This document shows positions 1 through 64,000 of a stretch of DNA of 64,000 bases, one piece after another (positions within the stretch are counted from its first letter, which is position 1; each line of letters begins with the position of its first letter). The notes under the pieces are model-generated. The model worked only from the letters and a program-made list of their open reading frames with translations. It ran no database searches and was not told where the DNA came from. Made by a program: the position numbers and the translations under genes. The DNA comes from Patescibacteria group bacterium (lineage in GTDB: Bacteria > Patescibacteriota > Doudnabacteria > UBA920), in the NCBI GenBank assembly GCA_013387205.1, contig WARV01000001.1, positions 86 to 64,085 of the forward strand, in the 5' to 3' direction.

Positions 1-64
1 CGGCGGCGAGGTCGGCGGCGAGGTCGGCGGAGTCGGCGGAGTCGGCGGCGAGGTCGGCGGCGGC
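1..64. repeat. GC-rich tandem repeat of 9/12-bp units, (CGGCGG[CG]AGGT)n
   Basis: Direct reading: cggcggcgaggt units repeated about 5 times, in strong contrast to the AT-rich remainder of the window. Frame 2 encodes (GGEV/GGV)n and terminates at TAA 65-67. Confidence 0.8.
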
Positions 65-67
65 TAA
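2..67 (+). CDS. C-terminal fragment of a Gly-rich repeat protein (GGEVGGEVGGVGGVGGEVGGG*), truncated by the window edge
   Basis: Open frame from the window start through the repeat to TAA at 65-67. The frame upstream is unknown. Confidence 0.3.
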   Translation, partial: GGEVGGEVGGVGGVGGEVGGG

Positions 68-425
68 AAAACAAATACTACAAGACTGCCATAACTGGAT
101 AGTTAAAAGAACTAAGCAGTTAGAGGAAATTAATTAATCCAGGTGTTTGAAGGAAAGACCGCCTGGAGCCTAAAAACTAATAAACGTAACAACTATGGAA
201 CAAAATATAATTTTCTATTTAAACTTTCAGATAACCAACGATATTTACAAAGAATTGAATGGCCGTGATGTTGTTCCTGAATTAAGACGTACTGTAATGA
301 ATAGGTTTGCCGAAATACTACTTGAAGAAACTAGTAAGACCCCAGGGAAACATAAGGAATAAATTAGAATCATAATATTAACTCCGAGTTCCCCGCGCAA
401 CTCGTTAAAGAGCGTGAAAAACATT

Positions 426-905
426 ATGGAAATAAAAGAATTAGATGTGTATACATTTAGCTATAACCCAGAAGAATATAAAAAGCGTTTTATGCCAAAC
501 CATTGCTTTGATGGGCAACTAATTGCCTGTAAACACGGTGACGGCTTGCGCTTGGAAGATACCTACTGGAACAGTGGTGACAACAGAGTATTTACATTAG
601 AAGAAGCGTTAAGGTTAGGAACGCTGGAGTTTGTTTGCAATCTAAACGACGTGGAGAAAAGCCACAAATCGGATTTAAAATATTACGACAACAAAGACAT
701 TTTTGATTTGAGCTATCAGCACCACTGTTATGAGTCCTACTATCGGAGAAAAGGCGCGAAGCGCAGCAAAACTAAGATGCTGGAAACGGTAAATAAGAAA
801 CTAGTAGAAGCGCAAAGAGAAGCTGAATACCAGATGAGAAAAATCGAGCAACTATCAGCTACTCGAACCAAGATAGAGCTGGATGACTTAACTGTTTATA
901 TTTAA
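426..905 (+). CDS. Hypothetical phage early protein. The track begins at GTG 414; the ATG at 426 is more likely the start.
   Basis: ORF track entry. Preceded by conserved upstream motif copy 1 (391-416). Confidence 0.45.
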   Translation: MEIKELDVYTFSYNPEEYKKRFMPNHCFDGQLIACKHGDGLRLEDTYWNSGDNRVFTLEEALRLGTLEFVCNLNDVEKSHKSDLKYYDNKDIFDLSYQHHCYESYYRRKGAKRSKTKMLETVNKKLVEAQREAEYQMRKIEQLSATRTKIELDDLTVYI

Positions 906-955
906 ACCCTTAACCACCCCCACGCTCCGAACTAATAAAGAGCGTGGAAGAATGT

Positions 956-1117
956 ATGAAGAAATCTATTGTAATAGTCCTACTAAGTATATTTATTACT
1001 TGGACGTGGATTATACCAACACTGCGTAATATTATTGGCATTATTTCCAATCCGCACTTTCCGGCGCTTGTGTCTATCCCGATGGCTCAGTTTGGAGTAA
1101 TGGTAGTAAACAATTAG
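956..1117 (+). CDS. Small membrane protein (53 aa, one TM helix)
   Basis: Hand translation gives MKKSIVIVLLSIFITWTWIIPTLRNIIG... Preceded by upstream motif copy 2 with a GGAAG SD. Confidence 0.35.
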   Translation: MKKSIVIVLLSIFITWTWIIPTLRNIIGIISNPHFPALVSIPMAQFGVMVVNN

Positions 1118-1214
1118 GCTTTGACTGGCGAGATGGTTCTGTTAGTTACTTAACCAAATGCCCTATTAATCATCCTTAACCCACCCCACGCTCCGGGATT
1201 AGAGAGCGACAATA

Positions 1215-1385
1215 ATGAAAGATTACATTAACGACACTAGCATAACAACTACGAGTTCAACAGGTGTAGACTGCCCTCATCATACAGGCTGGTTCTTTAC
1301 GGTAGAGTTTTGGATATTCTACAAGCGGATGTTTTGGTGCGAGCTGTGCCATTCCGCTTTACCTGCAAGCAATATTAAATCTTAA
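1215..1385 (+). CDS. Small Cys/His-rich protein (56 aa; CPHH...CELCH)
   Basis: Hand translation. Preceded by upstream motif copy 3. Confidence 0.3.
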   Translation: MKDYINDTSITTTSSTGVDCPHHTGWFFTVEFWIFYKRMFWCELCHSALPASNIKS

Positions 1386-1463
1386 CCTAAGCTCTACCAG
1401 CAAGGCTTTAAGTTGCTGGGAAACTTATTATCTAAACGGCTTGCCGTCCTACCGGCGAAACAA

Positions 1464-1583
1464 TGGCAAAATATGGACATTGTGAAGATTGCGGAACCAC
1501 ATTAGAAACAGCAGGCTGTCCTAACTGTCAGGAACTTCTAGTAATACAATCTCAAAGCGAATACCCCTCTCTCGCCGACTAGC
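1464..1583 (+). CDS. Zinc-ribbon mini-protein (39 aa; CEDCG...CPNC)
   Basis: Hand translation gives MAKYGHCEDCGTTLETAGCPNCQELLVIQSQSEYPSLAD. Confidence 0.3.
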
Positions 1584-1715
1584 TTCGGCGGCTGGGGCGG
1601 GCAATAGATATGGGGCTTAACCCTATGCCGGAAAACGGCCTAAAGGTAGCGCTTGAAACATGATTCGCCTATGGTCTATTGTCCACCTTAGCCTTAATTA
1701 ACCATAAACAACAAT

Positions 1716-2288
1716 ATGAAATTAGAGAAACAAGTGGTCAGCCTAGAGCTGGCTAGAAGGCTTAAGGAACCCCTAGGTGCATCTAGTACCTGGGTAGATG
1801 TTAAGGGCTACAAGGGACTTTATCAAGTTAATGGATGTGGTTTCGTGCGCTCATTGAAACGCAGTAACGGGTACGGAAGTAGGCGGGCAAACCGCTTGTT
1901 GAGTTTGTACCTAAAGAAGGGTTATAAAGTCGTTGCATTAAGCAAACATAGGAAAACTAAATACTATACAGTCCATCAGCTTGTAGCTCGTGCCTTCCTA
2001 AAGAAGCCAGTCGGAACGGTTGAAGTGAACCACAAAGACGGCAACAAACTGAATTGTGGTTGGAGCAATCTTGAATGGTGTACGAAATCCTATAATCAGC
2101 AACACGCGAGACGTTTAGGCTTGCAAGGCGGTGAACATTCCAATACAGCAAAACTTACTATTAAGCAGGTACGGCAGATAAGGCGGCTTTACCCGAAAAT
2201 TAAGGCTTTGGCCCTCTCCAAGATGTTTGGCATACGAGAGAGTAGTATATACAAAATCCTTAAACGCCAAACTTGGAGGTATGTATGA
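1716..2288 (+). CDS. HNH homing endonuclease (NUMOD4-like N-terminus, HNH core, C-terminal HTH)
   Basis: Motifs KGYKGLYQVNGCGFVRS (NUMOD4-like) and VNHKDGNKLNCGWSNLEWCTKSYNQQHA (HNH_3). C-terminal LSKMFGIRESSIYKILKRQTW resembles an HTH. Confidence 0.8.
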   Translation: MKLEKQVVSLELARRLKEPLGASSTWVDVKGYKGLYQVNGCGFVRSLKRSNGYGSRRANRLLSLYLKKGYKVVALSKHRKTKYYTVHQLVARAFLKKPVGTVEVNHKDGNKLNCGWSNLEWCTKSYNQQHARRLGLQGGEHSNTAKLTIKQVRQIRRLYPKIKALALSKMFGIRESSIYKILKRQTWRYV

Positions 2289-2650
2289 AGCTGGAAGACC
2301 AAGTAGTTTCATTAGAACTTGCGAAGAAGCTAAAAGCCTTAAATGTGAAGCAGGAGAGCCTATGGTTTTGGGGAAGACGCGGCAATGCTCCGGCGCGTAT
2401 CTATTCTGAGCCAATGTATGAGACTGAACCTGGTGAATGGCACGAATACCAAGATGTCTGTTCCGCCTTCACCGTTGCCGAGCTGGGAGAAATGTGGATA
2501 GAGTTAGAAATCGATGAACCGTTACCGCATATTGGTGTTGATGGGTGGTATTGGTATAAAGGCGAACGTGAGATGAAAGCAAGAACCGAAGCCGACGCTA
2601 GAGGTGCAATGTTAGTATATCTTTTAGAAAATAAACTTATAACTTTATGA
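2285..2650 (+). CDS. Hypothetical protein. Its N-terminus (MKLEDQVVSLELAKKLKA) is paralogous to the N-terminus of the upstream HNH ORF.
   Basis: ORF track entry. The start overlaps the stop of the HNH gene. Confidence 0.5.
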   Translation: MKLEDQVVSLELAKKLKALNVKQESLWFWGRRGNAPARIYSEPMYETEPGEWHEYQDVCSAFTVAELGEMWIELEIDEPLPHIGVDGWYWYKGEREMKARTEADARGAMLVYLLENKLITL

Positions 2651-3027
2651 TACCCGAACAATGCATAAAAATAGCGATTGAGAATGGATATGACTTTTGG
2701 GGTTACAAAGACTTCAAAATGGATGATGAAAGAGTTGTCCTAATTTACAATGGCGACTGTATGGACGAAAGGCCGCTTTCTGATATAGCCCAAGACCCTG
2801 CTTTCTGGCAAGCCTTAGGCAAGGGGTTTGGGTGGGACGAAAAAGCATTTTGCAATCACTGTTACATTGACAAGCAAAGTTGGGAGGAGAAGCCGAGAAA
2901 GTGTGCAGGTGACTGGCTTAAACACGAATTTAATGACTGGCTCTACCACGCTCTCCGTTACTTTGAAACCCTCTTAACCGGCGGCAACCTGGAGCAGTTC
3001 TGGAAAAAATTATTACCAAAGGAGTAA
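2647..3027 (+). CDS. Hypothetical phage protein
   Basis: ORF track entry. Overlapping start/stop with its neighbours. Confidence 0.5.
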   Translation: MIPEQCIKIAIENGYDFWGYKDFKMDDERVVLIYNGDCMDERPLSDIAQDPAFWQALGKGFGWDEKAFCNHCYIDKQSWEEKPRKCAGDWLKHEFNDWLYHALRYFETLLTGGNLEQFWKKLLPKE

Positions 3028-3029
3028 AT

Positions 3030-3467
3030 ATGGAAAACTATGAACAGCTAAAGCAAGTCATCCAGGCAGCTAACCCCGGCATAGTAGATACAGCCAAACT
3101 AGAGAAACAGGTTCGCACCATAATAGCCACTCCTTGGCTTAACTATGCTAAACGAATTAAGGCTGATGACGCAGAGCTTGAAGTAATGCAAAAAATGATT
3201 GATATAAATACCATCCAGTTAATGGAAACCCTCGGTCGCCCCATCAGGCTTGCGGATGTGCTGGTGGCAATACAAAATACTGGCGTCGCTTGTGCTTTTT
3301 ATGGCGATAACAAACTTTGGTTGGTAGAGCCTGATTTGAAAGAGAACTTGCAGGGAAGAAAGAATTGTACTTGGAACCTCCTCCACGATTCCCTTGACTG
3401 GCACTACCACAACCAACCGGAGACGGTAAAGTTCCTTATAGAAGCATTAGTCCCTAAGAAAGGATAG
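3030..3467 (+). CDS. Hypothetical phage protein
   Basis: ORF track entry. Tightly packed with its neighbours. Confidence 0.5.
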   Translation: MENYEQLKQVIQAANPGIVDTAKLEKQVRTIIATPWLNYAKRIKADDAELEVMQKMIDINTIQLMETLGRPIRLADVLVAIQNTGVACAFYGDNKLWLVEPDLKENLQGRKNCTWNLLHDSLDWHYHNQPETVKFLIEALVPKKG

Positions 3468-3470
3468 GCT

Positions 3471-3728
3471 ATGGAAAACAACATTGAGAAAAAAGAATGG
3501 CAAAAAGTGTTTTTAGAAGCAGGAACGAAAGAAGTCGGACTTGATTTGTCGATTATGATACCAGTAGTGTCCTCCCTCCTCACCGAAGCCCGTCAGCAAG
3601 TGATTACAGGGATAAGGGAGATGGTAACCGAACGGTTGCGGAACTTTGCCAATACTCCAATATTAGACCGGAAAAATGGTTACGAGGAACTAGCCGATTT
3701 CCTTAAAGCCTTAAACAAACTTAGCTAA
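3471..3728 (+). CDS. Hypothetical phage protein
   Basis: ORF track entry. Confidence 0.45.
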   Translation: MENNIEKKEWQKVFLEAGTKEVGLDLSIMIPVVSSLLTEARQQVITGIREMVTERLRNFANTPILDRKNGYEELADFLKALNKLS

Positions 3729-3881
3729 AAACAATTATGACTAATCACCAACTTTATTTATTAATATCAAACTTATTCTTAATAGCCTCTTTCATATCTA
3801 ACAAGAATGATGGAATATTACTAGTTATTAGTTTTATTTGGTTAATGTTATCAATATTATCTTTAATCTTTAAATAATAAT

Positions 3882-4142
3882 ATGAAAGAAATCGAACTAA
3901 ATCCAGACGGCACATTTCCACGGAAGTATGCAAAGGCACAATATGTGACTTATACAGCCACTACCAGTTTTAACCCTGACTGGAAACCCGAACCGAAAAA
4001 GCCAAAGACGTGGAAAGGGCGACGGAAAGAAGTTAAGGATTTCATTGTTTACTTGTGGATTATGTGGTGCTTGGTTAGTGGAAGTCTATTGTTACTCTGG
4101 CAAGTAATACGGGTAATAGTTTGGATAATTAAGAAATTTTAA
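3882..4142 (+). CDS. Hypothetical protein with C-terminal TM helix
   Basis: ORF track entry. C-terminal hydrophobic stretch LWIMWCLVSGSLLLLWQVIRVIVWII. Confidence 0.4.
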   Translation: MKEIELNPDGTFPRKYAKAQYVTYTATTSFNPDWKPEPKKPKTWKGRRKEVKDFIVYLWIMWCLVSGSLLLLWQVIRVIVWIIKKF

Positions 4143-4146
4143 CCCT

Positions 4147-4347
4147 ATGGAAATTAATCTTTGCTGTGACGACTGCGGTATTGAAGCCAACAGGCTGACA
4201 TGCCTTAAAAAATATGGACATGAGCCGCTTAAAAAGAAGTTTGACTGCTCGACCTACCACTTAGGGCAGTGCGACAAATGCAAGCAGGAAAAGTGGATTA
4301 CGGAGGTTAGGGATTTTTACCATCCTGATTTTGACCTTATAAGCTAA
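4147..4347 (+). CDS. Small Cys-rich (Zn-ribbon-like) protein
   Basis: Cys pairs CCDDCG...C...CDKCKQ. Confidence 0.4.
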   Translation: MEINLCCDDCGIEANRLTCLKKYGHEPLKKKFDCSTYHLGQCDKCKQEKWITEVRDFYHPDFDLIS

Positions 4348-4364
4348 AACTAAAATTAATTATA

Positions 4365-4676
4365 ATGAAAAATAACCAGGAAAATTCACCATACTATCAC
4401 AGTGAACTAAAAGGATGCAAGTTAATAAAGCGTAAGATTTGGCCAAGTAAATCCTCTTCTGCAACGGATAAATACCGTTGGCTGGATGGAAGATACTGCC
4501 TTACCCACAAAACGGTTTGTTGCAGATGTGGTTGGCAGTTTGGTTATCATAACGGAGATTCCAGTGCGTGGTTGAATAAGATGTTTGCTAATTCTAAAAG
4601 AGATTATACAGTAACCCCGGAAATGAGAATAAAGCTTTTAAATAACTTAAGTAAAACTCCTAGTTGGCAAAAATGA
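4365..4676 (+). CDS. Hypothetical Cys-rich protein
   Basis: ORF track entry. Contains CLTHKTVCCRCGWQFGYH. Confidence 0.4.
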   Translation: MKNNQENSPYYHSELKGCKLIKRKIWPSKSSSATDKYRWLDGRYCLTHKTVCCRCGWQFGYHNGDSSAWLNKMFANSKRDYTVTPEMRIKLLNNLSKTPSWQK

Positions 4677-4915
4677 AGATTTCATGTCCACATTGCAAAA
4701 GAATAGTTATGGAAACAGATGGAAAGGTCATGACCATACTTTTAAAACGTAACAAAGATTTTATTACCATACCATTCTCCAGTGGTCCATTTTACCATAG
4801 TTTATGCGGAAATTCCTTTGCAATGCCCTTGTCAGAAATCACAATTAGGAGTATAATCATAACAGACACAATCAAAGAGGCTGCTTGCGAAACATCAAGC
4901 GTAAACCAAAGATAA
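4664..4915 (+). CDS. Small Zn-ribbon-like protein (SCPHCKR...)
   Basis: ORF track entry. Start overlaps the upstream stop. Confidence 0.35.
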   Translation: MAKMKISCPHCKRIVMETDGKVMTILLKRNKDFITIPFSSGPFYHSLCGNSFAMPLSEITIRSIIITDTIKEAACETSSVNQR

Positions 4916-5155
4916 CCTCATAATCCGGCCAAAAGCCGCCAGAATGACTGGAAAAGTTTCTCTTACTTTGCTTAAGGGAAGTTTTTACAGTTTTTATTAT
5001 GATACTAAACCGACATAACTGCTCTAACCCCGCATTTTATGGTAAAGAACTAAGGTTTGTGATAGACGGGCAATTAATTAATGATCCAGAGCTAAGAATA
5101 GAAGTTCCGGCTGAATTTGATTTTATACAGGGCTTATTTCCTAAGGATTACAAAA

Positions 5156-5329
5156 ATGCCAAAGATTACTTTAAGATGCGCTAAATGCTTTAATGAGATA
5201 AAGGAAAAACCGGTAATCGTGAATGCAGTAAAAGCATTCCATCCCGATTGTTATTACAAGAACATTGATGAAGTTGGACTAACTCCGGCACAAGTAAAGA
5301 AACTAAACAAAAAATGTGCAACAAGGTAG
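5156..5329 (+). CDS. Small Zn-ribbon-like protein (LRCAKCFNEI...HPDCY)
   Basis: Internal ATG with an AGGA SD. The track ORF 5117..5329 overlaps the 4999..5184 ORF. Confidence 0.3.
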   Translation: MPKITLRCAKCFNEIKEKPVIVNAVKAFHPDCYYKNIDEVGLTPAQVKKLNKKCATR

Positions 5330-5550
5330 GGTTTGGGAAAAATAGGATAGGTAAGACATTACGGACTTTTAGTAAGTTTAAAGAAATGCGAGCATATAAA
5401 TGCGATAGATGTGGAAAGTATCATTTAACAAGCCAAACAAGATTTAATCCAGTATATAATAGGTGATTTATGTGGTATAAGATTTTGATTCCCATACTAG
5501 CAGTAATAATCGGATGGATATTAGGAAAATTAAGTTTAAAAAATTAGTTT

Positions 5551-5964
5551 ATGGCATATAGGAAGATAAAAAAGAACGGGGAAGCTGCAAAGCCAACTTT
5601 AGGGAAAGGAAAACAACCTAAAGTTTCTTTGGATGTATTTACTAAGGTTACGAACGAATATTTGGAATACTGCGAAAAGAATAAACAAATACCCCTTATT
5701 AAGAAATTGGCGGTTTTATTGGGAATTGACACGGATACGCTTGTGAATTATCGCAAAAAGCCGCATTATTCGGCGATTTTAAAAAGAATTGATGATTTGA
5801 CTGAAATTGCTCTTTTGGAGAAGGGAATTAATGAAAATAAGCCTGTATTTCCTATGTTTTTGTTGAAATCAAAGTTTGGCTACGTTGAACAGCAGTATGT
5901 TAAGGCTGATGTAAGTTTATCCGGTTCGTTAGGTTTTAGCCCTTTACCAAGTAAGAAACGCTAG
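5551..5964 (+). CDS. terS: Phage terminase small subunit
   Basis: HTH-like segment IPLIKKLAVLLGIDTDTLVNYRKK and the FLLKSKFGY motif typical of small terminase subunits. Lies upstream of terL. Confidence 0.7.
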   Translation: MAYRKIKKNGEAAKPTLGKGKQPKVSLDVFTKVTNEYLEYCEKNKQIPLIKKLAVLLGIDTDTLVNYRKKPHYSAILKRIDDLTEIALLEKGINENKPVFPMFLLKSKFGYVEQQYVKADVSLSGSLGFSPLPSKKR

Positions 5965-6251
5965 TATTTACAGGGGTTTTATATACGCGTCGCATAAGGT
6001 GTCTTGGGCGACGCGGGATAATTTGCCCTAGGACAAGAGTAAATACCTGAAACGGCTAATGCATCAGCTTTAGGATAAACGCTTAACCTGGGGGCAAATA
6101 ACAACAATAGGGGGGTATACAAACGTTCACCGGGTGGGGGAACCCCGAATGTCCTTATAGGGACTCCAGTATATAAGTATCTGTCCCCAAATCTAATTTA
6201 ACCCCTAAAAGATTGTAACGCAAGCGTAACAATGTAACGATTCCGTAACAT

Positions 6252-6464
6252 ATGGCGAATATCGATTGTGATAATTGTGGTAAGAAGCTAATTAAGACTG
6301 TATTTTGTTGCGATAAATGCCGAGTTTATTATTTCCGTAAAAACCATAGTTCCATTGTTGTAACAAAACGTAACGTTACAGAAGTAACTGATTCATTCAA
6401 AGAGCGTAAACCATTGAAGGCTTGTAGTAAGCATGGAGGTTCATTCACCTGTGGCTGTTCCTGA
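6252..6464 (+). CDS. Small Cys-rich protein (CDNCGKK...CDKCR)
   Basis: ORF track entry. Preceded by a GTAAC(G/A) repeat cluster. Confidence 0.35.
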   Translation: MANIDCDNCGKKLIKTVFCCDKCRVYYFRKNHSSIVVTKRNVTEVTDSFKERKPLKACSKHGGSFTCGCS

Positions 6465-6590
6465 ATTTTTTTAAAAGCATAAAAAGGCTTTAACAATCTA
6501 ATCACCACATCAATTGGCAACCGTGTACACGTTGCGAATGTTGTGGTGACGTTCGCAGCATATACACCGTTATCAAGCGGTGTATTTTTT

Positions 6591-8012
6591 ATGGCTAAAC
6601 GGAAGAAAATAGCAATTTGGGAACCCCAGCCAAGACAAGAAGCTGCTTTAGTAAGGGATGAATACGAAATTTTATATGGTGGCGCAAGAGGAGGGGGTAA
6701 GACAGACGCTGGAATTCACTGGCTCCGCTATCCATTAGAAAGCTTTGTTGAATCCTGGAAGAAGCGTTCCCCGCTAGTTAGCTCTTTGGCAAGATACAAG
6801 GCATTAGTTATTAGAAGGAATGTTAATGATTTAAGCGATTGGTTGGATAGGGCGGAGTATTGGTATAAGAAAATTTACGGGAATTTTGTTACTTTTACCG
6901 GCAAACCCGTAGAAATAAAGTTTTTTGAAGGAGTAGATCCTGCAGCTTGTCCGACAATAAAAACCGGACACTTAAAAGACGAAGACGCTTACCAGAAATA
7001 TCAGGGACACGAATACCAAAGGCAGGTTATCGAAGAATTGACGCAGATAGCGGATATTAGGAATTACGAAAACTTAATAATGTCCTGCCGTTCCACTATT
7101 CCAGAAATCCAGCCCCAAGTTTTTTCCACGACAAACCCCGATGGCCCAGGATTCTACTGGGTGAAAAAAAGATTTTCTATCCCCGATTATCCTGGTAACA
7201 ATCCGATTGAAACGGTTGAAGACGTAAAAATGCCCGATGGGTCAGTAAAACAAATAAGAAGGGTGTTTGTAAAGTCTTTACTTTCCGATAACCGCAAACT
7301 TGACGAAGCTAATCCGAGTTACCGGGTGAACCTGGCTTCCATGTCTGACGAAGCCAAAAAAAGAGCCTGGTTAGAAGGTTACTGGGGCGAACCGATTATC
7401 GAGGGAGTAATTTACGAGAAAGAAATGAAGCAAGCCAGGTTTGACGGACGAATAGGAGAAGTTCCCTGGGACACCACAAAACCTGTTTACACCTATTGGG
7501 ATATTGGACGTGATGCGACCCCGATTTGGTTTGTGCAGTTTGTAGGTCACGCCATCCATTTTATAGATTTTTACGAGGCCAGTAATCAGGATTTAGCACA
7601 TTTTGCACAAGTTTTAAGAAGCAAGCCTTACTGGTATGGCGGACATTTTGGGCCTCATGACCTTTCGCACAAGAACATGGCTGGGGCGTCAACCTGGAGT
7701 TTAGCCCAAGATTTTGGGATAGTTTTTCAAACCCCTTTAGGTAAGGATTCAATCTCCGACGGGATTGAGATGGTTAAGTCCAAGTTTTCTAGATTCAAAT
7801 TTGACGCTAATAAATGCGTTGAGGGGATTAAGCGATTAAGTGCTTACCGCCGGGAACACGACGACGAAAAGAATGTTTTTAAGGACATTCCCGTACACGA
7901 TTGGGCTTCTCACGCATCCGACGCTTTGAGGTATATGGCAATGGCTCCCGAACCATTGGAACCAGGAGCATTAGACCAAAATTTTAATTTATACACAACT
8001 AAGTATAACTAA
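6591..8012 (+). CDS. terL: Phage terminase large subunit
   Basis: Walker A motif YGGARGGGKT and a C-terminal nuclease-like region. The track starts at 6543; the internal MAKRKK at 6591 is the likelier start. Confidence 0.85.
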   Translation: MAKRKKIAIWEPQPRQEAALVRDEYEILYGGARGGGKTDAGIHWLRYPLESFVESWKKRSPLVSSLARYKALVIRRNVNDLSDWLDRAEYWYKKIYGNFVTFTGKPVEIKFFEGVDPAACPTIKTGHLKDEDAYQKYQGHEYQRQVIEELTQIADIRNYENLIMSCRSTIPEIQPQVFSTTNPDGPGFYWVKKRFSIPDYPGNNPIETVEDVKMPDGSVKQIRRVFVKSLLSDNRKLDEANPSYRVNLASMSDEAKKRAWLEGYWGEPIIEGVIYEKEMKQARFDGRIGEVPWDTTKPVYTYWDIGRDATPIWFVQFVGHAIHFIDFYEASNQDLAHFAQVLRSKPYWYGGHFGPHDLSHKNMAGASTWSLAQDFGIVFQTPLGKDSISDGIEMVKSKFSRFKFDANKCVEGIKRLSAYRREHDDEKNVFKDIPVHDWASHASDALRYMAMAPEPLEPGALDQNFNLYTTKYN

Positions 8013-8013
8013 T

Positions 8014-9858
8014 ATGGCAGATTCAATGCCCGCTTGGAAAGCAAAAGCAATAGATATTGTCAGAAAAGAAGTTTTAGCTTGGGAACAGCCGATTTTTTGG
8101 ATTGTCCCCAAGGTGGCTTTTAACATGAGGCTGTTGATTGAACAGTTAATTAAAAATTACTGGGGCGTATTTGATGAACCCGTTGACCCGACTTCGGGAA
8201 AAGAAAAAATTTGGATGCACTTAACTAGGACGATGGTAGAATCCCAGGTTGAGGACACCATTATAAAATCTAAGGATGTTAATTTTAGGGCTAAAACTGA
8301 TATCGCAATCCCCTATAAGCCTTTAGTAAAGAACATTGTCAAAAACCACTTAGATAAAATTTATTTTGGCGATAAATTAAGGGATTTGGTTAGGGATATG
8401 GGCATGACCGGAACAGCAGTCTGGAAAATGCATCCTGACTTCGGCGACAAGCTTTTAAGAAGAGTGAGTGTCTTAAATTGTTACATTGACCCCTCAGTTG
8501 ATTCTATACAAGACGCCGAAAGGTTTACGGAACGCGCGGTGCAGACAATTGATGAAATAAAGGGGATGAAATCCTGGGAAGACACTGGTAAGTTAGCAGG
8601 CTCTAACCAAGTTCATAGGCAGGATTCTGTTGTATCAGGTGCTAACACTTCTCCTGAAGGATTGAAATTCGCAGAAGTCTTTGAAACCTGGGGAAAAATT
8701 CCGAAATGGGTTTTGAACAAGGAAGATAAGGGGGATGATTATGATATGGAAGAGGGACAGATTGTTTGTTCTAGGGATAACGGAACTTGGAATTTCCACT
8801 TTCTAAAAAAGAATACAACTAAAGATTCTACCGGGAGAATTATCAAGCCTTACGAAGAAGCGTGGTTTTCCAAGATTCCGGGCAGGTGGCATGGCGTTGG
8901 CCCTCCTGAAACTCTTTTACACCTACAGATTTGGTCAAATATTTCAGCAAACATTTACGTCAATCGGGAATTTATTTCTTCTCTTGGCTTGTTTCAGATT
9001 AGAAAAGGTTCAGGCATAACCCCGCAGATGATATCTAAGCTCGCCGCAAACGGAGCTATTCAGGTTAGTCAAATCGACCAGGACATTAAGCAGATACAAA
9101 TGGACGAACCTGGTCCGGCATTTTACAACAACCAGCAGTTTATTTACGAACAGGCGCAGAAGTGGACAAGGACATTTGAGATTGCCGGAGCTGACGATAT
9201 GCCAGCTTCCACTCCCGCAACCATAGGGGTAATCAAAAACCAATCCGCGCAAACCGCTTCTTCTCTTGTAAAAGAGGGGACTGGGATTTTCCTGCAACGC
9301 TGCCTTGGTCGCCATCTGATGCCAAATATTTTCAAGGATATAAAAATTGGAGATATCATCCACGCAACTGGGGACACATCCATGCTCCAGGCTTTGGACG
9401 ATGCGATCGTCTTTGACCTGTTAGCAAAACAACTGGATGAAATGGAAGCAAAGGGTGTAATAGTGACTCCGGAAAAGGTAGAACTTGAAGAACAAAGAAT
9501 TAGGCAGTTCTACCAAAAACAAGGTAATCAGAGGATTATTAAATATCTCAAAAACTTGGATTGGGCGGAATACGACGTAGAGCCATTTATTACCAACGAA
9601 GACTTTGACAAGGGAACAATGACGCAAAATCTCTTAACTGCCTTACAGATTGCCCCTGAATACAAAGACCAGATACTTAAAGAGTTGTTTGACTTAATGA
9701 ACCTTCCGCCATTGAAAGCCCCAACTCAAATGCAAGGGACGATGGCTGCACCGCAGCAGCAACCGATGATGAATCCAACTGAAAGGATGGCGCAGAACAA
9801 CACAATGGAACAGGGTGCGGCAGTTGGCAGGCCTATTGGGGGTGTAAATGTTAGATAA
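8014..9858 (+). CDS. Putative portal protein
   Basis: A 614-aa ORF immediately downstream of terL, in the canonical position. No diagnostic motif was verified. Confidence 0.55.
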   Translation: MADSMPAWKAKAIDIVRKEVLAWEQPIFWIVPKVAFNMRLLIEQLIKNYWGVFDEPVDPTSGKEKIWMHLTRTMVESQVEDTIIKSKDVNFRAKTDIAIPYKPLVKNIVKNHLDKIYFGDKLRDLVRDMGMTGTAVWKMHPDFGDKLLRRVSVLNCYIDPSVDSIQDAERFTERAVQTIDEIKGMKSWEDTGKLAGSNQVHRQDSVVSGANTSPEGLKFAEVFETWGKIPKWVLNKEDKGDDYDMEEGQIVCSRDNGTWNFHFLKKNTTKDSTGRIIKPYEEAWFSKIPGRWHGVGPPETLLHLQIWSNISANIYVNREFISSLGLFQIRKGSGITPQMISKLAANGAIQVSQIDQDIKQIQMDEPGPAFYNNQQFIYEQAQKWTRTFEIAGADDMPASTPATIGVIKNQSAQTASSLVKEGTGIFLQRCLGRHLMPNIFKDIKIGDIIHATGDTSMLQALDDAIVFDLLAKQLDEMEAKGVIVTPEKVELEEQRIRQFYQKQGNQRIIKYLKNLDWAEYDVEPFITNEDFDKGTMTQNLLTALQIAPEYKDQILKELFDLMNLPPLKAPTQMQGTMAAPQQQPMMNPTERMAQNNTMEQGAAVGRPIGGVNVR

Positions 9859-10156
9859 CGAAACCAAACAGACAATCGCCGATACGTCACTTTTGGCAAC
9901 CTTGAAAGATAACGACGCATGGAATTTGGCTAAAGAAAAACTTTTAGAGAAACTGTCTTTGCTTAATTCTGTTCAGTCTATACCAGTAGCCAATCGGACT
10001 TTTGAAGCTATCGGACAAGACACGGCAAATCGCACCCATGTCATCTCTGTCGTATTGGAATGGCTGGATGAAGTTGAGAGTTCGCCTGAAGTAGCTAAGG
10101 CCAACCGTGACGCCATTACCCCAAAGGATTCATTAAAATTTGTGATTCGAACTTAG
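9848..10156 (+). CDS. Hypothetical head-module protein
   Basis: ORF track entry. Overlaps the portal stop. Confidence 0.4.
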   Translation: MLDNETKQTIADTSLLATLKDNDAWNLAKEKLLEKLSLLNSVQSIPVANRTFEAIGQDTANRTHVISVVLEWLDEVESSPEVAKANRDAITPKDSLKFVIRT

Positions 10157-10249
10157 GAATTTTGGACTAACCCCTCTAACTGGGGGGTTTCCCCAAACTT
10201 CTTATGTAAAAGTCGAAAGAAGTTCTTAGCAAACGTAATCTAATTTCAC

Positions 10250-10807
10250 ATGGAAGAAGAAAACACACAAACCCCAGCGGCCAACCCTGGCGAAGAAGCT
10301 CCGACCAACGTTGCTTCACCAGAAGGCGCGCAGAATGGTGGTTCCAATCCAACTACCACCCCTGCCTTGAGTTTAGAGGAAATCAATTCTTTGACGGGTC
10401 ACAAGTATTCAAACCTTGATGACGCCAAAAAGGGATTGGTCAATCTGAAGTCTGCCGTTGGGAAAAAGGAAATACCAGTGGACAATCCTGCTTTGGTTAA
10501 GCAGGTCAAAACCCTGGAATTTTTCCTTGAGCATCCCGAATACAAGGATGCAAAATCTTTGATAACCAAATTCGGGGACGACCCGAACGAGGTGATTAAA
10601 GACCCGGTTTTCCAACAGGCTTATAAAGGCATACAGGCTGTGGTAGAAACTGAAAAACAGAAAACGACCATAACGTCCACCTCCCGTGTTGCCACTCCGC
10701 CGTCCGACGAAGCCCAAAAAGCTTTTAAGGCCGCGCAGGATTCAGGCCTCCCCGAAGATTGGGGAAGCGTGATTATGCAAAGATCGGGACTGGACATTAA
10801 GGAATAG
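10250..10807 (+). CDS. Acidic low-complexity protein, possibly scaffolding-like
   Basis: Position between portal and capsid. Acidic and Pro/Ala-rich. Inference only. Confidence 0.35.
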   Translation: MEEENTQTPAANPGEEAPTNVASPEGAQNGGSNPTTTPALSLEEINSLTGHKYSNLDDAKKGLVNLKSAVGKKEIPVDNPALVKQVKTLEFFLEHPEYKDAKSLITKFGDDPNEVIKDPVFQQAYKGIQAVVETEKQKTTITSTSRVATPPSDEAQKAFKAAQDSGLPEDWGSVIMQRSGLDIKE

Positions 10808-10890
10808 CAATGGCAATAGGTTTAGGTTAAATTAGACCTATTAAAATCGAGCCATATGCTGGAAAACCCTTAGAATCTTTAACCCTAACT

Positions 10891-11427
10891 ATGGAACAGT
10901 TTAAAGAATTGGGCAATCAGCAGGAAAGGCTTTCTCTTGTCTCTTATCTCTTTGGAATTATAGACGGCGAAGGTAGTTATCAGCTAGCTTCTGACATAAA
11001 TAAACATGGCCGTAGATATTTTTCCCCACAACTTAATATAAGCAACGCAAATCCAGGAATAATTGATTATTGCATAAAGGCTTTCAAACGTTTAGACGTA
11101 GCATATTATGTCTGGACGCCAAAAAAACACGGCAAAGAAAAATGCGTTTTATATCGATTGTGCGTAAAGGGAATAAAGAGAATGGCAAAATTTTTAGCGG
11201 TTGCGGCTTATTTCCCTCACGCTAAAATACGCCAAGCAAAGTTGTTAAAGAATTTTTGTGACTTGCGATTATCAATTGACCCAAAGAAAAAAGCCAGTGG
11301 TCACGAAATCACATACACAAATGCAGAAGTCGGATTCAAGAATGAACTTGGCCGACTAAACAAGGAATACAACACAAGAGGAAGAATCCTCAGAGACTAT
11401 ACGCTCGACTCTCTAAAAGAGAGATGA
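10891..11427 (+). CDS. LAGLIDADG-family homing endonuclease
   Basis: Motif YLFGIIDGEGSY (LAGLIDADG) with a single-motif size of 178 aa. Confidence 0.7.
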   Translation: MEQFKELGNQQERLSLVSYLFGIIDGEGSYQLASDINKHGRRYFSPQLNISNANPGIIDYCIKAFKRLDVAYYVWTPKKHGKEKCVLYRLCVKGIKRMAKFLAVAAYFPHAKIRQAKLLKNFCDLRLSIDPKKKASGHEITYTNAEVGFKNELGRLNKEYNTRGRILRDYTLDSLKER

Positions 11428-11503
11428 TATAGTCCGACCTTCCACGAAATTGGAAGATTAACAAAACGTAATTACCTACCAAGACCCTACCCGCCGGGAA
11501 GAT

Positions 11504-12346
11504 TTGATTGATGTGGTAACCAACGTGTCCGTCCAGGATACTCCACTCTTGTCAAACTTGCCGATGGGAACTGCCGCTAAGTCAACTTTGCACGAATATG
11601 CTACCGACAGCTTCGCCGATTATACCGATTCAGCCACCGCTGAAGGTTCCGGTGCTTCCGTTGTCGATTTGACTGCTCCGACACGCTCTAACAATGTAAA
11701 CCAAATTTTCAAGGATGACGTCAATGTCTCCAATACGGAAATTGCGGTTAATGGAGTGGTTGAGCCGTTCAAATACCAGCTCGGCAAAGTCATGGTGCAA
11801 CAGGCGAAAAATATTGAATTGGCTTTCATGGCCGGTTCAAGAAACTCCGGTAACTCCGGTGTCGCCCGCCGCCTCCAGGGTGTCATTAACGCAATTACCA
11901 CCAACGCTACTACCAGAGCTTCTGGAACTAGCTTGGGTGAAGTTGCTTTAAACGACATCTTGCAGATGATTTGGACTGGCACAGGTAAAGTCGCTACTAA
12001 CATTTATGTCGGTGCGACCTTGAAGAGAGATATCACCTCTCTGTCCACCACTGTTACCCGTTTCCAAGACGCTGCTTCAAAGCGTTTAACCAAACCGGTT
12101 TCAGTGTACGAATCAGATTTCGGTGTCCATGAAATCTACCTCCACAGGAACGTGCCGACTGGCGCGAACAACCTGACGTTGGTAGCTATCAACCCCGAAT
12201 TCCACCGCAAGTCCTACTTGCGCCCGACCCAGACCGTGCAGTTGCCGCCTGATGGCGATAGAACTCGCGCGATGATTGTTACCGAAGTCACCCTTGAACA
12301 CAAGGGAGAAAAGACTGGTGCAGTAGTCGGTGGATTCACCTCTTAA
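11504..12346 (+). CDS. Putative major capsid protein
   Basis: Position after the scaffold-like gene. Followed by a hairpin at 12367-12395. 280 aa. Assignment by synteny only. Confidence 0.45.
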   Translation: MIDVVTNVSVQDTPLLSNLPMGTAAKSTLHEYATDSFADYTDSATAEGSGASVVDLTAPTRSNNVNQIFKDDVNVSNTEIAVNGVVEPFKYQLGKVMVQQAKNIELAFMAGSRNSGNSGVARRLQGVINAITTNATTRASGTSLGEVALNDILQMIWTGTGKVATNIYVGATLKRDITSLSTTVTRFQDAASKRLTKPVSVYESDFGVHEIYLHRNVPTGANNLTLVAINPEFHRKSYLRPTQTVQLPPDGDRTRAMIVTEVTLEHKGEKTGAVVGGFTS

Positions 12347-12410
12347 TAACTTAGTTGTTATTTGTTCGCCCCCCTTATCCCAATTGAGGGGGACGACAAT
12401 TGGGAAACAA

Positions 12411-12782
12411 ATGAAAGAACAAGTGATAGGGAAAGAGCATTGGAACGTTGATAACGGGGATTTTAAGGGATTATGGGCTATCAATCCGGAAATGGCTCAA
12501 GGTGCTGACATTTGGCAGAAGATTGATGAGATTGTGATTGCCTACTCAAAATTAAATCCTGGCGAAGTTTTCTTGACCATACTGGAGAATAAAGCAGAAT
12601 CCGCAAGGCTCATGCACGAAACAGGGAAAACCAAGGGCGGAACGATGAGGTACGGTGCAGCATGGCCTCTGGGATTGTGGGTAAAGATAAAGCAACTCGC
12701 GCCGGACTTGTTTTTAAACAAGAAAAACTTCCATAAACTCTTAAGGAAATATCCAGGATTTACTATCGCAAAAAAAATATGA
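12411..12782 (+). CDS. Hypothetical protein
   Basis: Internal ATG at 12411 after the capsid terminator hairpin. Track ORF 12330..12782. Confidence 0.4.
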   Translation: MKEQVIGKEHWNVDNGDFKGLWAINPEMAQGADIWQKIDEIVIAYSKLNPGEVFLTILENKAESARLMHETGKTKGGTMRYGAAWPLGLWVKIKQLAPDLFLNKKNFHKLLRKYPGFTIAKKI

Positions 12783-15109
12783 AAACACTCTCTCTTTGTT
12801 TAATAGTTACCGCTGAAGATTTTAAAAAAGCCCTACCTGCCATAGAACAAATTAAGCCATTTGTAAATGAAGTTTGCATTACGGTCACGGACAGGACGGA
12901 AGGGTACGAAGATGGTGATAAATTAAAATTTTCTTACTTCAAATGGATTAATGATTTTGCCGCCGCTAGAAATTATAATTTTTCCCAAAGTTCTTGTGAC
13001 TGGATATTGTGGCTTGACGCTGATGACACTTTGGCTAATCCCGAAAAACTAAAAGGGTTAGTCCAATATGCGGAAGATAATCGGGTAGAAGGATATTACT
13101 TTTTATACAAATACGATTTTGACGCAAGCGGAAAATGCATAAACGAACACTGGAAAGCGCAGCTTCTTAAAAACAACGGGCATTTTAAATGGAAAGGCGC
13201 GATACACGAAGACCCTATCCAGGAACGCCCTGCAAGATGGGCGAAAGCTTACGATTGTGTTCGTATTCACCACTCCGACCACAAAAGGGGGAAGGAATCA
13301 AGCGAGCGCAATATGCGGATTCTGCTAAAGGAAAGAGAACGCGACCCCAAAGAGCCGAGAACCCTATTTTATCTAGGACGTGGATATATTGAATTGGAAG
13401 AATACCAAAAAGCCATTGACTGTTTAACTGAATACTTAGCCTTATCGGGATGGGATGACGAAAGGTATGAGGCAAGGCTGTTGATTGGAAGCTGTTTCAT
13501 GAGGACAAAACAGCATGAAGAAGCCTTGGGTTGGTATAACTCGGCTATTTTGGAGAAGGAAGAGTATCCAGACGCCTATATCCAAAAGGGCATGGCCTAT
13601 TTAAAGCTTGAAAAATGGGGACAAGCGCTTTCAAATTTTAAAACTGCCTTGGGTATGAACATCCCGGACGCTTCCACTTATTTCAACCCCATGCTTTACA
13701 AACGTGACTTATTCCTTGGAATCGCTTTTGCGTATTTGCAGATTGCCGAACTCGACCAGGCTTTGCCAGCAGTGCTGCAAGCTGAAAAAGCTGACCCAAA
13801 ATACCAAGAAACTTTGGATTTAAAAAAGATAATAGTTGAATTGAAATTTAAACACGATACTTCTAACCATTACGCCCGGTTAGCAAAATATTTAAAAGAC
13901 AAGAACCAGGAAGACAAGATTTTACCCTTATTATCTTCTGCACCGAAAGAACTGTTAGACGACCCTATTCTTCTTTCCTTGAAGTTCGCTTACCAGAAAC
14001 AATACACTTGGCCGGAGAAGTCAATTGCCGTTTATTGCGGTCCAACGGCTGAAAGCTGGACACCGGATTCACAGAATAACGGAGGGATAGGCGGAAGCGA
14101 AACCGCAGTAATCGAACTGACGAACAGATTGGCGGAAGATGGCTGGAATATCACAGTTTATAACCAATGCGACGCCCCGCCGGAAGGAAAGAGATACAGC
14201 AAGGTTTTATATAAAAATTACTGGACGTTTAACGTAGATGATGAATTTGATGTTTTGTGGGTTTGGAGATTGCCAGAACTTTTTGACTACGACTTGAATG
14301 CCAGACTGAAAATCTTAGATTTACATGATACCATGTCACCGGCAGATTTTACGCCTGAACGGGTGGCGAAAATGGACAAGATTTTTGTTAAGACAAATTT
14401 TCACCGTTCACTATATCCGAAAATCGCTGATGACAAATTCGTAATTGTCGGAAACGGGATTGATTTGAAGAGGTTTGAAGGAAAAGCAGAAAAAGACCCG
14501 CACCGATTCATGTATTCTTCCACACCAAACAGGGGGCTTGATACTCTGTTAAAGATGTGGCCGAAGATTAAAGAAAAAATCCCCGAAGCGACCCTGCATG
14601 TTTACTACGGTTGGAACACCTTTTACAAACTGGAGAAAAATAACCCAGAACGGATGATGTGGATGAAAAAAGTGCAGGAAATGATGAAACAGGACGGGGT
14701 AGTAGATCACGGGCGAGTTGGACAAAAAGAACTTGCCCAGGATATGTTAAAAACTTCCTTTTGGCTCTACCCCACTGACTTTCCGGAAATTGACTGCATT
14801 ACGGCCAAGGAAATGCAGGCAGCGGGAGTATATCCCATAACTTCTGGTTACGCAGCATTAGAAGAAAGCCAGATAAGTGGCATGAAGGTCAGGGGCGACA
14901 CTTACGACCCTGAGTGGCAAAAAGAATACATCAAGGAAGTGGTTAGTTATAAGGATGCAGAAATTAACCACGAGCATATTAAAACATTAAGTAAACAATT
15001 TTCTTGGGACAATGTAGCCCAAGTATGGAAGGAGCAATTAAATGGCGAAAGTTACAATAAAGAACTTGGGCGAGATTCAGCAAGCACCGAAGGAGAAATT
15101 TCAAATTAA
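12779..15109 (+). CDS. Multidomain glycosyltransferase: N-terminal GT2 (GT-A, WLDADD DxD motif), central TPR repeats, C-terminal GT1/GT4-like (GT-B)
   Basis: N-terminal LIVTAED...WILWLDADDTL, TPR-like repeats around residues 200-330, and a C-terminal region resembling group-1 glycosyltransferases. Confidence 0.7.
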   Translation: MKTLSLCLIVTAEDFKKALPAIEQIKPFVNEVCITVTDRTEGYEDGDKLKFSYFKWINDFAAARNYNFSQSSCDWILWLDADDTLANPEKLKGLVQYAEDNRVEGYYFLYKYDFDASGKCINEHWKAQLLKNNGHFKWKGAIHEDPIQERPARWAKAYDCVRIHHSDHKRGKESSERNMRILLKERERDPKEPRTLFYLGRGYIELEEYQKAIDCLTEYLALSGWDDERYEARLLIGSCFMRTKQHEEALGWYNSAILEKEEYPDAYIQKGMAYLKLEKWGQALSNFKTALGMNIPDASTYFNPMLYKRDLFLGIAFAYLQIAELDQALPAVLQAEKADPKYQETLDLKKIIVELKFKHDTSNHYARLAKYLKDKNQEDKILPLLSSAPKELLDDPILLSLKFAYQKQYTWPEKSIAVYCGPTAESWTPDSQNNGGIGGSETAVIELTNRLAEDGWNITVYNQCDAPPEGKRYSKVLYKNYWTFNVDDEFDVLWVWRLPELFDYDLNARLKILDLHDTMSPADFTPERVAKMDKIFVKTNFHRSLYPKIADDKFVIVGNGIDLKRFEGKAEKDPHRFMYSSTPNRGLDTLLKMWPKIKEKIPEATLHVYYGWNTFYKLEKNNPERMMWMKKVQEMMKQDGVVDHGRVGQKELAQDMLKTSFWLYPTDFPEIDCITAKEMQAAGVYPITSGYAALEESQISGMKVRGDTYDPEWQKEYIKEVVSYKDAEINHEHIKTLSKQFSWDNVAQVWKEQLNGESYNKELGRDSASTEGEISN

Positions 15110-15174
15110 ATATCATAGCGGAATTACAACCTTAGAAGATGTGATCAACCAGCTAAACGAACATTTTAAGGAAA

Positions 15175-16059
15175 ATGCCTAAGCTAAAGATTTCTTTTTT
15201 GTGGGATGGAGTGCGACTGCATTACGGCCAGAGATTTAAAGACGGGCTGTTTATGGCTCTTCAACACCTTAAGGAAAAGCATGAAGTTCGGATGTTTGAA
15301 CCTGACGAGATTGATAAAATAAATGGCTTTCGACCTGACGTGTTGCTGTATTGGGGTGCGTTGTGTGAGAATTCTAAACCCCTAGTTGCCTCTTACCCTT
15401 ATAAAAAAGCGATTTGTTTTGCCGGTGGACCGATTGAGCCAGGTAATGTGGACGGATTTGACCTTTACTTTACCGAATCAGAACAAAATGAATGGGAGTT
15501 TAAGGCTCTGAATAAACCATACATGAGGGCGTTTGGGGTAAATGAGGAACTGTATAAACCTTTACCATTAGAGAAAAAATATGACGCAATTTTCTTCGGC
15601 ACTCATGCGCTTTGGAAAAGGAATGACTTGTTTGCTAAAGCGGTTAAAGACAAAGGCGTGTCGATTGGCATTTTCCAAGACCACGAAAAAGAATGTTACC
15701 AAATCCCGCAAGCCGAGGGTTGTGAAGTCCATGACGAATTACCGAGGGAAGAAGTCGTTACGTTCATCAATCAAAGTCATATTGCCTTAAATACTGCTAA
15801 TTTCTGGGATGGGGGACAAAGGATGACCCTTGAGGCTATGGCTTGCGACGTTCCGCCGATAGTGATGAGCGATTCACCAAAAAACATGGAATATGTGGAT
15901 GAATCAGGGGTGGGGTTAGTAGTTGAACCAAACATAGAAGCGATAAGGGAAGCCATCGGAAGATTAAAAGGAACACAGGCGGGAAGAAAATACATTTTAT
16001 CAAAATGGACATCTAAACATTACGCTCAAAATTTAGAAAAAGGGCTATTACAATTATGA
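15175..16059 (+). CDS. Glycosyltransferase group 1-like (GT-B C-terminal-domain-like) protein
   Basis: Weak GT1-like C-terminal signature (...TLEAMACDVPPIV...). Embedded between the other glycosylation genes. Confidence 0.4.
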   Translation: MPKLKISFLWDGVRLHYGQRFKDGLFMALQHLKEKHEVRMFEPDEIDKINGFRPDVLLYWGALCENSKPLVASYPYKKAICFAGGPIEPGNVDGFDLYFTESEQNEWEFKALNKPYMRAFGVNEELYKPLPLEKKYDAIFFGTHALWKRNDLFAKAVKDKGVSIGIFQDHEKECYQIPQAEGCEVHDELPREEVVTFINQSHIALNTANFWDGGQRMTLEAMACDVPPIVMSDSPKNMEYVDESGVGLVVEPNIEAIREAIGRLKGTQAGRKYILSKWTSKHYAQNLEKGLLQL

Positions 16060-17126
16060 TTCCTATTTCCAAACCATCAGCCGACGACCAGACCAAACAA
16101 GATTTATTGGAAGTTTTAGATTCGGGCTGGTGGGGCAAGGGGCCAAAAGTTGAAGAATTTGAAAAAAAGTTTGCCGAATATGTTGGACAGCAATATGCCG
16201 TTGCTGTTAACTCCGCCACTTCTGCCCTGGATTTATGTTTAAAAGCTGCTGATATTTCCGGCGGCGAACTTTACACCACTCCATTGACTTTTGTTTCTGA
16301 CGCCATTGTGGGGGAGTGGAATAACATGACCGTGACGTTTGGAGATATCGACCCGGAAACACTCTGTTTAGACCCTAAAAGTTTTTATCCATCTAAAAAC
16401 ACTAAGGCGGTAATTGCAGTGGATTCTCATGGAAGGTTGGCTGACATTGATGGTTTTAGGAAAAAGTTTAACGGGTTGATTATTGAAGACGCCGCCCATG
16501 CCATGTACACCCCAGGAGCAGGAAAAGGTGATATGACCGTTTGGTCTTTCCAGGCAGTAAAGACTTTGCCTTGCGGTGACGGCGGCATGATTACCACTAA
16601 CAATAAGAAATATTACGACAAGTTAAAATCCTTAACTTGGTTAGGAATTGAAAAGCCAACATTCTCCCGTGTTTCAGACAAAGGCTACCAATGGGATTAC
16701 GATATTTTCCAATCAGGCATAAAAGCCTATATGAATGATTTAACGGCGGTAATTGGCCTTGGACAACTTAGAAGACTTGATGAAATGAACGCCTGGCGCA
16801 GGGGCATACAAGACCAATATAACGAAGCGTTTAAAAACCATCCACATATCAAGATTCCTGCTTATTCCCATACAGTTCAATATTATACGCCAAGATTTAA
16901 AGACCGTGACGAGCTATGCCAATACTTAGCTAGTAAAGGGATATGCAGCTCTGTCCATTTTAAACCTTTAACAGAGATGGATTACTGGCGCAAGCATTCC
17001 CGATCTGCTCCCATTCCTAATGTCTATCGAATTTGGCCTGAATTATTATCCCTGCCTGTGTATTACGGTTTAACTGGAGATGAAGTTAATCACATTATTA
17101 AAACAGTTCTTGATTTCTATGGCTAA
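16056..17126 (+). CDS. DegT/DnrJ/EryC1/StrS-family PLP-dependent sugar aminotransferase
   Basis: LDSGWWGKGPKVEEFEKKFAEYVG, IIEDAAHA, SFQAVKTL (PLP Lys) and GDGGMITTN. 4-nt overlap with the upstream gene. Confidence 0.85.
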   Translation: MIPISKPSADDQTKQDLLEVLDSGWWGKGPKVEEFEKKFAEYVGQQYAVAVNSATSALDLCLKAADISGGELYTTPLTFVSDAIVGEWNNMTVTFGDIDPETLCLDPKSFYPSKNTKAVIAVDSHGRLADIDGFRKKFNGLIIEDAAHAMYTPGAGKGDMTVWSFQAVKTLPCGDGGMITTNNKKYYDKLKSLTWLGIEKPTFSRVSDKGYQWDYDIFQSGIKAYMNDLTAVIGLGQLRRLDEMNAWRRGIQDQYNEAFKNHPHIKIPAYSHTVQYYTPRFKDRDELCQYLASKGICSSVHFKPLTEMDYWRKHSRSAPIPNVYRIWPELLSLPVYYGLTGDEVNHIIKTVLDFYG

Positions 17127-17700
17127 ACTGTCGGTCATTATTCCTCATTACCCATACGGTGACGAAATTAATAATAAGTTGGATGAATGTAGGAGCAAAC
17201 TGGAAAATTACGACGAACTTGTATTAGTTGTTAATCAGGGAATTGGTTTTGCAAAAGCAGTGAATTTGGGTTTTAAGATGGCAAAAGGTGATTTTCTGCT
17301 TTTAGTGAGTAATGACGTAATTTATACGGGCGGTGATATTCGGGATTTATGTGACCCAGAAGCAGTGACTTGTCCAGTAGTGAACGGAAGAAGGCAGGAA
17401 TTTTACGGATGCACCTTTTGCTTGCCGAGATGGGTATATGAAAAGATATGTGCCTTAAGAGGTGGAAAACAATTTTTAGATGAACAATTTGATATTGGTT
17501 TTTTTGAAGATGACAATCTAATTATGGAACTTCGCCAACTAAATATTCCTATGCGCTCAGTTAAAACAGTTTCCGCCGTAACCCAAGGCAGCCAGACTAT
17601 GAAGATTTTTGGTTCCGCTGACCCTTATAACAACAACCGCGCGAGATTTATTAAGAAATGGGGTGTAAGCAGTTCTAACCCGATTAAATATGAAGATTAG
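17119..17700 (+). CDS. Family 2 glycosyltransferase (GT-A)
   Basis: LSVIIPHYP, AKAVNLGFKMAKGDFLLLVSNDV and FFEDDNL. Start ATGGCTAA overlaps the DegT stop by 8 nt. Confidence 0.75.
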   Translation: MAKLSVIIPHYPYGDEINNKLDECRSKLENYDELVLVVNQGIGFAKAVNLGFKMAKGDFLLLVSNDVIYTGGDIRDLCDPEAVTCPVVNGRRQEFYGCTFCLPRWVYEKICALRGGKQFLDEQFDIGFFEDDNLIMELRQLNIPMRSVKTVSAVTQGSQTMKIFGSADPYNNNRARFIKKWGVSSSNPIKYED

Positions 17701-18349
17701 CGTAATTTGTGTTACCAACCGTAAAGGCGCAATAGCTTTCTTAAAGAAGCAGTTAGATAAACAGACCTTCAAAGACTTTGATGTTATCGTAGCAGATGAT
17801 AGTGGTGACGAAGATTTTTTCGAGCAGTTCAAGCCACGCCAAAAAAACGAAGGCGATGTTTGGAACTTAAACAAGGCATATAACGACTGCTTGAGCAAAG
17901 TAACTGGGGAACTAATTGTTTTTTTACAAGATTTTATTGAAATTCCCGCTAACGGATTAGAAAGATTTTGGGAACTTTATCAACTTTACCCAAATGATTT
18001 AATTACAGGTTGCGGACATAAATACGAAAACGGCAGGATTGCAGAAACGGACAGTAGGTGCTTTGGCGACAGAAAACTTGTTTCTTCTGACTGGACTTTT
18101 TATGAACTAAATTGGGCTTCTTGTCCCGCAAAAATTGCGCCAAGGTTTGAAGAAGATATGGACAAATTCTACGGTGGGGAAAATATCGTGTTTGCTTTAA
18201 AAGCCCATTTAAAAGGTTCGGAAATCTGGCTAGACCGGATAAACGAATGCAAGGGGCTTGCCCATAACGACAGGCCAAGTGACTGGGAAGATTTACACCA
18301 TAATAAGAATAATCGTTTAAATGACAAAATTAAGAGTTTAATTATATGA
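17690..18349 (+). CDS. Family 2 glycosyltransferase-like protein
   Basis: MKISVICVTNRKGAIAFLKKQLDKQTFKDFDVIVADDSGDEDF (GT-A N-terminus). Overlaps the upstream stop. Confidence 0.6.
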   Translation: MKISVICVTNRKGAIAFLKKQLDKQTFKDFDVIVADDSGDEDFFEQFKPRQKNEGDVWNLNKAYNDCLSKVTGELIVFLQDFIEIPANGLERFWELYQLYPNDLITGCGHKYENGRIAETDSRCFGDRKLVSSDWTFYELNWASCPAKIAPRFEEDMDKFYGGENIVFALKAHLKGSEIWLDRINECKGLAHNDRPSDWEDLHHNKNNRLNDKIKSLII

Positions 18350-19077
18350 ATTTTTCAGACATCCTCAATGAAATAACGTTTTTTACAGGAGCAGACAAGG
18401 GAAACAACACCCCTGCTAGTTTTGTTGATTACCCGATCACTGACCGGACGGCGCATGTTAACAATGCTTTAGAGGAAACTGTCACTGAAATACTGGACTC
18501 CCAGGATGGATGGGATTGGGATGACACAAACAACACCGATTATCCGATTGCGACCACCAATTTAGTTGCCAATCAACAAGATTATTCTTTCCCGGCTTCA
18601 CTGAAGATTTTAAAAATTAAGAGGGTGGAAGTCTGTTTTGATGGGGTGAATTGGAAAGTTGCTCAGCCGTTCGATATCAGCCAAAGACAGCTAGCGACAG
18701 ATACCACTTCCATATCTAATGATTTTTCCACGTTATCGCCCTTTTACGACCCACAGGCTAACTCAGTCTTTCTTTACCCGATTCCGGCCACTAACGTAAC
18801 GGGCGGGTTAAAGGTCTGGTTTTCCCGTGAACCTAGTTTATTTATTACCACCGACACCACCAAAATTCCTGGAATTGATACTCCTTGGCACTCCCGTTTA
18901 TCAATGAAGGCATCTTTGAAATACGCAGTAGCTAAAAACCTACCCCACTTAATAAATACTTTAAAACCACTTTTGGACGAGCAGGAAATGAAGATGAGGG
19001 TTTACTATGGTTCAAAAGAAAAAGACAGAAAATATCAATTTACTTCAGCTTATAACAATAATACTTATGGAAGATAA
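18346..19077 (+). CDS. Hypothetical virion structural protein
   Basis: ORF track entry. Overlaps both neighbours within the late operon. Confidence 0.45.
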   Translation: MNFSDILNEITFFTGADKGNNTPASFVDYPITDRTAHVNNALEETVTEILDSQDGWDWDDTNNTDYPIATTNLVANQQDYSFPASLKILKIKRVEVCFDGVNWKVAQPFDISQRQLATDTTSISNDFSTLSPFYDPQANSVFLYPIPATNVTGGLKVWFSREPSLFITTDTTKIPGIDTPWHSRLSMKASLKYAVAKNLPHLINTLKPLLDEQEMKMRVYYGSKEKDRKYQFTSAYNNNTYGR

Positions 19078-20828
19078 TGGCTAAAACTGACTTAACAATT
19101 CATAACTGGCAACTTGGCATCAGCGAATCGCCGCATACGGGATTTACTGACATGAGAAACGTGGATGTGATTACCCGTCCTGGCTCAGTGCGGCTCCAAC
19201 CAAAACTTCACCGAGTTATTCCAAATCCGACTACGAGTACTTTTACCGCCGACGCTTCTACTGATATTTTGACTGGAACAAATTTATCTACAACAATTAA
19301 CGGAGTTGGGTATTTTGGTGTTAGGGCTGTTACCTTTTCTTCTACCGGCACGTTACCGGCTGGTTTGTCACCAGCAACCCCGTACCACCTGACAATTGCA
19401 GGAGATGTAACGCATTACAAGGTTTCTACCACACTAGCTAACGCTAATTCCGGGGTTTATGTAAACATAACTGACGCGGGAACAGGAACGCATACCTTAA
19501 CTACGATTGACCCTGGCACAATGCAGTACATTAAGGATGACGGCACTGGCAATAACGTTTATGCGGTAGATAATAATTGTCGGGTATGGCAAAAAAACTC
19601 TGATTTATGGTATCTGGTGTCTGGTAATACGTTGACCTTAGGTTCTGGAAACGGGTTGGCTGTTTATAAAGGTTATTTATTAGTATTTCGCAATAACGCG
19701 ATTGACGCGTTAAATTTGTCTACCTTAGCTTGGACTAACTCAGGAACAGGCACTTGGAACAATCCTTTAAACGGCGGAACAGGAATACACCGAACTTGCG
19801 TTGGTCAGGACGATATCCTGTATTGGGGGGATGCTGACAGTTCTAGTAATCCATATATCGGAAGTTTGCAGCAAAACTCCGGAAAGGTTTTCGACCCAAC
19901 TGACGCAACCACTTACACCATAACCGCCAAGGCATTGTATCTGCCAATATACAAAACCGTAAACTGGCTGGCAGAACTTGGGACAAATTTAATGATAGCA
20001 ACGGCAGGAAAAGAAATTTATCCTTGGGACAGGCACTCGGCTACTTTTGGACTGCCAATTCTTTGCGCTGAACAAAACATATCCACCATAACCAATATTA
20101 ATAATGAGTTATACGTCACCGCTGGGAACAGGGGAAATGTTTATAAATACAACGGTTATTTATTGCAACCATTTAAAATTTTTCCAAAACATCTTTTAGC
20201 GACTGATTCAAGTACGGTTTCTGTTGGTGCTGCCGTGTCCCATAACCGAGAACTGCTATTTACTATACAAGCTGTTGGGGTTTCAGGGGTGTGTAGTCTA
20301 GACACCATAACAGGGGCGTTGGTCATAAAAAATTCTATTTCCACTAATTCGTACGGAACACTTAACGCCATAACACTTCCCGCTCTTTATTCAGATGGAG
20401 TGACTTATTTGGTTAGTTCTTGGGATAGGGATGTCTCAACTCCTAATGATCGGGGGCTTGATTCTTCCACGGCTGGCTCATCATATATTTTCCCTTCCGG
20501 ATATATTGGTTACGTTATTGGGCCATTAATTGACGTAGGTAATGCAAAACAGAAACGGACTTTTACAGAAACAGAGGTCATGTTCGACAAATTCTTGGCA
20601 ATGGGCGAGGGAGCCAAGGTATATCACCGCACTAATTCTACAACAACTTGGAATTTGCTTGGCACGTTTGATTACTCAACCTACGGGGCTGATGATTCTA
20701 TGAACTTGGTTAAAAACGCTTCCAATTGTGATTCCATCCAGAACAAAATCGAGTTGACTGCTAATTCCAATCAATCAACGCCTAACGTGAAATCTGTAAC
20801 CTTACGAGGAGGAGCTGTCGATGCCTAA
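19077..20828 (+). CDS. Putative tail protein (Thr/Gly/Asn-rich, possibly repeat/beta-propeller-like)
   Basis: Size, composition and position in the late operon. Confidence 0.4.
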   Translation: MAKTDLTIHNWQLGISESPHTGFTDMRNVDVITRPGSVRLQPKLHRVIPNPTTSTFTADASTDILTGTNLSTTINGVGYFGVRAVTFSSTGTLPAGLSPATPYHLTIAGDVTHYKVSTTLANANSGVYVNITDAGTGTHTLTTIDPGTMQYIKDDGTGNNVYAVDNNCRVWQKNSDLWYLVSGNTLTLGSGNGLAVYKGYLLVFRNNAIDALNLSTLAWTNSGTGTWNNPLNGGTGIHRTCVGQDDILYWGDADSSSNPYIGSLQQNSGKVFDPTDATTYTITAKALYLPIYKTVNWLAELGTNLMIATAGKEIYPWDRHSATFGLPILCAEQNISTITNINNELYVTAGNRGNVYKYNGYLLQPFKIFPKHLLATDSSTVSVGAAVSHNRELLFTIQAVGVSGVCSLDTITGALVIKNSISTNSYGTLNAITLPALYSDGVTYLVSSWDRDVSTPNDRGLDSSTAGSSYIFPSGYIGYVIGPLIDVGNAKQKRTFTETEVMFDKFLAMGEGAKVYHRTNSTTTWNLLGTFDYSTYGADDSMNLVKNASNCDSIQNKIELTANSNQSTPNVKSVTLRGGAVDA

Positions 20829-21072
20829 TATGATACCTGACAATCCCCTTAATAATCCACCGCAACCACGTTCCGACATAATGCCTTTACATAATCACGA
20901 CGGACAGACTTCGCCACGCATTAGTCCTGAAAATTTATTGGGCTTTCCTCTTATGACAGCCGTACCAACCGACAACGCACCAGACAATATTATTCGCTTA
21001 GCATACATTTCTGGCACTTATTATTTATACGCAAGAATTAATAAAACCTGGAAACGGGTAACATTAACTTAA
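20821..21072 (+). CDS. Hypothetical small late protein
   Basis: ORF track entry. Overlaps the upstream stop. Confidence 0.35.
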   Translation: MPNMIPDNPLNNPPQPRSDIMPLHNHDGQTSPRISPENLLGFPLMTAVPTDNAPDNIIRLAYISGTYYLYARINKTWKRVTLT

Positions 21073-21077
21073 ATTTT

Positions 21078-23279
21078 ATGGCCAATCGGTTTACAAACTT
21101 TTTTACTCAAACCATTCCTAGCATTGGCAAGGCCATTAGTACTGCTTGGAATGCCCCCAGCAATATCGGAAGTACTATAGGTGCTACGGCTAAAGATTAT
21201 TTCTTTAACCCATCACAGCCATCACTAGGGCAATCTTACCAGCAAGCGACAGCTAAGCCAATGTCTTTTCCAGTTACTCTCAATCAACAAGGGGGTTTTG
21301 TAAGCCCAAACCAACAGCCTACTGGTGGTGTTTCTGGCCCGCCAAGGTTATATTCCACGATTAACGGCCAAAATTTTGACCAATACGGTGAACCTTTTAA
21401 TAATGGCAATACTGGGAATATACAAACCGCTTCCCAAAATACGCAAACTGCTAATTTAGGAAGTAACGCCGGACAATCTATTAACTTTAACGGCCAAACA
21501 GTCGGGGGGTATGATTCTTCCGGTTCTCCTTTTGTGTTCGGTGGAGTACAACAAACAAGTCCTGCCACAAATTTTGGAGGAACTCCGTTAAACAGCACAA
21601 TTGATTCAACATCACTAGGCAATTCCACTACTAGGGCAGATATTAACTCCAGGATAAGTAAAAACCTAAATTCTTTAGATACGATGTTTTCCAGCCTTTC
21701 ATCCTTGGGTACGGTTCCCCAAGCAGAATTGGATATGCAACAGAAAGCCGCCCAATCAGCAGCAGCGGTTACTGGATTAAACGCCCAGGCCGCAGGGCTT
21801 TACAATCCTGATAATCAGGCAATTGCCTTACCTTTTCTACAGGGGCAAGCCCAAAGTAAATTAGTATCAGCACAATTACAAAACCAAATTAATCAAGCCC
21901 AACTTGCTTATATGCAAGGGAATAGGCAGTTTGCTTTTAACTCTGCTTCTACAATTTACAATGCGGCAAGGCAGAACCTGATGGACACTTTACAGATTTA
22001 CACTCAAACCGCACCACAGAATTTAGCTACAAATTACAACCCGACTACTGGTGCTTTAAACGCAGTGATGCGTAATCCTTTAACCGGCGAGCAATATACT
22101 GCTAATTTAGGAAATATTGGCGCACAAAGGACATTTACATCTACCAATATCGCAACTGACACTTACACTGGCGCATTGACTTTTGTTGGCACAATGTCAG
22201 ATGGAACGGTTGTTCAGCAACCCATTGGCGGCGGTGCTTCGTCTTTCCAGGGTGGTTCTTACAATATGGGTCAATCTATGCAGGGTGGATTTGGTAATAA
22301 TATAACGGGACTGACTACTCCGGCTGCCGTAAATAATAACCCTGGTAATTTGCGCGACCCACAAACTGGAGCATGGCAGGTCTTTAGTTCACCGCAAGAG
22401 GGATTCCAGGCTTTAATGAGTGACATCCAAGGCAAGCAAACAGGAAACACCAGGACTGGTTTAAATGGAAATTCCACCTTAGCACAGTTTACTTCGGTTT
22501 ACGCACCTGCTTCTGACGGCAATAATCCTGCTGGTTACGCACAGTCTATCGCCAAACAATTAGGAGTTTCGGTTAATACTCCAATAGGGCAAATCCCATC
22601 TGCTTCTTTGGCTGCTGCCGTAGCACAGCATGAGGACGGAAGATACTGGAACGCTATTACATCCGGCGTATCTAATGTTTCAGCTAACGTTCCTCCGGTA
22701 GTGCAGAAATATTTGGAAACTTTAAATAATATTCCTAATAGTGAATATATAAATTCCAATCGCGTCCCGGATAATTTGAAAAATGCAATTAAGAATATGG
22801 CTGGCGGTGTTGTTCCAGTTTTAACCGATGCGGAAGTATCTTCAGTTAAGAGTATAGCCACTACTGCCACGAACCTGGAAACCATGAGGGATTTGTCCAA
22901 CAAAGTTCTGGGTTCTGGTGCTTTGGGCAGGGTAGGGTCTTCATTTACTAATTGGTTTGATAAAACTTTCCAACCCAATACTCCCGATTCTCAGACAGTA
23001 GCAAGATTCAGGTCGTTTAGGGAAACCGCCGTAAAAAACATTCAGGCTTTAGCTGCTGGTGGGTCTGGGTTAAGAATAAACCAGGCTGAAATTGATACTG
23101 CCACAGCCAATCTTCCTACAATTTACGATAGTAAGGAAGTAGCTAATGCAAAAATAGACCAAGTGTTGTCATTCTTGCAAAATACCTTACAGCAAGTTTT
23201 ACCACATGCGGCCTTGGCAAGTAACCAAACACAAAACTCTACTCAAATTTTAGACGCCATCTTATCTCAATATAAATAA
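21078..23279 (+). CDS. Large Gln/Asn/Gly/Thr-rich virion protein (tail or internal protein)
   Basis: 733 aa, low complexity, in the late operon. Confidence 0.4.
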   Translation: MANRFTNFFTQTIPSIGKAISTAWNAPSNIGSTIGATAKDYFFNPSQPSLGQSYQQATAKPMSFPVTLNQQGGFVSPNQQPTGGVSGPPRLYSTINGQNFDQYGEPFNNGNTGNIQTASQNTQTANLGSNAGQSINFNGQTVGGYDSSGSPFVFGGVQQTSPATNFGGTPLNSTIDSTSLGNSTTRADINSRISKNLNSLDTMFSSLSSLGTVPQAELDMQQKAAQSAAAVTGLNAQAAGLYNPDNQAIALPFLQGQAQSKLVSAQLQNQINQAQLAYMQGNRQFAFNSASTIYNAARQNLMDTLQIYTQTAPQNLATNYNPTTGALNAVMRNPLTGEQYTANLGNIGAQRTFTSTNIATDTYTGALTFVGTMSDGTVVQQPIGGGASSFQGGSYNMGQSMQGGFGNNITGLTTPAAVNNNPGNLRDPQTGAWQVFSSPQEGFQALMSDIQGKQTGNTRTGLNGNSTLAQFTSVYAPASDGNNPAGYAQSIAKQLGVSVNTPIGQIPSASLAAAVAQHEDGRYWNAITSGVSNVSANVPPVVQKYLETLNNIPNSEYINSNRVPDNLKNAIKNMAGGVVPVLTDAEVSSVKSIATTATNLETMRDLSNKVLGSGALGRVGSSFTNWFDKTFQPNTPDSQTVARFRSFRETAVKNIQALAAGGSGLRINQAEIDTATANLPTIYDSKEVANAKIDQVLSFLQNTLQQVLPHAALASNQTQNSTQILDAILSQYK

Positions 23280-23280
23280 T

Positions 23281-24981
23281 ATGCCTTATTCAGAAGTACA
23301 ACAAAATACACAAATCCCAACCAGTTTTAATACTGCCCAGTTTATCCAGCAAGCCAGGCAATCGGGAGTTTCCGATGACCAGACTTTACAATATTTACAG
23401 AGCAAAGGCCTAGTTCCGGCTTCTACTAACGTGCAAAACAACGTAGAAGGCGCACAATTACACGATACAGGTTCATTTGCAGGGAACGTGGTCAATAGCG
23501 CAGGAAACTTGCTTAGTGGCGTTGGCCAAGCGATTGTTCATCCGATTGACACTGTTACTAATATCGGTAAGGGGATTATCGGCACAGGGGAATATTTAGG
23601 CGCAGCCGTTACGGGTGGACCAAAACCAACTGGTGAAGCCGCGGATGTTGCTGCTAATATTGGAAACTTTATTAAGCAAAGGTATGGTTCTTTAGAAGCA
23701 GCTAAGACTACTGCTTATCAAGACCCAATCGGGTTTTTAGCCGACGCTTCTTTGGTGTTAGGTGGTGCTGGCGGTGCAATAGGGAGAGCTGGAGAAGTTT
23801 CAAAAGTCGGAGAGATTGCTAAAGCTGGGGAAATGATTGGCAGAGCAGGGGATGTAGCTAATCCGTTTACAATCGCTGGAAAAGTTTCCACACCTATCTT
23901 GCGACCAGTCGGTGAGTTCTTGGGTAATCAAGTCGCTAATATGCTAGGAACAACTACGGGAGTTGGTGGTAGTTCCATTCGTGGTGTATTTAATGCAGCC
24001 AAAGAAGGCAATCCAGAAGCTATGCAAGCGGTCAGGGGTAGTGTCGGTGCTGACCAAATTATTGAAGATGCCCAAAATGCTTTCAATAAGTTAAAGCAGA
24101 ATAAAAATATAACCTACCAGCAGCAGTTGCAAAAAGTTAAAAGTGTTGCCGGTGAAGTTGATTACCAACCAGCAGTAGAAGAATTTAGAAAGCAACTTAC
24201 AAATAACGGAATTACGGTAAAATCTGGAGAATTACAGTTTGAAAACGCTCGCGGTTTTCAGTCGTCGGGCGAACAAGCTATTTTGCAGAATGTTTACGAT
24301 AAAATGGAACGTTGGGGCGATATGCCTTCTAATACTACTCTTTATGGATTAGATACCTTAAAGCAACAACTGGGGGAATTTGTGGAAATGTCAAATGGCA
24401 AGTCTAAAGCTTTGATAGCTTCCACGAAAACCGCATTGTCCGATATTTTAAAACAAAGTGATGAATACAAGAACCTTGTCGAACCTTACGAATCCACCAG
24501 TAGACTAATTGATGAGATTAGAACTGATTTAATGAGTAAAAATCCCGAAACGGCATTAAAAAAACTCACTCAAGCAGTTAAGCAAGATAATGAGTATAGG
24601 CAATCGTTAATCGAGGAACTAAATAAGGTTTCTCAACAGGATATTATGGCAGAGTTGTCAGGTTTGAATATGTCTAAACTGGTGAATACAGGAAAGTTGT
24701 CTACTTTTTTAGAAATGGGAACAGCATTTTTACATCCTCATTTGTGGCCTATTCTATTAGCTTCGTCCCCAAGGATAGTAGCAGAATTTATGAATACATT
24801 AGGTTATTCTGCAAAACAAATTGACGCAGGGTTATCGGTTATCAAAACGATGAAGCTCGCTCAAGTAGCAACTGGTGCAAGCAGGATTACCTCTTCCCAA
24901 CAAAATACTGCCAAAAAGAAACAGGGGTCTTCGTCCGAGCCTGGTATTTTGAATAATCGTGTTCAACCGCAAAAGCAATGA
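23281..24981 (+). CDS. Putative tail/internal virion protein with coiled-coil and Gly-rich repeats
   Basis: Repeats AGGAIGRAGEVSKVGEIAKAGEMIGRAGDVA. Position in the late operon. Confidence 0.4.
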   Translation: MPYSEVQQNTQIPTSFNTAQFIQQARQSGVSDDQTLQYLQSKGLVPASTNVQNNVEGAQLHDTGSFAGNVVNSAGNLLSGVGQAIVHPIDTVTNIGKGIIGTGEYLGAAVTGGPKPTGEAADVAANIGNFIKQRYGSLEAAKTTAYQDPIGFLADASLVLGGAGGAIGRAGEVSKVGEIAKAGEMIGRAGDVANPFTIAGKVSTPILRPVGEFLGNQVANMLGTTTGVGGSSIRGVFNAAKEGNPEAMQAVRGSVGADQIIEDAQNAFNKLKQNKNITYQQQLQKVKSVAGEVDYQPAVEEFRKQLTNNGITVKSGELQFENARGFQSSGEQAILQNVYDKMERWGDMPSNTTLYGLDTLKQQLGEFVEMSNGKSKALIASTKTALSDILKQSDEYKNLVEPYESTSRLIDEIRTDLMSKNPETALKKLTQAVKQDNEYRQSLIEELNKVSQQDIMAELSGLNMSKLVNTGKLSTFLEMGTAFLHPHLWPILLASSPRIVAEFMNTLGYSAKQIDAGLSVIKTMKLAQVATGASRITSSQQNTAKKKQGSSSEPGILNNRVQPQKQ

Positions 24982-25032
24982 TTATTAAGATAACTAATGA
25001 AGCTAGTGGCATAAATTTAGTTACTAAATACC

Positions 25033-25752
25033 TTAATTATTAACTGGTATTACTTGGTTAGTGATAGTATTGATGAACTTAAAATTTCTCAAGATAATTT
25101 GTGCGTCGGTAATTCCCGTGTAGTTTGGTATCATTGGCAATCTGACTTCACCAGAAAGCTTGTCAGTAGTAACGACAACCTTTTGATTTAAATTGTTTAC
25201 TGGTGCGATATCAATATTTGCTTGAATGAAATTATTATTCTGTATTCCATTAACCAGTACATACGGATTAGGCAAAATACCGGGTTTTAAACTAACCAAT
25301 GCATCAAAAGTTAAAGTGTTGTAACCCTCGGTATTTTCTTTGTTACTGGAGCAAGTATAAGTTCCGCCAACATTAAAATATGTAGTCTGACAATGGAATA
25401 CTAAAGGAGTAGTGACTGGCGTGGTGGTCTGGTTGGATGACGGAGTTTCAACTGTACCTGCCGGTTGAGGAACATACACAGGGACATAAACAGTTTCGGG
25501 TGTTGATTGCGGAACAGGAGATTGTCCAGAAGTTTGAGGTAGAGAACCTAAGCCTAAAGCTTGCCTAGTAGTAACTGTACCATCTTTCTTTAAGCACTCG
25601 CTATTCATAAAACAGATATATTGCGGTTCGGTAATTGAAACAGTAGTGTCAAAGATATTTCCGTCCAAAAATCCCATTAAAGCAGCTTTCGCAGGAGTAT
25701 ATATAGTGAAACCTAAAATAGCAAAAACCGCATAAAACAATGTTTTTTTCAT
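25033..25752 (-). CDS. Secreted protein with signal peptide and Thr/Pro-rich linker (moron on the opposite strand)
   Basis: N-terminal MKKTLFYAVFAILGFTIYTPAKA signal-like segment. It is the only minus-strand gene within the phage late region. Confidence 0.55.
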   Translation of the reverse strand: MKKTLFYAVFAILGFTIYTPAKAALMGFLDGNIFDTTVSITEPQYICFMNSECLKKDGTVTTRQALGLGSLPQTSGQSPVPQSTPETVYVPVYVPQPAGTVETPSSNQTTTPVTTPLVFHCQTTYFNVGGTYTCSSNKENTEGYNTLTFDALVSLKPGILPNPYVLVNGIQNNNFIQANIDIAPVNNLNQKVVVTTDKLSGEVRLPMIPNYTGITDAQIILRNFKFINTITNQVIPVNN

Positions 25753-25917
25753 AAATTTGTTTTAGTTAATTGACAATTTAGTTATAGACCCAATTAATTA
25801 TTTTGTCAAATTTAAAAGGGGCCTCTCGCTGAGTAAGCAGCGATTAGCCCATAAGACTAACCCATCTGCTTACTCAGACGTTACCCATAACTTATACCTA
25901 ATTAAATTTCTTGTCAA

Positions 25918-26178
25918 ATGGCAAACTTTACCACCCAAACTAAATCCGCATCTGTTTTTACAGGACAAGCCAAATCTTCTGCTCCGACTTTTGCCAATGC
26001 CACCAAAAATTCGGCATCGTTTTCCATAGTTGACAAATTGGTTTTGCTACTTCAGGAAATGGGCGATTTTCTTTTAATGGAAAATGGGGATTTTATTCTA
26101 GTTCGTGGTGTTAGCGATTACGGTTTTGCAAATCCTTCTAAAAACAACAGTTCATTTACCAATTTAACTAAAAACTAA
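25918..26178 (+). CDS. Hypothetical small protein
   Basis: ORF track entry. Precedes the fibre gene. Confidence 0.35.
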   Translation: MANFTTQTKSASVFTGQAKSSAPTFANATKNSASFSIVDKLVLLLQEMGDFLLMENGDFILVRGVSDYGFANPSKNNSSFTNLTKN

Positions 26179-27203
26179 TGGCAAATAAGAAAATATCAGA
26201 ATTAACAACTGGAACACCCCAAAATACTGATTGGGTTCCTTTTGTTGACATAGCAGCCGGAGAAACAAAAAAAGCCACCAAGTCTGATTTGAAAGGTGAT
26301 AAGGGTGACACCGGAAACGCCGCCACTGTAAATGTCGGCTCAACCACTACAGGGGCAGCAGGCACTTCGGCTTCCGTTACCAATTCCGGCACGACTTCTG
26401 CCGCTATCCTAAACTTTACTATTCCAAGGGGAGATACAGGGGCAACCGGAGCGACAGGGGCAACTGGCCCACAAGGGGCAAAAGGAGACACTGGAAATAC
26501 AGGTGCAACAGGGCCACAGGGTATCCAAGGCATTAAAGGTGATAAGGGCGTAAACTGGAAAGGCGCATATAGCGGTTCAACTGCCTATATTATCGACGAC
26601 GCTGTTTCTTACAATGGCAGTTCTTATGTTTGTATATTAGCTTCCACCGGAAACTTACCTACCAATACGACTTATTGGAATTTGATGGCGCAAAAGGGTG
26701 CGGATGGCTCAGGTTCCGGTTCCGGCGACGTTACCGGCCCCGCTTCCTCCACAGATAACGGCATAGTTAGATTTGACGGCTTGACAGGCAAGATAATCCA
26801 AAACTCTACTAACGTTGTGATTGATGATTCAGGCAACGTCGGGATTGGGACGACGAATCCGAGCGAAAAATTAGATGTAAATGGCAACATCACGAATGAA
26901 TATTTGACTTTAGCGGGAAACCAATTCAATGCGGTGGGAACTTCCAATGAAATCGCCGTAAATTATGCTAATAAAACAAAAGATTTGCATGTTTATACAA
27001 ATGTGGGAAACGGATTTTTGGTACAAGGAAGCAGCGGCAACGTCGGCATTGGGACGACTACACCAACAGCCTACCTCCATTTAAAGGCCGGTACAGCCAC
27101 GGCAAACACCGCTCCGATTAAATTAACCGCAGGTGTTGTGAATACTACCCCAGAAACAGGAACTATTGAATTTGATGGGACAGATTTCTATTTAAACATT
27201 TAA
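26178..27203 (+). CDS. Tail fibre protein with collagen-like Gly-X-Y repeats
   Basis: GDKGDTGNAAT...GDTGATGATGATGPQGAKGDTGNTGATGPQGIQGIKGDKG, with two GIGTT(N/T)P repeats at the C-terminus. Confidence 0.7.
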   Translation: MANKKISELTTGTPQNTDWVPFVDIAAGETKKATKSDLKGDKGDTGNAATVNVGSTTTGAAGTSASVTNSGTTSAAILNFTIPRGDTGATGATGATGPQGAKGDTGNTGATGPQGIQGIKGDKGVNWKGAYSGSTAYIIDDAVSYNGSSYVCILASTGNLPTNTTYWNLMAQKGADGSGSGSGDVTGPASSTDNGIVRFDGLTGKIIQNSTNVVIDDSGNVGIGTTNPSEKLDVNGNITNEYLTLAGNQFNAVGTSNEIAVNYANKTKDLHVYTNVGNGFLVQGSSGNVGIGTTTPTAYLHLKAGTATANTAPIKLTAGVVNTTPETGTIEFDGTDFYLNI

Positions 27204-27221
27204 TAAACTAACTAAACTAAT

Positions 27222-27491
27222 ATGGAATATATCAAGCAGGACGACAACACTTTAAAAGTTGTCACCCAGGTAGAAGTGCCTCAGACAGAAGAAAAGACTT
27301 ACGACTATGATTTTTTAAAGTCGCAAGAAGTTAGCATCTTAAAAAGCAAGAATGACTTTATCCAGGCCAGGGACAAGGAACTCGATGAAGTAAGGGGACT
27401 TTTAGCCCAGTGTGAGGCTTTGGGGATTAAGAGCAAGGTAGAAAGCGAATTGGCAGAGCAACAGGCGATTGAGCAACAATTAACAAAATAA
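27222..27491 (+). CDS. Small acidic coiled-coil protein, possibly a fibre assembly factor
   Basis: ORF track entry. Position between fibre genes. Confidence 0.35.
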   Translation: MEYIKQDDNTLKVVTQVEVPQTEEKTYDYDFLKSQEVSILKSKNDFIQARDKELDEVRGLLAQCEALGIKSKVESELAEQQAIEQQLTK

Positions 27492-27620
27492 CTATGACTT
27501 TAAACGACTTAAAAGCCAGGGCTTATGACCTATTAGCGGCCATGCAGTCTATCCAAAACCAGCTTAATGAAGTCAACGGCCAGATAGCTAACTTTAAAGA
27601 AGAAGTAAAGGAGAATAACG

Positions 27621-28163
27621 ATGGCGACAAGATACAAAATTAGAACCAGCAGGGATATTACCGATGCGGCTTTGACTGTGTTGGGGAACACTTCAGGGAC
27701 AAATACCGGCGACCAGACCATTACCCTAACCGGCGACGTGACCGGTTCGGGGACAGGTTCGTTTATCACGACCTTAACTGGCAAGCCTACTGGTGCGATT
27801 GTCGGCACGTCCGACACTCAAATATTGACCAATAAACGCTTCACTGCCCGCATCGGCACGGAAACCTCTTCTGCCACTTCTACCCCCACTGCCGATACGG
27901 TTGACCAGTGGAACGTTACGGCCTTGGCAGCGGCTGATACCGTGGCTGCGCCGAGTGGCACTCCCACGGACGGGCAGATGCTGATCTTGCGGATAAAGGA
28001 CAACGGAACAGCGAGAACTTTAACATGGAACGCTATCTATCGAGCTTCTAGTGATTTAGCTTTACCCACTACTACCGTGATTTCCAAGACTATGTATCTT
28101 GGGTTTGTATACAATGTGGCTGACAGCAAATGGGACTTTTTAGCATTTTTAAATAACTTCTAA
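27621..28163 (+). CDS. Putative tail fibre protein (Thr/Gly-rich)
   Basis: TGDQTITLTGDVTGSGTGSFITTLTG repeats. Confidence 0.45.
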   Translation: MATRYKIRTSRDITDAALTVLGNTSGTNTGDQTITLTGDVTGSGTGSFITTLTGKPTGAIVGTSDTQILTNKRFTARIGTETSSATSTPTADTVDQWNVTALAAADTVAAPSGTPTDGQMLILRIKDNGTARTLTWNAIYRASSDLALPTTTVISKTMYLGFVYNVADSKWDFLAFLNNF

Positions 28164-28165
28164 TT

Positions 28166-29620
28166 ATGGCAAATCTCTATGTTCGCAAAGCAGGGTCTGA
28201 TTCCAATAACGGGTCTACTGCTGCTTTGGCAAAACTGACGATTGGCTCAGCAGTCACAGCGGCTTCCGCTGGTGACAATGTTTATGTTGGCGCGGGTGTC
28301 TACAAGGAAGCCATCTCCGCCGCCGCCAAGCAGATAAACATCATTGGGGACATAACCGGAGCCAGCACGGGCGACGCTGGGGAGGTTATCCTCTCTGGAC
28401 TTAATGCTACGGATGACGGTTTTGGTGCGAATTTCACGCATGACTTAAGCTCTGGCGGTTCTCTGCAAAATCTGATTTTTTCTGATTGGTATACCAATAC
28501 AGGCACTTCTCTCATTTACTGCAATACACCGTCTAATGCCTTTTCGGTCACTGACTGCAAGTTTGTTAACATCATGTTTGGTACGGGCTTACAAGTTTTT
28601 GTCTTTAACTGGAATAGTGGCACGGGAGCCTTAACCCTCAAGCGGTGCGGTTTTTACAACTGCTGGCAGTATGGTAATAACAACTTTGCTGTAGTGCGGA
28701 TTTGGGACGGAGCGTCAGCTACCAAGCCGGTTATCGAAAACGTTGAGGTGGCTTTCTGTGGTGTTGCTCAAAATAATACCTCTGCCACAGTTTTCGGGTT
28801 TCGGCTGCTTACAGGGTCGGCTGGAACCTGGTCTATAAAAAACTGTTCTGTTCATGACTGTTCCTGGTTTGATTACGCCAGCAACGGCTCTGCGACTATT
28901 GCCTTTTCTATTGAAGGCTCTTTCATGCCCAGCGCCTATAACTGCTCGGTTTACAATATCCTATCCTATAATTTTGCTACTAATTACGGGTTTAAAGCTG
29001 ATAACAGCTGCACGGCCTATAACTGCAACGTGTTTAATACGAAGAGTGCTGGTAGTGGAACAAACACTGCGTATTCGACTATAACTAACAGTGGTGGAGT
29101 AGCTAAAAGTCCTTATCCCCTGCCGCCAGTCGCCTTGTTCTCTCGTTTTTCACCTTTGGCAGGCGCGGGTAACGCCACGGGCGCATCAGATGACATCTTT
29201 GGTAATCCTCGCCCTGCCTACGGCAACACCAATGGCAGTATTGGCACGGTTGAAGCAACCTTTAACAACGTCCAAAGAGACACCGTCGCTCCTGATGCGG
29301 GAACTTATGACTTAAGGGTTAACCCTCCCCAATACTTCAAGCGGACATTCCAAATACCGGTGACAGCTTCCACCGCGCGCACTGTGACAGTAAAAATCCG
29401 GATTGATGGCACTTGGCCTGCGGGAAGTCGCCCTAAAGTAACTCTTTCTGGGCAGGGGATGACTCTTTCAATCGCAACCAAAAACTCCACGACTGGGAGT
29501 TATGAACAATTGAGCGTATCAGGAACACCGTCCACAACCGGTCTGGCAACTTTAACTATCGAAGCGCACGCTACCAACACTGACGCTGATATGCACGTTG
29601 ATACAATAGCGTTATCTTAA
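28166..29620 (+). CDS. Putative tailspike/fibre with parallel beta-helix-like repeats
   Basis: Repetitive N/G/S/T-rich segments with periodic hydrophobics (e.g. NIMFGTGLQVFVFNWNSGTG...). Inference. Confidence 0.45.
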   Translation: MANLYVRKAGSDSNNGSTAALAKLTIGSAVTAASAGDNVYVGAGVYKEAISAAAKQINIIGDITGASTGDAGEVILSGLNATDDGFGANFTHDLSSGGSLQNLIFSDWYTNTGTSLIYCNTPSNAFSVTDCKFVNIMFGTGLQVFVFNWNSGTGALTLKRCGFYNCWQYGNNNFAVVRIWDGASATKPVIENVEVAFCGVAQNNTSATVFGFRLLTGSAGTWSIKNCSVHDCSWFDYASNGSATIAFSIEGSFMPSAYNCSVYNILSYNFATNYGFKADNSCTAYNCNVFNTKSAGSGTNTAYSTITNSGGVAKSPYPLPPVALFSRFSPLAGAGNATGASDDIFGNPRPAYGNTNGSIGTVEATFNNVQRDTVAPDAGTYDLRVNPPQYFKRTFQIPVTASTARTVTVKIRIDGTWPAGSRPKVTLSGQGMTLSIATKNSTTGSYEQLSVSGTPSTTGLATLTIEAHATNTDADMHVDTIALS

Positions 29621-29622
29621 CT

Positions 29623-29805
29623 ATGGCTTATACTGACTTAGGCACATTTGAAAATTGGCAGGACGCATCTACTCCCCCAAGTGGTTTTGTTTCGAATGAC
29701 TTCAACACATTTGAGCTTTGGCAGAACGCATCTACTCCCCCTCTAGTCTTTAACGAAGTAGGCACATCTCCGCGCAACTCCAACTTCTTCCTCTTTTTTA
29801 AGTAA
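29623..29805 (+). CDS. Small protein containing an internal 12-aa repeat (TFENWQDASTPP / TFELWQNASTPP)
   Basis: ~36-bp imperfect direct DNA repeat at 29641-29690 and 29703-29752. Confidence 0.3.
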   Translation: MAYTDLGTFENWQDASTPPSGFVSNDFNTFELWQNASTPPLVFNEVGTSPRNSNFFLFFK

Positions 29806-29880
29806 AACCCCCGTCCTCTGCCTGGTAAGAGGCAGGAACGAGGGTAAAACAATCTTAACACTTACCGGGAATTAAGCAAT

Positions 29881-30111
29881 ATGCAAGAAGAATCATTGGA
29901 GGTAAAACTCGCAAGATTAGACGAAAAATTAGATTTTGTCCTTAGAGATATAAAGGAATTAAAAGACGATACAAAATTGCGGGTAGATAAGCTTGAAACA
30001 CGGGTGGATAGGTTGGAAAAATCAGCCGGATTGTTTAAGGTTGTGGCCTGGGGCTATTACGTTATTGGTGCCGGTGTTATTGGTTTGCTCATTTATCATA
30101 TAGCGAAATAA
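29881..30111 (+). CDS. Coiled-coil protein with C-terminal TM helix (holin/spanin-like candidate)
   Basis: Heptad-like N-terminus and a C-terminal VVAWGYYVIGAGVIGLLIYHIA. Immediately upstream of the peptidase genes. Confidence 0.4.
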   Translation: MQEESLEVKLARLDEKLDFVLRDIKELKDDTKLRVDKLETRVDRLEKSAGLFKVVAWGYYVIGAGVIGLLIYHIAK

Positions 30112-30113
30112 TT

Positions 30114-30983
30114 ATGATTACAGGATGTTTACCAGATGAATTTGATAGTCGAGATTTTAAAGCCGAACCGCTTTTAGGCGCTTCTCCGGCTGTTGATTTT
30201 GAAAATAACCCATTATTTTTACCTAAGCCTCCGCTTTGGAATCAACAATCTTCCGATTCTTGCGTGGCTGCGGCTTGGAGTTATTACAAGTGGCAGTTAA
30301 GGAATAAAAGTTATTGCCGCAAGTCTATTTTTGCTTACATCGCGCAACAGTACGGGGCTTACATTCGGGACGGGGGACTAAGGGTAGTTAAATATGGAGT
30401 AGAAACCACGGACGAAACTCCAGACCCGGAGATTAGGACACCGGAAACAATGAGGGACAAGACTGGGCTTAATGAAAAGGACGCCTTAGACGACAGGGAA
30501 TTAGATAGTAAGATTGTCCCTAATAATATTGACGACACGGCTAAGGCTATTAGGGATTATAAAGGTGTTGTATTCGGAGTTACCGGACACAATGAGGGGT
30601 GGATAGATAAATCTAATCCTACGCCCCCGCCGCCGACCACGATGTCTGATAAGTTATGGGGACACGCTTTGTATTTATATGGCTACCACCTCCACGACGG
30701 GCAGAAGTGCGTTTTAGCCCGTTCTTCCTGGGACGAGTTAGACCATCACATTAAAGAGGAATATTTTTCCAGCGGAAATACTTTTTCGCCTTGGACACTT
30801 ATTCCGAGAAAGGACAACATGATAAAAAAGTTTATAGTGCAGGACGGTTCAAAATTAGGAGTGATGCTATTAGAGGGTGAAACCGGCATAGTGCAGTTTG
30901 CGCCGGATATGGATTCCTTTAAGAAACTTAGCGAAGTCGCTAAACTAGACACCCAAACTAAGACCATCGCCATACCGGAGTAG
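30114..30983 (+). CDS. Papain-like (C1-like) cysteine peptidase, putative lysis/cell-wall peptidase
   Basis: QQSSDSCVAAAWSYY matches the Q...C...W active-site region. LWGHALYLYGYH matches the His motif HAVxxVGY. SSWDE is a near-match to the NSWG box. Confidence 0.5.
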   Translation: MITGCLPDEFDSRDFKAEPLLGASPAVDFENNPLFLPKPPLWNQQSSDSCVAAAWSYYKWQLRNKSYCRKSIFAYIAQQYGAYIRDGGLRVVKYGVETTDETPDPEIRTPETMRDKTGLNEKDALDDRELDSKIVPNNIDDTAKAIRDYKGVVFGVTGHNEGWIDKSNPTPPPPTTMSDKLWGHALYLYGYHLHDGQKCVLARSSWDELDHHIKEEYFSSGNTFSPWTLIPRKDNMIKKFIVQDGSKLGVMLLEGETGIVQFAPDMDSFKKLSEVAKLDTQTKTIAIPE

Positions 30984-31013
30984 AATGCGAAATTTTTAAA
31001 AGGCTGTCTGCTT

Positions 31014-31436
31014 TTGGGATTCGGGATTAGCTTGCTAGTCGTGTTTCCAGAAAAAGCCGTTAGCCTGACAACGCCTCCGCCTGAATTTCCAGTATTAGTC
31101 GCTGATCCAAATATAACCGATAGGTTATATGACGAATGGCGGATGGTAAGAAAAAAGGTTAATAGTGATTACTGTTCCTGTGTCGATACCGCCCGTGCCT
31201 TGTCGGGAATAAATGTCGGACCAATAGGGTATGCTAAAAATCATCCTATTAATTCCAATACCCCAAATGTAGGAGCGATAATCGTAACAAGCGAAAGTTA
31301 TTACGGACACCTAGGAGTGGTGATTGCTATAAACGGTGATACTCTCACAATTCAAGAAGGAAATTATTTCAAATGCCAATTATCCAGCCGAAAAATAAGC
31401 ACAAACTACGACAAGATTATTGGCTATTACCATTAA
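31014..31436 (+). CDS. CHAP-domain peptidoglycan peptidase/amidase (endolysin-like)
   Basis: Cys in DYCSCVDTARAL and His in YGHLGVVIAINGDTLTIQEGN, at CHAP spacing. Confidence 0.55.
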   Translation: MGFGISLLVVFPEKAVSLTTPPPEFPVLVADPNITDRLYDEWRMVRKKVNSDYCSCVDTARALSGINVGPIGYAKNHPINSNTPNVGAIIVTSESYYGHLGVVIAINGDTLTIQEGNYFKCQLSSRKISTNYDKIIGYYH

Positions 31437-31488
31437 TTTATTTAGCAACATTAATCTATTGGCTGTTTATTTATACAGCCCTAAACCA

Positions 31489-31656
31489 ATGAACACTAAA
31501 CTCAAATTAGCCTTTCACTTATTGGCTCAAATCTTAGTGCAGGGAGCCGTGGCCGCTTTAGTTCCGCAAGGCGGGGAAAAGTATTATGCCGCAGTAGTTG
31601 CCATTGTCGGAGTCGTCGTTGCTTTCTACGACAACCAAACTGCCCAACAGCCGTAG
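31489..31656 (+). CDS. Small membrane protein (holin/antiholin-like candidate)
   Basis: Hydrophobic segments LAFHLLAQILVQGAVAALV and AAVVAIVGVVVAFY. The track ORF begins at a TTG at 31420; ATG 31489 is preferred. Confidence 0.35.
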   Translation: MNTKLKLAFHLLAQILVQGAVAALVPQGGEKYYAAVVAIVGVVVAFYDNQTAQQP

Positions 31657-31777
31657 CTTTTAGCTACGGTTTTTTGGCGGAAGGCGGAACCATTGGCGTC
31701 GCAATTCTTTCAAAGCCAGTAAGTCCTTTGGTCAATCCGCTTTCCACCTAAGAATTAATTGGTAAGAATTAATTTCA

Positions 31778-32536
31778 ATGAAGTATTTAGAAAGTGCCAT
31801 TGACCAACCAGAGGCGTATATTATCCCAATAGGGGACTGCCATATTGGAGATAGGGCTTTTGGGAAAAGAGGATTAAAACTATTACAGGGGTATCTTGAT
31901 TGGGTTAAGGAACATAAAAACGCCAGGATATTCTTAAACGGAGATATTTTTAATTGCGCTTCCAGGAATTCCAAGACTTCACCTTTTGAAACTGATAGTG
32001 ACGAATACCAAAGAGCCATAGATATATTTAAGCCTTACGCTTCGCAGATTATTGGGGCAAATGACGGAAACCATGAAGCCCGGATGTTCGACGAGTTCGG
32101 CGTTTCCCCTTTAGCATTTTTCTGCCGGGAGCTATCCATACCTTATTGCAAATATTCAGCGGTAGTTAGGTTGATGGTTGGAAAGCGTAACACGCAAGGA
32201 TATAGGGAAGATTACTATTTATATTTTCACCACACGACAGGGGGCGGTGGTAGCCTTGGCAGTAAACTCAATAGGGTCGTTAAATTGAGGGATATTGTCG
32301 AGGGGATAGATGTTTATGTCGGCTCGCATAACCACACTTTAATTACTGCACCACAAGAAGTATATTATCCAACGCAACACGGGGTTCAGAAAAGGCAAAT
32401 TTGGCACGTTGACGCCGGTTCATTTTTGGAATACGAAGACACTTATGCGGAAAAGGGGATGTTGCCGCCATCAAAATTAGGAAGTCCCCGCTTAAGGTTT
32501 GATAGCAAAAAGCATGACGTTCACGTTTCAATATAA
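31778..32536 (+). CDS. Calcineurin-like metallophosphoesterase (phage Ser/Thr phosphatase-like)
   Basis: Motifs IGDCHIGD, NGDIFN and GNHE. Histidines present downstream. Confidence 0.75.
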   Translation: MKYLESAIDQPEAYIIPIGDCHIGDRAFGKRGLKLLQGYLDWVKEHKNARIFLNGDIFNCASRNSKTSPFETDSDEYQRAIDIFKPYASQIIGANDGNHEARMFDEFGVSPLAFFCRELSIPYCKYSAVVRLMVGKRNTQGYREDYYLYFHHTTGGGGSLGSKLNRVVKLRDIVEGIDVYVGSHNHTLITAPQEVYYPTQHGVQKRQIWHVDAGSFLEYEDTYAEKGMLPPSKLGSPRLRFDSKKHDVHVSI

Positions 32537-32631
32537 ATTTATGGAAGATTCACCACTACATTTTAAACTTACAGACCACGACCCGATTACGGAAGAAGAT
32601 TTAAAATTTGAACCATTAAACGAAGGAGAGG

Positions 32632-33120
32632 ATGATTAATATGGAAGAAAAATTTTTACATTCCAAAGCTCTTTCACCCAATCCCAAAGACTTGCTTGGC
32701 ATGAAAAAGGTATCTATTACCAAAGTTCCAGCTACCGCACTTGCTCATTGCGCTCATGCCATGATGAATGGGGCTGATAAGTACGGAGCGTATAATTGGC
32801 GTGACAAAGCTGTATATGCTTCTATTTACGTTGACGCCTGTTTCCGTCACCTAACGGCCTGGTTTGAAGGTGAAGAAATTGCAACTGATTCCAAAGTTCA
32901 CCATTTAGGACACGCTATGGCTTGTCTGGCAATTATTCTTGACGCCAAAGAAACTGGCAACTTAATTGACGACAGGCCGGTAAACGACCAATCGCGCGGC
33001 GCATATACCAAGGTTTTAGCTGGAATGAATGAAAAGTTTACAGCTAACAAGGACTTAAAAGAGCAAATTATGGAAGAATGGGCTGACAGTGAAGCCTGCC
33101 AAAAACTAGCGGATAAATAA
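32632..33120 (+). CDS. Hypothetical phage protein. Weak resemblance to the phage dATP/dGTP pyrophosphohydrolase N-terminal-type domain (KYGAYNWRD).
   Basis: ORF track entry. Motif recalled from memory and not verified. Confidence 0.3.
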   Translation: MINMEEKFLHSKALSPNPKDLLGMKKVSITKVPATALAHCAHAMMNGADKYGAYNWRDKAVYASIYVDACFRHLTAWFEGEEIATDSKVHHLGHAMACLAIILDAKETGNLIDDRPVNDQSRGAYTKVLAGMNEKFTANKDLKEQIMEEWADSEACQKLADK

Positions 33121-33465
33121 ATGCCGGAAAACGACATCTGGAATGGTTCGTTTTCTCTTTTTGCCACTGTAATAGGGGATGATTGGGACGACGAAGATGA
33201 AGAATGACTACCACGATTGTGGTGAATTCTCACTACGATTCCTTTTTAGCCAGCAGGCGTGGGGTTGCCATCCCATACAAAACGATTGCGGCTTATGGAT
33301 AAGAGGCAACTGATTCCATAACCCAACAAATTTCAAGCAGACGAGGTGTCGTTTCCTTTTCTGCCGCCTGCTGGTTGAAAGGGAAATATAACCTATAGAG
33401 AATATTCTTTTTTTAAGCGGTCATACAAGCCCTAGGAAATTGCATGACCACTTTAAGGAGGAGCT

Positions 33466-33651
33466 ATGGAGCTGGCAGTCGGACTTCAAGTATTTAAAAA
33501 TGGCGTCCCTGTCCGGCTTCTATACAGGGTTGCCCAACTGGAGGGAAAAGAAATTTGGCACACAAAACCACTTTTTGTAAAGCAACCTGAAAGGGATGAA
33601 GTATTTGAGCCACACGACAGGATAACAAAACTACACACCCAAAAGGAGTGA
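33466..33651 (+). CDS. Hypothetical small protein
   Basis: ORF track entry, with an AGGAGG SD upstream (ttaaggaggagctATG). Confidence 0.4.
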   Translation: MELAVGLQVFKNGVPVRLLYRVAQLEGKEIWHTKPLFVKQPERDEVFEPHDRITKLHTQKE

Positions 33652-33711
33652 TTATGATACGTTACAACCGTAAACGTTGCAAAAGGAAGAAATGGCCAAA
33701 ACACAAATAAC

Positions 33712-33746
33712 CATGCCCGCCGGAGCTATAATCCGGCTTTTTTACT
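33712..33746 (+). terminator. Intrinsic terminator (GCCGGAgctataaTCCGGC followed by TTTTTT)
   Basis: Hairpin plus T-run downstream of the 33466..33651 ORF. Confidence 0.5.
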
Positions 33747-34020
33747 GAAACATAAAAGTTTTTTTGACGTTTTAATATACGATTTGACAGCTTTTTAAAA
33801 TAGGCGTATACCTAAGACATAATAAACTAAATAACCACTTATAACCTGTTAAATCGGGTTGCCCCAAATAAAGGGGGCTTGCGGATAAGTGATCAGACTA
33901 AAGGCCATTATTTGTGATACAATAAGAGCCTAGCCCTAAGTTTGGAAACAAAAATAGTGGCCAAAATTCTGTCTGTCACCATAAAGCCCGCAAGCTGAGT
34001 GGTTGGCAGGCAGTTTTTTT

Positions 34021-34890
34021 ATGAACAACGCGATTGTTACTTATTTGGAGTGGAAGGGGATAGCCCATGAGAGAGCATCTAAAGCCTATATAAAACCATT
34101 ACACAGGCTGGCTGAATATTTAAACAAAAAAGTTAGTGAACTTACTACGGATGATGTAAAAAAGTTCCTCAAATATTTAAAAGAGGAGCTTCCCAAGCTG
34201 TCTACAAGGGGGGATTGGCGCACAAACTTTTATTTCCATACGAATGTCATCCGTGATTTTATTAAACATTGGAATGATGAGGGGGTGTGTAATGTAAGGC
34301 CAGGAATTATCGAGGTTCCCAAGTACAGTTTCAACCCTTACCCATCGGTTACTATTGAAGAATTTGAGATGATGGATGATTATCTAGCCACCGAGCCAGA
34401 CAATTTTGCCAATCTTCAGAAACGGATGATTATACACTTTTTATGGTGGACGGGCGTTAGGGTATCAGAGCTTACCGATTTAAGATGGACTATTATTAAC
34501 CAATCCGAGCAGGGATTACCAATAAAAAATAAAAAGAACGGTGATATCAGATATATATTTTGGCCACCCCAAACCCACTTACTGCTTTTAAGATTTATCA
34601 GGGAAAGAAAACAGTTTACTGGGAATAGCCTATTAGTGACTTACCTGGGGAAAATGCACCCTCGCTGTGTCCAAAGGTTTTTAGAAAATTTAGGGAAAAA
34701 ACTGGGGATAACTTACCACCTATCACCACACTGTTTTCGTCAGGGTTGGGCAAAATATAGGTTGGAAAAGGGGGCGGATCTAAAACTAATAAAAGACGGA
34801 TTAGGCCACACTTCTTACGATTCTACGGACAGATACTTAATACTAAATTATAAACTGCAAAGGGAAAGAGCGGTGAAATATTTGACATAA
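34021..34890 (+). CDS. int: Tyrosine site-specific recombinase (phage integrase)
   Basis: Catalytic residues in context: TGVRVSEL (Arg), HCFRQGWA (His-x-x-Arg), LGHTSYDSTDRYL (His, Tyr). The track starts at 34003; ATG 34021 is preferred. Confidence 0.85.
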   Translation: MNNAIVTYLEWKGIAHERASKAYIKPLHRLAEYLNKKVSELTTDDVKKFLKYLKEELPKLSTRGDWRTNFYFHTNVIRDFIKHWNDEGVCNVRPGIIEVPKYSFNPYPSVTIEEFEMMDDYLATEPDNFANLQKRMIIHFLWWTGVRVSELTDLRWTIINQSEQGLPIKNKKNGDIRYIFWPPQTHLLLLRFIRERKQFTGNSLLVTYLGKMHPRCVQRFLENLGKKLGITYHLSPHCFRQGWAKYRLEKGADLKLIKDGLGHTSYDSTDRYLILNYKLQRERAVKYLT

Positions 34891-34919
34891 GGTGTTAGTG
34901 GTATTATGATTAGGTTAAT

Positions 34920-35075
34920 ATGGCTTATCCAAAAAACGAAGAACGAAATAAAGACTTGGTGAAGAAGCGTAAAAAAGACCCTAAGAAATGGACGTGGGGA
35001 GCTTTAGCTAAACATTTCCGAGTGGCTCGCCCTACCGCTGTTCAAATTTATAAGCGATGGGAGCATATTTATTAA
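34920..35075 (+). CDS. Small basic HTH-like protein (51 aa; Xis/regulator candidate)
   Basis: Hand translation gives MAYPKNEERNKDLVKKRKKDPKKWTWGALAKHFRVARPTAVQIYKRWEHIY. Sits immediately after int. Confidence 0.35.
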   Translation: MAYPKNEERNKDLVKKRKKDPKKWTWGALAKHFRVARPTAVQIYKRWEHIY

Positions 35076-35100
35076 TTGTTAGTGCTTGTGGATAACTTTC

Positions 35101-35129
35101 TTGACAAGTGTTAGTGCTTGGTATATAAT
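35101..35129 (+). promoter_or_regulatory. Perfect consensus sigma70 promoter, TTGACA-17 nt-TATAAT
   Basis: TTGACA at 35101-35106 and TATAAT at 35124-35129 with an exact 17-nt spacer. The spacer contains one copy of the 12-bp direct repeat TGTTAGTGCTTG (35078-35089 and 35110-35121). Confidence 0.55.
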
Positions 35130-35312
35130 ATAAATACCACTGAAAAAAATCCCTCGAACCTTGAAAATCCCATATCAATAAACAGTCTGGTTGGTTTAAC
35201 CCCTAGAACCTTGTTTATTGCTTAAAAACGCCTTACCCCGCCCCTTTTGTGGCGGGGAATGAGAATAATATCGCGTCGGACAATGTATGTTGCGCGACAT
35301 GGAAGATAAATA

Positions 35313-35345
35313 AAGCGCACGGGGAGTGCGCTTTTAATTTTTTTG
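35313..35345 (+). terminator. Intrinsic terminator (AGCGCAC-GGGGA-GTGCGCT followed by TTTAATTTTTTT)
   Basis: 7-bp GC stem plus a T-run, ~190 nt downstream of the consensus promoter. Confidence 0.55.
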
Positions 35346-35567
35346 ATATCCGATACTTTTTGATTAATTGATTAAATGATTATCTGATTTGCTGATTATT
35401 ATTTTCTACTGATCTTAAATGTCATTGTTAACCACTATTCTCTTTAATTATGTATGGTTAAATATGCTAATACTGTTAATTACAGCAATACGCCATAAAT
35501 AAAGAGTATTTGTCAAATGTGTATAGCCTCTCCCCTATATTCAATGTAAAAATATATAAATAAAAAT

Positions 35568-35593
35568 CCTGCGTTACCATTTGGTAACGCAGG
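35568..35593. repeat. 26-bp perfect palindrome CCTGCGTTACCA-TT-TGGTAACGCAGG (bidirectional terminator-like)
   Basis: Exact reverse-complement arms of 12 bp, flanked by A/T runs. Confidence 0.7.
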
Positions 35594-35625
35594 GTTGATT
35601 TAAGACTGGCATTTGGTTCATGGTA

Positions 35626-35820
35626 TTACAAACCAATTCTTAAAAATTCTCCCTGAACTTTGGAAACCGAAACCTGGTTCCATTCGCCGGGTTGATTCCG
35701 CTGGGAAATTTCCATTCCCGAATCAGGCAGAAAGCGCTCCAGCCTGAACACTCCGACGGTGGTCCGAAAGACTGTACCCGGGTTGAATACCCTGATAATG
35801 TTGTAAAGCTTTGGGTCCAT
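35626..35820 (-). CDS. Hypothetical small protein (64 aa)
   Basis: Strong SD (AGGAGGAAAA) immediately before the ATG on the minus strand. Confidence 0.4.
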   Translation of the reverse strand: MDPKLYNIIRVFNPGTVFRTTVGVFRLERFLPDSGMEISQRNQPGEWNQVSVSKVQGEFLRIGL

Positions 35821-35932
35821 TTTTCCTCCTACTGGTAGATGAACGACAGATTAAGACTATCAAAATATGTATATGCTGTAAAGAAGCTTGTGCAAATAAA
35901 AAACTCCCCAGATGGGGAGTTTTTTATTTGAT

Positions 35933-37123
35933 TTAATTTCCACCATTTTGTTTATAGCATCCTAAAATTTTAGGCGCATAGTTTCTTGTTTCGTTATAGC
36001 CAGTATTACACGTAGCAGTGGATCCTTGTGGGCCATTATAGAGACATTCCCATTTCTTTGTCGGCTGTCCTGCGCAGTCGTTTTGCCCTGCGCAAGTGAC
36101 GCTGTTTTGGCAGGCCATGCTGCCTCCGTTGTATCCAGCGGCGATATTTCTAACGTCGTTGCCGCAGCCATTGCGGCTAAGCAACTCTAAATATTTTGCT
36201 CCGATGCAAATGCTCTTGGTCGCGTTATTTGGGTTATTAAGCCATGCGCATGTTATGTTATCTGTCACTCCGCATGATGATTTTAAGTTGTTTGCCGTCT
36301 GGGGCAAAAGCTGCATAAGTCCGCACGAACCTGCATTAGATGTTGAATTTATATTACAACTCGATTCATTAACCATAATGGATTTAATTAGCGCTTCAGT
36401 ATTAATTCCTGGGATGCTGATTGCCGCAGCTGCATCCTTTATTGCAGTCCCATAATTGTTGCAATTGCTGTTCCAGCAAGTTACGTTTGCTGCTTGGCAC
36501 AAGTTGGCTGCTGTCATACTACTTACATTGGAACATGACCCATTGACTGAATTAACGCCAGCCTGATCGCGGGCAACGCCCTGGTATAAATTGGCAGTCG
36601 GAGCTTCCATTAACTCCAATCTTACACTCTGCGGCTGGATATTTTGGAATTTGACCAGGTCAGGATTAATAGCTCTTAGGAAGATAAAGCCAATGAATAA
36701 AATGATTAAGGATGTTACGGTACTGACTAATATGTTTTTCGCTTTGTCTACCGATTCCTGGCTGCCATCTGCAGACATATAAATATATCCGGCTATAACA
36801 ATAAAAAATACGCCGATTATGGAAGCTAAGATTATGGAAAAGCGATAAAGCCTGTTGATGCAGGTGTAAAGGTCGTTTTGGGCAGCATTATTTGCACCTA
36901 CTTGGCTGTCTGACCCGGTACCGAAAAAACTGCCGTTTTGGCTCCAATATTTTCCTTGGTTATTTTCAGTCGGCGCGCACAAATATTGTTTAATTTGGTC
37001 AGACACATGGTACTGGGTGTAATTTGGCGAGCTGCTAGTTTGTGCAAAAGCTAAATTTGCATAAGACAAAATAACTTGGACAAGAAGAAATGCCAAAAGA
37101 TATGTTTTTAATTTATTGGTCAT
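35933..37123 (-). CDS. Secreted/membrane-anchored lytic transglycosylase (SLT domain)-like protein with Cys-rich C-terminus
   Basis: N-terminal hydrophobic signal, an internal TM helix, and the SLT-like motif VNESSCN...AGSCGLMQLLPQTA. Confidence 0.55.
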   Translation of the reverse strand: MTNKLKTYLLAFLLVQVILSYANLAFAQTSSSPNYTQYHVSDQIKQYLCAPTENNQGKYWSQNGSFFGTGSDSQVGANNAAQNDLYTCINRLYRFSIILASIIGVFFIVIAGYIYMSADGSQESVDKAKNILVSTVTSLIILFIGFIFLRAINPDLVKFQNIQPQSVRLELMEAPTANLYQGVARDQAGVNSVNGSCSNVSSMTAANLCQAANVTCWNSNCNNYGTAIKDAAAAISIPGINTEALIKSIMVNESSCNINSTSNAGSCGLMQLLPQTANNLKSSCGVTDNITCAWLNNPNNATKSICIGAKYLELLSRNGCGNDVRNIAAGYNGGSMACQNSVTCAGQNDCAGQPTKKWECLYNGPQGSTATCNTGYNETRNYAPKILGCYKQNGGN

Positions 37124-37164
37124 TTTATTTAAAACGATCTTTTAATTTTTATTTCAAAAAAATA

Positions 37165-38460
37165 TTATTGTAGGAAATCTAAAGGATTATAAGTGTAGCC
37201 ATACGGGATCTTGTAAGGCCCGTAAATTCTGCCGTAGGCACCGTCGGATACCCCGAAGCCTTCTGCGTCGTAAACGCCAAAATGGATGTGGTAGCCTCTC
37301 TCCGGACCGTAAAGCTTTTTGGTTGTATTGCCGGTATTGCCTTCGTAACCGATCAAATCTCCTTGCTGCACTTTTTGCCCTGGTTTTACAATAAAGCTCC
37401 TGAAATGAGCGTATAATGTAATAATTTCTCTTGTACCGGTTTTTGTCGAAATGGAATGCTTAATTGCCACCCAGTTGCCGTAAGAAGCATCGGACCTGTC
37501 AGTATACAAAACCGTGCCGTCAGCTGCCGCATAAATCGGCTGGGCAGCCGGAGCCGCCACGTCAATACCGTTGTGGAAGTTGTATCCTAAGGCGGTAAAG
37601 CCCGTATTGCCGTATTTTTGCGTCAAAACGCCATCCATAGGCCAGGCAATAACGCCTTTTGACGGATTAATAGACCTGTTGCCGAGCTTGGTTCTGATTT
37701 TGCTATCCAAGTCTTCTATCTCTTTTTGCAAATTTTGTTCTTCTGTTTTACTGACAGATAGAAGTTTTTGGTAATTGCTTTCCAAACCGCGTGTCTGGTT
37801 TAAAAGCGTTTGCTTTTGGCCGCGCTGCTGGTTTAAGGAATCTTGGGTGATTTGCAGCTGGTTTTTCAGCTCCATCATTTTATCCATGTTAACCTGTAAT
37901 TCGTGCTGCTGCTGTTCCATCTTGGCTTTTAAATCTTTGATCTTTTGGGTCAGTTGGAAAATTTTATCCTGATAGCTTTGCGTGTATTGGACCTGGTCCA
38001 AAAATTGCGATAGGTTTTCGCTGCCAACTGTCGTCCTTAAAGCGTATTCGCCGTCAAATTCGTTTAATTCCTTAATCAGCTGGGCTAGGATTTTTTTATT
38101 TTCCTGAATGTCCGCAGCTTTTTGCTCAATCATTTTTTGCAGCTCGCTGATTTGCAACTTGGTATCTTCAATCTGGGTTTCTTTGGCTTGGATTTGCAGC
38201 TCAGTTGCGGCTATTTGATTATCGTAAATGGCTATTTCATTTTTTAAAGTGTTCGATTTTTTCCTGGTTTCGTCAATCTGCTGGGTGTATTGTTTAATCT
38301 GCTTGTTCAAACTGTCCAATTTCTTTTGCGTTTCGGATTTTTGTGCGTTAAGCTGGTCAACTGTGGAATCTGCCAGGGCATTATAAAAACCCAAGCTGCC
38401 AATTAAAAGTACAGCCAATAAACTCAAGGCTTTTGTTTTTATTTCTTTTCGGTATTTCAT
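37165..38460 (-). CDS. M23-family peptidoglycan metalloendopeptidase with long N-terminal coiled-coil (EnvC/LytM-like)
   Basis: HNGIDVAAPAAQPIYAAADGTV, GNWVAIKH and HIHFGVY motifs. N-terminal TM plus coiled-coil. Track start at 38514; the internal MKYRKE at 38460 is the likelier start. Confidence 0.8.
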   Translation of the reverse strand: MKYRKEIKTKALSLLAVLLIGSLGFYNALADSTVDQLNAQKSETQKKLDSLNKQIKQYTQQIDETRKKSNTLKNEIAIYDNQIAATELQIQAKETQIEDTKLQISELQKMIEQKAADIQENKKILAQLIKELNEFDGEYALRTTVGSENLSQFLDQVQYTQSYQDKIFQLTQKIKDLKAKMEQQQHELQVNMDKMMELKNQLQITQDSLNQQRGQKQTLLNQTRGLESNYQKLLSVSKTEEQNLQKEIEDLDSKIRTKLGNRSINPSKGVIAWPMDGVLTQKYGNTGFTALGYNFHNGIDVAAPAAQPIYAAADGTVLYTDRSDASYGNWVAIKHSISTKTGTREIITLYAHFRSFIVKPGQKVQQGDLIGYEGNTGNTTKKLYGPERGYHIHFGVYDAEGFGVSDGAYGRIYGPYKIPYGYTYNPLDFLQ

Positions 38461-38539
38461 TGCTATTATTATACCACAAATTGCTGTTTTTTCGTAGATA
38501 ATGCGCAAAATCAAAATAGTATGCGAATTATGCGAAAAA

Positions 38540-38562
38540 CCCCGCCTCTTAAAGAGGCGGGG
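38540..38562 (-). terminator. Intrinsic terminator hairpin CCCCGCCTCTT...AAGAGGCGGGG, copy 1 of a recurrent motif
   Basis: Immediately after the gltX stop, with a T-run on the minus strand. Confidence 0.6.
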
Positions 38563-38573
38563 TAAAATATTTA

Positions 38574-40088
38574 TTATAATTTATCCATCCCTGTCTGTAG
38601 CCGCTTTATCACTTCGTCTTTACCGTATCCCAAAGCCAGGACGGCTGCCACGTCAAACGGGGGCGGGCTGGCCTGCATGCCGGTTAGAGCCGCGCGCATT
38701 GGCCAAAGAACCGATCCGTTATCAAAATTATTATTTGCAATGAAATCTTTAATTTCTTTTTCCAATTCAGCTTTTATAAATTTATTTTCAGAAAAGCCTG
38801 ACAATAAGTCTGTAAGCATTGATAATTTATTTTTAGCATCTGTTGCATCAGCTTTTTTCCAAACCAGCAGGGAAGCGTCGTATTCCGGAAGTGCAAAAAA
38901 ATATTTCGTCCTCTCCCCTATCTCAGAAAGTTTTTTTAGCCTCTCTTTTTCCAGGACAGTAATCGCTTCCAAAAACCCGCGTTTAAATTTTTGCGTGTCA
39001 ACTCCACTCTTTTGCCAGTATGGAATGAGTAAATCCGTAAGCTCCCTATCCGTTCTGCTGCGGATATACAAGCCGTTCATCCAATCCAGTTTGTTAGTAT
39101 CGAAAATCGCGGCGGCTTTGTTGATTTTTGCCAAATCGAACTGGGAAATTAAATCCTGCATGGAGAAAATTTCCTGCTCAGTCTTTGGGTTCCATCCCAA
39201 AAACGCGACAAAGTTAACGAGTGCTTCCTTCAGGTAGCCTTTATTCAAAAAGTCTTCCACCGCCACGTCGCCCTGGCGCTTGGATAATTTAGTTTTGTCA
39301 GGATTAACAATAAGCGGGATGTGCGCCATTAGCGGAATTTGCCAGTTGAATGCCTGGTAAAGCAAAACATGCTTTGGCGTAGACGGCATCCATTCCTCGC
39401 CGCGGATTATGTGGGAGATTTGCATGAAGTGGTCGTCGATCACTACTGCCAAATGGTAGGTCGGAAAACCGTCGGACTTCAACAGAACATGGTCGTCCAA
39501 TATTTTGTTTTCGTAGGTAATGTCGCCGTAAATTAAATCGTGGATGACTGTTTGCCCTTCCAGTGGTATAGCGAATCGAACAACAGGGTTTCGTCCTTGC
39601 TCGCGGATTTTCGCCATTTCTTCTTCAATTTGCTCTTTGGTCAAATTGCGGCATTTTCTGTCATACATCGGCGGTTTTTTAAGCGCTACCTGCTCTTTGC
39701 GCACTTCTTCGAGCCGCTCTTCGCTACAAAAACAATAGTAGGCATGGCCTTTGCTGATAAGCTCTAACGCATGCTTCTGGTAGAGAGGCAAGCGCTGCGA
39801 TTGCAGGTATGGGGCAAGCTCCCCTCTTTCTTTAACCTGATTGTTTTCGTCTAAATAAAATCCTTCATCGAATTCAATCCCGAGCTGCTTCATAACCTTC
39901 AAAAGATTGTCTACCGCGCCTTCCACGAGCCTTGTCCTGTCCGTATCCTCAATGCGCAAAACCAGCTTGCCGTTATTTTTCCTGGCAAACAAAAATTCAA
40001 ACAGCGCTGTCCGCAAAGATCCAATGTGGACATACCCTGTCGGGCTCGGCGCAAAACGCACGCGGATTTGTGAGGTCGTATCAGTCAT
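38574..40088 (-). CDS. gltX: Glutamyl-tRNA synthetase
   Basis: PSPTGYVHIGSLRTA (HIGH), KLSKRQG (KMSKS) and class I GluRS architecture. Confidence 0.9.
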   Translation of the reverse strand: MTDTTSQIRVRFAPSPTGYVHIGSLRTALFEFLFARKNNGKLVLRIEDTDRTRLVEGAVDNLLKVMKQLGIEFDEGFYLDENNQVKERGELAPYLQSQRLPLYQKHALELISKGHAYYCFCSEERLEEVRKEQVALKKPPMYDRKCRNLTKEQIEEEMAKIREQGRNPVVRFAIPLEGQTVIHDLIYGDITYENKILDDHVLLKSDGFPTYHLAVVIDDHFMQISHIIRGEEWMPSTPKHVLLYQAFNWQIPLMAHIPLIVNPDKTKLSKRQGDVAVEDFLNKGYLKEALVNFVAFLGWNPKTEQEIFSMQDLISQFDLAKINKAAAIFDTNKLDWMNGLYIRSRTDRELTDLLIPYWQKSGVDTQKFKRGFLEAITVLEKERLKKLSEIGERTKYFFALPEYDASLLVWKKADATDAKNKLSMLTDLLSGFSENKFIKAELEKEIKDFIANNNFDNGSVLWPMRAALTGMQASPPPFDVAAVLALGYGKDEVIKRLQTGMDKL

Positions 40089-40120
40089 AAATTTGGGGTT
40101 AACTTTATAATTTTACCATT

Positions 40121-41473
40121 TCATGCGGTTTTTATCAATTCGGGCATCTGGGACAAATCGCTTAAAACCAATTTAATAAGTTCAGATTTTTGTTCGGTTA
40201 TGCTCTCTTTTAAATTCTGCCAGGGAACCCATTTGTATTCCACAAACTCATCCCAATCCAAGACGACTTCTTTTTCCTGCCCGAAAAATTTAAAATATGC
40301 AATTTTTTGTTCTTGGCCTTTGTAGTGATATCTCTTCCCAATGAACAGCGGCCTTTTGCCCATATCCTTCCAAAGGTACGCATGGGAATGGTTGGATATT
40401 TTAATCAAGTTGACGCTTCTCATTGCCGTTTCTTCCCAAAGCTCACGCTTTGCTCCTTCTGCAACATCTTCCCCAGGCTCAATCCCGCCCTGCGGCAACT
40501 GCCAATAATTTTCAAAATAATTTTTTGGATAGCCTAAAACATTAATCACTCCTTTTTCAGGATTGAACTTGCCAATAAAAATTTCGTTTTTGTCGTTCAG
40601 TACAACACTTACTACATTGGGCCTATAGGGCAGGCTTAAAAATACTTTGGTTTTGATTAATGCCCAAATTAGGCCAAAGGTGGCATTAAAGATGCGTTTA
40701 ATTCTGTAAGGCTGGGTAAATAGCCTAAATAGCCATTCTAGGCCCATTTTACGCATAAATTTGGGCGGATTTAGGCGTTTTCCTGCCAGATAATCAAAGG
40801 TACCGCCTAGGCCGATAATCATTTTTACAGGCAAATTTTCAAGGTTGGCCGCTATCCAGCGCTCCTGCTTAATTGGCCCGTATGCGACAAATAACAGGTC
40901 GGGTCGGGCTTTTTTTATGTCCTCGATTATACTGGGATCGTCTGGATTTTTGCCTGAAAAAAACAAGGACTGATTTTGACGGCCGTTTAAATTGGTCATA
41001 TGCGAAGAGAGTTTGTTTGCGGCCAGTTTTGCCGTATCGCCAAAACCTCCAAGCAAATAAATTGACCAGTTATTTTTGGCAGCCATCTTTGCCAAATCCA
41101 AAACCAGAGACGAGCCGGGAATGGTTTCTTTGATTTCAGATTTCACCCAGGAAGGCTTGAACAAAATTGCAGCCACACTGTATTTGGCTTGCCAGATCGC
41201 CTGGATAATTTTTGTGTAATATTTTTTCGCGGTAAGCGGGATAGTCACGTACTTGGCAGCCCAGATAATTCCCATGCCATCAGCAACCGCTATGTCTGCT
41301 TTGTTGAGCATGTCCAAAATTTTGCGGTCATTTAAAGCCGCCAGCAGAAATTCGGAATATAAAGTTGTCATCCAGGTTTTTTGGTTTTGCCTGATGCGAT
41401 TTTCTAAATTTTCAAGCAGTTCATTTTTACTAAGCTCGTCTACCTTTAACCCGGCAATATCTATCTTATTCAT
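40121..41473 (-). CDS. Fusion protein: WecB/TagA/CpsF-family glycosyltransferase N-terminal domain with a C-terminal NUDIX hydrolase domain
   Basis: TagA-like core (ADIAVADGMGIIWAAKY...GPIKQERW). C-terminal Nudix box GGIEPGEDVAEGAKRELWEETAM. Track start at 41716; ATG 41473 (MNKIDIAGL) is preferred. Confidence 0.7.
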   Translation of the reverse strand: MNKIDIAGLKVDELSKNELLENLENRIRQNQKTWMTTLYSEFLLAALNDRKILDMLNKADIAVADGMGIIWAAKYVTIPLTAKKYYTKIIQAIWQAKYSVAAILFKPSWVKSEIKETIPGSSLVLDLAKMAAKNNWSIYLLGGFGDTAKLAANKLSSHMTNLNGRQNQSLFFSGKNPDDPSIIEDIKKARPDLLFVAYGPIKQERWIAANLENLPVKMIIGLGGTFDYLAGKRLNPPKFMRKMGLEWLFRLFTQPYRIKRIFNATFGLIWALIKTKVFLSLPYRPNVVSVVLNDKNEIFIGKFNPEKGVINVLGYPKNYFENYWQLPQGGIEPGEDVAEGAKRELWEETAMRSVNLIKISNHSHAYLWKDMGKRPLFIGKRYHYKGQEQKIAYFKFFGQEKEVVLDWDEFVEYKWVPWQNLKESITEQKSELIKLVLSDLSQMPELIKTA

Positions 41474-41542
41474 ATATAATAGTATAACTGATTTTAACAT
41501 TTTTAGGTATCCAAAATTAAAAAAATAAGTTATAATGTACAC

Positions 41543-41833
41543 ATGGAAAGTATAGGAAAAATTGTTAAAATTAAGGGCAAATCGGAAAGGCAAAAGGTTA
41601 AAGTTAACCCTTACCTTCACTCCCCTGCCCACCTTTTGGCCGACGAGTTGTGCCTGAAATTTAATGATAAAAAGCACTTCGGGTTTTACTTGAAAATGGC
41701 CACTCTGTATGACCATAATTTTTTAAGGAATTTGGCCGGGCAAGTGTTGGAAGGCAAAAACGTCAAAACCCCGGGGAAGCTGTTCGCATATTTGATTAAG
41801 AAAAACAATCAGGAGAAGAAAATTTTTAATTGA
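41543..41833 (+). CDS. Hypothetical small basic protein
   Basis: ORF track entry. Confidence 0.35.
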   Translation: MESIGKIVKIKGKSERQKVKVNPYLHSPAHLLADELCLKFNDKKHFGFYLKMATLYDHNFLRNLAGQVLEGKNVKTPGKLFAYLIKKNNQEKKIFN

Positions 41834-41987
41834 CCTAATTATTCTAAAGAGTTTTGTCAATATAAATCCTAATGGCTAATGTCAAATTTTTAGAAATTGT
41901 GGTTTGGGATTTGTTTAGAGCCTGTCCCGTGCCTGACACGGGGTCAATTAGAAATTAGAGTAATTAGAATAATTTGATCGCTAAACT

Positions 41988-42491
41988 ATGGTTTTACCTA
42001 TTGTAACCTATCCGAATAAGATTCTTAGACAGCCGACTGAGCCGGTGACTTTTCCATTGTCCAAGGAAATGAAAAAACTGACTTTGGATATGATCGATAC
42101 TGTCAGGAAAGCTGATGGTATTGGCTTGGCCGCTCCCCAGGTCGGCAAATCGGTAAAATTAATTGTCATAAATTTGGAAAAAGAAGGCGTGAATATTTTT
42201 CCGCTTTATAACCCTAAAATAAAATCCAAGTCATTAAAAAAGATTGAAGTTGAAGAGGGGTGCCTTTCTGTTCCCCATGTTTTTGGGATGGTAAAGCGGC
42301 CGAAAAAAGTGACTGTTCAGGCGCAAAATTTTAACGGCGAGATTGTTGAAATTACCGACGACGGCTGGATAGCCAGGATTGCCCAGCACGAGATAGACCA
42401 CATTAACGGCAAGCTGATTATCGATCTGGCAAAAAAATACACCCAGGGAGAAGAAATTGTTAAAGAGTGGAAGAAGAAAAAGTACATATAA
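41988..42491 (+). CDS. def: Peptide deformylase
   Basis: GIGLAAPQVG, EGCLSVP and HEIDHING motifs. Confidence 0.9.
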   Translation: MVLPIVTYPNKILRQPTEPVTFPLSKEMKKLTLDMIDTVRKADGIGLAAPQVGKSVKLIVINLEKEGVNIFPLYNPKIKSKSLKKIEVEEGCLSVPHVFGMVKRPKKVTVQAQNFNGEIVEITDDGWIARIAQHEIDHINGKLIIDLAKKYTQGEEIVKEWKKKKYI

Positions 42492-42578
42492 TTCGAATTA
42501 CCCGAATCTTATCCAAATGACCCGAAAGGGAATTGTTTGGGGTATTCGGATGGTAATTCGGGGCATTAGGATTATAGA

Positions 42579-43115
42579 ATGAAGTTCATCAAAGACCTTT
42601 TATTTTTTGAAATAGAAACCACGGGGCACGATTCGGACAAAGACAATATTATCCAATTGTCTGCTGTACTGCTCGATAAAGACAATTTGCTGGAAAAAAA
42701 CAATTTTAACACATATGTCAGGGTCAGCTATTTGGACAGCGTGATTTTACAGCACTCTAAGCTGCTGCATACCGATTACGAAACGATAAAGAAAAGCCCG
42801 AAAGTTTATGACGCAATAAAAAAATTCAAGGACAAGTTCGGCAAAGATTTGCTGCTTGCCACCCACAGTGTGGGTAATATTTTGTTTTTGAAAAATGCGT
42901 TTAAAAAAGCTGTGGTTCCTTTTGAATACGACATGCACGTGATTGATTTGTGGACTTTGGGTTATATTTATACTTTGAACTACGGGCTGAAAAAGATGCC
43001 GACTTTCAACACTTTTGTAGATTATTTTAAGTTAAAACAAAAATATCCGCAGAATGCTATGGAGAAAGTCCGGCTCGAAGCGGAGATTTTTAGAAAGATA
43101 ATTAAAGAAGCATAA
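42579..43115 (+). CDS. DnaQ-like (DEDD) 3'-5' exonuclease domain protein, paralog A. The Exo III H...D residues appear to be absent.
   Basis: Exo I motif FEIETTG. The C-terminal region has QNAMEKVRLEAEIF where HDALAD would be expected. Confidence 0.55.
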   Translation: MKFIKDLLFFEIETTGHDSDKDNIIQLSAVLLDKDNLLEKNNFNTYVRVSYLDSVILQHSKLLHTDYETIKKSPKVYDAIKKFKDKFGKDLLLATHSVGNILFLKNAFKKAVVPFEYDMHVIDLWTLGYIYTLNYGLKKMPTFNTFVDYFKLKQKYPQNAMEKVRLEAEIFRKIIKEA

Positions 43116-43233
43116 AACCGCGGAACAAACGCGGATAGCGACGCAGATAACACGCGGAATGCGGTTATCAGCGAGAAATCCGCCACAAAGTGGCCCCTTT
43201 GGGGCGTAATAATCCGCGAGTAATCAGCGATGT

Positions 43234-43800
43234 ATGGATTTTAAAAAAGACCTTTTGGTTATAGACACGGAATTTTCCGGGTTCGACTTGAAAAAACACG
43301 ATTTGCTGCAGTTGGCAGCCGTGTTGCTCGACAGAAAAACTTTAAAGGAAAAAGCGCATTTTAACAGCTACATAAAACCAAAGCATTGGAGAACCAGGGA
43401 TAAGGCATCTATGGCCGTAAACAAGATTTCTTGGCAGCAGGTAAAGGATGCGCCTTCTTTGGAAAAAGTCATAAAGGAATTTGACCAGGCGTTTGATGCC
43501 GATAAGGTTATGCTTACTTCTTATGTCGGTTTTGCGGACAAGCGCTACCTGCTACATGCTTTCAGCGAGGCTGGGGTAAAATTTAAGTTCGATTACCATT
43601 ATTTCGACATCTGGTCTTTTTGCTACGCACATTTAGCCAGGCAAGGGAAACTTATAACCAAAAAAGATTTTGCCGGTTTTGGCATAGAAAGCATGCTAAA
43701 GATGTTTAAGATCAAGTCGACGGGAAAAATGCACGACGCATTAGCTGACTGCCGCATTGAAGCTGAGATATTAAGAAGAGTAATTAAAATTTATAACTAA
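43234..43800 (+). CDS. DnaQ-like (DEDDh) 3'-5' exonuclease domain protein, paralog B
   Basis: Exo I motif IDTEFSG and Exo III motif GKMHDALADCRIEAEIL. Roughly 30% identical to paralog A. Confidence 0.65.
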   Translation: MDFKKDLLVIDTEFSGFDLKKHDLLQLAAVLLDRKTLKEKAHFNSYIKPKHWRTRDKASMAVNKISWQQVKDAPSLEKVIKEFDQAFDADKVMLTSYVGFADKRYLLHAFSEAGVKFKFDYHYFDIWSFCYAHLARQGKLITKKDFAGFGIESMLKMFKIKSTGKMHDALADCRIEAEILRRVIKIYN

Positions 43801-43913
43801 TCTACAAATTTAACGAATAAAACGAATGACAACTAATGCGTACTAAGAAAGAATTAGTTGTCATTAGTTATTATTAGTATGTATTCGTTGATTAGTTAAT
43901 TATATTCGTAATT

Positions 43914-44837
43914 ATGAAGATTGTTTTTTTTGGGACATCGAATTTCGCCTTACCTATTTTGGAAGCTTTGGTTTCAAAGCATGATGTTGCGGCGGTGGTG
44001 ACATCTCCTGACGCGCCGGTTGGACGCAAGCGGGAATTTTCGGAAAGCCCGGTTTCGGCACTTGCTACGGATTTGAAACTAAAAACATTAAAGCCGGCCA
44101 GCCTTAAAGGCAATGACCTATTTCGTTTAGAGCTCGCAGATTTGAAAGCCGACATGTTTGTTGTGGCTGCTTACGGCCGGATTATCCCAAAAGATATTAT
44201 CGAACTGCCGCCGCATAAAACTTTGAATGTCCACCCGTCTAAGCTTCCCAAATACAGAGGTGCTTCCCCTATCCAATACGCGCTCTTAAATGGCGATACT
44301 GAAACCGGCATCAGTATAATGCAGATAGATGAAGAAATGGACCATGGCCCAATTTTGACAATGGAAAAAGCTGCCATAGACAGTGATGATAATTTTATCA
44401 CGTTGTCTGACAGATTGGCGCGAGCTTCGGCCAAATTGCTTTTGGCGGTTTTAGATGAATACGCAAATGGCAGGCTTACCCTTAAGGAGCAGGACCATAA
44501 AAGCGCAAGTTTTACAAAAATTATTACCAAACAGGATGGAAAAGTCGATTGGAATAAAACCGGCCAGGAAATTTTCAACCAGTTCCGCGCCTTTTACCCT
44601 TGGCCGGGATTATGGACGACATGGAACGGCAAAAAGATAAAAATCACCGGCTGTTCGCTGTCGGATTTGAATTTTCCAGACCAGCAGCCCGGTACGGTAA
44701 ATGCTAACGGAGTTGTTGTTTGCGGCAAGGATACGGCTGTTGAAATTTCCAGGCTGCAGATGGAAGGAAAAAACGAGGCTGGAATTTTAGATTTTTTGAA
44801 CGGTTATCCGCAGATTATAGGCAGTAAGTTGGAATAA
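43914..44837 (+). CDS. fmt: Methionyl-tRNA formyltransferase
   Basis: MKIVFFGTSNFALPILEAL N-terminus, HPSKLPKYRGASPIQ, and C-terminal domain. Confidence 0.9.
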   Translation: MKIVFFGTSNFALPILEALVSKHDVAAVVTSPDAPVGRKREFSESPVSALATDLKLKTLKPASLKGNDLFRLELADLKADMFVVAAYGRIIPKDIIELPPHKTLNVHPSKLPKYRGASPIQYALLNGDTETGISIMQIDEEMDHGPILTMEKAAIDSDDNFITLSDRLARASAKLLLAVLDEYANGRLTLKEQDHKSASFTKIITKQDGKVDWNKTGQEIFNQFRAFYPWPGLWTTWNGKKIKITGCSLSDLNFPDQQPGTVNANGVVVCGKDTAVEISRLQMEGKNEAGILDFLNGYPQIIGSKLE

Positions 44838-44847
44838 TAAACGCTCA

Positions 44848-44880
44848 AAAAACAACCCTGGACAAACCTAGGGTTGTTTT
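44848..44880 (+). terminator. Intrinsic terminator after fmt (AACAACCCTgg...ctAGGGTTGTT followed by TTTGTT)
   Basis: 9-bp stem plus a T-run. Confidence 0.55.
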
Positions 44881-44921
44881 GTTAAAATTATAAGCCAATA
44901 CGGAAAGAGGAGGAAGTTTAA

Positions 44922-45236
44922 ATGATTATAGAGTCTGTGATGCGTTTTGAGCAGTCTGGGAGAGTCGAGGTTTTTTTAGGGAAACCGGGTTGTGTGCGTT
45001 GGGTGCTTCTTGCTTATATCGAGAAACAATCTCGGGATAAGTATAAGTATAAATATGTAGAAATTACTGTCGTGGAATCGACCTTTGTTAAGGGGGATCG
45101 CCGGATCACTTTCAAACACGCAAGAGGCCGATCAATGGCCATTAAATGTTACAAAATCGTATCGATCCAAAAGGTGTCGGGTGCGTTGGTGACGATGAAA
45201 TTTCCACCTTTAGTTTCAGATGCAAAGCAAGACTAG
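44922..45236 (+). CDS. Hypothetical protein (104 aa)
   Basis: Strong SD GAGGAGG 7 nt upstream of the ATG. Confidence 0.45.
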   Translation: MIIESVMRFEQSGRVEVFLGKPGCVRWVLLAYIEKQSRDKYKYKYVEITVVESTFVKGDRRITFKHARGRSMAIKCYKIVSIQKVSGALVTMKFPPLVSDAKQD

Positions 45237-45291
45237 CAAGCGCCGTATCCTACAACAATTTTGGGATACGGTGTGCTTTTTAACATCTAGC

Positions 45292-45320
45292 GAATACCTC
45301 AACCGTCGGTTGAGGTATTC
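45292..45320. repeat. 29-bp perfect palindrome GAATACCTCAACCG-T-CGGTTGAGGTATTC
   Basis: Exact reverse-complement arms of 14 bp. Checked base by base. Confidence 0.8.
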
Positions 45321-45347
45321 ATACGCCTATAAACATTGGTTAAATTT

Positions 45348-45387
45348 AATTCCCGGAAAACGAGCGATCGCTCGTTTTCCGGGAATT
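45348..45387. repeat. 40-bp perfect palindrome AATTCCCGGAAAACGAGCGA|TCGCTCGTTTTCCGGGAATT
   Basis: Exact 20+20 reverse complement. Checked base by base. Confidence 0.8.
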
Positions 45388-45415
45388 GTGCTATCTGCTA
45401 ATCGCTATGAAAGGA

Positions 45416-47632
45416 TTACGGAATATAGATGTCTATTGGCGTTTGCCCAAGAAGGTTGCCGCTGAAATCTTTGGCGAGGAAATTTAAGTGATATGGGCCG
45501 CTGCTGTTCCAATTCCAGCTTGCCAAATCGACCCAGGCTTCCTTGTGTGGCGCGTCCTGCTGGCTGTCGCCCATCTGGTTCAACTGGTCGCCATCAACTT
45601 GCCAATACATGTTATAAGCGTTCAAATCCGTATCGCTTAGCACTGCCTTGAATGGCTGGGCGCCTGATACATGAGATCCGAAAGTCGGCCACCATATGCT
45701 TACTGTTTTGTTAGCCGGAGGATTAACCTGCAGCGTGGTTCCCCCGCCTTGCCGGCTCCAGCTTACTTTAGCCACCGCATTTACGGTGTGTTCGTAATAC
45801 TCTATCTTGACCAGGTGAGTTCCAGCCGTAAGATTTTTTGTCGCGTTATAAGTAGTCGCCGGCTGGTCAAAGAATTTGTCTATGACTGGAGTACCATCCA
45901 CCAAAACCCTTATGCCGTCATCGGCGGTAGCTGCAAAATTATAGTTATCTGCACTGAACTGGAAATTGCCTTGCCAGACCGCGGAGAAATTGTCAGACGG
46001 CACCTTAGGGTCGGGCGAACCCGCGCCCCAATCAAAATTAATCGAAGGGTCATTCCTGCTTAAGATGAAATTGTCAAAATTTCTGCCTGAATAATAGCAT
46101 CCGGTAAAGCTGTTGTTTGACGCAGTCGGGCAAGAGCCCTGTGACGGATTAATGCTACCGTTTTGGGCCCAGGACAACTTAGCAACCGCGCCGCCAGTGT
46201 GCTCATAATATTCCATTTTGACTAAATGCGTACCCGCAGCTAAAGTTATCGTGCCTGTGTAAGTTGTCGGGGGTTGGTCGATAAATTTATCGATTACCGG
46301 GATGCCGTCTACGAACACCCTGACTCCGTCATCAGCTGTCGCGGTAAAAGTGTAGTTGCCGGCGTTGAAACTGAAGTTCCCTTGCCAAACAGCCGAAAAA
46401 TTATCAGATGGCATTTTAGGGTCTGGAGATCCTGTTCCCCAATCGAAATTCATTGTCGGATCTATCCTTGTCATTACGAGGTTGGTAAAATTTTTGTCTG
46501 CGTAGTAGCATCCGGTAAAGGCATTGGTGGCAGGACCAGGACAGACAATCGTTGAAGTCAGGTGTGCCGAAGATTCACCTTCGGAAAACCAGTTTGTCAT
46601 TATCTGCTGGGCTTTCTTATTTTGGGGTGTGTATCCTGTATCCCCTTGTCCGCCTGCGTTTGGATCACTGCTCCAATCCCACAGCATCACGCCGTTTATG
46701 AAGCTTTGGCTGTTCCAGTATGAGAACAAGGCTTCGTAAGCATTGGCTTGCGTGGTTTCATCAAACCCTCCGCCCATGTTGTAATCCCACGGATGGTTAA
46801 ATGAATTCGGCACGCTTTTATAACCAATTTCCGTAAACATAATCGGCTTGTTCCATTTCTGGGCCAAGGGCTGAATGTCTGACATGTTATAGTTGTTCCA
46901 GGCGTTGGTCAGGCTCTGCGCTGAATTGTCCGTAAACATGTCATAATAAGCCGATATGCCTATAAAATCCAAAGCGTCCCAAAATTGTATATTGTTTTTT
47001 TCATCGACCATGCCGTTGTTCGGCGGCCCCCAGTTGGCACTGTAGGTCAGCTTGCCTGAATACAGTTTCCTGACGTTGCTGATCATGTTTCTCCACTGCT
47101 GGGTGTTGTCGTAGTTTTGGTCCGCGCCTGCCATGGAAGCCAGCTCTGCGCCGACACAATAAGATTCCGCCCCGTTCTGCTGGGCAATGGTCGCGTAGTG
47201 GGCAAGCATGCTATTGTAATTCGCAAACCAAGTTTGGCGGTCGGACGGGCGGATATTAGCCCTCCATTCCCCGGTGTAGCTTTGCAGGTGAGGCTTGACC
47301 ATAACCTTTAATCCCAATGAGTGGGCATATTTTATCGCTGCTACCAGCGAATCATCTGTTGGCGTGTTCCAGCCTTTTTGGATGTCAGTGGAATACAGGT
47401 TGGACTGGTAATAAGGTATTATCAGCGCCACGTAATTGGCTTTGGCCGCCGCTAAATTTTTTAAGGACTGCTGGAAAGTCTGGCTAGAAAAATCCGTATC
47501 CCAGCGCGGTTCAATAGAAGCGCCCTTTTGCCAATTTGAAACCGCAGCGGATGCGGTTTTAATTCCAATAAATGAAACAAACAGCCCCAAAAACGCCCCA
47601 ATTACGGTTAGTGTTAGGATTTTTTTTCTCAT
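45416..47632 (-). CDS. Secreted clan GH-A (GH5/26/113-like) glycoside hydrolase with two C-terminal PA14 domains
   Basis: Signal peptide. Acid/base region CVGAELAS and nucleophile-like IMFTEIGY. Two repeats of GCYY..NF...DP..NFDWG.GSPDPK.PSDNFSAVWQGNF (PA14). Confidence 0.7.
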   Translation of the reverse strand: MRKKILTLTVIGAFLGLFVSFIGIKTASAAVSNWQKGASIEPRWDTDFSSQTFQQSLKNLAAAKANYVALIIPYYQSNLYSTDIQKGWNTPTDDSLVAAIKYAHSLGLKVMVKPHLQSYTGEWRANIRPSDRQTWFANYNSMLAHYATIAQQNGAESYCVGAELASMAGADQNYDNTQQWRNMISNVRKLYSGKLTYSANWGPPNNGMVDEKNNIQFWDALDFIGISAYYDMFTDNSAQSLTNAWNNYNMSDIQPLAQKWNKPIMFTEIGYKSVPNSFNHPWDYNMGGGFDETTQANAYEALFSYWNSQSFINGVMLWDWSSDPNAGGQGDTGYTPQNKKAQQIMTNWFSEGESSAHLTSTIVCPGPATNAFTGCYYADKNFTNLVMTRIDPTMNFDWGTGSPDPKMPSDNFSAVWQGNFSFNAGNYTFTATADDGVRVFVDGIPVIDKFIDQPPTTYTGTITLAAGTHLVKMEYYEHTGGAVAKLSWAQNGSINPSQGSCPTASNNSFTGCYYSGRNFDNFILSRNDPSINFDWGAGSPDPKVPSDNFSAVWQGNFQFSADNYNFAATADDGIRVLVDGTPVIDKFFDQPATTYNATKNLTAGTHLVKIEYYEHTVNAVAKVSWSRQGGGTTLQVNPPANKTVSIWWPTFGSHVSGAQPFKAVLSDTDLNAYNMYWQVDGDQLNQMGDSQQDAPHKEAWVDLASWNWNSSGPYHLNFLAKDFSGNLLGQTPIDIYIP

Positions 47633-47719
47633 ATATTTACAATATTATTGTTAAGGCAGTTGACTGCCAATGGTTCGTTGGTTTTTCATTATTGTTAGTT
47701 TGGTTTGATTTGATATCTC

Positions 47720-47995
47720 CTATTTAATGTCGTGAGTGCCGCCGCGGATTGCCCGGCTTATCCAAATTAAAATAATGGCTCCTAAAATCGCCACTAAGAT
47801 GCTAGGCAGGTTAAAACCGGTGATCCCCCTCCCTCCAAGAAGGGACACCACCCATCCGCCTAAAAGACCTCCAAGGATGCCGAGAATAATATCTCCCAAA
47901 AGGCCCCTTGAATTTCCAGTGGCCAAAGAGGCAACCCATCCGGCTATGCCCCCGAGAATTATCCATAGAAAAATATTCATAATATTTTTGTCCAA
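47720..47995 (-). CDS. GlsB/YeaQ/YmgE-family transglycosylase-associated membrane protein
   Basis: Gly-rich TM repeats WIILGGIAGWVA...GILGGLLGGWVVSLLGG. Confidence 0.75.
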   Translation of the reverse strand: MDKNIMNIFLWIILGGIAGWVASLATGNSRGLLGDIILGILGGLLGGWVVSLLGGRGITGFNLPSILVAILGAIILIWISRAIRGGTHDIK

Positions 47996-48089
47996 TTTTA
48001 TGCATTTATAGGGACGATTCCTATTGTTTTAACTTACGACAATAAAAAAGCCGCCCTTTTGCGCATGTTTGCGGGCGGCTGACAACCTG

Positions 48090-48968
48090 TTATTTTAGGT
48101 ATTTATTTTTATTTTTAACATGTTCTTCAAAGGTTTTGCTGTATACCGGCTCCCCTGACGGCTGTTTATGGAGAAAATAAAAATAGTCGGTGCTGGCAGG
48201 TTCAAGAGCTGCCTGGATTGATGACAGCGAAGGGTTACAGATTGGACCCGGAGGCAGGCCTTTGTATTTATAAGTGTTGTAAGGCGAATCAATCTGCAAA
48301 TCGTCAGCTGAAGCGGTCGGGGTGTTTTTTTTGGTGATGTAATTTATAGTTGCGTCGCTTTGCAGCGGCTGGCCGGTATTTAGGCGGTTGTAAAAAATTC
48401 CGGCAATTATCTTCCTTTCATCAGCCAGCTGCTGTTTTGCTTCAAGAGTTGCCGCGTTCCTGCCGGTTTCTCTTTCTATAATGGATGCCAAGGTGAGAAT
48501 TTCGTAAACCGACATATGCCTTTTTCCAGCCTGGCCCTGCATCTCTTCCGTGAATTTTTGGGAAAAATTTTCCAGCATTTTTTTGATGATCAAAGAACTT
48601 TCCGCAACGTTGGATTCTTTGCTGGAGCCTGAATTTTTCGGGACACGGTATGTGTCAGGAAATAAGAAACCTTCAAGACTGGCTCCCGAAGGCTTGGAGC
48701 CAAGGAAAGGATATTTATCCGCCCTAAAATCCTTTTGCGCGGATATGAAGCTTTTTGCGTCAGTCAGGCCCTTTTTTTGCAAATAGCCGGCTATATCGTC
48801 CGTGGTCCAGCCTTCTATTATCGTAATGGTATCTTCCGGAGCCTTGGCTAACTGTTTTTGCAATCTTTCCAATTTTTTTTGCTGAGTAAATTTAAAAACG
48901 GCAAAGGAACCCAATGCCAAAAACACGATGAAGGAAACCAATAGCCAGATTGTAAATTTTTTTATCAT
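48090..48968 (-). CDS. mltG: Endolytic murein transglycosylase MltG (YceG family)
   Basis: N-terminal TM, FPDTYRVPK, ASIIERETG and GIFYNRL motifs. Confidence 0.8.
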   Translation of the reverse strand: MIKKFTIWLLVSFIVFLALGSFAVFKFTQQKKLERLQKQLAKAPEDTITIIEGWTTDDIAGYLQKKGLTDAKSFISAQKDFRADKYPFLGSKPSGASLEGFLFPDTYRVPKNSGSSKESNVAESSLIIKKMLENFSQKFTEEMQGQAGKRHMSVYEILTLASIIERETGRNAATLEAKQQLADERKIIAGIFYNRLNTGQPLQSDATINYITKKNTPTASADDLQIDSPYNTYKYKGLPPGPICNPSLSSIQAALEPASTDYFYFLHKQPSGEPVYSKTFEEHVKNKNKYLK

Positions 48969-49039
48969 TGTAGGATAGGCAAGCCAAAATCACTTGGAAA
49001 TTTTTAAGGCAGCCAATGAGTTGCTTTGAAAATAAAATT

Positions 49040-49480
49040 TTACTCGCCGATAATTTTTACCCAAATTTCCCTGTTTCGGCCTCCGTCGAATTCCAAGAAA
49101 AACAAGCTTTGCTTTCCGCCTAAAAGCATGTTTCCCTGCTCAATTATCACTTCCTGGGACGATCCCATGAGGAATGTTTTTATATGGGCGTGGCCGTTAG
49201 ACCTTTCGTTAGGGGCAACCTGTTGCCTGACTTCAAATAAATCATGGCTGTAGCTGATATCAATGGGAACCAAACGGTACATGGTTTTCATTAGGTCCTG
49301 GATTAGCAAAGGTTCGTTATGGTTCAGGCGGATGGCTGCTGTGGTGTGCGGAGAATAGACGACCGCAATGCCGCTTTTTACCATGGATTCGGAAACCGCG
49401 TGTCTGACCTGTTCTGTAACGTCTAAAATTTCAAATTGTTTTTTTGATTCAAGGCTGATTTTTTTAAAAAAAGTTTTCAT
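49040..49480 (-). CDS. yjbQ: YjbQ/UPF0047-family protein (secondary thiamine-phosphate synthase-like)
   Basis: VVYSPHTTAAIRLNHNEPLLIQDL and GHAHIKTFLMGSS motifs. Start at MKTFF (49480). Confidence 0.75.
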   Translation of the reverse strand: MKTFFKKISLESKKQFEILDVTEQVRHAVSESMVKSGIAVVYSPHTTAAIRLNHNEPLLIQDLMKTMYRLVPIDISYSHDLFEVRQQVAPNERSNGHAHIKTFLMGSSQEVIIEQGNMLLGGKQSLFFLEFDGGRNREIWVKIIGE

Positions 49481-49665
49481 TTTACATCTCAACTTTTTGT
49501 TCCAAAAAATTTTAATAATTTTGGAAGTATAATAATTTTTATTTTAAATTTTTATATTGCAGATTAAACAATTGATTTTCTGGTTGCACTTGCGAAATTC
49601 GTATAAAACTTTACGCACCTGTGTAATCTGTGAACAATATAATTATACTACAAATATCGCAAAAC

Positions 49666-49706
49666 AAAAACCCGCTTCCGGACATGCCGGATTAGCGGGT
49701 TTTTTG
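49666..49706 (-). terminator. Intrinsic terminator (AACCCGCT...AGCGGGTT with flanking A/T runs), likely bidirectional
   Basis: 8-bp GC stem. T-run on both strands. Confidence 0.55.
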
Positions 49707-49868
49707 AAGTAGTCTCAAAACCTCATTTTGGCTGCAATCCCAGAATTTTAGCTGCAAACTTTTCATCGAAACTCACCGTAGCCTTAAGGCTACGCCATCG
49801 TTTCTCTTCAAAGTTTTCGCTTAAAAATTCTGGGATTTCGCCACAAAAGCACGTTTTGAGACTACTTC
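49706..49868. repeat. 163-bp nested imperfect palindrome. Outer arms of 16 bp, GAAGTAGTCTCAAAAC / GTTTTGAGACTACTTC. Inner arms AATCCCAGAATTTT / AAAATTCTGGGATT. Central hairpin CGTAGCCTTAAGGCTACG.
   Basis: Exact complementarity of the outer 16-bp arms and the inner 14-bp arms. Located immediately 3' of hup. Confidence 0.7.
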
Positions 49869-49877
49869 TGACTTCAA

Positions 49878-50150
49878 TTACAGGATGGCGTCTTTTGCCT
49901 GTTTGGCTACGCGGAATTTTATAACGGTCTTGGCCGGGATTTGGATTTGTTCGCCGGTGGCCGGGTTCCTGCCCATTCTGGCATCGCGATGCTTTTTAAC
50001 CAACTTGCCCAATCCAGGAATGGTGAATTCGCCGTTCTTTTTGGTTTCGTTATAAGCTAATTCCACAACGGCTTCGAGCATTTCGCTTACTTCTTTGCGA
50101 GTCTTTCCCAGCTTGTCGGCCAGGGCTTGCAAAAGTTCTGACTTGGTCAT
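49878..50150 (-). CDS. hup: HU-family DNA-binding protein
   Basis: 90 aa with GFGKF-like core ...PGLGKLVKKHRDARMGRNPATGEQIQIPAKTVIKFR. Confidence 0.85.
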   Translation of the reverse strand: MTKSELLQALADKLGKTRKEVSEMLEAVVELAYNETKKNGEFTIPGLGKLVKKHRDARMGRNPATGEQIQIPAKTVIKFRVAKQAKDAIL

Positions 50151-50629
50151 ACTTTTTTTGTCTCCCTTTTCCTTTTCCCTCCCCTCTTTGGGAGGGTAAG
50201 GATAAGTACTTGCTTAAGTTAATTTCATAATAAATATAGCAAAAACCCTAATAAAATCAAGGGTTTTTAAAATAATGTCAAGGGTTAAGCATCGTTTATA
50301 ACCTTTAATTTTTAAAGAAAAATTTAATAAATGGCTTAATTAAGCGAAAAATAATAATTTTTTACAATTTTACCTTAAAAATAAATATCCACAAGCAAAT
50401 CAAAAACACATAGTTTTTATTTATCCTATGACGTTTTTATACTGATTTTAAGCAATGAAACTAACCCCTCTGCTAGCAGAGGGGTATCGGGGTAGTTTCC
50501 TTATCAAAGTGGAAGCTCAAAAGCTATGTATTGGGCAAAGCCCAAGACAAGCTAGTTCCGCTTCCTCACTTAATTCGGCCTCATCCCCGCAGCAAGCTGC
50601 GAAGGATTCGGCCTTCCATAAATAAATCT

Positions 50630-51664
50630 TTATAATATCACCATTCCGTCGCCGAATGAAAATAGCCGGAATTTTTTATCAATTGCCTGTTTGTATAATC
50701 TTAAAATGTTATTCCTGCCGGCAAAAGCAGACACGAGCATGAGCAGGCTGGATTTTGGCACATGAAAATTAGTGATAATGCCATCGACAAAATTAAATTC
50801 GTACCCTTCTTTAATAAACAAATCAGTGTTTCCAGAAAGCATTCTGATTTTGCTGTTTTTGCAGGAAGATTCCAAAGTTCTCACTGCGGTGGTGCCTACG
50901 GCTATAATAGGCCGGCCTTGCGCTTTGGCTTGGTTTAAAAAAACGGCTGTTTTTTTATCAATCTCAAAAAATTCTTCGTGCAATCTGGATTTTTCCAAAT
51001 TTTCTTGTTTTAAAGGAGCAAAGGTTCCAAGCCCTACATTTAAATTAATAAAGCAGCTGTCAAATCCCAGTTTTTTTAAATTTTGTAAAAGGGTTTTGGT
51101 AAAATGCAGGCTCGCAGTAGGCGCGGCAACGGAAAGGCCGGTCTTGGCAAAAACTGTTTGGTATTGTTTGCGCAATTCTTTTTCAGATAAAGGAGAGTGC
51201 TTGATATAAGGTGGGAGCGGTGTTATTCCGCGCTGCTTTAAGACTTTGGTTATTTGCGAAGAGATAAATAAAGGCTTTAAAATATAAAAATTATTTTTTT
51301 GGGAACTAACTTTGAATTTGATTTTTTTTGACAAGGTTAGCTCGTCCCCGATTTTTAATTTTCTATCAGAAAGTACGGTTATTAAATCATTTTTGTGGTT
51401 TATATACAATAATCTTGCCAAGCCGCCGGAAGGTTTTGTTATAACTAGCCTGGCCGGCACAACGGTAGTGTGGTTAAAAACCAGCACTGCGTCTTTTGGA
51501 AGATAAGCCCCGAGGTTTTTGAAAGTATCAAGAAAAGTTTTTTTGGTTTTTTTATTGAAAACCAAAAGCCTGGCGCCATCTCTCGGAGAAACCGGTTTTT
51601 GGGCAATGAGTTCTTTGGGAAAGCTGTAATCGTATTTTTTCAGAGTTTGTTCAAGATTTTCCAT
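50630..51664 (-). CDS. queA: S-adenosylmethionine:tRNA ribosyltransferase-isomerase
   Basis: FNHTTVVPARL, AVGTTAVRTLES and FSFGDGM motifs. Start MENLEQ at 51664. Confidence 0.85.
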   Translation of the reverse strand: MENLEQTLKKYDYSFPKELIAQKPVSPRDGARLLVFNKKTKKTFLDTFKNLGAYLPKDAVLVFNHTTVVPARLVITKPSGGLARLLYINHKNDLITVLSDRKLKIGDELTLSKKIKFKVSSQKNNFYILKPLFISSQITKVLKQRGITPLPPYIKHSPLSEKELRKQYQTVFAKTGLSVAAPTASLHFTKTLLQNLKKLGFDSCFINLNVGLGTFAPLKQENLEKSRLHEEFFEIDKKTAVFLNQAKAQGRPIIAVGTTAVRTLESSCKNSKIRMLSGNTDLFIKEGYEFNFVDGIITNFHVPKSSLLMLVSAFAGRNNILRLYKQAIDKKFRLFSFGDGMVIL

Positions 51665-51695
51665 GGAAAGATTATAGCAGGTTTTAAAGCTTATA

Positions 51696-51729
51696 AACAA
51701 GGATGCCCCTTGCAAGGGGCATCCTTGTT
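51696..51729. repeat. 34-bp near-perfect palindrome AACAAGGATGCCCCTTGCAAGGGGCATCCTTGTT, ~30 nt upstream of the queA start
   Basis: Arms exactly complementary over 15 bp. Confidence 0.7.
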
Positions 51730-51754
51730 CTGTTTATAAAAACCTTGGATTAAA

Positions 51755-51782
51755 AAGGACACCCCGATGAATCGGGGTGTCC
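51755..51782 (-). terminator. Hairpin GGACACCCCGAT-gaa-TCGGGGTGTCC with a T-run on the minus strand (terminator of the small peptide gene)
   Basis: 12-bp perfect stem followed, on the minus strand, by TTTTTAATCC. Confidence 0.6.
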
Positions 51783-51795
51783 TTTGAGATTTTTT

Positions 51796-51897
51796 CTAAT
51801 CGCTGTCAGCGTCATCCATTCCGCCCATGCCTTTGTCCATTCCTCCCTTGCGGCGGTCCATGCCTTCACCGGTGTCTTGCATGATGAATTTTTCCAT
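51796..51897 (-). CDS. 33-aa Gly/Met/Asp-repeat peptide MEKFIMQDTGEGMDRRKGGMDKGMGGMDDADSD
   Basis: Hand translation. Strong SD GGGAGGTG 6 nt upstream. Followed by the terminator hairpin. Confidence 0.45.
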   Translation of the reverse strand: MEKFIMQDTGEGMDRRKGGMDKGMGGMDDADSD

Positions 51898-52098
51898 AAT
51901 TAGCACCTCCCTTCGACTGGGGTTAAATTATCTCCCCTCCATAATTATCGTCTTAATGCTCAAACTTGGAGTAAGAGACGGCAGATTCTTAGTCAACTTA
52001 CCCAATGCTGCTTCGGGTATTCTTTTTTCGGGATAACCAAAACCAACTATCAAAATTCGCATGATAGTATGCCGAAAGTTTCCTCTTCTTTTATAAGC

Positions 52099-52968
52099 CT
52101 AAAAAAAATAATGCAAAAAGATTTTTACAACTTCCACCAGCCCCCAAATTCCTAAGCCAATGAATGCCAGTGTGCCGAAAAAAGATACCCATTGGTTCCT
52201 AACCCATTCCACGGTTTTATTTGGGTTTAAAAACAAAGCGATATTTAATATCATATGCCCGCCCAAAACCCCTAAACTGAATCCGAAAACATTGACGATG
52301 CTGAACAGAGGTACGTATCCGGCAAAATCATCCAGGCCCAAAATAAAAGGGACGGTGAGGGAGAAAAATAAAAGGCTTTTCCAGGGCAGGCTGTCCCTCC
52401 CCCGCATTTTCGAGCCGAGGTCGGGTAAAATTTTTGACAAAATCGGCCGGATGAATTTTAGCGTAGCGCTTAAAAATTTATCAAGTCCCAGGTAAAAATA
52501 TTTTTTGGCGCTCTTTTCGCCTTCCCAGTTTTCAAAATGCTCCAACCCGGAAAAAGCCAGTTCAAACAATACGAGCGATGCGATTAAAATCATTAGCCCC
52601 AGTAAGATATCCAATTCCTTAAAAAAGCTCCATAATACCAGAATTGCCATTGTACCGAGCCCGTTGCCCACGGCTGTACCGACTTCAATCGCTATCCGGT
52701 TTTTCCAGCCTGGATTTCCGCTCATCAGCCTGCCCATGAAAATAGCAAAATCAACGGAAGTCTTTAAATAAATAGTCAGTCCGATTATTATATCGACCCA
52801 TCGCAACCGCATGCTTATCTGTTCCATGTTCGGAAGTAAATTCAACAGGCGAATTATGTAATAGACAATAACGCCCAGGACGAAAAAAACTACCATTGTC
52901 AGTGCCAGTGGAATTAGTTGTTCATAAATTAATCCTTTTTTGTTTTGTGCGGTTGAACTGGTTTCCAT
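52099..52968 (-). CDS. Multi-pass integral membrane protein, family not recognised
   Basis: About 8 hydrophobic helices. Confidence 0.5.
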   Translation of the reverse strand: METSSTAQNKKGLIYEQLIPLALTMVVFFVLGVIVYYIIRLLNLLPNMEQISMRLRWVDIIIGLTIYLKTSVDFAIFMGRLMSGNPGWKNRIAIEVGTAVGNGLGTMAILVLWSFFKELDILLGLMILIASLVLFELAFSGLEHFENWEGEKSAKKYFYLGLDKFLSATLKFIRPILSKILPDLGSKMRGRDSLPWKSLLFFSLTVPFILGLDDFAGYVPLFSIVNVFGFSLGVLGGHMILNIALFLNPNKTVEWVRNQWVSFFGTLAFIGLGIWGLVEVVKIFLHYFF

Positions 52969-52979
52969 GGTTCAATATT

Positions 52980-53513
52980 TTAATTAAATATTTCAGAGGA
53001 CAATTGTTTATAAATATTATAATCCCCACTGCTAAAACAGACAAAAATAATTTCAGTGATATTTGTCAAAGGGCGTGCTTTTATATATTCTTGGGTTGTC
53101 TCTAGGGCAATTGGCGCGGCTTCTTCTATAGGATAACCGTACGCGCCGGTTGAGATGGAAGGAAAAGCAATGCTTGTAATTTTATGCTTATCGGCAAGCT
53201 CCAGGCTATTTTTATAGCAATCTTCCAAATATGAAGCCGCGTAATCGCCCTGCTCTTTATATACCGGCCCGACAGTGTGGATGACAAACTTGGCAGGCAA
53301 ATTGTAACCCATGGTGATTTTTGCTTCGCCGGTTTTGCAGCCGCCTAAAGCCATACAGGACCTAAGCAGATCCGGCCCGGCAGCTTTGTGGATAGCTCCG
53401 TCTACTCCCCCGCCGCCCATAAGCTTGTTGTTAGCCGCATTTACTATCGCATCAACAGCAAGTTTGGTTATGTCGCCTTGGATAATTTTTATTTCTGTTT
53501 CATTTACTTTCAT
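52980..53513 (-). CDS. Macro-domain protein (O-acetyl-ADP-ribose deacetylase / YmdB-like)
   Basis: IIQGDITKLAVDAIVNAANNKLMGGGGVDGAIHKAAG and GxG motifs. Confidence 0.85.
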   Translation of the reverse strand: MKVNETEIKIIQGDITKLAVDAIVNAANNKLMGGGGVDGAIHKAAGPDLLRSCMALGGCKTGEAKITMGYNLPAKFVIHTVGPVYKEQGDYAASYLEDCYKNSLELADKHKITSIAFPSISTGAYGYPIEEAAPIALETTQEYIKARPLTNITEIIFVCFSSGDYNIYKQLSSEIFN

Positions 53514-54142
53514 GGAAAAATTTATTTATTGCCGGAATGATTTTGCTTCGGTCTTTAATTATTATTGCCGGTTTGCCTTTTTGCAGAATGGATTTTGGAT
53601 GAAAGCCGTCAATTACCGCCAAGGATTTTACCCTGCATTTTTCCGCCTCGATAATGTCACCTAAAGTATCAGTGATAAACAGGCAGTTTTTAGGACCAGC
53701 CTTGTATTTTTTTATAATCTTTCTTATTTTTTCTATTTTGCTGGTATGAGAGTCATATCCTAAAATATCATTAAAATATTTTATAACCTTATGCTTTTTA
53801 AGAAATTTCTTGATTGTTTTGTCTTTGGCGGACGAAATTATTGTTAAATGATATTTTGCGGCAAGTCTTCTTACTATTTCCGGCATGCCGGAAATTATTG
53901 GAAGTTCGTGCAGCCTTGGCTCATAAAGTTTCCAGTATTTTTTTTTGGTCTGCCATGCAAAATTTCGGAGTGAGCTTTAAAAATTCATAAATGTTCCCCA
54001 TAAACATTTTTTGGAACGTCTTTTTGCTTATTTTAAACCCTTGTATTTGCTCGTTGCATTGGTGGACGATTTTTGTCGAATCAACCAGGACTCCGTCAAA
54101 ATCAAACATCAGGATTTTATTGGACAAGGTTTTCTTTTTCAT
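53500..54142 (-). pseudogene. HAD-superfamily hydrolase split into two ORFs (53921..54142 N-terminal part, 53500..53886 C-terminal part) by a frameshift in an A9 homopolymer
   Basis: Motif I FDFDGVLVDS in the upstream ORF and motif IV ITDTLGDI in the downstream ORF. A T9 run on the + strand at 53938-53946. Removing one A fuses the two frames (...DQKKYWKLYEPRLHELPIISGMPEIVRRLAA...). Confidence 0.6.
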
Positions 54143-54150
54143 TTAACCGA

Positions 54151-55287
54151 TTATTCTCTTTTTAAATATTTTTTTCCTTTAATTTTTTCCGGTAAGTAGC
54201 TTTCTTTGTCGTATTTTTCGTAACCCGTGCCGTAGCCCAATTCGTCCATGAGTTTCGTAGGCGCGTTGCGGATCTTAAGCGGTATGGGCAGGTTGCCGAA
54301 TTTTTTTACGTCTTCAAGCGCTTTAAAATACGCATAGTACGCGCTTCTGTCTTTTTTACACAAGCAAAGATAGGTTACTCCGTGTGCCAGGTTAATTTGG
54401 CATTCGGGCAGGCCAATTGTTTCGCAGGCGCGGAAAACTTCGTTGGCTACCACTAAAGCCGTGGGCTGGGCCAGGCCGATGTCCTCGCTGGCAAAAATCA
54501 CCATCCTGCGGGCAATGAATTTCGGGTCCTCGCCCGAGTCTATCATTCTTGCCAGATAATACAGGGCAGCATCAGGCTGGCTGGCGCGCATGGATTTGAT
54601 GAACGCGGAAATGGTATTATAATGTTCCTCGCCCTGCTTGTCGTATCTTAAAAATTTTGACTGCAGCGTATCTTTTAGCGTTTCTACCGTAACTTTGCTG
54701 TAAAGTTTGATTGTGTTTTCAATCATGGTAATGGCTTGACGCGCGTCGCCGTTGGCCATATTGGCCAGCCACTCCTTGGCGTCTTTTTTCATCTTGATGC
54801 CGGTTTGTTGGATAATTTTTTCCATGTCCTGCGTCGGTAATTCGTTTAAAGTAAAAACCCGGCAGCGCGATAGCAGCGCCGGGATAACTTCAAAGGAAGG
54901 ATTTTCCGTGGTCGCGCCGATTAAGGTCAATCGGCCCGATTCCACGAAAGGCAGTAAAAAATCCTGCTGTGCTTTGTTAAAGCGGTGGATTTCATCCAAA
55001 AACAAAACTTTAGGCCGCAAAGTGGGCTGCCTATCCTCTACAATTTTCCTAATATCGTCTTTCCCCGCCGAAACCGCGGACAGTTCATACATCTCCGCAT
55101 TTAACGCATTAGCGTAAATCCTAGCCAGAGTGGTTTTGCCGACGCCTGGCGGCCCCCATAGTATAAAAGAGAACAGGTGTTTCTGTTCTATGGCAACCTT
55201 TAAGGGTTTGTATTCCCCTACCAAATGCCCCTGCCCCACAAAACTTTCCAGGTTTTTGGGTCGAATTTTATTAGCTAGCGGTTCCAT
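54151..55287 (-). CDS. rarA: Replication-associated recombination protein A (AAA+ ATPase)
   Basis: GPPGVGKTTLARIYA Walker A, LFLDEIHRFNKAQQD, and MgsA C-terminal region. Confidence 0.9.
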   Translation of the reverse strand: MEPLANKIRPKNLESFVGQGHLVGEYKPLKVAIEQKHLFSFILWGPPGVGKTTLARIYANALNAEMYELSAVSAGKDDIRKIVEDRQPTLRPKVLFLDEIHRFNKAQQDFLLPFVESGRLTLIGATTENPSFEVIPALLSRCRVFTLNELPTQDMEKIIQQTGIKMKKDAKEWLANMANGDARQAITMIENTIKLYSKVTVETLKDTLQSKFLRYDKQGEEHYNTISAFIKSMRASQPDAALYYLARMIDSGEDPKFIARRMVIFASEDIGLAQPTALVVANEVFRACETIGLPECQINLAHGVTYLCLCKKDRSAYYAYFKALEDVKKFGNLPIPLKIRNAPTKLMDELGYGTGYEKYDKESYLPEKIKGKKYLKRE

Positions 55288-55421
55288 ATGATAAGTGTAA
55301 CAAGCCCAAAATCCGCTGGCAAGATGAAAGTATGGATAGCTACTGTAATTTCTGCGTAGGTAGAAATTAATATTTTGATTATTATCAATGTTCTGGATCC
55401 CAGACTCTATCTGGGATGGAA

Positions 55422-55495
55422 CAAAATGAATGGCTCAACTTAACCCCGTCAAATTGTATTCTTATTTGACTGGGGCGGTTGAGCCATTCATTTTG
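55422..55495. repeat. 74-nt long hairpin. 18-bp perfect outer stem CAAAATGAATGGCTCAAC / GTTGAGCCATTCATTTTG plus an imperfect inner stem.
   Basis: Base-by-base check. Lies in the rarA/yeaD divergent intergenic region. Confidence 0.7.
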
Positions 55496-55506
55496 CCTAA
55501 TTTGGG

Positions 55507-55534
55507 CACTTCGATACATCGATGTATCGAAGTG
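55507..55534. repeat. 28-bp perfect palindrome CACTTCGATACATC|GATGTATCGAAGTG
   Basis: Exact 14+14 reverse complement, ~70 nt upstream of the yeaD-like start. Confidence 0.8.
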
Positions 55535-55607
55535 GGGCTGGCTTGACTTTAGGAGATAATAACCATAAAATGAGATGAAACTGTTGTACCCGAGAAAAGG
55601 AGGGATA

Positions 55608-56468
55608 ATGATAGAGTATGGACTAGGAAATGGCGGATTGAAGCATTTGCTGATAAATAGCAAGTCGGCAACAGCTGAAATTTATTGCCAAGGAGCCCAC
55701 CTTATCCGCTGGCAGCCAAAGAGCTGTCCGCATCCGGTTTTTTGGATTAGCAAGAAGAGTTTGTTTGAACCAGGGAAGCCTATTCGCGGCGGCAGTCCAA
55801 TTTGTTTTCCCAAAGTCGGGCTAGCCCAGGGCAATGCCAAGTATCCCATGCACGGGCCTGTGAGGTTTGAAGAGTGGAATTCGGTACCCCCTGCCCCGCA
55901 GAATGACGACACGGTCCAAGTCGGCTTTAAGCTGGCAAGTAACCAGCGCACTCTTGCTGTCTGGTCGCACAAGTTTGAGCTGGAGACGTGTTTTGTCATC
56001 AATCCCGAGCTTAAACGCGTTGTTACCATCCGAAATACGGGCGACGCGCCGTTTTCTTGCGAAATTCTTCTTCACGACTATTTCGCGATTGGCAATCTCA
56101 GGAGAGCGCGAATTTTCGGGCTGAAAGACTCTTTGTATTTCAACAAGCCGACTGGAGAAATCTTCAGTGAGGGAAACGAGTGGGTTTCAATTGCCGGTGA
56201 GACCGACCGGGTTTACTCAAGCGATGGTCCGGTGATTTTGGATGACCCTGGTTTTCGGCGGAGAATCAACATCGAAAAAACCAACTCTAAGTCAACAGCA
56301 GTCTGGAACCCATGGGTCGAGAAGTCCAAAGCCATGCCTGATTTCGGCGACGATGAATACCTGGAAATGATTTGCGTTGAGTCCGGCAACGCCCTTAATG
56401 GCGCAATAACCGTGGAACCCGGCAAGGAGTTTACCATGAGTGTTGTTGTCAGGGTCGAGATGTACTGA
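55608..56468 (+). CDS. D-hexose-6-phosphate mutarotase (glucose-6-phosphate 1-epimerase, YeaD-like aldose-epimerase family)
   Basis: Motifs including GGSPICFP, HGPVRFEEW and the HDYFA region. Start at ATG 55608 with an AAGGAGGG SD. Track start 55575. Confidence 0.7.
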   Translation: MIEYGLGNGGLKHLLINSKSATAEIYCQGAHLIRWQPKSCPHPVFWISKKSLFEPGKPIRGGSPICFPKVGLAQGNAKYPMHGPVRFEEWNSVPPAPQNDDTVQVGFKLASNQRTLAVWSHKFELETCFVINPELKRVVTIRNTGDAPFSCEILLHDYFAIGNLRRARIFGLKDSLYFNKPTGEIFSEGNEWVSIAGETDRVYSSDGPVILDDPGFRRRINIEKTNSKSTAVWNPWVEKSKAMPDFGDDEYLEMICVESGNALNGAITVEPGKEFTMSVVVRVEMY

Positions 56469-56538
56469 GGCGCAAAATGCGCGCTACAAAACACCTCAGG
56501 CGGCAGTAATGTTGCTTGAGGTGTTTTTTATTGCTAAA

Positions 56539-57489
56539 TTATTTCAAATTTTTATCCGTATAAACCAAAGCTGGTTCAATGGTTCTTCCCCACTCGCTCC
56601 AGGTGTGGCTGCCTTTGCCTATCACGAATTCATGACTAATATTTTTTTGTGTAAGCAAACTGTCGAACTTTTTGTTTTCATCTTTCAGGCTTGGCAAGTC
56701 AATTTTACCGACTGATAAAAATATATGGGTATTAGGGTCAAGCTTTAAGTTATTTATATACTGAACTGGCATGTTTTCGTTTAAAGCCTGCTGGTTTTTG
56801 TCCAATGTTTTGTTTAGAATTCCTTTCCAGTTATCGAAATACCCGCCGAATGACAAAATAATACTGAACAAATCGTTGTGCCTTAATCCCAAATTCATCG
56901 CCGCGTATGCCCCGGAAGATATACCGCCAATGCCGCGGCTGCTGCGGTCATTTTTAGTTCGGTATCTTTTTTCTGCTTCGCTTATCGTGTCTTTTATAAT
57001 GTAATCTTCCATTTTCTGGTCAACGGTTGTCGCGTTGACATACATAGACGCTTTGATTTTCGGCCCGTTGCCGTCGGGAAAGACAACCAGCATCGGCTTG
57101 ATTTGTTTTTCCGATATCATTTTATCCAGCTTTGCCTGGATGTCGGTGTTTATTATCCAATCCAAATCATTGCCCGGGTCGCCATGAAGCAAATATAATA
57201 CGGGAAATTTTTCGTTAGGATTTTCATCATAAGCTTTTGGGACGTAAACCCTGAATTCCTTGGGTGCTTCTTTAAGCGAGGGGCTGTTAAAATACACCAC
57301 ATCGATCCTGCTTTCAAACGAAGCAGGAGTTTTTTTGGTGATTTTGTAATAGTTTTTGTAAACCCATTGTTGGCTTGGTACAAAGATATCCAAAATCTGC
57401 TGCCAAAACACGGCAATAATTACCCCAGCTAAAGCGGTAATTATCAAGATTTTTAAAATAGTAGGCATAGATTTAATTTTATTTATCAT
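56539..57489 (-). CDS. Membrane-anchored alpha/beta-hydrolase esterase (esterase D / putative esterase family)
   Basis: N-terminal TM. PVLYLLHGDPGNDLDWI and GISSGAYAAMNLG (GxSxG) motifs. Start uncertain (57489 or 57468). Confidence 0.65.
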   Translation of the reverse strand: MINKIKSMPTILKILIITALAGVIIAVFWQQILDIFVPSQQWVYKNYYKITKKTPASFESRIDVVYFNSPSLKEAPKEFRVYVPKAYDENPNEKFPVLYLLHGDPGNDLDWIINTDIQAKLDKMISEKQIKPMLVVFPDGNGPKIKASMYVNATTVDQKMEDYIIKDTISEAEKRYRTKNDRSSRGIGGISSGAYAAMNLGLRHNDLFSIILSFGGYFDNWKGILNKTLDKNQQALNENMPVQYINNLKLDPNTHIFLSVGKIDLPSLKDENKKFDSLLTQKNISHEFVIGKGSHTWSEWGRTIEPALVYTDKNLK

Positions 57490-59137
57490 ATTTAATTTCT
57501 TCGCCTGTGTGAACTTGGGCGAGGGCCAGTGCAATTTTCGGCAGGTCGGCATCGCTTTGGTAAGCCAAATACCTGGGCTGCCATGAAGGGTTGAATTTAA
57601 TTTTAAAGGCAGCCAGCGACTGGTAGTTGTAAAAGCTATTTATGTTTTTGTAAATAAAGTCCAAAGCTTTTTGCGCCATTGGCGAATCGGAAATATAATT
57701 TTCGGAAATCGATGCCGTTGCCAAACCTAAACTGGCTTGGGTTAGTCCTTCTGATTTAAATTTCAGCAAGGCTTCGGTTAAACACGTGTCAACCAGGCCG
57801 CTTGGCGCGTTTTGCGACCTTAACATTAAATCCAGCGTGCGGCCTCTGCCTTGGTTAAACGGAAAGAACGAAAAGCATCCAACCAGGTTATTATTTTCAT
57901 CTTGCGCTGTTAATATTAATCCTTCCTTGTCGGGAGGAAACGGGAAAAAATCCATGGAAAAAGTCATGGGCGCGGATTTGCGGGTTTTAAGCCAGCTTTC
58001 GTAAAGTTTCTGGATTTTTACCAATTCTTTCCAGGGCAATTCTTCCATGTTATGCCAAATATACCTGATATTTTTTTTCTTTATGTGATTGTAGCTGTTG
58101 CGGACATTTTTCATTTCCGGAGTGTTTAAATCGAATTTCGACAAGTCTATAATCGCGTCCTCCCCCACCCTGATCATCTTTAGCCCCATTTTTTTATAGA
58201 TATCCTTAGAGCCATCAGTCGTCTGGTAAAACACCGTAGTCATTCCGTGCTTTTGGATTTTTTCAAAGAATTCTTTGGAAAAATTTTCCAGTTCTTCCTT
58301 TGGCCCCATTGGGTCGCCGAGTACCGTAACTATCCCGGTTTTAATTTTATACGCTATTAAGCAATTGCCGGATTCTGAAATAAAATATCTTTTGTCATCC
58401 ATCAGGCTTAAGTAAGAAACAGGATGGGCGCCGAAATTCCCCACAATGTCTTTTGCTTTTTCCAAAGATTCTTCCGTAGGCTGGTCTTTGAAAATTTCCG
58501 GGGCGAACAAAACAACAAGCACTGAAATTAACGCTGCCGCACCGACCGTGGATATGGAATCTTCAAACCACCTGGCTCTCCTTGTTGTCGAAATAAGCGT
58601 GTTCTGCCCGATGCCGAATATCGAGTATTCGTAATCTTTATAAACATTAGGCCAGGTGACTTGCCTGGTGAACTGCCTTGGCAGCAAAAAGAACCCTATG
58701 GTGGAATAAGCCAAAAGCAGCAGCAAGACAGCCGCCGCTAGCGCCATTCTTTTATATAACCTAAGCGTGGCACTCCTTACAGAAAATTCCGCCTTGAAAA
58801 TTATCAGTAAGATTAGCGGTATTAGCAACACCACGACTGCATCCAAATCGAAATTTTTTGTGACATTAAAAAAAACGGCAAAGGATAACACCAAACAAGA
58901 AATCCACCACGCGCGGTATTTGCGGTTTTTTAGTCCCCAGGCCAAAAAGATCAAGCCAAAGCCGGCCAAAATCGCTCCAGTTCTGGAGATGTGCCTTATG
59001 CCTAACGGCAACAGCTCTTCCAAAATAAGCATTCTTCCCGGATGTATGCGGAAAAAAGCGGAATAGATGGTAAGTATTCCGGAAAGGAAAACTATTATAG
59101 CAACAACTGCCGCGGCATTAATCTTAAGTTTTTTCAT
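57479..59137 (-). CDS. MprF-like membrane protein: N-terminal TM domain plus C-terminal aminoacyl-phosphatidylglycerol synthase-like (DUF2156) domain
   Basis: About 6 N-terminal TM helices. The cytoplasmic C-terminal domain resembles the lysyl-PG synthase domain of MprF. Recalled from memory. Confidence 0.5.
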   Translation of the reverse strand: MKKLKINAAAVVAIIVFLSGILTIYSAFFRIHPGRMLILEELLPLGIRHISRTGAILAGFGLIFLAWGLKNRKYRAWWISCLVLSFAVFFNVTKNFDLDAVVVLLIPLILLIIFKAEFSVRSATLRLYKRMALAAAVLLLLLAYSTIGFFLLPRQFTRQVTWPNVYKDYEYSIFGIGQNTLISTTRRARWFEDSISTVGAAALISVLVVLFAPEIFKDQPTEESLEKAKDIVGNFGAHPVSYLSLMDDKRYFISESGNCLIAYKIKTGIVTVLGDPMGPKEELENFSKEFFEKIQKHGMTTVFYQTTDGSKDIYKKMGLKMIRVGEDAIIDLSKFDLNTPEMKNVRNSYNHIKKKNIRYIWHNMEELPWKELVKIQKLYESWLKTRKSAPMTFSMDFFPFPPDKEGLILTAQDENNNLVGCFSFFPFNQGRGRTLDLMLRSQNAPSGLVDTCLTEALLKFKSEGLTQASLGLATASISENYISDSPMAQKALDFIYKNINSFYNYQSLAAFKIKFNPSWQPRYLAYQSDADLPKIALALAQVHTGEEIKYDK

Positions 59138-59323
59138 GGCAGAAAAGCTAAAATTTATATTTCTAACCTAATAATGAAATTATATCATTCTTAAACAAAA
59201 AAGCGCCAGGTATAGCGATTTGCGCTAAGTATTTGCCTCTATATGAACTTCGGTGCAGGGTTTGTTTTTCTTCCGTTTGATAGTTGTCCAAGGATCTAAT
59301 GATTATATTTAACATTTAAAGCA

Positions 59324-59941
59324 CTAGTATGTGATCGTGGGGGTCTTGTGCAGGTAGGTGTCATCGGTCAGTGCTTTAAGCATGAAATCTGCCGTGTCGG
59401 CACGGGAAATGGTCGGCCAAAAACCGGTTTTGATATTTTCTCCGGCGCGATATCTTCCCGTTTTTGATTTATTGGTAAGCGCGACAGGCCTGACAATTAC
59501 CCAGTCAATCTTACTGCTTGCTACTATCATTTCCATTCTTTCTTTGTCTTGCATATTGCTTTTAACAACCCACCAAAGGGTCTTGCTATAAAATTTTTGC
59601 CTGGTGTCATAAACCCCATAAGCTGATTCCACTACAAATTTTTTAATTCGATGCCTTTCCATGGCATTGATAATATTTTCCGCACCTTCAGAGCAAATAG
59701 TTTTATTCTTTGAGCCGGCAGAATTACCTAAAGCAGAAAGCACTGCTTCGTGGCCTTTGACCGCCAAATTGACCTGGGCAGGGTTCAGTACGTTACCCTG
59801 GTACAGCTGCAAATTTTTATGCTTAAAAGGAGATCTTAGAACGTCACGCACAAATGCCGTCACGTTATGGCCTTGTTCCAGGGCCTGTTTGACCAGTTCT
59901 TTTCCTGTTCTGCCCGTCGCTCCAAAAACGATAATATCCAT
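59324..59941 (-). CDS. NAD(P)H-binding Rossmann protein (NmrA/atypical SDR-like)
   Basis: IIVFGATGRTGKELVKQALEQGHNVTAFVR (GxxGxxG). Confidence 0.7.
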   Translation of the reverse strand: MDIIVFGATGRTGKELVKQALEQGHNVTAFVRDVLRSPFKHKNLQLYQGNVLNPAQVNLAVKGHEAVLSALGNSAGSKNKTICSEGAENIINAMERHRIKKFVVESAYGVYDTRQKFYSKTLWWVVKSNMQDKERMEMIVASSKIDWVIVRPVALTNKSKTGRYRAGENIKTGFWPTISRADTADFMLKALTDDTYLHKTPTITY

Positions 59942-59953
59942 AACTAATAAATA

Positions 59954-60709
59954 CTATTTTACTTTTGGAAATTTTTGGTGATAATGCCTAATCCTAATTG
60001 ATGACGTTTGCAGATACCTTTTCCTTGTAGTTTCGGGAAATCTTTCTATGGCGTAGCGGAGCATGGTGCGCGGCATGGTTTTGCAGTGTTTTTGCAAAAA
60101 CTTTTCTTCGATTTCCTGGCTGCACCTTTTGCCCACTTCCCTGAGCATCCAGCCAACGGCTTTGTGGATAAGATCGTGCTTATCTTTTACAAGCTTCTCC
60201 GAAATTTTTATGGCCCATTCCGGCCGGCCGTAATAAGTGAAATAAAGCGTGGCAAGAATGGCAATGCGCTTCTCCCACAAACTTTTGGATTTAGCAAGTT
60301 TAATAAGAACGCTTTTATCCTTTTCAAATAAATATCCGCCAATAATATGCGGCGCGGTCAAATCCACCAAATCCCAGTTGTTGATATATTTAGTGTTCTT
60401 TAAATACAACCTGTAGATTTTTTCCTGCAAATCTTCGAATTTTTTAAATTTCAAAACCAGGATAATCAAGGCAATTAACCTTTCTTCGTGGAATTTGCCG
60501 TGCAATAACTTTTCAGTGTCAGATAGCGTTATATCGTTGAAATATTTTTTTGCCAATATCCGCTGCTTGGGTACGACTATTCCTAAAAATAAATCCCCTT
60601 CCCCATATTGTCCTTTGCCGGTTTTAAAGAAACGCTGTAAGACTATGGCTTTTTGCGGGTCAGCGAGTTTTTTTAGGTCTGTCTGCAAACTTTTCAAATT
60701 GTTTTGCAT
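59954..60709 (-). CDS. DNA alkylation repair enzyme (AlkC/AlkD HEAT-like repeat family)
   Basis: LKKLADPQKAIVLQRFFKTGKGQYGEGDLFLGIVVPKQR matches the family N-terminus. Start at MQNNLK (60709). Track start 60775. Confidence 0.7.
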   Translation of the reverse strand: MQNNLKSLQTDLKKLADPQKAIVLQRFFKTGKGQYGEGDLFLGIVVPKQRILAKKYFNDITLSDTEKLLHGKFHEERLIALIILVLKFKKFEDLQEKIYRLYLKNTKYINNWDLVDLTAPHIIGGYLFEKDKSVLIKLAKSKSLWEKRIAILATLYFTYYGRPEWAIKISEKLVKDKHDLIHKAVGWMLREVGKRCSQEIEEKFLQKHCKTMPRTMLRYAIERFPETTRKRYLQTSSIRIRHYHQKFPKVK

Positions 60710-60824
60710 TATATTGAAATTTTCTTTTGGAGGCGTTGAGACAGCCGGCAGGCTGTTTTGTCCAGGCAGGTTCATTCAACTGGCTTTAAGTTTAATGTGC
60801 ATTAATTATAGCATTTCTGGGTTG

Positions 60825-62510
60825 CTATTGTTCAAATGATTGAACGCGTTTTGGAAAGGTTTCGGTGGATGGGGTAGTCATAACATTAATTTTTGGACTG
60901 CCTAAAATTGAAACGTTGCTGGAAGAATTTTTTTGGTAAGTGACTGAACCTGTGGCAAACACCTTGGCCCTGGAAGCGCCGCTGGCATTGATATTGGCGT
61001 CTTTAGCCGCTAATTCGCTTGCGTCAAGCTGTGATACTCCGGCAAGCTCAGCTTTTATGGAATCGGCAGTTCCTGTTAGGCTTAACCTGCTGACGCCATC
61101 TATTTGGACAGTGATATTTTTGCTTTCCATATTTACATTACCTTCGCTGGCTCCGCTTAAAGAAATTTCGGTTGATGTCGAAATTATTTTATCCGAAAAG
61201 ACATTGGAAATGCCGGATGCCGTAATTTTGGAAAATTCCGGCGCTGTAATTTCAAAGTCGATTTTCCTGCTTACGCAGAAAAGGCAGATTTTTTTTGTTG
61301 TTTTTTTGCCTACAGTCAAAGTATTATTTTTGCTTTCAACCAAAGCCCTGTCCAAGTCCCTCATTCTACCGGTAGCCCTTATTGAATAAGTATTTCCCTG
61401 GACAAGTTTGTAATTATTCATTCCTGCTAAATCCAGATTGCTGAAATTTCCAATGCCGGAAAATTCCCTGGTGGTAATTTGGTTGTCCGGGGCGGAATGG
61501 ATTTTATTTACGAAATCCGGCACGGATTGGATGGCAAGCACACCTCCGGCAATTAATGTCGCCAGCCATACGCCGAGCAGGCTTAAGCCCAGTCCCGAAG
61601 AAACTGTTTTGCGTTTGTTTAATACGGCCATTCCCAGAAGGAATAAAAACAATACTGGTATAAATACTGCCACATATATTGCTATCACCAAAGCGTAGTA
61701 AGCCGGGCTGCTGGCTAAGATGGCAAATGAGGGGTTCAGGTAAGGCGAATGGATATTGAATATGCTTGATGCGGCCACGAATGTCAGCCCGCTTAAAAAC
61801 AAGATTGAAATAATGACAACAACCAATCCGGCCAGCCTGCCGATTGTGCCAAAAAGTATTTTGGCCGCCTTGCCTAAGCCAGCCGCCATATGGCTAACAA
61901 ACGGTTTCATTTTTTTTGTCGAATCTTTTGCTTCCAAAGCCTTTTCTTTTATAGTCTGGCTAATGGAATTTATATTCAAGGACTGTCCCTTCATTTGCAT
62001 TTTTTCCGTGGGGGTTTTTGCTTCCGGGATGATTATCCATAAAACAATGTAAATCGGGATTATTGTCCCCCAAGCAAAAAGCAAAATTAAAAACGCCAGC
62101 CTGACCAAAGTCGAGTCTATATCAAAATACGCGGCAATTCCAGAACAGACGCCGGCGATTATTTTATCGTCCGAATTCCTGTAAAATCTTTTGCCGGCCA
62201 GTTCTTCTCTTTGCGTATTTCCGTTGTTGTTTTTTTCCAGGTTCCCTTCGGATAAATCTTCAATGGTGCCTAATTCCTTAATGATGTTGTCTACATTCTG
62301 CTTGGTTATTACGGTTTGAGTATCCCCTTTGGAGTTTTCTATGAATTTTTCGGCAATCCTTGCTTCCATGTCGGAAATTATTTCCGCACTGCCGGGGTAC
62401 TCAGCAAAGTGGGCTTTAATGGCGCTCAAATAGGCGTATAGTTTTTCGAAAGCCGGTTCTTCCACAAAAAAGTTCCTGCCGCCTATGTTTATGCTAATTG
62501 TTTTATTCAT
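60825..62510 (-). CDS. PspC-domain membrane protein with large extracytoplasmic C-terminal domain (DUF2807/DUF4097-like beta-rich putative adhesin domain)
   Basis: PspC motif KRFYRNSDDKIIAGVCSGIAAYFDIDSTLVRLAFLILLF, multiple TM helices, and C-terminal repeats (...LSGASEGNVNMES..., ...LTGTADSIKAELAGVSQLDASEL...). Confidence 0.65.
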   Translation of the reverse strand: MNKTISINIGGRNFFVEEPAFEKLYAYLSAIKAHFAEYPGSAEIISDMEARIAEKFIENSKGDTQTVITKQNVDNIIKELGTIEDLSEGNLEKNNNGNTQREELAGKRFYRNSDDKIIAGVCSGIAAYFDIDSTLVRLAFLILLFAWGTIIPIYIVLWIIIPEAKTPTEKMQMKGQSLNINSISQTIKEKALEAKDSTKKMKPFVSHMAAGLGKAAKILFGTIGRLAGLVVVIISILFLSGLTFVAASSIFNIHSPYLNPSFAILASSPAYYALVIAIYVAVFIPVLFLFLLGMAVLNKRKTVSSGLGLSLLGVWLATLIAGGVLAIQSVPDFVNKIHSAPDNQITTREFSGIGNFSNLDLAGMNNYKLVQGNTYSIRATGRMRDLDRALVESKNNTLTVGKKTTKKICLFCVSRKIDFEITAPEFSKITASGISNVFSDKIISTSTEISLSGASEGNVNMESKNITVQIDGVSRLSLTGTADSIKAELAGVSQLDASELAAKDANINASGASRAKVFATGSVTYQKNSSSNVSILGSPKINVMTTPSTETFPKRVQSFEQ

Positions 62511-62847
62511 GTTTTTTTATTAAAGAGTTAATTGAGTTTGATAAGTTCGACCAGCTTTTTTCATGGCTTTTCAGGCTTTCTTTGCCTTTGCTTGTTAGGC
62601 GGTAATATTTTCTGGGAGGGCCGGATTTAGATTCTATCCAGGTGTATTCCAGCACTTGCAAACTTTTGAGCCTGGATAGCAGCGGGTACAAAGTCCCCTC
62701 GACAATTATCAGGTTGTTCTCCTTTAGTTCTTTAATGATGTCCGAAGGATAAATTTCGCCTTTGGAAATTATAAGCAATACGCAGAATTCCAATACTCCC
62801 TTGCGCATTTGGACAGTCGCGTTTTCCGCATTGGTTTCTTGTGGCAT
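62503..62847 (-). CDS. PadR-family transcriptional regulator
   Basis: GVLEFCVLLIISKGEIYPSDIIKEL...GTLYPLLSRLKSLQVLEYTW (winged HTH). Overlaps the start of the PspC gene. Confidence 0.8.
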   Translation of the reverse strand: MPQETNAENATVQMRKGVLEFCVLLIISKGEIYPSDIIKELKENNLIIVEGTLYPLLSRLKSLQVLEYTWIESKSGPPRKYYRLTSKGKESLKSHEKSWSNLSNSINSLIKKHE

Positions 62848-63000
62848 AGGTATAGGTTAAGTGTCTTAGGTATATTATATACTATACTACCTTGTATAGC
62901 AAGGTATTAGGCTGTGGATAATTTCCAGCCAAAAAAAAGACGGTATGATGCAAAACTTTCTAAGTTTAAGCGAATCATGGTCCGTCTTAAGATTGTCGGG

Positions 63001-63408
63001 CTAAGGTGTGCTGTTTGTATTGTCTTGTTCCAGTAAACCCATAATCACCTGTTTGACTTCTATCATGAAATCGGGTTCTTTAAATACAAAAGCATGGCAC
63101 ATGGCCTCAAATTCATGGATTACAGAAGTGGCGTAGCCGATTATTTTTATGGCCTGGTCTATTTCCCTGATTTTATTGGCTAACAGAATTCCTTCAACGC
63201 TCCCAATCATCCCCTTACTGAGATTGCCGTCTATCAACGCAATCCTTATTCCCAATTTTGGCAGATTGGGAACCGCTTCGTAAGCTTCTGAAAGACTAGA
63301 AGCCATGAGGGGGACTTCAAAGCCCCACTTTTCCAGAAAATTTTTGGCGTATAACCTGATTGAGTCAGTGTCTTCCGCCAAAAAAACCTTAATGCCCTTT
63401 TGCAGCAC
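63001..63408 (-). CDS. Stand-alone response-regulator receiver (REC) domain protein
   Basis: KVFLAEDTDSIRLYAKNFLEKWGFEV...IALIDGNLSKGMIGSVEGI...KIIGYAT (phospho-acceptor Asp context). Confidence 0.65.
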   Translation of the reverse strand: MLQKGIKVFLAEDTDSIRLYAKNFLEKWGFEVPLMASSLSEAYEAVPNLPKLGIRIALIDGNLSKGMIGSVEGILLANKIREIDQAIKIIGYATSVIHEFEAMCHAFVFKEPDFMIEVKQVIMGLLEQDNTNSTP

Positions 63409-63495
63409 CTTGTTATTTCCTCCTTTAAGATGTTTTGTGTTGCATTATATTATACGACGAATTGGCCTTTTAATATTAACTAGCTATTTAAAAAA

Positions 63496-63518
63496 CCCCG
63501 CCTCTTAAAAAGGCGGGG
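63496..63518 (-). terminator. Intrinsic terminator hairpin CCCCGCCT-cttaaaaa-AGGCGGGG, copy 2 of the recurrent motif
   Basis: Near-identical to the 38540-38562 hairpin. T-run on the minus strand after the 63530..63907 gene. Confidence 0.6.
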
Positions 63519-63529
63519 TTGTTGTGCCG

Positions 63530-63907
63530 TTATTGCCGGTTTTCTGGTTCAGCCTGGTTGACTTTTTTAAACTTTACGCTGAAGATGGGTTCGTATTGGT
63601 TTCTGTCTTCGTCTTCCACTTTTACCGTCTCCCCTTTCATCAGCGTGGATATGGCCAGGTCCGCCAAAAGTTCCTTATCCAGTTCCAAATCTTTTTTTAA
63701 GGCTTCTATTTTTTCCTGGGTTTGCCCGAGTTCGGCTTTGGTTTCATTTTCTATCTGCAGTTTTCTCAATTTATATCCGCGCAGTTTTTCCATTGTCTCT
63801 TTGTATTCTTTGGATACAGACAAGGCATCTTTGTATTGCTGCTGGATATTTTTTCTTTCTTTTTTTGTGCTTCGCACGCGGTTGAAAACGTCCTGTATGT
63901 TTTGCAT
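63530..63907 (-). CDS. Hypothetical coiled-coil protein
   Basis: ORF track entry. Charged heptad-rich sequence. Confidence 0.4.
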   Translation of the reverse strand: MQNIQDVFNRVRSTKKERKNIQQQYKDALSVSKEYKETMEKLRGYKLRKLQIENETKAELGQTQEKIEALKKDLELDKELLADLAISTLMKGETVKVEDEDRNQYEPIFSVKFKKVNQAEPENRQ

Positions 63908-64000
63908 TTATATTTTTAGGGTTGGTTAAATATTTAACAAGCAGGCCGGAAAACATTTTCCGGCCTGCTTTAAAATGGCAAACCGGTTATTCCTGCTTTT

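Follow-up and report, generated by a model that had tools for sequence, protein, structure and literature searches.

The whole stretch of DNA analysed here, 64 kb in length and referred to below as the window, is shared by a prophage and bacterial host genes. From position 1 to ~35100, it is occupied by a tailed prophage with nearly all transcription on the + strand; the genes of this prophage include those for HNH endonuclease, TerS, TerL, tape measure, tail fibre, and, as the last in the row, integrase. From 35933 rightwards, host genes are found, among them those for an SLT/pilin-like protein and M23 peptidase as well as gltX, def, fmt, and queA. The host genes to the right of the junction are situated on the strand opposite to that of the promoter P2 (see below). 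The left end of the prophage lies outside the window; accordingly, a search for the left attachment site (attL) within the window revealed neither a repeat of 11 nt or longer nor a second copy of the attachment core. The palindrome at 5989–6012, which is similar to the core and was considered as a border of the prophage, was rejected since it sits between TerS and TerL. No host xer gene and, according to ARAGORN, no tRNA or tmRNA gene were found in the window, and no relevant similar DNA was found in GenBank phages.

The integrase gene (34021–34890, + strand) encodes an Xer-like tyrosine recombinase of 289 aa if translated from the ATG, with a TTG at 34003 as another possible start. The protein matches the Pfam families Phage_integrase (3e-19) and Phage_int_SAM_4 as well as the PHROG integrase category, and is devoid of an arm-binding N-terminal extension. 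Its closest relatives (P0002–P0004; 43–49% identity) are the only three close ones among 5.8 billion proteins, the next-best matches being ~29% identical and in some cases annotated as XerC. Close relatives of this integrase were found neither in viral nor in genome contigs; metagenome contigs yielded only the matches of 29% identity. The end of the integrase gene is separated by 385 bp from the attachment core.

The −35 hexamer of the first of two promoters, P1 (34882–34910, + strand; TTGACA-17-TATGAT, 11/12 matches to the consensus), overlaps the integrase stop codon, and the same layout is displayed by three related phage contigs (L018, L011, and L002). P1, a twin of P2, is predicted to drive a small gene located between the integrase gene and P2 (34920–35075, + strand); both this gene and P1 were overlooked by the first-pass annotation. 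Its basic product of 51 aa weakly matches the HTH_23 family and is predicted by AlphaFold to fold into a three-helix bundle (pLDDT 81); comparison of this fold returned generic HTH DNA-binding domains, none of them significant. Homologues of the small protein occupy the same position in L001 (60% identity) and L018 (84% identity), the latter being the one relative which the search with the small ORF added to those recovered with the integrase.

The second promoter, P2, occupies 35101–35129 on the + strand and is directed out of the prophage. As pointed out by the first-pass annotation, its hexamers and their spacing (TTGACA-17-TATAAT) represent a perfect consensus; the consensus scan confirmed this and showed P2 to be the sole 12/12 match in the 64-kb window. 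The sites with one mismatch or less are four in the window vs. 0.51 expected (0/100 shuffles), which supports the notion of P2 as a real-looking promoter, exceptional within the window; its strength is predicted to be maximal for a promoter of the sigma70 type. Likewise, the 35 kb of the prophage harbour on the + strand only four sites scoring 10/12 or higher. P1 and P2 are among them, and they are the only two of the four that are apparently situated outside ORFs; both lie at the extreme right end of the prophage and point outwards.

Downstream of P2, there is a noncoding interval with repeats and potential hairpins. Two direct 13-mer repeats, CCCTCGAACCTTG (35151–35163) and CCCTAGAACCTTG (35201–35213), are placed 50 nt apart, exactly as reported before, although a 13-mer in two copies constitutes weak evidence if taken alone. 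Hairpin 1 (35176–35219, + strand) is followed by hairpin 2 (35236–35257, + strand), whose stem CCCCGCC / GGCGGGG had been recognized in the first-pass annotation and was found again. A third hairpin (35275–35298), a palindrome with the 9-6-9 geometry, escaped the first reading. The interval ends with an intrinsic terminator at 35312–35345, also noticed earlier, in which a 9-bp stem (35312–35334) is followed by a T-run extending to 35345; since it scores on the − strand as well, it is considered to be bidirectional. The stretch of 210 nt folds better than its shuffled versions (z −2.99).

The noncoding status of the interval, claimed on the same occasion, holds as well: no ORF with a ribosome-binding site exists in the transcript region, and no small ORF conserved among the homologues emerged (the emergence of such an ORF had been named as a potential refutation). 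The search of Rfam 15 returned nothing at the gathering threshold across the window and nothing relevant locally at E ≤ 10; in the four homologous loci, there was no match at E ≤ 0.5. Still, the interpretation offered for these features, i.e., a small RNA gene, is upheld only in part. If P2 fires in the lysogen, a noncoding transcript of ~210 nt with a sense-structured 5′ part can be expected from a conserved promoter, but the promoter and the terminator are probably not parts of one conserved unit. Overall, the interval 35074–35345 is probably a composite and not a single gene, its portion at 35074–35274 being phage DNA.

The third hairpin has the form GTCGGACAA TGTATG TTGCGCGAC, i.e., two inverted 9-bp arms around a 6-bp centre, and is unique in the window. 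Inverted binding arms around an overlap of 6–8 bp make up the anatomy of the core site of a tyrosine recombinase. In the related phages, the core is far better conserved than its surroundings (22/24 positions in L011 and 17/24 in L002, where the right arm is degenerate); it was not identified in L018. The arms of the core differ from each other at positions lacking compensation, a pattern more in keeping with a DNA site bound by a protein than with selection for an RNA hairpin.

A counterpart of the core was encountered in contigs of bacterial relatives of the host (L016, L030, and L031/L032), all of which show the synteny M23–SLT–site–convergent aminotransferase gene (Aminotran_5). These relatives are distant, belonging to other species with an identity of 45–57% in the neighbouring protein. 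The respective sites are GTCGCACAATGTATCTTATGCGAC in L030 (20/24 matches to the window), GTCGTACAAGGTAACTTTTGCGAC in L031/L032 (18/24), and GTCGCATAATGTATCTAATACGAC in L016 (17/24). Each of them is the best match of its whole locus and resides, in a collinear manner, in the syntenic gap. In L030, the gap comprises only 91 nt without a prophage, hence the site of this contig can be regarded as an empty attB. The site was located between convergent genes in all the host loci examined; the GC skew calculated over 13–29 kb was uninformative regarding the position of the replication terminus.

The degenerate pattern of the site was also found in 28 viral contigs with unrelated flanks, the chance expectation being an estimate of a handful at most for a collection whose size is not given. 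The bases at the free positions of the pattern mirror the other arm; for instance, T is present at position 19 in 22 of the 25 distinct sites. The consensus GTCGCACAA TGTATN TTGTGCGAC is palindromic and non-random. An Xer-like integrase was detected in the contig sequence examined for just one of the 28 site-bearing viral contigs (27/28 were without it). The rarity of the integrase beside the viral sites suggests that these phages mimic the target of the host Xer, and it resembles the habit of elements that borrow the Xer system of their host. In the window, the core adjoins an integrase gene at the prophage/host border, possesses inverted arms, and corresponds to a site unoccupied in the relatives. 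We conclude that 35275–35298 represents attR, a dif-like host site predicted to be targeted by the phage's own Xer-like integrase.

The terminator begins 13 nt past the core, i.e., on its host side. At a distance of ~170 nt to the right of the core region, a block conserved in the host relative L016 (35470–35518; 77.6% over 49 nt, E = 0.003) takes up a collinear position, flanked by the site on one side and by the SLT gene on the other, and the host reading of the terminator rests on its position together with this one match. Because the right flank is collinear with that of the host relative, the terminator was probably contributed by the host and set beside P2 by the integration event. Most likely, the terminator at 35312–35345 is host DNA, and it would end the P2 transcript in the lysogen.

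The organization of the phage part of the interval becomes clearer from the comparison of five modules, i.e., that of the window along with L001, L011, L002 (= L003), and L018 (= L019, L020). Two of them (L001 and L011) are cut short by the contig ends; in L002 and L018, phage genes flank the module on each side, and these two are consequently considered to be unintegrated. The order integrase, P1, small HTH ORF, near-consensus P2, and noncoding leader of 190–210 nt is retained in all five modules. The homologous P2 promoters score 12/12 in L001, 11/12 in L011 and L018, and 10/12 in L002; the spacing of their hexamers remains within 16–18 nt in the five modules, while the remaining sequence diverges. 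According to tblastn, the modules share no genes beyond the integrase and the small ORF, and the tyrosine recombinase of L018 differs from the integrase of the other modules.

One more element common to the modules is a short box in the spacers of the promoters. In the window, the spacer of P1 contains a GTTAGTG box (34894–34900), and the same box is present in the spacer of P2. The two copies besides that of P1, both on the + strand, are TTGTTAGTGCTTG at 35076–35088 and GTGTTAGTGCTTG at 35108–35120, the latter inside the P2 spacer. In total, three boxes of the same orientation are accommodated within 230 bp: in the P1 spacer, just upstream of P2, and in the P2 spacer. The spacer box reads GTGTTAGTGCTTGG in the window, TGTTAGTGCTTGG (P1) and GTGTTAGCGGTTGG (P2) in L018, GTGTTAACC in L001, TAATGTGACA in L011, and ACCGCTTGCTAA in L002. 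Thus, the two promoters of any one phage have a common box, which varies from phage to phage; the exception is the window and its close relative L018, whose boxes are nearly identical. Such a pattern suggests an operator that co-evolved with a phage-specific regulator; P1 and P2 are probably controlled jointly by one DNA-binding protein. Most simply, the candidate for the binder of the box would be the 51-aa HTH protein, potentially a Cro-, Xis-, or repressor-like one. A scan with the box pattern gave only chance matches in coding DNA. A perfect DnaA box, TGTGGATAA, is also present at 35087–35095, ending 5 nt before the P2 −35 hexamer. As a family marker, the combination of a DnaA box and a promoter was discarded, since it matched unrelated phages ahead of protein genes.

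The phage-derived 5′ leader (the P arm; 35136–35274, + strand) holds hairpins 1 and 2. Its folding is strand-specific: for the phage-derived 5′ 135 nt, z equals −3.02 in the sense orientation vs. −0.33 in the antisense one, and the lower z-score belongs to the sense strand in all four relatives, too. The comparison with homologous prophages, proposed as a check in the first-pass annotation, covers five sequences. Four of the modules, the window included, retain hairpin 2, with one compensatory exchange (G-C to A-U) and one change of C-G to U-G. The leaders have largely diverged, and no Rfam family was recognized. The sense-only structure, together with the changes in hairpin 2, favours a role of this segment at the level of RNA. 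On the − strand of L001 and L011, a U run following the stem of hairpin 2 can be discerned by eye (GGGG-CAUUUUUU). The possibility that the hairpin serves there as a − strand terminator was set aside and carries little weight, as it was not called by the terminator scan.

The leaders of the two unintegrated phages, which are complete, fold strongly in comparison with their shuffled versions (z −5.78 in L002 and −3.08 in L018) and share only short motifs with the window leader, from which their sequences and 3′ parts diverge. In each of them, two strands of 12 nt, A and B, are perfectly complementary: 7186–7197 and 7322–7333 in L002, 915–926 and 1047–1058 in L018. Strand B coincides in both cases with the 5′ half of the terminator, and a complement of this length was reached in none of the 5000 shuffles. 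The computed energy of the A:B duplex is −19.9 and −23.6 kcal/mol in L002 and L018, respectively, vs. −11.2 and −13.1 kcal/mol for the terminator. The folding computation also showed that the A:B helix forms in the nascent RNA and that the terminator is restored upon blocking A. In L002, the two strands lie on either side of the att core and would come apart upon integration. In both phages, the consensus scan found no promoter-like site between the terminator and the next co-oriented phage ORFs. The pairing exclusive with the 5′ strand of the terminator was found in L002 and L018 but not in the window, where the longest upstream complement of the terminator 5′ half measures 6 nt, a length reached in 2420 of the 5000 shuffles. 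Two further options for the leader were rejected: a leader peptide, as no small ORF is either conserved or equipped with a ribosome-binding site, and a riboswitch, as the leaders have no conserved core.

Taken together, these observations are best accommodated by regarding the interval as the place (attR) where a tailed prophage, 35 kb or more in length, meets on its right the chromosome of a Doudnabacteria-like member of Patescibacteria, with the P2 operon severed by integration and closed by a host terminator. To this reading, we assign a probability of roughly 0.6. According to it, P2 would be a main rightward promoter of the circular phage and the start of a phage operon. Its transcript would enter, ~140 nt downstream, the 24-bp dif-like palindrome, which would at the same time be the crossover site of the Xer-like integrase. 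In the lysogen, the bidirectional host terminator would stop the P2 transcript 13 nt past the core, and a chimeric dead-end transcript of ~210 nt would be the only product. In the circular phage, P2 would read across attP via a conditional terminator into phage genes lacking a promoter of their own. Integration may then cut the strongest rightward promoter, along with the first half of the leader, from the genes it serves, and excision may rebuild the operon. For the split leader, the model draws on L002 and L018; the P′ arm of the phage in question lies outside the window.

One step further, the leader might operate as an RNA switch reading the integration state. The antiterminator strands would then reside on either side of the crossover, the read-through fold would be attainable only in the excised circle, and the whole device would be coupled to the dif-like site mimicked by many phages of Patescibacteria. 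This extension of the severed-operon reading should be treated as tentative and, on balance, doubtful.

Among the alternatives, the one to be weighed first is the stand-alone small RNA envisaged by the first-pass annotation, a trans-acting prophage sRNA of ~210 nt which is transcribed from P2 in the lysogen and regulates host or phage mRNAs or counters defence. Much of what was described above would be in line with it: a promoter of consensus strength conserved in the relatives, the noncoding character of the region, the compensatory and the wobble change in hairpin 2, and a terminator whose stable hairpin would protect the RNA at its 3′ end. The structure confined to the sense strand of the 5′ part in all five modules would suit an sRNA, too. 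However, the 3′ third of such an RNA is made up of the att core and probable host DNA, which means that its parts are not passed on together as a single gene. Among the relatives, the leaders differ greatly in their sequences and 3′ parts, and where the phage is unintegrated, the transcript leads through a conditional terminator into the genes behind it, i.e., it behaves as a leader. Furthermore, there was no Rfam match for this RNA, no target could be proposed for it, and the boxes in the spacers suggest that P2 may be repressed. We consequently regard an independent sRNA gene as unlikely.

The same elements may be viewed solely as a recombination arm operating at the level of DNA. The hexamers, boxes, repeats, and hairpins would then be sites for the integrase, for an HTH directionality factor, and for bending proteins, and transcription would be irrelevant or merely modulating. 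The location of the region, with the integrase gene and the att core as its neighbours, speaks for this, as do the three boxes of the same orientation within 230 bp, the direct repeats 50 bp apart, and the small HTH gene beside int (excisionase genes usually sit beside int). At the same time, the integrase is of the Xer-like kind without an arm-binding domain, and simple sites suffice for enzymes of the Xer type. The strand specificity of the structure is also at odds with a purely DNA-level role, as is the retention, in five otherwise diverged modules, of −35 and −10 hexamers that are nearly perfect and spaced by 16–18 nt. The complements overlapping the terminators of L002 and L018 make sense only in RNA. 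An arm acting as DNA alone is thus improbable.

Still less room seems to be left for lysogenic conversion, in which the outward P2 would alter host expression by read-out or as antisense into the host flank. P2 does point into host DNA with genes on the opposite strand, and a possible host transcript of the − strand shares the bidirectional terminator. Nevertheless, transcription would meet a strong terminator only 13 nt beyond the core, and the module is also conserved in phages that are not integrated, with phage genes in front of it, making such an effect highly improbable. The idea of a phage replication origin or primer transcript, invoking a strong promoter beside a DnaA box with a structured RNA, can draw on the perfect DnaA box that precedes the −35 hexamer by 5 nt (conserved in L001, L011, and, with 8/9 matches, in L002) and on the AT-rich DNA at 35359–35398, which contains TGATT(A) five times, but it is hardly credible given that this AT-rich DNA lies past the att core in the host flank, L018 lacks the DnaA box, DnaA boxes are not enriched in the window (3 vs. 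1.84 expected), and the same combination of box and promoter precedes ordinary protein genes in unrelated phages.

If the severed-operon reading is correct, the locus exemplifies a trap for annotation at the ends of prophages: when a phage integrates, its own sequences and those of the host may together come to look like a textbook sRNA gene with a perfect promoter, hairpins, and a terminator. The consensus of the strongly conserved dif-like site, a candidate dif of Patescibacteria carried by at least 28 viral contigs, could be employed for finding prophage borders, linking phages to hosts, and locating replication termini in Patescibacteria, to our knowledge a phylum almost without genetics.

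The locus can be compared with several known systems. The leaders of L002 and L018 resemble attenuators in that the 12-nt strand has two possible partners, one located upstream and the other being the terminator's 3′ half. The differences from attenuators and riboswitches consist in the lack of a conserved aptamer-like core, leader peptide, and Rfam match, and in the window copy being without the alternative pairing.

The likeness to dif/Xer systems is more extensive. It includes a 28-bp site with two inverted dif-like arms and a 6-bp centre, as well as the single copy of the site which every examined host locus has between its convergent genes. The inner arm and the centre are close to those of proteobacterial dif and read CGCA(C/T)AATGTAT here vs. 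CGCATAATGTAT in Escherichia coli, whose dif is GGTGCGCATAATGTATATTATGTTAAAT (PMC3025954). In the site of L016, a stretch of 12 nt, CGCATAATGTAT, is identical to that of E. coli dif. Systems in which dif is served by a single recombinase have been described as well (PMC5357621). The site reported here differs from dif in being a nearly perfect palindrome with GTCG/CGAC ends.

Mobile elements integrating at dif (IMEX) are exemplified by CTXphi and TLCphi. In Legionella, the element LME-1 integrates via a mimic of dif (PMC9765430), and the many unrelated viral contigs carrying the mimic, mostly without a recombinase nearby, may be compared with it. In contrast to these, the prophage of the window is a tailed dsDNA phage equipped with an Xer-like integrase gene of its own next to the site.

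Integrative and conjugative elements (ICE) offer a parallel to the outward promoter. In Tn916, an end promoter serves the transfer genes after excision. In ICEKp1, the promoter at the end of the element acts across the joint after excision, and the same was noted for ICEclc and ICEEc1 (PMC13023037). Similar to these, the outward promoter at the end of the prophage would face the genes of the other end once the element is circular, thereby tying expression to the integration state. Unlike the ICE promoters, which target int (or, in Tn916, transfer genes), P2 has the integrase upstream of it and is proposed to serve the phage genes of the left end. Another distinction is the location of the att core inside a structured leader.

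In phage lambda, sib is an RNA structure beside attP. It works via RNase III and loses contact with its partner gene when the phage integrates, as a result of which the fate of the RNA is not the same in the prophage and in the free phage; a comparable separation is proposed here. The lambda pR′-tR′ unit giving rise to the '6S' RNA combines a strong constitutive promoter with a terminated leader of ~200 nt ahead of an operon, which is not transcribed unless termination is overcome. The retroregulation of int by sib was reported by Schindler and Echols (1981), as cited in PMC6379469. The sib element is located 3′ of int, whereas the leader described here has its own promoter downstream of int; moreover, there is no sequence or structural homology to lambda, and no Q- or N-like antiterminator was identified here. 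None of these systems is homologous to the locus; dif/Xer, the ICE end promoters, and the two lambda systems come nearest to it, the lambda pair being the closest in logic. Overall, the parts are of known kinds, and it is their combination that is new: a tailed phage that itself encodes an Xer-like integrase, a dif-like core within a leader, and twin consensus promoters bearing operators.

The promoter P2, which faces outward from the prophage with a consensus TTGACA-17-TATAAT at 35101-35129 (+), is preceded by a perfect DnaA-box sequence, TGTGGATAA, located 5-7 nt upstream of the -35 element in four of the five integrase-to-leader modules (window 35087-35095; L001 3990-3998; L011 ~1673-1681; and L002 ~7091-7099, where the match is 8/9). 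The same pattern of DnaA box, TTGACAA and -10 element precedes protein genes in seven unrelated viral contigs (L004-L010), where the boxes before the promoter often number two or three. Judging from this recurrence, DnaA-dependent control of phage promoters may be a reason for the pairing of box and promoter.

On the host side of the att core (the dif-like palindrome at 35275-35298), the AT-rich gap at 35346-35567, considered on the - strand, contains a promoter-like site at 35425-35398 (-), and TGATT(A) is repeated five times in it (35359-35398). An ~80-nt host RNA, made from the - strand and directed toward the att site, could start there; this putative unit and the P2 transcript have a bidirectional terminator in common (35334-35312 on the - strand). 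Further to the right, a 64-aa ORF (35626-35820, -) has a strong ribosome-binding site, AGGAGG, and a terminator of its own at 35593-35568. It yielded no family match, and the syntenic loci examined in relatives of the host contain no homologue of it.

Within the prophage, the sole sizeable - strand gene (25033-25752) encodes a 239-aa product for which Pfam and PHROG gave no matches. A promoter matching the consensus at 11 of 12 positions, TTGACA-17-TATAAC, lies directly upstream (25781-25809, -), and the product is a candidate lysogeny repressor. Directly upstream of the integrase, the region 31778-33120 (+) encodes a metallophosphoesterase together with a protein resembling dATP/dGTP diphosphohydrolases (PF18909, 2e-25). 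These are nucleotide-pool genes of a kind tied to modified-base phages; none of the ORFs scanned was recognizably PurZ-like. At the first bases of the window (1-62), a G+C-rich tandem repeat with units like GGCGGCGAGGTC probably represents the terminal part of an ORF that contains repeats and is severed by the window edge.

An assembly break is to be expected where integrated and free forms of a phage coexist. The Logan contigs L011 (end 1879) and L001 (end 4172) stop no more than 4 nt from the att core, the former just past it and the latter just short of its expected start, and both ends are candidate breaks of this origin.

The window carries another palindrome, CGCGTCGCATAAGGTGTCTTGGGCGACGCG (5985-6016), flanked by the genes for the two terminase subunits, small and large. 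It matches the att core at 18 of 24 positions and is a candidate second Xer-type site, packaging signal or plain hairpin. A closer copy of the core (21/24) occurs in the viral contig L015 (5546-5569), adjoining a homologous Zn-ribbon ORF and a terminase small subunit. Together with L034-L060, this contig belongs to 28 viral contigs bearing the dif-like site in unrelated flanks, with the consensus GTCGCACAA TGTATN TTGTGCGAC. About half of these sites lie at most 800 nt from a contig end, and a Xer-like integrase is encoded in only one of the 28 in the contig DNA examined. The site-bearing contigs look like phages exploiting a host Xer system.

Follow-up and report, generated by a model that had tools for sequence, protein, structure and literature searches.

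A gene of the Patescibacteria carries a glycosyltransferase of the WecG/TagA/CpsF family in its first half and a Nudix hydrolase in its second. The question raised by this locus is whether the hydrolase serves the sugar transferase or is a separate enzyme carried on the same polypeptide. The genomes of Patescibacteria are tiny, and little is known about either the polymers of their envelope or their machinery for RNA decay. The gene was analysed within a contiguous stretch of 64,000 nucleotides, referred to as the window. An earlier note on this DNA had proposed that the Nudix domain hydrolyses the UDP released by the transferase or regulates its nucleotide-sugar donor. Both domain families are well studied and it is their combination that stands out: neither the TagA-Nudix fusion nor the related LigT-Nudix fusion was described in the literature searched.

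The fusion gene and its start site

40121..41473, minus strand: fusion coding sequence, 450 aa and a TGA stop
41474..41716, minus strand: in-frame upstream extension of the 531-aa call

The fusion was read as a single open reading frame on the minus strand; the earlier note gave no strand. The ORF check of 40121-41473 revealed no stop or frameshift between the two halves, a break which the note itself had named as evidence against a fusion. Both Pfam domains were detected far above their thresholds: PF03808 (Glyco_tran_WecG) with 4e-44 and 150.8 bits (cutoff 27.4), and PF00293 (NUDIX) with 6.2e-16 and 59.1 bits (cutoff 21.1) at aa 283-434. With one uninterrupted frame and both domains present, the single-gene fusion stood. 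The proposed division into about 250 and 150 residues was near the actual one of about 280 and 170. The AlphaFold model of the fusion protein had a mean pLDDT of 94.8 and a pTM of 0.90. The databases name the protein only 'WecB/TagA/CpsF family glycosyltransferase', which hides the intact second enzyme.

The longest possible reading frame reaches 41716 and gives 531 aa, and this start is used in the NCBI record. The homologues are 437-455 aa long and begin with MxKIDIAGL, in line with the N-terminus MNKIDIAGL obtained from the ATG at 41473. The upstream extension was present in no homologue and overlaps a highly conserved divergent gene at 41543-41833. Because of the homologue lengths and starts and this overlap, the 531-aa start was ruled out and the originally proposed start at 41473 was retained as the right one. 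The database start is probably wrong, and the extension is most likely an untranslated start-site over-call.

The glycosyltransferase half

40769..41473, minus strand: GT26 (WecG/TagA/CpsF) core, aa 1-235
41135..41230, minus strand: helical insert (aa 82-113), about 32-35 aa long and specific to this subfamily
40634..40768, minus strand: TagA C-terminal tail, aa 236-280, with the catalytic Arg triad R250/R257/R260 and E246/W247

In addition to the Pfam match, the first half was recognised by TIGR00696 with a score of 105.6 (cutoff 69). The solved relative was Thermoanaerobacter italicus TagA (7MPK, 2.9e-31). The GT-E fold of the GT26 enzymes TagA/TarA (T. italicus 5WB4, 5WFG, 7MPK, 7N41) is shared, with a Foldseek TM-score of 0.88 on the target, although the fusion is only 27% identical to TagA. 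The residues Thr37, Asp65, Gln167, Glu168, Asp191, Glu210, Trp211, Arg214, Arg221 and Arg224 of TagA, the catalytic and tail roles of which were described previously (PMC6493773, PMC8784642), and the non-polar patch of the tail are common to both proteins. The catalytic residues of the fusion core are T37, D65, Q203, E204 and D227. The equivalents of TagA D65, Q167, E168, D191, R214, R221 and R224 were invariant across 120 homologues, so that D65, R250, R257 and R260 of the fusion were kept in 120/120; T37 was Thr in 119 of the 120 and Ser in one. The E210 and W211 equivalents were invariant in an alignment of 81 sequences.

The fusion differs from TagA by the helical insert after strand 4 and by the whole Nudix enzyme after the tail. 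The insert, which neither TagA nor the short Parcubacteria-type fusions possess, breaks the 7MPK match in two and forms helices 85-105 and 107-113 in the predicted model. The D65..G120 spacing is 54 residues here and 19-20 in the short subgroup; in the aligned rows of that subgroup TagA also lacks the insert.

The earlier identification as a TagA-type N-acetylmannosaminyltransferase holds for the family but goes too far for the sugar. The score with the equivalog model of TagA/TarA sensu stricto (NF041710) was 116.1 bits against a cutoff of 350, and the EpsA and WecG models gave similar scores, likewise below their own cutoffs. The specificity of TagA for ManNAc is determined by Asn39, the ligand of the ManNAc 3'-OH, and Gln167 (PMC8784642). 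Gln167 was retained, but the Asn39 position was Tyr in 120/120 long-form proteins, and UDP-ManNAc is for this reason not established as the donor; in the short Parcubacteria-type fusions Asn39 was present in 29 of 30. The position of the uracil-stacking Tyr137 was aligned to Ser in 118/120, in a locally gapped part of the alignment, and the ribose-contacting Asp191 was invariant. At the position of TagA Arg83, Lys or Thr was found. Judged from the Asn39 position, the donor sugar of the long subfamily is probably not ManNAc, and the label 'N-acetylmannosaminyltransferase' should not be carried over to it. By analogy with TagA, the acceptor would be a polyprenyl-diphosphate-linked sugar.

The Nudix half

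40124..40633, minus strand: RppH/NudH-type Nudix domain, aa 281-450
40421..40489, minus strand: Nudix box GGIEPGEDVAEGAKRELWEETAM, aa 329-351

The Nudix box reads G-x5-E-x7-RE-L-W-EE-T-A-M and is intact at all catalytic positions, as had been noted with the pattern GX5EX7REUXEEXGU. It departs from the consensus only in having Ala instead of the penultimate Gly, a Gly that 98 of the 120 relatives keep. A non-canonical box, the second finding by which the note would have been refuted, is thus not the case here. The conserved positions were invariant or nearly so: G329 in 120/120, E335 in 113/120, R343 in 118/120, E344 in 120/120, E347 in 119/120 and E348 in 120/120.

The type of the Nudix enzyme was determined by several comparisons. 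The best NCBIfam match was the RppH model NF001938, with 98.2 bits over positions 8-168 of 172; the equivalog cutoff of 116 was not reached, and four other RppH models fell further short. NudI was matched weakly (1.8e-4). The sequence matches with solved structures were lupin Ap4A hydrolase (1F3Y, 7.8e-13) and E. coli RppH (8e-7). In Foldseek, the best Nudix match was E. coli RppH (1.8e-10, TM 0.77), followed by the lupin enzyme. The entries of E. coli RppH filled ranks 15-26 and, together with lupin Ap4A hydrolase (rank 27), ranks 15-31 with TM-scores of 0.70-0.78, and NudI, MutT and further Ap4A hydrolases came behind them. Among stand-alone relatives with a name, the closest bear the annotation RppH, e.g. 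that of Bartonella. E. coli RppH (NudH/YgdP; 4S2X, 6VCK, 7SP3) and lupin 1F3Y are thus the best match in both structure and sequence. RppH and the fusion share the YRPNV start, the WQxPQGG entry to the box and the GQxQ and EFxxxxW motifs; the identity is about 21-30%, and ahead of the box the fusion carries some 14 additional inserted residues.

The phosphate and Mg ligands of RppH, the roles of which are known (PMC7144940), were conserved. The positions R8, N10, Q37, E53, E57, Y77, Q95, Q97 and E120 of RppH were invariant and K140 was K or R; in the fusion protein the ligands are R284, N286, Q328, E344, E348, Y366, Q387, E409 and K429. The counterpart of Y77 was established in a larger alignment as the invariant Tyr366. 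By sequence and fold the Nudix half belongs to the RppH/NudH clade, with a complete Mg- and polyphosphate-binding site. A nucleotide-sugar type of Nudix enzyme was contradicted by the NF001938 score, the Foldseek match and the conserved ligands.

In contrast to the phosphate site, the cleft with which RppH holds the base of the second RNA nucleotide (R27, S32, V137 and F139, with Y144 nearby) was not retained. The R27 position is Phe in this protein, Arg in 82/120 and deleted in the short subgroup. In the long TagA-fused proteins, the S32 position is Y/F (Tyr), V137 is His (Thr in this protein), F139 is E/Q and Y144 is A, whereas the stand-alone relatives retain V/I, F and Y. The loss of the base cleft speaks for a change of substrate, or at least a different mode of recognition.

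The tail helix and the junction

The two enzymes are joined through the tail of the transferase. Its non-polar membrane patch consists of F239, L245, L248 and F252, and of the four TagA positions which were mutated for solubilisation, 203 and 216 correspond to Phe and 209 and 212 to Leu in this protein. The highest hydrophobic moment of the whole fusion protein was found in this segment, in the windows starting at residues 243-258. Membrane association of the fusion via the tail would be consistent with these features. In the predicted model the tail closes with a long amphipathic helix (255-279), which is the connector to the Nudix strand 283-292. There is no linker between the TagA helix and the first Nudix strand, i.e. 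the junction has zero length. TagA-only orthologues stop about 3-15 residues beyond the connector helix.

The R260-to-R284 spacing was 23 residues in 120/120 proteins, and 22-23 in the short subgroup, whereas all the other inter-motif spacings were variable. A zero-length connector which is invariant across such deep divergence goes beyond the needs of co-expression and hints at a functional or allosteric coupling of the two halves.

The neighbouring genes

38574..40088, minus strand: gltX, glutamyl-tRNA synthetase
37165..38514, minus strand: coiled-coil M23 peptidase
35933-37123, minus strand: SLT/pilin-like gene
35893..35930, no strand: 17-bp palindromic, terminator-like hairpin

The gltX gene (Pfam 1.5e-103) lies 32 nt downstream of the fusion and accompanied it as a conserved partner in all the lineages that were compared. 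The M23 peptidase (Pfam 6e-24) is the third member of a triad, [X-Nudix]-gltX-M23, which by synteny is kept from Doudnabacteria to Parcubacteria, while the upstream genes differ. In consensus scans, no minus-strand terminator-like site was detected between 41473 and 35933, and the hairpin was found just past the SLT/pilin-like gene. The fusion, gltX, M23 and SLT/pilin-like genes are likely a four-gene transcription unit that ends at this hairpin.

The neighbourhood had been characterised as centred on the cell wall, but the surroundings are equally those of tRNA and translation, with gltX, fmt, def, two RNase_T-like exonucleases and queA nearby; across the lineages only gltX and M23 are conserved partners. 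Genes for TagO, MnaA, TagB/D/F, TagGH and LCP proteins were found neither in the 64-kb window nor in the 8-10 kb flanks of the related loci. A PglC-like Bac_transf gene was detected at one related locus (L002) only.

Distribution and states of the locus

The search for the same fusion in other genomes, suggested earlier, gave a clear answer. The TagA-Nudix architecture was present in all of the best 120 of 561 significant matches, which represent at least 120 clusters at 90% identity, and in 62 of the best 79 species-representative loci. The fusion is common in Patescibacteria, and the architecture can be called unusual, as it had been, only relative to model organisms.

The remaining 17 of the 79 loci carried a TagA-only orthologue in the identical slot. 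No relocated Nudix gene was found within 8 kb of these, and only a few tens of bases separate the TagA-only gene from gltX. In 100/100 bootstrap trees, the state changed between TagA-Nudix and TagA-only at least 7 times, corresponding to at least 7 independent losses of the Nudix domain from TagA orthologues that occupy the same position by synteny.

In other Patescibacteria, the slot ahead of gltX-M23 is occupied by LigT-Nudix proteins (e.g. KKU39550.1, annotated 'RNA 2',3'-cyclic phosphodiesterase'), so that the locus has three states: TagA-Nudix, TagA alone and LigT(2H phosphoesterase)-Nudix. The Nudix domain of LigT-Nudix is likewise C-terminal and of the same clade, but the N-terminal part is a PF02834 phosphoesterase, the amphipathic membrane helix is lacking and the family is small (9 clusters). 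In the tree, the LigT-linked domains nest within the TagA-fused Nudix clade (support of 70/100 for the fused clade and 15/100 for LigT monophyly).

Among the close short matches checked, no genuine stand-alone member of the fused Nudix clade was found, and the domain occurred only at the C-terminus of fusions. Six candidates that looked like split genes were rejected: P0121 and P0123 are fragments that start within the connector helix, P0128 and P0157 share their clusters with fusions of 435 and 432 aa, and P0135 and P0138 are likely fragments, on contigs of 652 and 1158 nt. The TagA/LigT-Nudix locus appears to be the main home of the RppH-like clade in this lineage.

Discussion

Our preferred reading, a tentative one with slightly less than an even chance, is that the gene encodes one bifunctional, membrane-peripheral polypeptide with two chemically independent enzymes, in which the Nudix half acts as an RppH-type pyrophosphohydrolase. 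Module 1 (aa 1-280) would be a GT26 glycosyltransferase of the inverting kind, from the TagA/WecG/CpsF family. If it works as TagA does, Asp65 would deprotonate the acceptor hydroxyl of the polyprenyl-diphosphate-linked sugar, Arg257 and Arg260 of the tail would grip the diphosphate of the nucleotide-sugar donor, and the tail would fold over the active site once its non-polar patch enters the membrane. Module 2 (aa 281-450) would cut the pyrophosphate linkage of 5'-terminal oligophosphates, as its clade does, the candidate substrates being the 5' ends of RNA and dinucleoside polyphosphates, with free NDP or NTP cut at a lower rate. The fusion would be a lineage trait of the Patescibacteria operon [X-Nudix]-gltX-M23, by which the hydrolase is co-expressed with the operon; in the TagA state, the hydrolase would be parked rigidly at the membrane surface.

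The Nudix domain looks more like a separate enzyme travelling with the sugar transferase than like one that assists it, because 17 of the 79 loci are TagA-only, the state changed at least 7 times, and LigT-Nudix proteins of the same clade occupy the same slot. The same losses with TagA kept, and the LigT fusions, run against the earlier proposal that tied the Nudix domain to TagA chemistry. The preferred reading is weakened by the lost base cleft, the NF001938 score of 98 against 116, the invariant zero-length connector and the lack of a genuine stand-alone member of the clade among the close short matches checked.

Conceptual precedents for the trimming of nucleotide-sugar donors or by-products are NudD/WcaH (Gmm, the GDP-mannose mannosyl hydrolase of the colanic-acid cluster) and the Golgi UDPases and GDPases. 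These are separate proteins of other Nudix subfamilies or unrelated folds, and no specific similarity of the fusion to any of them was detected in the NCBIfam, solved-structure sequence and Foldseek searches. A housekeeping role of this kind, in which the Nudix half cleaves the released UDP to UMP and Pi or trims the UDP-sugar donor and eases product inhibition, is less likely than the preferred reading but still a serious rival to it. UDP is a competitive inhibitor of TagA (PMC6493773), and the chemistry of RppH on 5'-diphosphates is formally NDP -> NMP + Pi. E. coli RppH is described as hydrolysing NDPs and NTPs slowly (PMC7144940), structures of RppH with GDP and UTP exist, and the enzyme can remove sugar-P-P-U caps, which contain a UDP-sugar moiety (PMC12541447). 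The invariant connector, the polar and aromatic remodelling of the base cleft, which is confined to the TagA-fused group, and the Rosetta-stone logic, by which fused proteins often act in one pathway, also favour this role. However, the module was repeatedly lost from retained transferases, and the same Nudix clade is fused to LigT at the same locus in proteins with no transferase. Arg257/Arg260 and Arg284 lie at opposite ends of the 25-residue helix, about 30 Å apart as estimated from the helix length, and with this separation no channel is evident. The UMP formed beside a reversible step of the TagO/WecA type would be expected to drive that step backwards, and E. coli RppH acts slowly when its substrate has two phosphates (PMC12541447).

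A specialisation of the RppH derivative for UDP-sugar-derived caps (sugar-P-P-U-RNA) on transcripts is considerably less probable. Such a substrate class would tie TagA, which binds UDP-sugars, to LigT, which works on RNA ends. In E. coli, RppH takes off glucose, galactose and GlcNAc caps only slowly and there is no fast enzyme for this task (PMC12541447), and the fused clade retains the phosphate site while the base pedestal is swapped. The argument is entirely inferential, and the sequence has no feature that points specifically to the recognition of a cap.

The position of the Nudix N-terminus, which with the phosphate ligand R284 starts 4-5 residues past the membrane-binding helix, brings the lipid carrier into consideration as well. 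The Nudix enzymes E. coli NudI/NudJ and plant NUDX1 hydrolyse prenyl diphosphates. A membrane-held Nudix domain could similarly cleave polyprenyl-diphosphate or a stalled polyprenyl-PP-sugar and recover polyprenyl phosphate, and a sugar would fit the polar/aromatic cleft (Y, H, E/Q) better than a base held by stacking. We regard this as improbable: the only relation seen to the prenyl-diphosphate enzymes is at the superfamily level, with NudI matched weakly, the LigT-fused members lack the membrane helix and have LigT joined via a short polar stretch, and a literature search linking Nudix to undecaprenyl diphosphate found nothing.

A nucleotide-gated switch seems just as improbable. Binding and hydrolysis of an alarmone or nucleotide, such as (p)ppGpp or Ap4A, in the Nudix half would reposition the TagA tail and adjust glycopolymer synthesis to the physiological condition of the cell. 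The activity of TagA depends on the docking of the tail over the active site, and the Nudix domain is attached where that tail ends, always at the same spacing. E. coli RppH is described as binding (p)ppGpp and as being regulated by association with the cell-wall-precursor enzyme DapF. In the RppH-DapF complex (6D13, 5YGU), as it is described, an RppH-type hydrolase is physically joined to an envelope-precursor enzyme, as it is here; that complex is non-covalent and its partner is a diaminopimelate epimerase, whereas the fusion is covalent and rigid with a membrane-peripheral glycosyltransferase, and homology of the partners is not implied. The repeated loss of the module without loss of the transferase and the LigT-fused state speak against the switch.

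An Ap4A-hydrolysing Nudix functionally linked to the adjacent aminoacyl-tRNA synthetase was also considered; aminoacyl-tRNA synthetases make Ap4A, and GluRS is a poor producer of it. An artefact, i.e. separate genes wrongly merged during assembly or sequencing, or a decaying Nudix half, was ruled out by the continuous architecture in the best 120 of the 561 homologues from many independent assemblies and in the 62 species-representative genomes, by the conserved catalytic residues and by the invariant junction length.

The analysis marks a conserved three-gene locus of Patescibacteria, [TagA or LigT]-Nudix / gltX / M23. For specialists of RppH and TagA it offers a natural experiment: an RppH-clade enzyme with a rebuilt specificity pocket is mounted without a linker on the regulatory tail of TagA, with matched module-less orthologues and a sister form fused to an RNA 2',3'-cyclic phosphodiesterase. 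It is conceivable, though less likely than not, that an RppH-type Nudix was recruited here to glycan chemistry and cleaves sugar-linked pyrophosphates from its rigid mount on the membrane-binding tail of a GT26 enzyme; the candidates may be the UDP or UDP-sugar handled by the transferase, intermediates in which a sugar is linked to polyprenyl-PP, and UDP-sugar-derived RNA caps. If such a recruitment took place, a specificity pocket of the carbohydrate type (Tyr/His/Glu for Ser/Val/Phe) would be seen here for the first time in the RppH clade, and Patescibacteria would link their envelope-precursor pools to the turnover of nucleotides or RNA 5' ends.

Domain architecture of the fusion gene

The fusion gene is an uninterrupted open reading frame with a TGA stop codon, and its 450-aa product begins with MNKIDIAGL. 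The following features of this part of the window are considered:
40121-41473, minus strand, TagA-Nudix fusion gene
40421-40489, within the fusion gene, Nudix box (aa 329-351)
41543-41833, plus strand, divergent 96-aa ORF without a Pfam match

The N-terminal part matched the WecG/TagA/CpsF glycosyltransferase domain of Pfam (4e-44; 150.8 bits, cutoff 27.4) and, among solved structures, Thermoanaerobacter italicus TagA (7MPK, 2.9e-31). The NUDIX domain was located at aa 283-434 (Pfam 6.2e-16; 59.1 bits, cutoff 21.1), and the C-terminal part matched the structures of lupin Ap4A hydrolase (7.8e-13) and E. coli RppH (8e-7). With both Pfam domains in one uninterrupted translation, and no stop or frameshift between the halves, the earlier note was right to describe a single gene with two domains. 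The Nudix box, GGIEPGEDVAEGAKRELWEETAM, was also found to be intact as had been claimed: all the catalytic positions are kept and the box is not non-canonical. Its penultimate consensus Gly is Ala in the query protein and Gly in 98 of the 120 relatives.

The maximal ORF extends to 41716 (531 aa), which is the start used by the NCBI record. This start was rejected, since the homologues are 437-455 aa long and share the MxKIDIAGL start, and since the extension would cross the conserved divergent gene at 41543-41833. The originally proposed coordinates, 40121-41473, are therefore correct.

The divergent 96-aa ORF shares 55-83% identity across the Doudnabacteria loci, in many of which it is at least as conserved as its neighbours, and it is also found in loci with TagA only; it is a real gene. 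By eye, no Shine-Dalgarno-like purine run was seen in the 27 nt preceding the ATG at 41473 (41474-41500, minus strand), and TATACTATTATAT lies directly 5' of this ATG. The leader of the fusion gene is thus possibly very short or absent.

Structural model and the junction of the domains

The AlphaFold model, built with 81 sequences, had a mean pLDDT of 94.8 and a pTM of 0.90. In Foldseek searches against the PDB, the first half matched TagA (TM 0.88, normalised to the target), and the top Nudix match of the second half was E. coli RppH (1.8e-10, TM 0.77), with lupin Ap4A hydrolase, NudI, MutT and others ranked below it. Judged by the model and the conserved residues, both halves look like working enzymes.

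T. italicus TagA is 244 aa long and ends 20 residues past Arg224 (PMC8784642). The equivalent of this end in the fusion protein is residue 280 (Arg260 plus 20), and the RppH-type start YRPNV occupies residues 282-286; there is no linker between the two halves. In the model, a single helix (255-279) leads into the Nudix strand 283-292, and the TagA-only orthologues end approximately 3-15 residues from the end of this helix. The gap from Arg260 to Arg284 was 23 residues in all 120 proteins, while all the other distances between motifs varied. The rigidity of the junction is the strongest hint of more than a casual joining of modules. Estimated from the helix length, the phosphate-binding sites of the two domains would be about 30 Å apart and the Nudix site would be near the membrane-facing helix.

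Conserved residues of the two domains

Conservation was scored on an alignment of 120 fusion proteins with 46-63% identity to the query. The functional residues of TagA include the proposed base Asp65, Thr37, Gln167, Glu168 and Asp191, together with Glu210, Trp211, Arg214, Arg221 and Arg224 of the C-terminal tail (PMC6493773, PMC8784642). Asp65, Gln167, Glu168, Asp191 and the three Arg residues were invariant among the 120 proteins, Thr37 was kept in 119 and replaced by Ser in one, and Glu210 and Trp211 were invariant in the 81-sequence alignment. The solubilisation of TagA required the mutation of non-polar tail residues (I203E, L209Q, L212K, I216E; PMC8784642). The fusion protein has Phe, Leu, Leu and Phe at these positions and no other part of it is as amphipathic as its glycosyltransferase tail, so that peripheral membrane binding is expected by analogy with TagA.

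The earlier note pointed out a resemblance of this half to TagA-type N-acetylmannosaminyltransferases, but that name was not upheld for it. The TarA equivalog model of NCBIfam scored 116 against a cutoff of 350, and the EpsA and WecG models scored about equally. The ManNAc specificity of TagA is determined by Asn39 and Gln167, and Tyr137 stacks on the uracil (PMC8784642). Gln167 is kept, but Asn39 is replaced by Tyr in all 120 long-form (query-type) proteins; the position of Tyr137 aligns to Ser in a gapped part of the alignment, and that of Arg83 holds Lys or Thr. All the long-form proteins also share an insert at aa 82-113, which is helical and about 32-35 aa long. By its sequence this half is a GT26 family member, to which the name of a ManNAc transferase is not assigned.

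In the Nudix half, Gly329, Glu335, Arg343, Glu344, Glu347 and Glu348 were invariant or almost so among the 120 proteins. The top Nudix model of NCBIfam was RppH NF001938, with 98.2 bits over positions 8-168 of 172, just below its cutoff of 116. Among the named free-standing relatives, the closest bear the annotation RppH, for example in Bartonella. In E. coli RppH, the 5'-phosphates and Mg are bound by R8, N10, Q37, E53, E57, Y77, Q95, E120 and K140, and the second RNA nucleotide is sandwiched in a cleft of R27, S32, V137 and F139 (PMC7144940). Mapped by alignment, all the phosphate and Mg ligands are invariant in the family, with Lys or Arg at K140. The cleft, in contrast, is not conserved: the positions of S32, V137 and F139 have become Tyr/Phe, His and Glu/Gln in the long TagA-fused proteins, and that of R27 is Phe in the query. 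The free-standing relatives retain the Val/Ile and Phe of the cleft. An additional insertion of about 14 residues precedes the Nudix box. With its phosphate and Mg ligands kept and RppH as its best model, this half is placed in the RppH/NudH clade; its polyphosphate site is complete, whereas its specificity pocket, where the nucleobase cleft is replaced, has been rebuilt. Its relationship to the known nucleotide-sugar Nudix enzymes is at the superfamily level only.

Distribution and evolution of the fusion

Both domains were present in all of the best 120 of 561 significant database matches. A scan with one genome per species yielded 575 relatives, and the best 79 loci comprised 62 fusions and 17 TagA-only genes encoding 267-315 aa. 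Most of these loci bear the label Candidatus Doudnabacteria, Patescibacteria group or 'uncultured Candidatus Saccharibacteria' (TPA MAG records); two TagA-only loci are assigned to Acidobacteriaceae (L078) and Verrucomicrobiia (L081) in their records. The fused state is seen, for example, on contig CAYYWQ010000001.1 (1.21 Mb), and the TagA-only state on CAYQEU010000001.1 (681 kb). The TagA-only genes have the small conserved ORF, def, two RNase_T-like genes and fmt divergently upstream, and gltX, the M23 peptidase and the SLT/pilin-like gene downstream; given this identical genomic slot, they are orthologues of the TagA part of the fusion. No Nudix gene was found within 8 kb of the 17 TagA-only genes. 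On trees of the TagA half, every one of 100 bootstrap replicates required at least seven changes to account for the presence or absence of Nudix (mode eight). Extra separate Nudix-family genes 4-10 kb from the fusion gene were noticed in two related loci, L022 (13198-13398) and L082 (20911-21212), so at least some of these genomes hold more than one Nudix.

The exhaustive search with the Nudix half returned 38 representatives with a TagA part, many free-standing RppH-like proteins, and five representatives, about 327 aa long, that carry a LigT/2H phosphoesterase domain ahead of the same Nudix. The latter family is small (nine clusters in a search with one LigT protein) and is annotated by NCBI only as 'RNA 2',3'-cyclic phosphodiesterase'. 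Examples of about 327-334 aa are encoded in loci L084 (8001-8984) and L085 (8001-9005) and include database proteins P0159, P0168, P0172 and P0305; in L084 the stop of the gene lies beyond the gltX start, with an overlap of 14 nt. LigT-Nudix would be a candidate bifunctional RNA-end enzyme, combining a 2',3'-cyclic phosphate enzyme with a 5'-pyrophosphohydrolase.

The nearest Nudix domains to those of LigT-Nudix belong to the short TagA-Nudix subgroup (395-411 aa) of other Patescibacteria, including Parcubacteria. In this subgroup, Asn39 and Arg83 are retained, the insert is missing and the connector is 22-23 residues long. Directly after both the short TagA-Nudix (L082, L083) and LigT-Nudix (L084, L085) genes follow gltX and then the M23 peptidase; their upstream genes differ. 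In the Nudix tree, the fused modules formed one clade without free-standing proteins (support 70/100), within which the LigT-fused domains were interleaved with the short TagA-fused ones (LigT monophyly only 15/100). The simplest history is an old TagA-Nudix fusion ahead of gltX-M23, followed by many Nudix losses in Doudnabacteria and by an in-place swap of the N-terminal partner for LigT in a few lineages.

Genomic context

The following features of the neighbourhood are referred to:
35893-35930, terminator-like hairpin after the SLT/pilin gene (consensus match only)
35933-37123, minus strand, 396-aa protein with a T4SS-pilin-like segment and an SLT lytic transglycosylase domain
37165-40088, minus strand, X-gltX-M23 gene order
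45416-47632, minus strand, 738-aa GH113 (beta-mannanase family, 6e-61) and PA14 protein

The neighbourhood had been described as cell-wall-centred, which is half right: the M23, SLT/pilin-like, GH113-PA14 and MltG genes are there, but so are the translation and tRNA genes gltX, def, fmt, queA and two RNase_T-like exonucleases. Only gltX and M23 accompany the fusion gene across lineages, and no canonical teichoic-acid genes were found within the 64-kb window. The X-gltX-M23 order, seen in the window and in loci L001, L002 and L082-L085, is shared by genomes ranging from Doudnabacteria to the Parcubacteria type, in which the genes around it vary; a long coiled coil precedes the M23 domain of its peptidase. 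A consensus scan detected no minus-strand terminator inside the four-gene block, and a promoter-like site (consensus match only) lies within the 3' end of the fusion gene, ahead of gltX. The SLT gene is the final one of the putative operon; its pilin-like segment scored just under the Pfam threshold (26.1 vs 26.6 bits), and L002 has a pilin-like protein at the same position. The GH113-PA14 gene lies between fmt and mltG and has a relative (57% identity) in L003, being absent from most related loci.

The genes in the left half of the window resemble those of an integrated prophage or a phage-like island:
400-34900, whole region; example genes at 11504-12346, 18346-19077, 26178-27203, 32632-33120 and 34003-34890 (all plus strand)
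12779-18349, plus strand, glycan-modification block

The region encodes an SU10-type major capsid protein (1e-62), an SU10 adaptor, a collagen-repeat protein, a dATP/dGTP diphosphohydrolase N-domain, a tyrosine integrase at the right edge, and many large ORFs without a Pfam match. ARAGORN found no tRNA genes in the whole window, which leaves no tRNA in view as the attachment site. The block at 12779-18349, consisting of a 776-aa GT2 and TPR protein, GT1, a DegT/DnrJ/EryC1 aminotransferase and two short GT2 genes, suggests phage-encoded modification of surface glycans.

Discussion

The analysis shows a single polypeptide with two intact catalytic sites and a rigid, linker-free junction, a Nudix half of the RppH clade whose specificity pocket is altered, and a conserved locus that exists in three states (TagA-Nudix, TagA alone and LigT-Nudix). 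The reading tentatively preferred here, at slightly below even odds, is a bifunctional protein whose modules are chemically independent. At the inner membrane face, the GT26 module would glycosylate a polyprenyl-PP-linked acceptor, and the Nudix module would cleave 5'-terminal oligophosphates or dinucleoside polyphosphates, as in its clade. The fusion may keep the Nudix co-expressed with the gltX-M23 operon and, when its partner is TagA, place it at the membrane too. Independence is indicated by the fate of the Nudix module at the same locus, where it is lost or is paired with an RNA-end enzyme without a glycosyltransferase.

A more novel reading, in which an RppH-type Nudix has taken up the cleavage of sugar pyrophosphates at the membrane, has a rather low probability. 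The main rival, also of rather low probability, is a refined form of the earlier note's idea, namely that the Nudix half hydrolyses UDP or the UDP-sugar donor of the glycosyltransferase. Such hydrolysis is chemically reasonable: UDP is a competitive inhibitor of TagA (PMC6493773), sugar-P-P-U caps, which are UDP-sugar moieties, are cleavable by RppH (PMC12541447), and RppH takes orthophosphate off 5'-diphosphates and hydrolyses NDPs slowly (PMC7144940). The invariant connector and the polar pocket would also suit it; the repeated loss of Nudix and the LigT-fused state speak against it. Less likely are readings in which the Nudix half cleaves lipid-linked pyrophosphates, is an enzyme dedicated to sugar-cap decapping, or works through the TagA tail as a nucleotide-gated switch.

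No description of a TagA-Nudix or LigT-Nudix fusion was found in the literature searched. Both domains are well known, and hundreds of copies are deposited in databases under a generic glycosyltransferase name. The parts of TagA-Nudix are ordinary and its likeliest reading is two independent enzymes; as a bifunctional architecture it is solid, occurs widely, has gone unannotated and brings a clean natural experiment with it.

Follow-up and report, generated by a model that had tools for sequence, protein, structure and literature searches.

In the archaeal exosome, the adjacent genes for Rrp41 and Rrp42 encode active and inactive RNase PH-like subunits. Conserved dead paralogs that are needed for the activity of the active protein are likewise reported for the AdoMetDC/prozyme and PRMT1 ENZ/PRO pairs of T. 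brucei (PMC5201418; bioRxiv 10.1101/776112). Among enzymes with the DEDDh fold, RNase T holds its duplex substrate between its two protomers (PMC3942315), and oligoribonuclease (Orn) was described as biologically active in its homodimeric form (PMC9779919). Two other DEDDh enzymes, ExoI and ExoX, are monomers (PMC3942315), and therefore the DEDDh fold alone gives no ground to assume dimerization. Dead DEDD domains that bind nucleic acid have been reported for Drosophila Exuperantia (Exu) and for the PXL domain of human PML-1 (PMC12934764), and the N-terminal domain of bacterial pExoDinG is a predicted dead DEDD module (PMC11981726).

Here we describe a pair of DEDDh-fold proteins, ExoA and ExoB, encoded in a 64,000-nucleotide stretch of contig WARV01000001.1 (the window) from a Patescibacteria group bacterium of the Doudnabacteria lineage. 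A search of the literature on Doudnabacteria exonucleases, DnaQ of the CPR, def/fmt with an exonuclease, and DEDDh pseudoenzymes returned nothing on this pair. An earlier note on this DNA, made from the sequence alone, had reported two co-directional genes inserted between def and fmt, and both open reading frames lie exactly where it had placed them, all on the + strand (Table 1). The flanking genes are genuine def and fmt, both scoring above their NCBIfam equivalog cut-offs and reading in the same direction; 1422 nt with two genes separate them in the window, and they are not immediate neighbors.

Table 1. Features of the def-fmt region, numbered from the first nucleotide of the window
Feature	Position	Strand	Details
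orf96, 96-aa conserved protein	41543-41833	+	directly upstream of def; found by tblastn in 42/47 species loci
possible promoter, TTGTCA-17 nt-TAATGT	41854-41882	+	recognized by eye, low confidence
def, peptide deformylase	41988-42491	+	Pfam Pep_deformylase E = 1.9e-48; TIGR00079 142.9 bits vs cut-off 103.95
def-exoA spacer	42492-42578	+	hairpin of CCGAAT/ATTCGG word repeats; MFE -27.9 kcal/mol, z = -2.3
exoA, predicted dead DEDDh-fold paralog (pseudo-exonuclease)	42579-43115	+	178 aa; Pfam RNase_T 42.3 bits, partial match
exoA-exoB spacer	43116-43233	+	118 nt, multi-hairpin; MFE -46.3 kcal/mol, z = -3.9
exoB, predicted intact DEDDh 3'-5' exonuclease	43234-43800	+	188 aa; Pfam RNase_T 83.4 bits, full-length match
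exoB-fmt spacer	43801-43913	+	AT-rich hairpin, ACGAAT/ATTCGT and ACTAAT/ATTAGT words; MFE -25.8 kcal/mol, z = -3.7
fmt, methionyl-tRNA formyltransferase	43914-44837	+	TIGR00460 295.6 bits vs cut-off 201.5; Pfam Formyl_trans_N and Formyl_trans_C
intrinsic terminator after fmt	44849-44884	+	13-bp stem AAAACAACCCTGG/CTAGGGTTGTTTT, then T-rich tail; region z = -3.3

The def-exoA-exoB-fmt arrangement is the rule in the Doudnabacteria lineage. It was present in 47/47 species-representative genomes with exoA, def and fmt being split by exoA and exoB in every one of these loci, and in every metagenomic contig looked up, including those with divergent members of the two families. The earlier note had reckoned with the chance that relatives carry the arrangement as a lineage norm with a known function; the norm is there, while the literature offers no known function. 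Within the clade the syntenic block runs gltX<-wecG/NUDIX<- and, divergently, ->orf96-def-exoA-exoB-fmt. In the 46 species in which the two genes could be paired (the contig ends before exoB in the species loci left out) and in all contig look-ups, neither exo gene occurs alone where the contig spans both positions, and in the paired species the two are always adjacent and in the same order. Inheritance of the pair is vertical: it forms a core locus of a housekeeping operon whose flanks are conserved, and is neither mobile nor patchy in the manner of an island. A third DEDDh gene was sought in the window and not found, and the neighbors of an outgroup locus labeled 'Doudnabacteria' (L062), compared with the window by tblastn, gave no shared genes.

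The operon may begin with the open reading frame preceding def, orf96. Its identity in the 42 species loci is 53-81%, and comparable genes of 93-110 aa were called 5' of def in loci L004, L005, L055, and L059; the protein had no match in Pfam, NCBIfam, PADLOC, or PDB. The candidate promoter in Table 1 was not among the sites listed by a consensus promoter scan. It seems to resemble the promoter-like TTTTGTCAA...TAtAaT found directly 5' of fmt in L014, L022, and L024, loci where insertions part fmt from exoB. No terminator-like site was found on the + strand in the spacers between def and fmt, and the terminator 3' of fmt would close the operon, with def through fmt presumably co-transcribed.

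ExoA and ExoB are paralogs (32% identity, E = 2e-28), and both exceed the gathering score of 24 for the Pfam RNase_T model (PF00929), ExoB being aligned to it over the full length; on these grounds the two inserted proteins are paralogous DEDD-type exonuclease-domain proteins, as first proposed. ExoB has the pentad D11, E13, D102, H167, and D172 in the window, which agrees with the earlier claim that it keeps Exo I and Exo III, and D-E-D-H-D is complete in 120/120 homologs and 46/46 species. Judged by its sequence, ExoB has every residue required for two-metal 3'-5' exonuclease chemistry. The matching positions of ExoA in the window are E11, E13, N100, Q158, and K163. ExoA had been said to keep Exo I and to lack the His and Asp of Exo III, which is right for the window but falls short of the full loss: the Asp of Exo II is missing too, and position 11 is E and not D. 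Across the family the residues at the five positions are E/D, Q/T/N, N/S/H, F/W/Y, and K/R, and a complete pentad was found in none of 120 homologs or 46 species. The Asp residues of Exo II and Exo III are never kept and the His almost never, and Exo I is usually degenerate too. The 46 species have 33 different incomplete pentads, and the last position is K or R in 44 of them, so that Lys/Arg replaces the Exo III Asp; the T-T-G loop of Exo I is retained. The metal ligands and the general base are thus lost family-wide, and ExoA is predicted to be catalytically dead across the whole family, a structural DEDDh member only. The alignment in this way upholds the active-looking/dead pair and extends it from the window to the family.

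Purifying selection acts more strongly on ExoA than on ExoB, Def, or Fmt. Mean pairwise identities are 67.2 for ExoA, 65.4 for GltX, 65.0 for Def, 57.0 for Fmt, and 55.4 for ExoB, and 37 columns are invariant among 38 diverse ExoA sequences. A near-invariant block, W125-TLGYIYTLNYG-LKKMP-T145, is specific to ExoA, as are H59 and E162. The exoA frame of 178 aa is intact in 47 species, and even the most divergent copies align over 175-178 residues. An AF2 model of ExoA built with 38 close homologs only had a pLDDT of 52, and an alignment of 139 sequences from mixed families was used instead, giving a pLDDT of 96.4. This model was matched by Foldseek to DinG-exo, Cas2-DnaQ, RNase T, PolC-exo, and epsilon (TM 0.75-0.81, E about 1e-10 to 1e-8), and ExoA is confidently predicted to have the DEDDh (RNase H-like alpha/beta exonuclease) fold. 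Since a dead ExoA is better conserved than ExoB, ExoA must have a job. The locus has the marks of a dead-paralog pair: a protein without catalytic residues yet under purifying selection, and strict co-occurrence of exoA and exoB.

The families to which these proteins belong were examined with curated models. ExoB is far below the cut-offs of both Ribonuclease T (TIGR01298, 14.2 bits vs 246.2; ExoA not listed) and Oligoribonuclease (NF003765, 16.2 bits vs 106, with 14.1 bits for ExoA, over the N-terminal ~35 residues only) and is therefore a member of neither family, and the RNase T- or oligoribonuclease-like assignment of the earlier note is not supported. Its best NCBIfam hit, KapD/ERI-1-like (NF005838), is also far below the cut-off (42.1 bits vs 169). 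With Rv2179c-like/RNase AS (PF16473) ExoB has a full-length alignment at 22.0 bits against a gathering score of 27, and a precomputed PF16473 hit exists on a few ExoB homologs; the relationship to this family is borderline. PADLOC matched nothing but its generic model of CRISPR-associated DEDDh proteins and, weakly, exonucleases, which indicates no defense system at the locus. The nearest relatives of both ExoA and ExoB are intact, single-copy exonucleases of ~179 aa that are widespread in Patescibacteria and that, in the outgroup contexts examined, never lie between def and fmt.

The main question then is what a conserved dead paralog does beside an active one. The reading that we favor, tentatively and at a likelihood slightly short of even, is that ExoA is a non-catalytic partner of ExoB in an asymmetric dimer, and that ExoB keeps the housekeeping job of the Patescibacteria exonuclease. 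By analogy with RNase T and oligoribonuclease, ExoA would be a 'prozyme' or substrate-binding subunit in a dimer with a single active site, gripping the 3' end of the nucleic acid or the duplex part of the substrate while ExoB cuts. ExoB would probably go on doing what the single-copy ~179-aa exonuclease does, likely the trimming of 3' ends or the terminal degradation of RNA or DNA, processes that would matter to organisms dependent on nucleotide salvage. The location between def and fmt most likely goes back to a single ancestral insertion into a constitutively expressed operon and a subsequent duplication, and most likely not to a dedicated role in formyl-methionine metabolism. In the distance-matrix correlations the best partner of ExoB is ExoA (r = 0.66, partial 0.43). 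The distances of ExoA follow those of Fmt (0.69) as well as those of ExoB (0.66), and the co-evolution signal is therefore not specific.

This lack of specificity also speaks for two proteins that act independently, which we consider possible but rather unlikely. ExoB would then be the lineage copy of the Patescibacteria housekeeping exonuclease, and ExoA a stand-alone nucleic-acid- or protein-binding factor, for example a 'reader' or protector of 3' ends, with a partner other than ExoB. The different rates of the two proteins (67% vs 55% identity) and the invariant surface block particular to ExoA are consistent with this, as are the known RNA- or DNA-binding DEDD pseudo-nucleases that stand alone (Exu and PML-PXL; PMC12934764). 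An open reading frame can even lie between the two genes: a PDDEXK_3 frame unrelated to either is tolerated there in three species (L004, L013, and L024), and tight translational coupling is therefore not obligatory. Independence is harder to reconcile with the constant co-occurrence, adjacency, and order of exoA and exoB in the 46 paired species and every look-up covering both, and with spacers between them that are often <=20 nt.

ExoB could also be an epsilon-like proofreading subunit for the DnaE polymerase, with ExoA as a non-catalytic accessory. We regard this as improbable. The best solved profile relatives of ExoB are the exonuclease domain of T. maritima PolC (1.2e-9) and E. coli epsilon (5.7e-6), and 'epsilon subunit-like' is the JGI label of these proteins. 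In one outgroup locus (L054) the ortholog directly follows ybaB-recR, genes belonging to the widespread dnaX-ybaB-recR replication/repair cluster; elsewhere in the outgroup the neighbors are cysS, ychF-rpsF, tyrS/trpS, and unrelated genes. ExoB scores only 30.1 bits against dnaQ_proteo (TIGR01406, cut-off 222.7) and 28.3 bits against the epsilon domain model (TIGR00573, cut-off 71.5), for which ExoA scores 29.3 bits. In E. coli epsilon the C-terminal extension carries the clamp-binding and alpha-binding segments. That chain has 243 aa (5fku_D), whereas ExoA (178 aa) and ExoB (188 aa) stop about 6-16 residues from the Exo III motif, with no C-terminal extension.

An inhibitory ExoA, an antitoxin-like regulator masking ExoB or its substrates until needed, has a similarly low probability. 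Such a regulator would suit an operon in which the dead paralog precedes the active one and the two always co-occur, and the T-T-G loop retained in ExoA is of the 3'-end-binding kind and could let it compete for substrate. The vertical inheritance of the pair as a core locus with conserved flanks does not fit this proposal, nor does the return from PADLOC of nothing beyond a generic DEDDh model, and the closest relatives of ExoB are single across Patescibacteria without such a partner.

The earlier note had suggested a heterodimeric RNase T- or oligoribonuclease-like enzyme and RNA-end processing linked to translation. A version that goes further than the asymmetric dimer that we favor would be an obligate, RNase T-like ExoA/ExoB heterodimer with one active site and a dead subunit for substrate recognition, functionally tied to its operon partners. 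Such an enzyme might act on initiator tRNA, trimming or proofreading its 3' end ahead of formylation, or might process the hairpin-punctuated def-fmt transcript. This stronger version is, in our estimate, quite unlikely. A tie to translation initiation is weakened because the syntenic block also holds genes without a translation connection, because 300-750 nt with a reverse-strand open reading frame part fmt from exoB in several species, and because the nearest active relatives in other Patescibacteria have unrelated contexts.

The exoA-exoB spacer is GC-rich with three hairpins, as had been noted: its GC content is 54% vs about 36-43% in the flanks, and an outer stem encloses one long and two short hairpins. 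This spacer is <=20 nt in 16/48 species and the def-exoA spacer in 12/47, while the exoB-fmt spacer is variable or missing in other species; overall, 12-19 of the roughly 47 species have spacers of <=20 nt, and the genes lie this close together in a quarter to a third of the species. When the four spacers and the region after fmt were compared with all loci by blastn-short, conservation was limited to the def-exoA spacer in L010 (91% over 65 nt), and for this reason the spacers were rejected as a conserved riboregulator. An Rfam scan of 41500-45300 at E <= 1 gave no match. The hairpins between exoA and exoB are genuine, yet the spacer is facultative and does not belong to what is conserved in the system.

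Finally, that ExoA is a functionless duplicate or a pseudogene in progress has a negligible probability: all five of its catalytic positions are degenerate and variable, and the reading is nevertheless refuted by the conservation data, exoA being the slowest-evolving gene of the block with its 37 invariant columns across 38 sequences, an intact frame in 47 species, and a confidently predicted fold.

When a dead paralog is conserved better than its active partner, this usually points to a regulatory or substrate-recognition function yet to be discovered. The active/dead pair is a fixed core feature of Doudnabacteria, an ultra-small, uncultured class in which the enzymes of RNA and DNA turnover are essentially uncharacterized. 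If ExoA is the substrate-binding half of an ExoA/ExoB dimer, the pair would show a homodimeric DEDDh nuclease dividing its roles between two genes and would offer a way into the function of the single-copy Patescibacteria exonuclease. If the two proteins are independent, ExoA would be a new free-standing bacterial pseudo-nuclease. Either reading is directly testable with two small recombinant proteins. Were the operon-tied heterodimer to prove true, it would be the first DEDDh 'prozyme' system of bacteria, and the translation-initiation toolkit of a CPR class would have gained a lineage-specific component.

Compared with known systems, the trypanosome prozyme pairs and Rrp41/Rrp42 differ from the putative ExoA/ExoB complex in fold and chemistry. 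RNase T and oligoribonuclease are single-domain DEDDh proteins of about 180-215 aa, as are ExoA and ExoB, and the ExoA model has RNase T chains among its top Foldseek matches (TM about 0.7-0.75). Both work as dimers, and in such an architecture a subunit could contribute even when dead; unlike an active/dead paralog pair, they are homodimers of one gene product, and neither is encoded between def and fmt. The epsilon subunit of DNA polymerase III and the PolC exonuclease domain share the fold and the pentad and are the best solved-structure profile matches of the ExoB family, whereas ExoB is without a polymerase- or clamp-binding tail and is far below the family cut-offs.

The closest relative is the ~179-aa Patescibacteria exonuclease (P0254 family), which scores 122-134 bits with the ExoB profile and 75-103 bits with that of ExoA. 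It resembles ExoA and ExoB in length, in the MxFxKD-LL N-terminus, and in the F-D-Y-H motif, and its pentad is intact. In contrast to the pair, it is single, without a dead partner, and is found in the contexts recR-exo-cysS, exo-ychF-rpsF-ssb-rpsR-efp, and tyrS/trpS. Exuperantia, PML-1 PXL, and the pExoDinG N-terminal domain have, like ExoA, an exonuclease fold without the metal ligands, kept as a module that binds nucleic acid or has a predicted regulatory role. They are domains of larger proteins, eukaryotic in the case of Exu and PXL and of the DEDDy type in that of pExoDinG, and none is a free-standing bacterial protein beside an active paralog, as ExoA is.

Within the def-exoA-exoB-fmt operon of the window (Table), exoA and exoB encode mutual paralogs (32% identity, E = 2e-28). 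When 120 ExoA and 120 ExoB homologs were aligned together, ExoB residues D11, E13, D102, H167 and D172 were present in 120/120 ExoB homologs. The 120 ExoA homologs have E (111) or D (8) in the D11 column, Q, T or N in the E13 column (the E of the window is a minority state), N, S or H for D102, F, W or Y for H167, and K or R for D172. In a second comparison, of 46 species-level ExoA/ExoB pairs taken from genome loci, the catalytic pentad (D and E of Exo I, D of Exo II, H and D of Exo III) was DEDHD in all 46 ExoB sequences and took 33 different forms in ExoA. Exo II Asp and Exo III Asp were kept in none of the latter, and the sole regularity was a Lys or Arg replacing the Exo III Asp (44/46 species). 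Because the ExoA pentad is never complete in these pairs, the proposal of the earlier note that one paralog is catalytically dead is correct for the whole family, as judged from both alignments. Its statement that this paralog keeps Exo I is true of the window sequence only; in the family the Exo I residues are usually changed.

In ExoA the T-T-G loop after Exo I is retained (T 105/120, T 117/120, G 119/120), and the protein has invariant residues of its own, namely H59, W125, T126, G128, Y129, Y131, L133, Y135, G136, K139, M140, P141, T145 and E162. Two ExoB subtypes are seen in the Exo II region (window residues 97-106), Y-V-G-[YF]-N-D-K-R-F-L and Y-Y-G-G-P-x-D-M-D-F-L-R-A-A-Y, and they also differ before the catalytic His (L-H-D-A-L-V-D-C-R vs R-H-D-A-L-E-D-C-R).

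Features of the def-fmt region, with mean all-against-all identity (%) of the proteins across exoA-bearing species. Positions are in the window except for L004, L013 and L024, which are loci from relatives.
Feature	Position	Strand	Identity	Description
gltX			65.4	
wecG-NUDIX	40121-41500	-	50.1	WecG/TagA-type glycosyltransferase fused to C-terminal NUDIX hydrolase domain
orf96	41543-41833	+	65.5	conserved 96-aa ORF directly upstream of def
def	41988-42491	+	65.0	167 aa; TIGR00079 142.9 bits (NCBIfam equivalog cut-off 103.95)
def-exoA spacer	42492-42578			z = -2.3
exoA	42579-43115	+	67.2	178 aa; Pfam RNase_T (PF00929) 42.3 bits (gathering score 24)
exoA-exoB spacer	43116-43233			118 nt, 54% GC, -46.3 kcal/mol, z = -3.9
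exoB	43234-43800	+	55.4	188 aa; Pfam RNase_T (PF00929) 83.4 bits (gathering score 24)
exoB-fmt spacer	43801-43913			z = -3.7
fmt	43914-44837	+	57.0	307 aa; TIGR00460 295.6 bits (NCBIfam equivalog cut-off 201.5)
terminator	44849-44884			closes operon; 13-bp stem, T-rich tail
104-aa ORF	44922-45236	+		directly after fmt terminator
palindrome	49493-49877			intergenic, very long; z = -12.5
palindrome	55288-55574			intergenic, very long; z = -8.8
PDDEXK_3 (PF13366) ORF	L004 4552-4965; L013 about 5537-5947; L024 about 5554-5946			137 aa; within exoA-exoB spacer hairpin

The AF2 model of ExoA, computed from a 139-sequence alignment of ExoA, ExoB and outgroup families, has pLDDT 96.4 and pTM 0.90; with 38 close homologs alone the pLDDT was 52. 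A Foldseek search of the PDB with this model returned DEDDh exonucleases only (TM 0.75-0.81, 12-20% identity), among them the S. aureus DinG exonuclease domain, S. thermophilus Cas2-DnaQ, RNase T, the PolC exonuclease domain, epsilon, ERI and CRN-4. ExoA is therefore predicted to be a pseudo-exonuclease that folds well but falls clearly into no sub-family; its membership of the DEDDh superfamily is structural only. In profile comparison, the ExoB family lies nearest to the PolC exonuclease domain of T. maritima (1.2e-9) and to epsilon (5.7e-6), and scores far under the cut-off of each of the RNase T, Orn, epsilon and KapD models; ExoB belongs to the DEDDh superfamily without being a member of any named family within it.

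Close homologs carry Candidatus Doudnabacteria or Patescibacteria labels, which places the window in a Doudnabacteria (Candidate Phyla Radiation) genome. With one genome scanned for each GTDB species, exoA was present in 47 species, whose record titles are Doudnabacteria or Patescibacteria, with the 'Saccharibacteria' titles coming from one bulk submission. The co-directional insertion of the exonuclease genes within def-fmt, as described from the window, is seen at all 47 species loci as far as each contig extends; within the same limit gltX and wecG-NUDIX lie upstream of def and divergent from it, as in the window, and the fusion is present at every locus reaching that far. The order def-exoA-exoB-fmt was also found on every metagenomic contig examined, including those of the most divergent ExoA representative examined (P0317) and of the divergent ExoB representatives from an exhaustive profile search (P0245, P0248). 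The arrangement is the lineage norm, and exoA and exoB always occur together in one operon where a contig spans both positions, often with near-zero spacer. By mean pairwise identity, constraint within the block is strongest on the dead paralog. The product of orf96 is kept in 42/47 species (53-81% identity), and searches of Pfam, NCBIfam, PADLOC and the PDB gave no match for it; its ORF overlaps the opposite-strand wecG ORF at the 5' end of the latter, which was extended mechanically. No recognisable Shine-Dalgarno sequence precedes def, exoB or fmt, unlike the 104-aa ORF, which has a strong one (GAGGAGGAAGTTTAAATG) and no Pfam match.

The exhaustive ExoB-profile search gave only 17 clusters at E <= 1e-30. 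Next best after the ExoB and ExoA families were intact DEDDh proteins of ~179 aa (122-134 bits to the ExoB profile, 75-103 bits to that of ExoA). A search seeded with one of them, the single-copy P0254, found the family across Saccharibacteria, Nomurabacteria, Campbellbacteria and other Patescibacteria; it matched one 10-kb contig labelled Doudnabacteria (L062) and no long Doudnabacteria contigs. The outgroup gene occurs as ybaB-recR-exo-cysS (L054), exo-cysS (L058), exo-ychF-rpsF-ssb-rpsR-efp (L062), divergent from tyrS/trpS (L063) and in two unrelated contexts (L056, L057), in none of these six between def and fmt. ExoA shares with the outgroup a short loop before the penultimate helix, where ExoB has a derived KKDFAGFG insertion; overall identity to the outgroup is higher for ExoB (36-43%) than for ExoA (31-34%). 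The simplest history would be that a copy of this Patescibacteria-wide exonuclease was inserted between def and fmt, probably in an ancestor of these Doudnabacteria, then duplicated, and that one copy then lost catalysis.

The GC-rich exoA-exoB spacer with three hairpins, pointed out in the earlier note, is predicted to fold as an outer stem around the three. No terminator-like site was found on the + strand in any of the three spacers of the window. All three, like the orthologous spacers (L007-L049), form long, imperfect hairpins. Their arms consist of successive words of ~7-10 nt, which are direct repeats on one side and inverted on the opposite side, for example GTGGACA GTGTACA GTGATCA ... 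and CCACTAT CCACTGA CCACTAT in L010, or AGTTCTC (three times) and AGTTATC (twice) in L029. The words vary by species and by spacer in a recurring style; related words (CGCAGAT, CACTGAT, CGCGGAT and complements) are seen in many species. Neither sequence conservation across loci nor an Rfam match was found for the spacers. They measure 20 nt or less in 12-19 of about 47 species; a quarter to a third of species lack them. Those of 40-220 nt are strongly structured (median z -3.7, -4.6 and -2.9 for the three), other co-directional gaps in the same loci are often structured as well (median z -2.5, 97 '--' gaps), and strong structure is moderately commoner in the def-exoA and exoA-exoB spacers than in these gaps (z < -3 in 42/56 vs 46/104 other gaps, Fisher p = 2e-4). 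The PDDEXK_3 ORF within the exoA-exoB spacer hairpin of three species suggests that a small selfish ORF lands in the palindromic spacers or is carried by them; its L024 copy, read by eye, may carry an interrupting stop codon. We regard the spacers as palindromic insertions that are facultative and do not define the system. The two intergenic palindromes further along the window have structure far beyond the need of a terminator.

The exoB-fmt gap holds insertions of 300-750 nt in L007, L013, L014, L022, L024 and L035, with a forward-strand ORF in L035 and a small reverse-strand ORF in the other five, followed before fmt in L014, L022 and L024 by a promoter-like motif (TTTTGTCAA-N17-TAtAaT). 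Co-transcription of fmt with the exonuclease pair is therefore probably not universal. The earlier suggestion that the placement hints at RNA-end processing tied to translation is thereby weakened. A dedicated translation-initiation role of the pair is weakly supported at best, because the conserved block also holds genes unrelated to translation, insertions decouple fmt from exoB in several species, and outgroup orthologs occupy other contexts.

No literature on the ExoA/ExoB pair was found, and the published DEDD pseudo-nucleases that we found are domain-level only, either eukaryotic or DinG-fused. A specialist would find it moderately surprising that conservation is higher in the dead copy than in the active one. 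By analogy, ExoA may pair with ExoB in an asymmetric dimer as its non-catalytic member: RNase T binds a duplex substrate between two protomers (PMC3942315) and Orn is a homodimer (PMC9779919). Distance-matrix correlations gave no signal specific to such a pairing (0.66 for ExoA-ExoB, 0.69 for ExoA-Fmt, 0.73 for Def-Fmt). That the T-T-G loop is kept and the Asp replaced by Lys/Arg would fit an ExoA cleft in which a 3' end or phosphate is still bound without metal ions. The dimer proposal also draws on dead DEDD domains kept as nucleic-acid binders in Exu and PML-PXL (PMC12934764), with pExoDinG as a predicted further case (PMC11981726).
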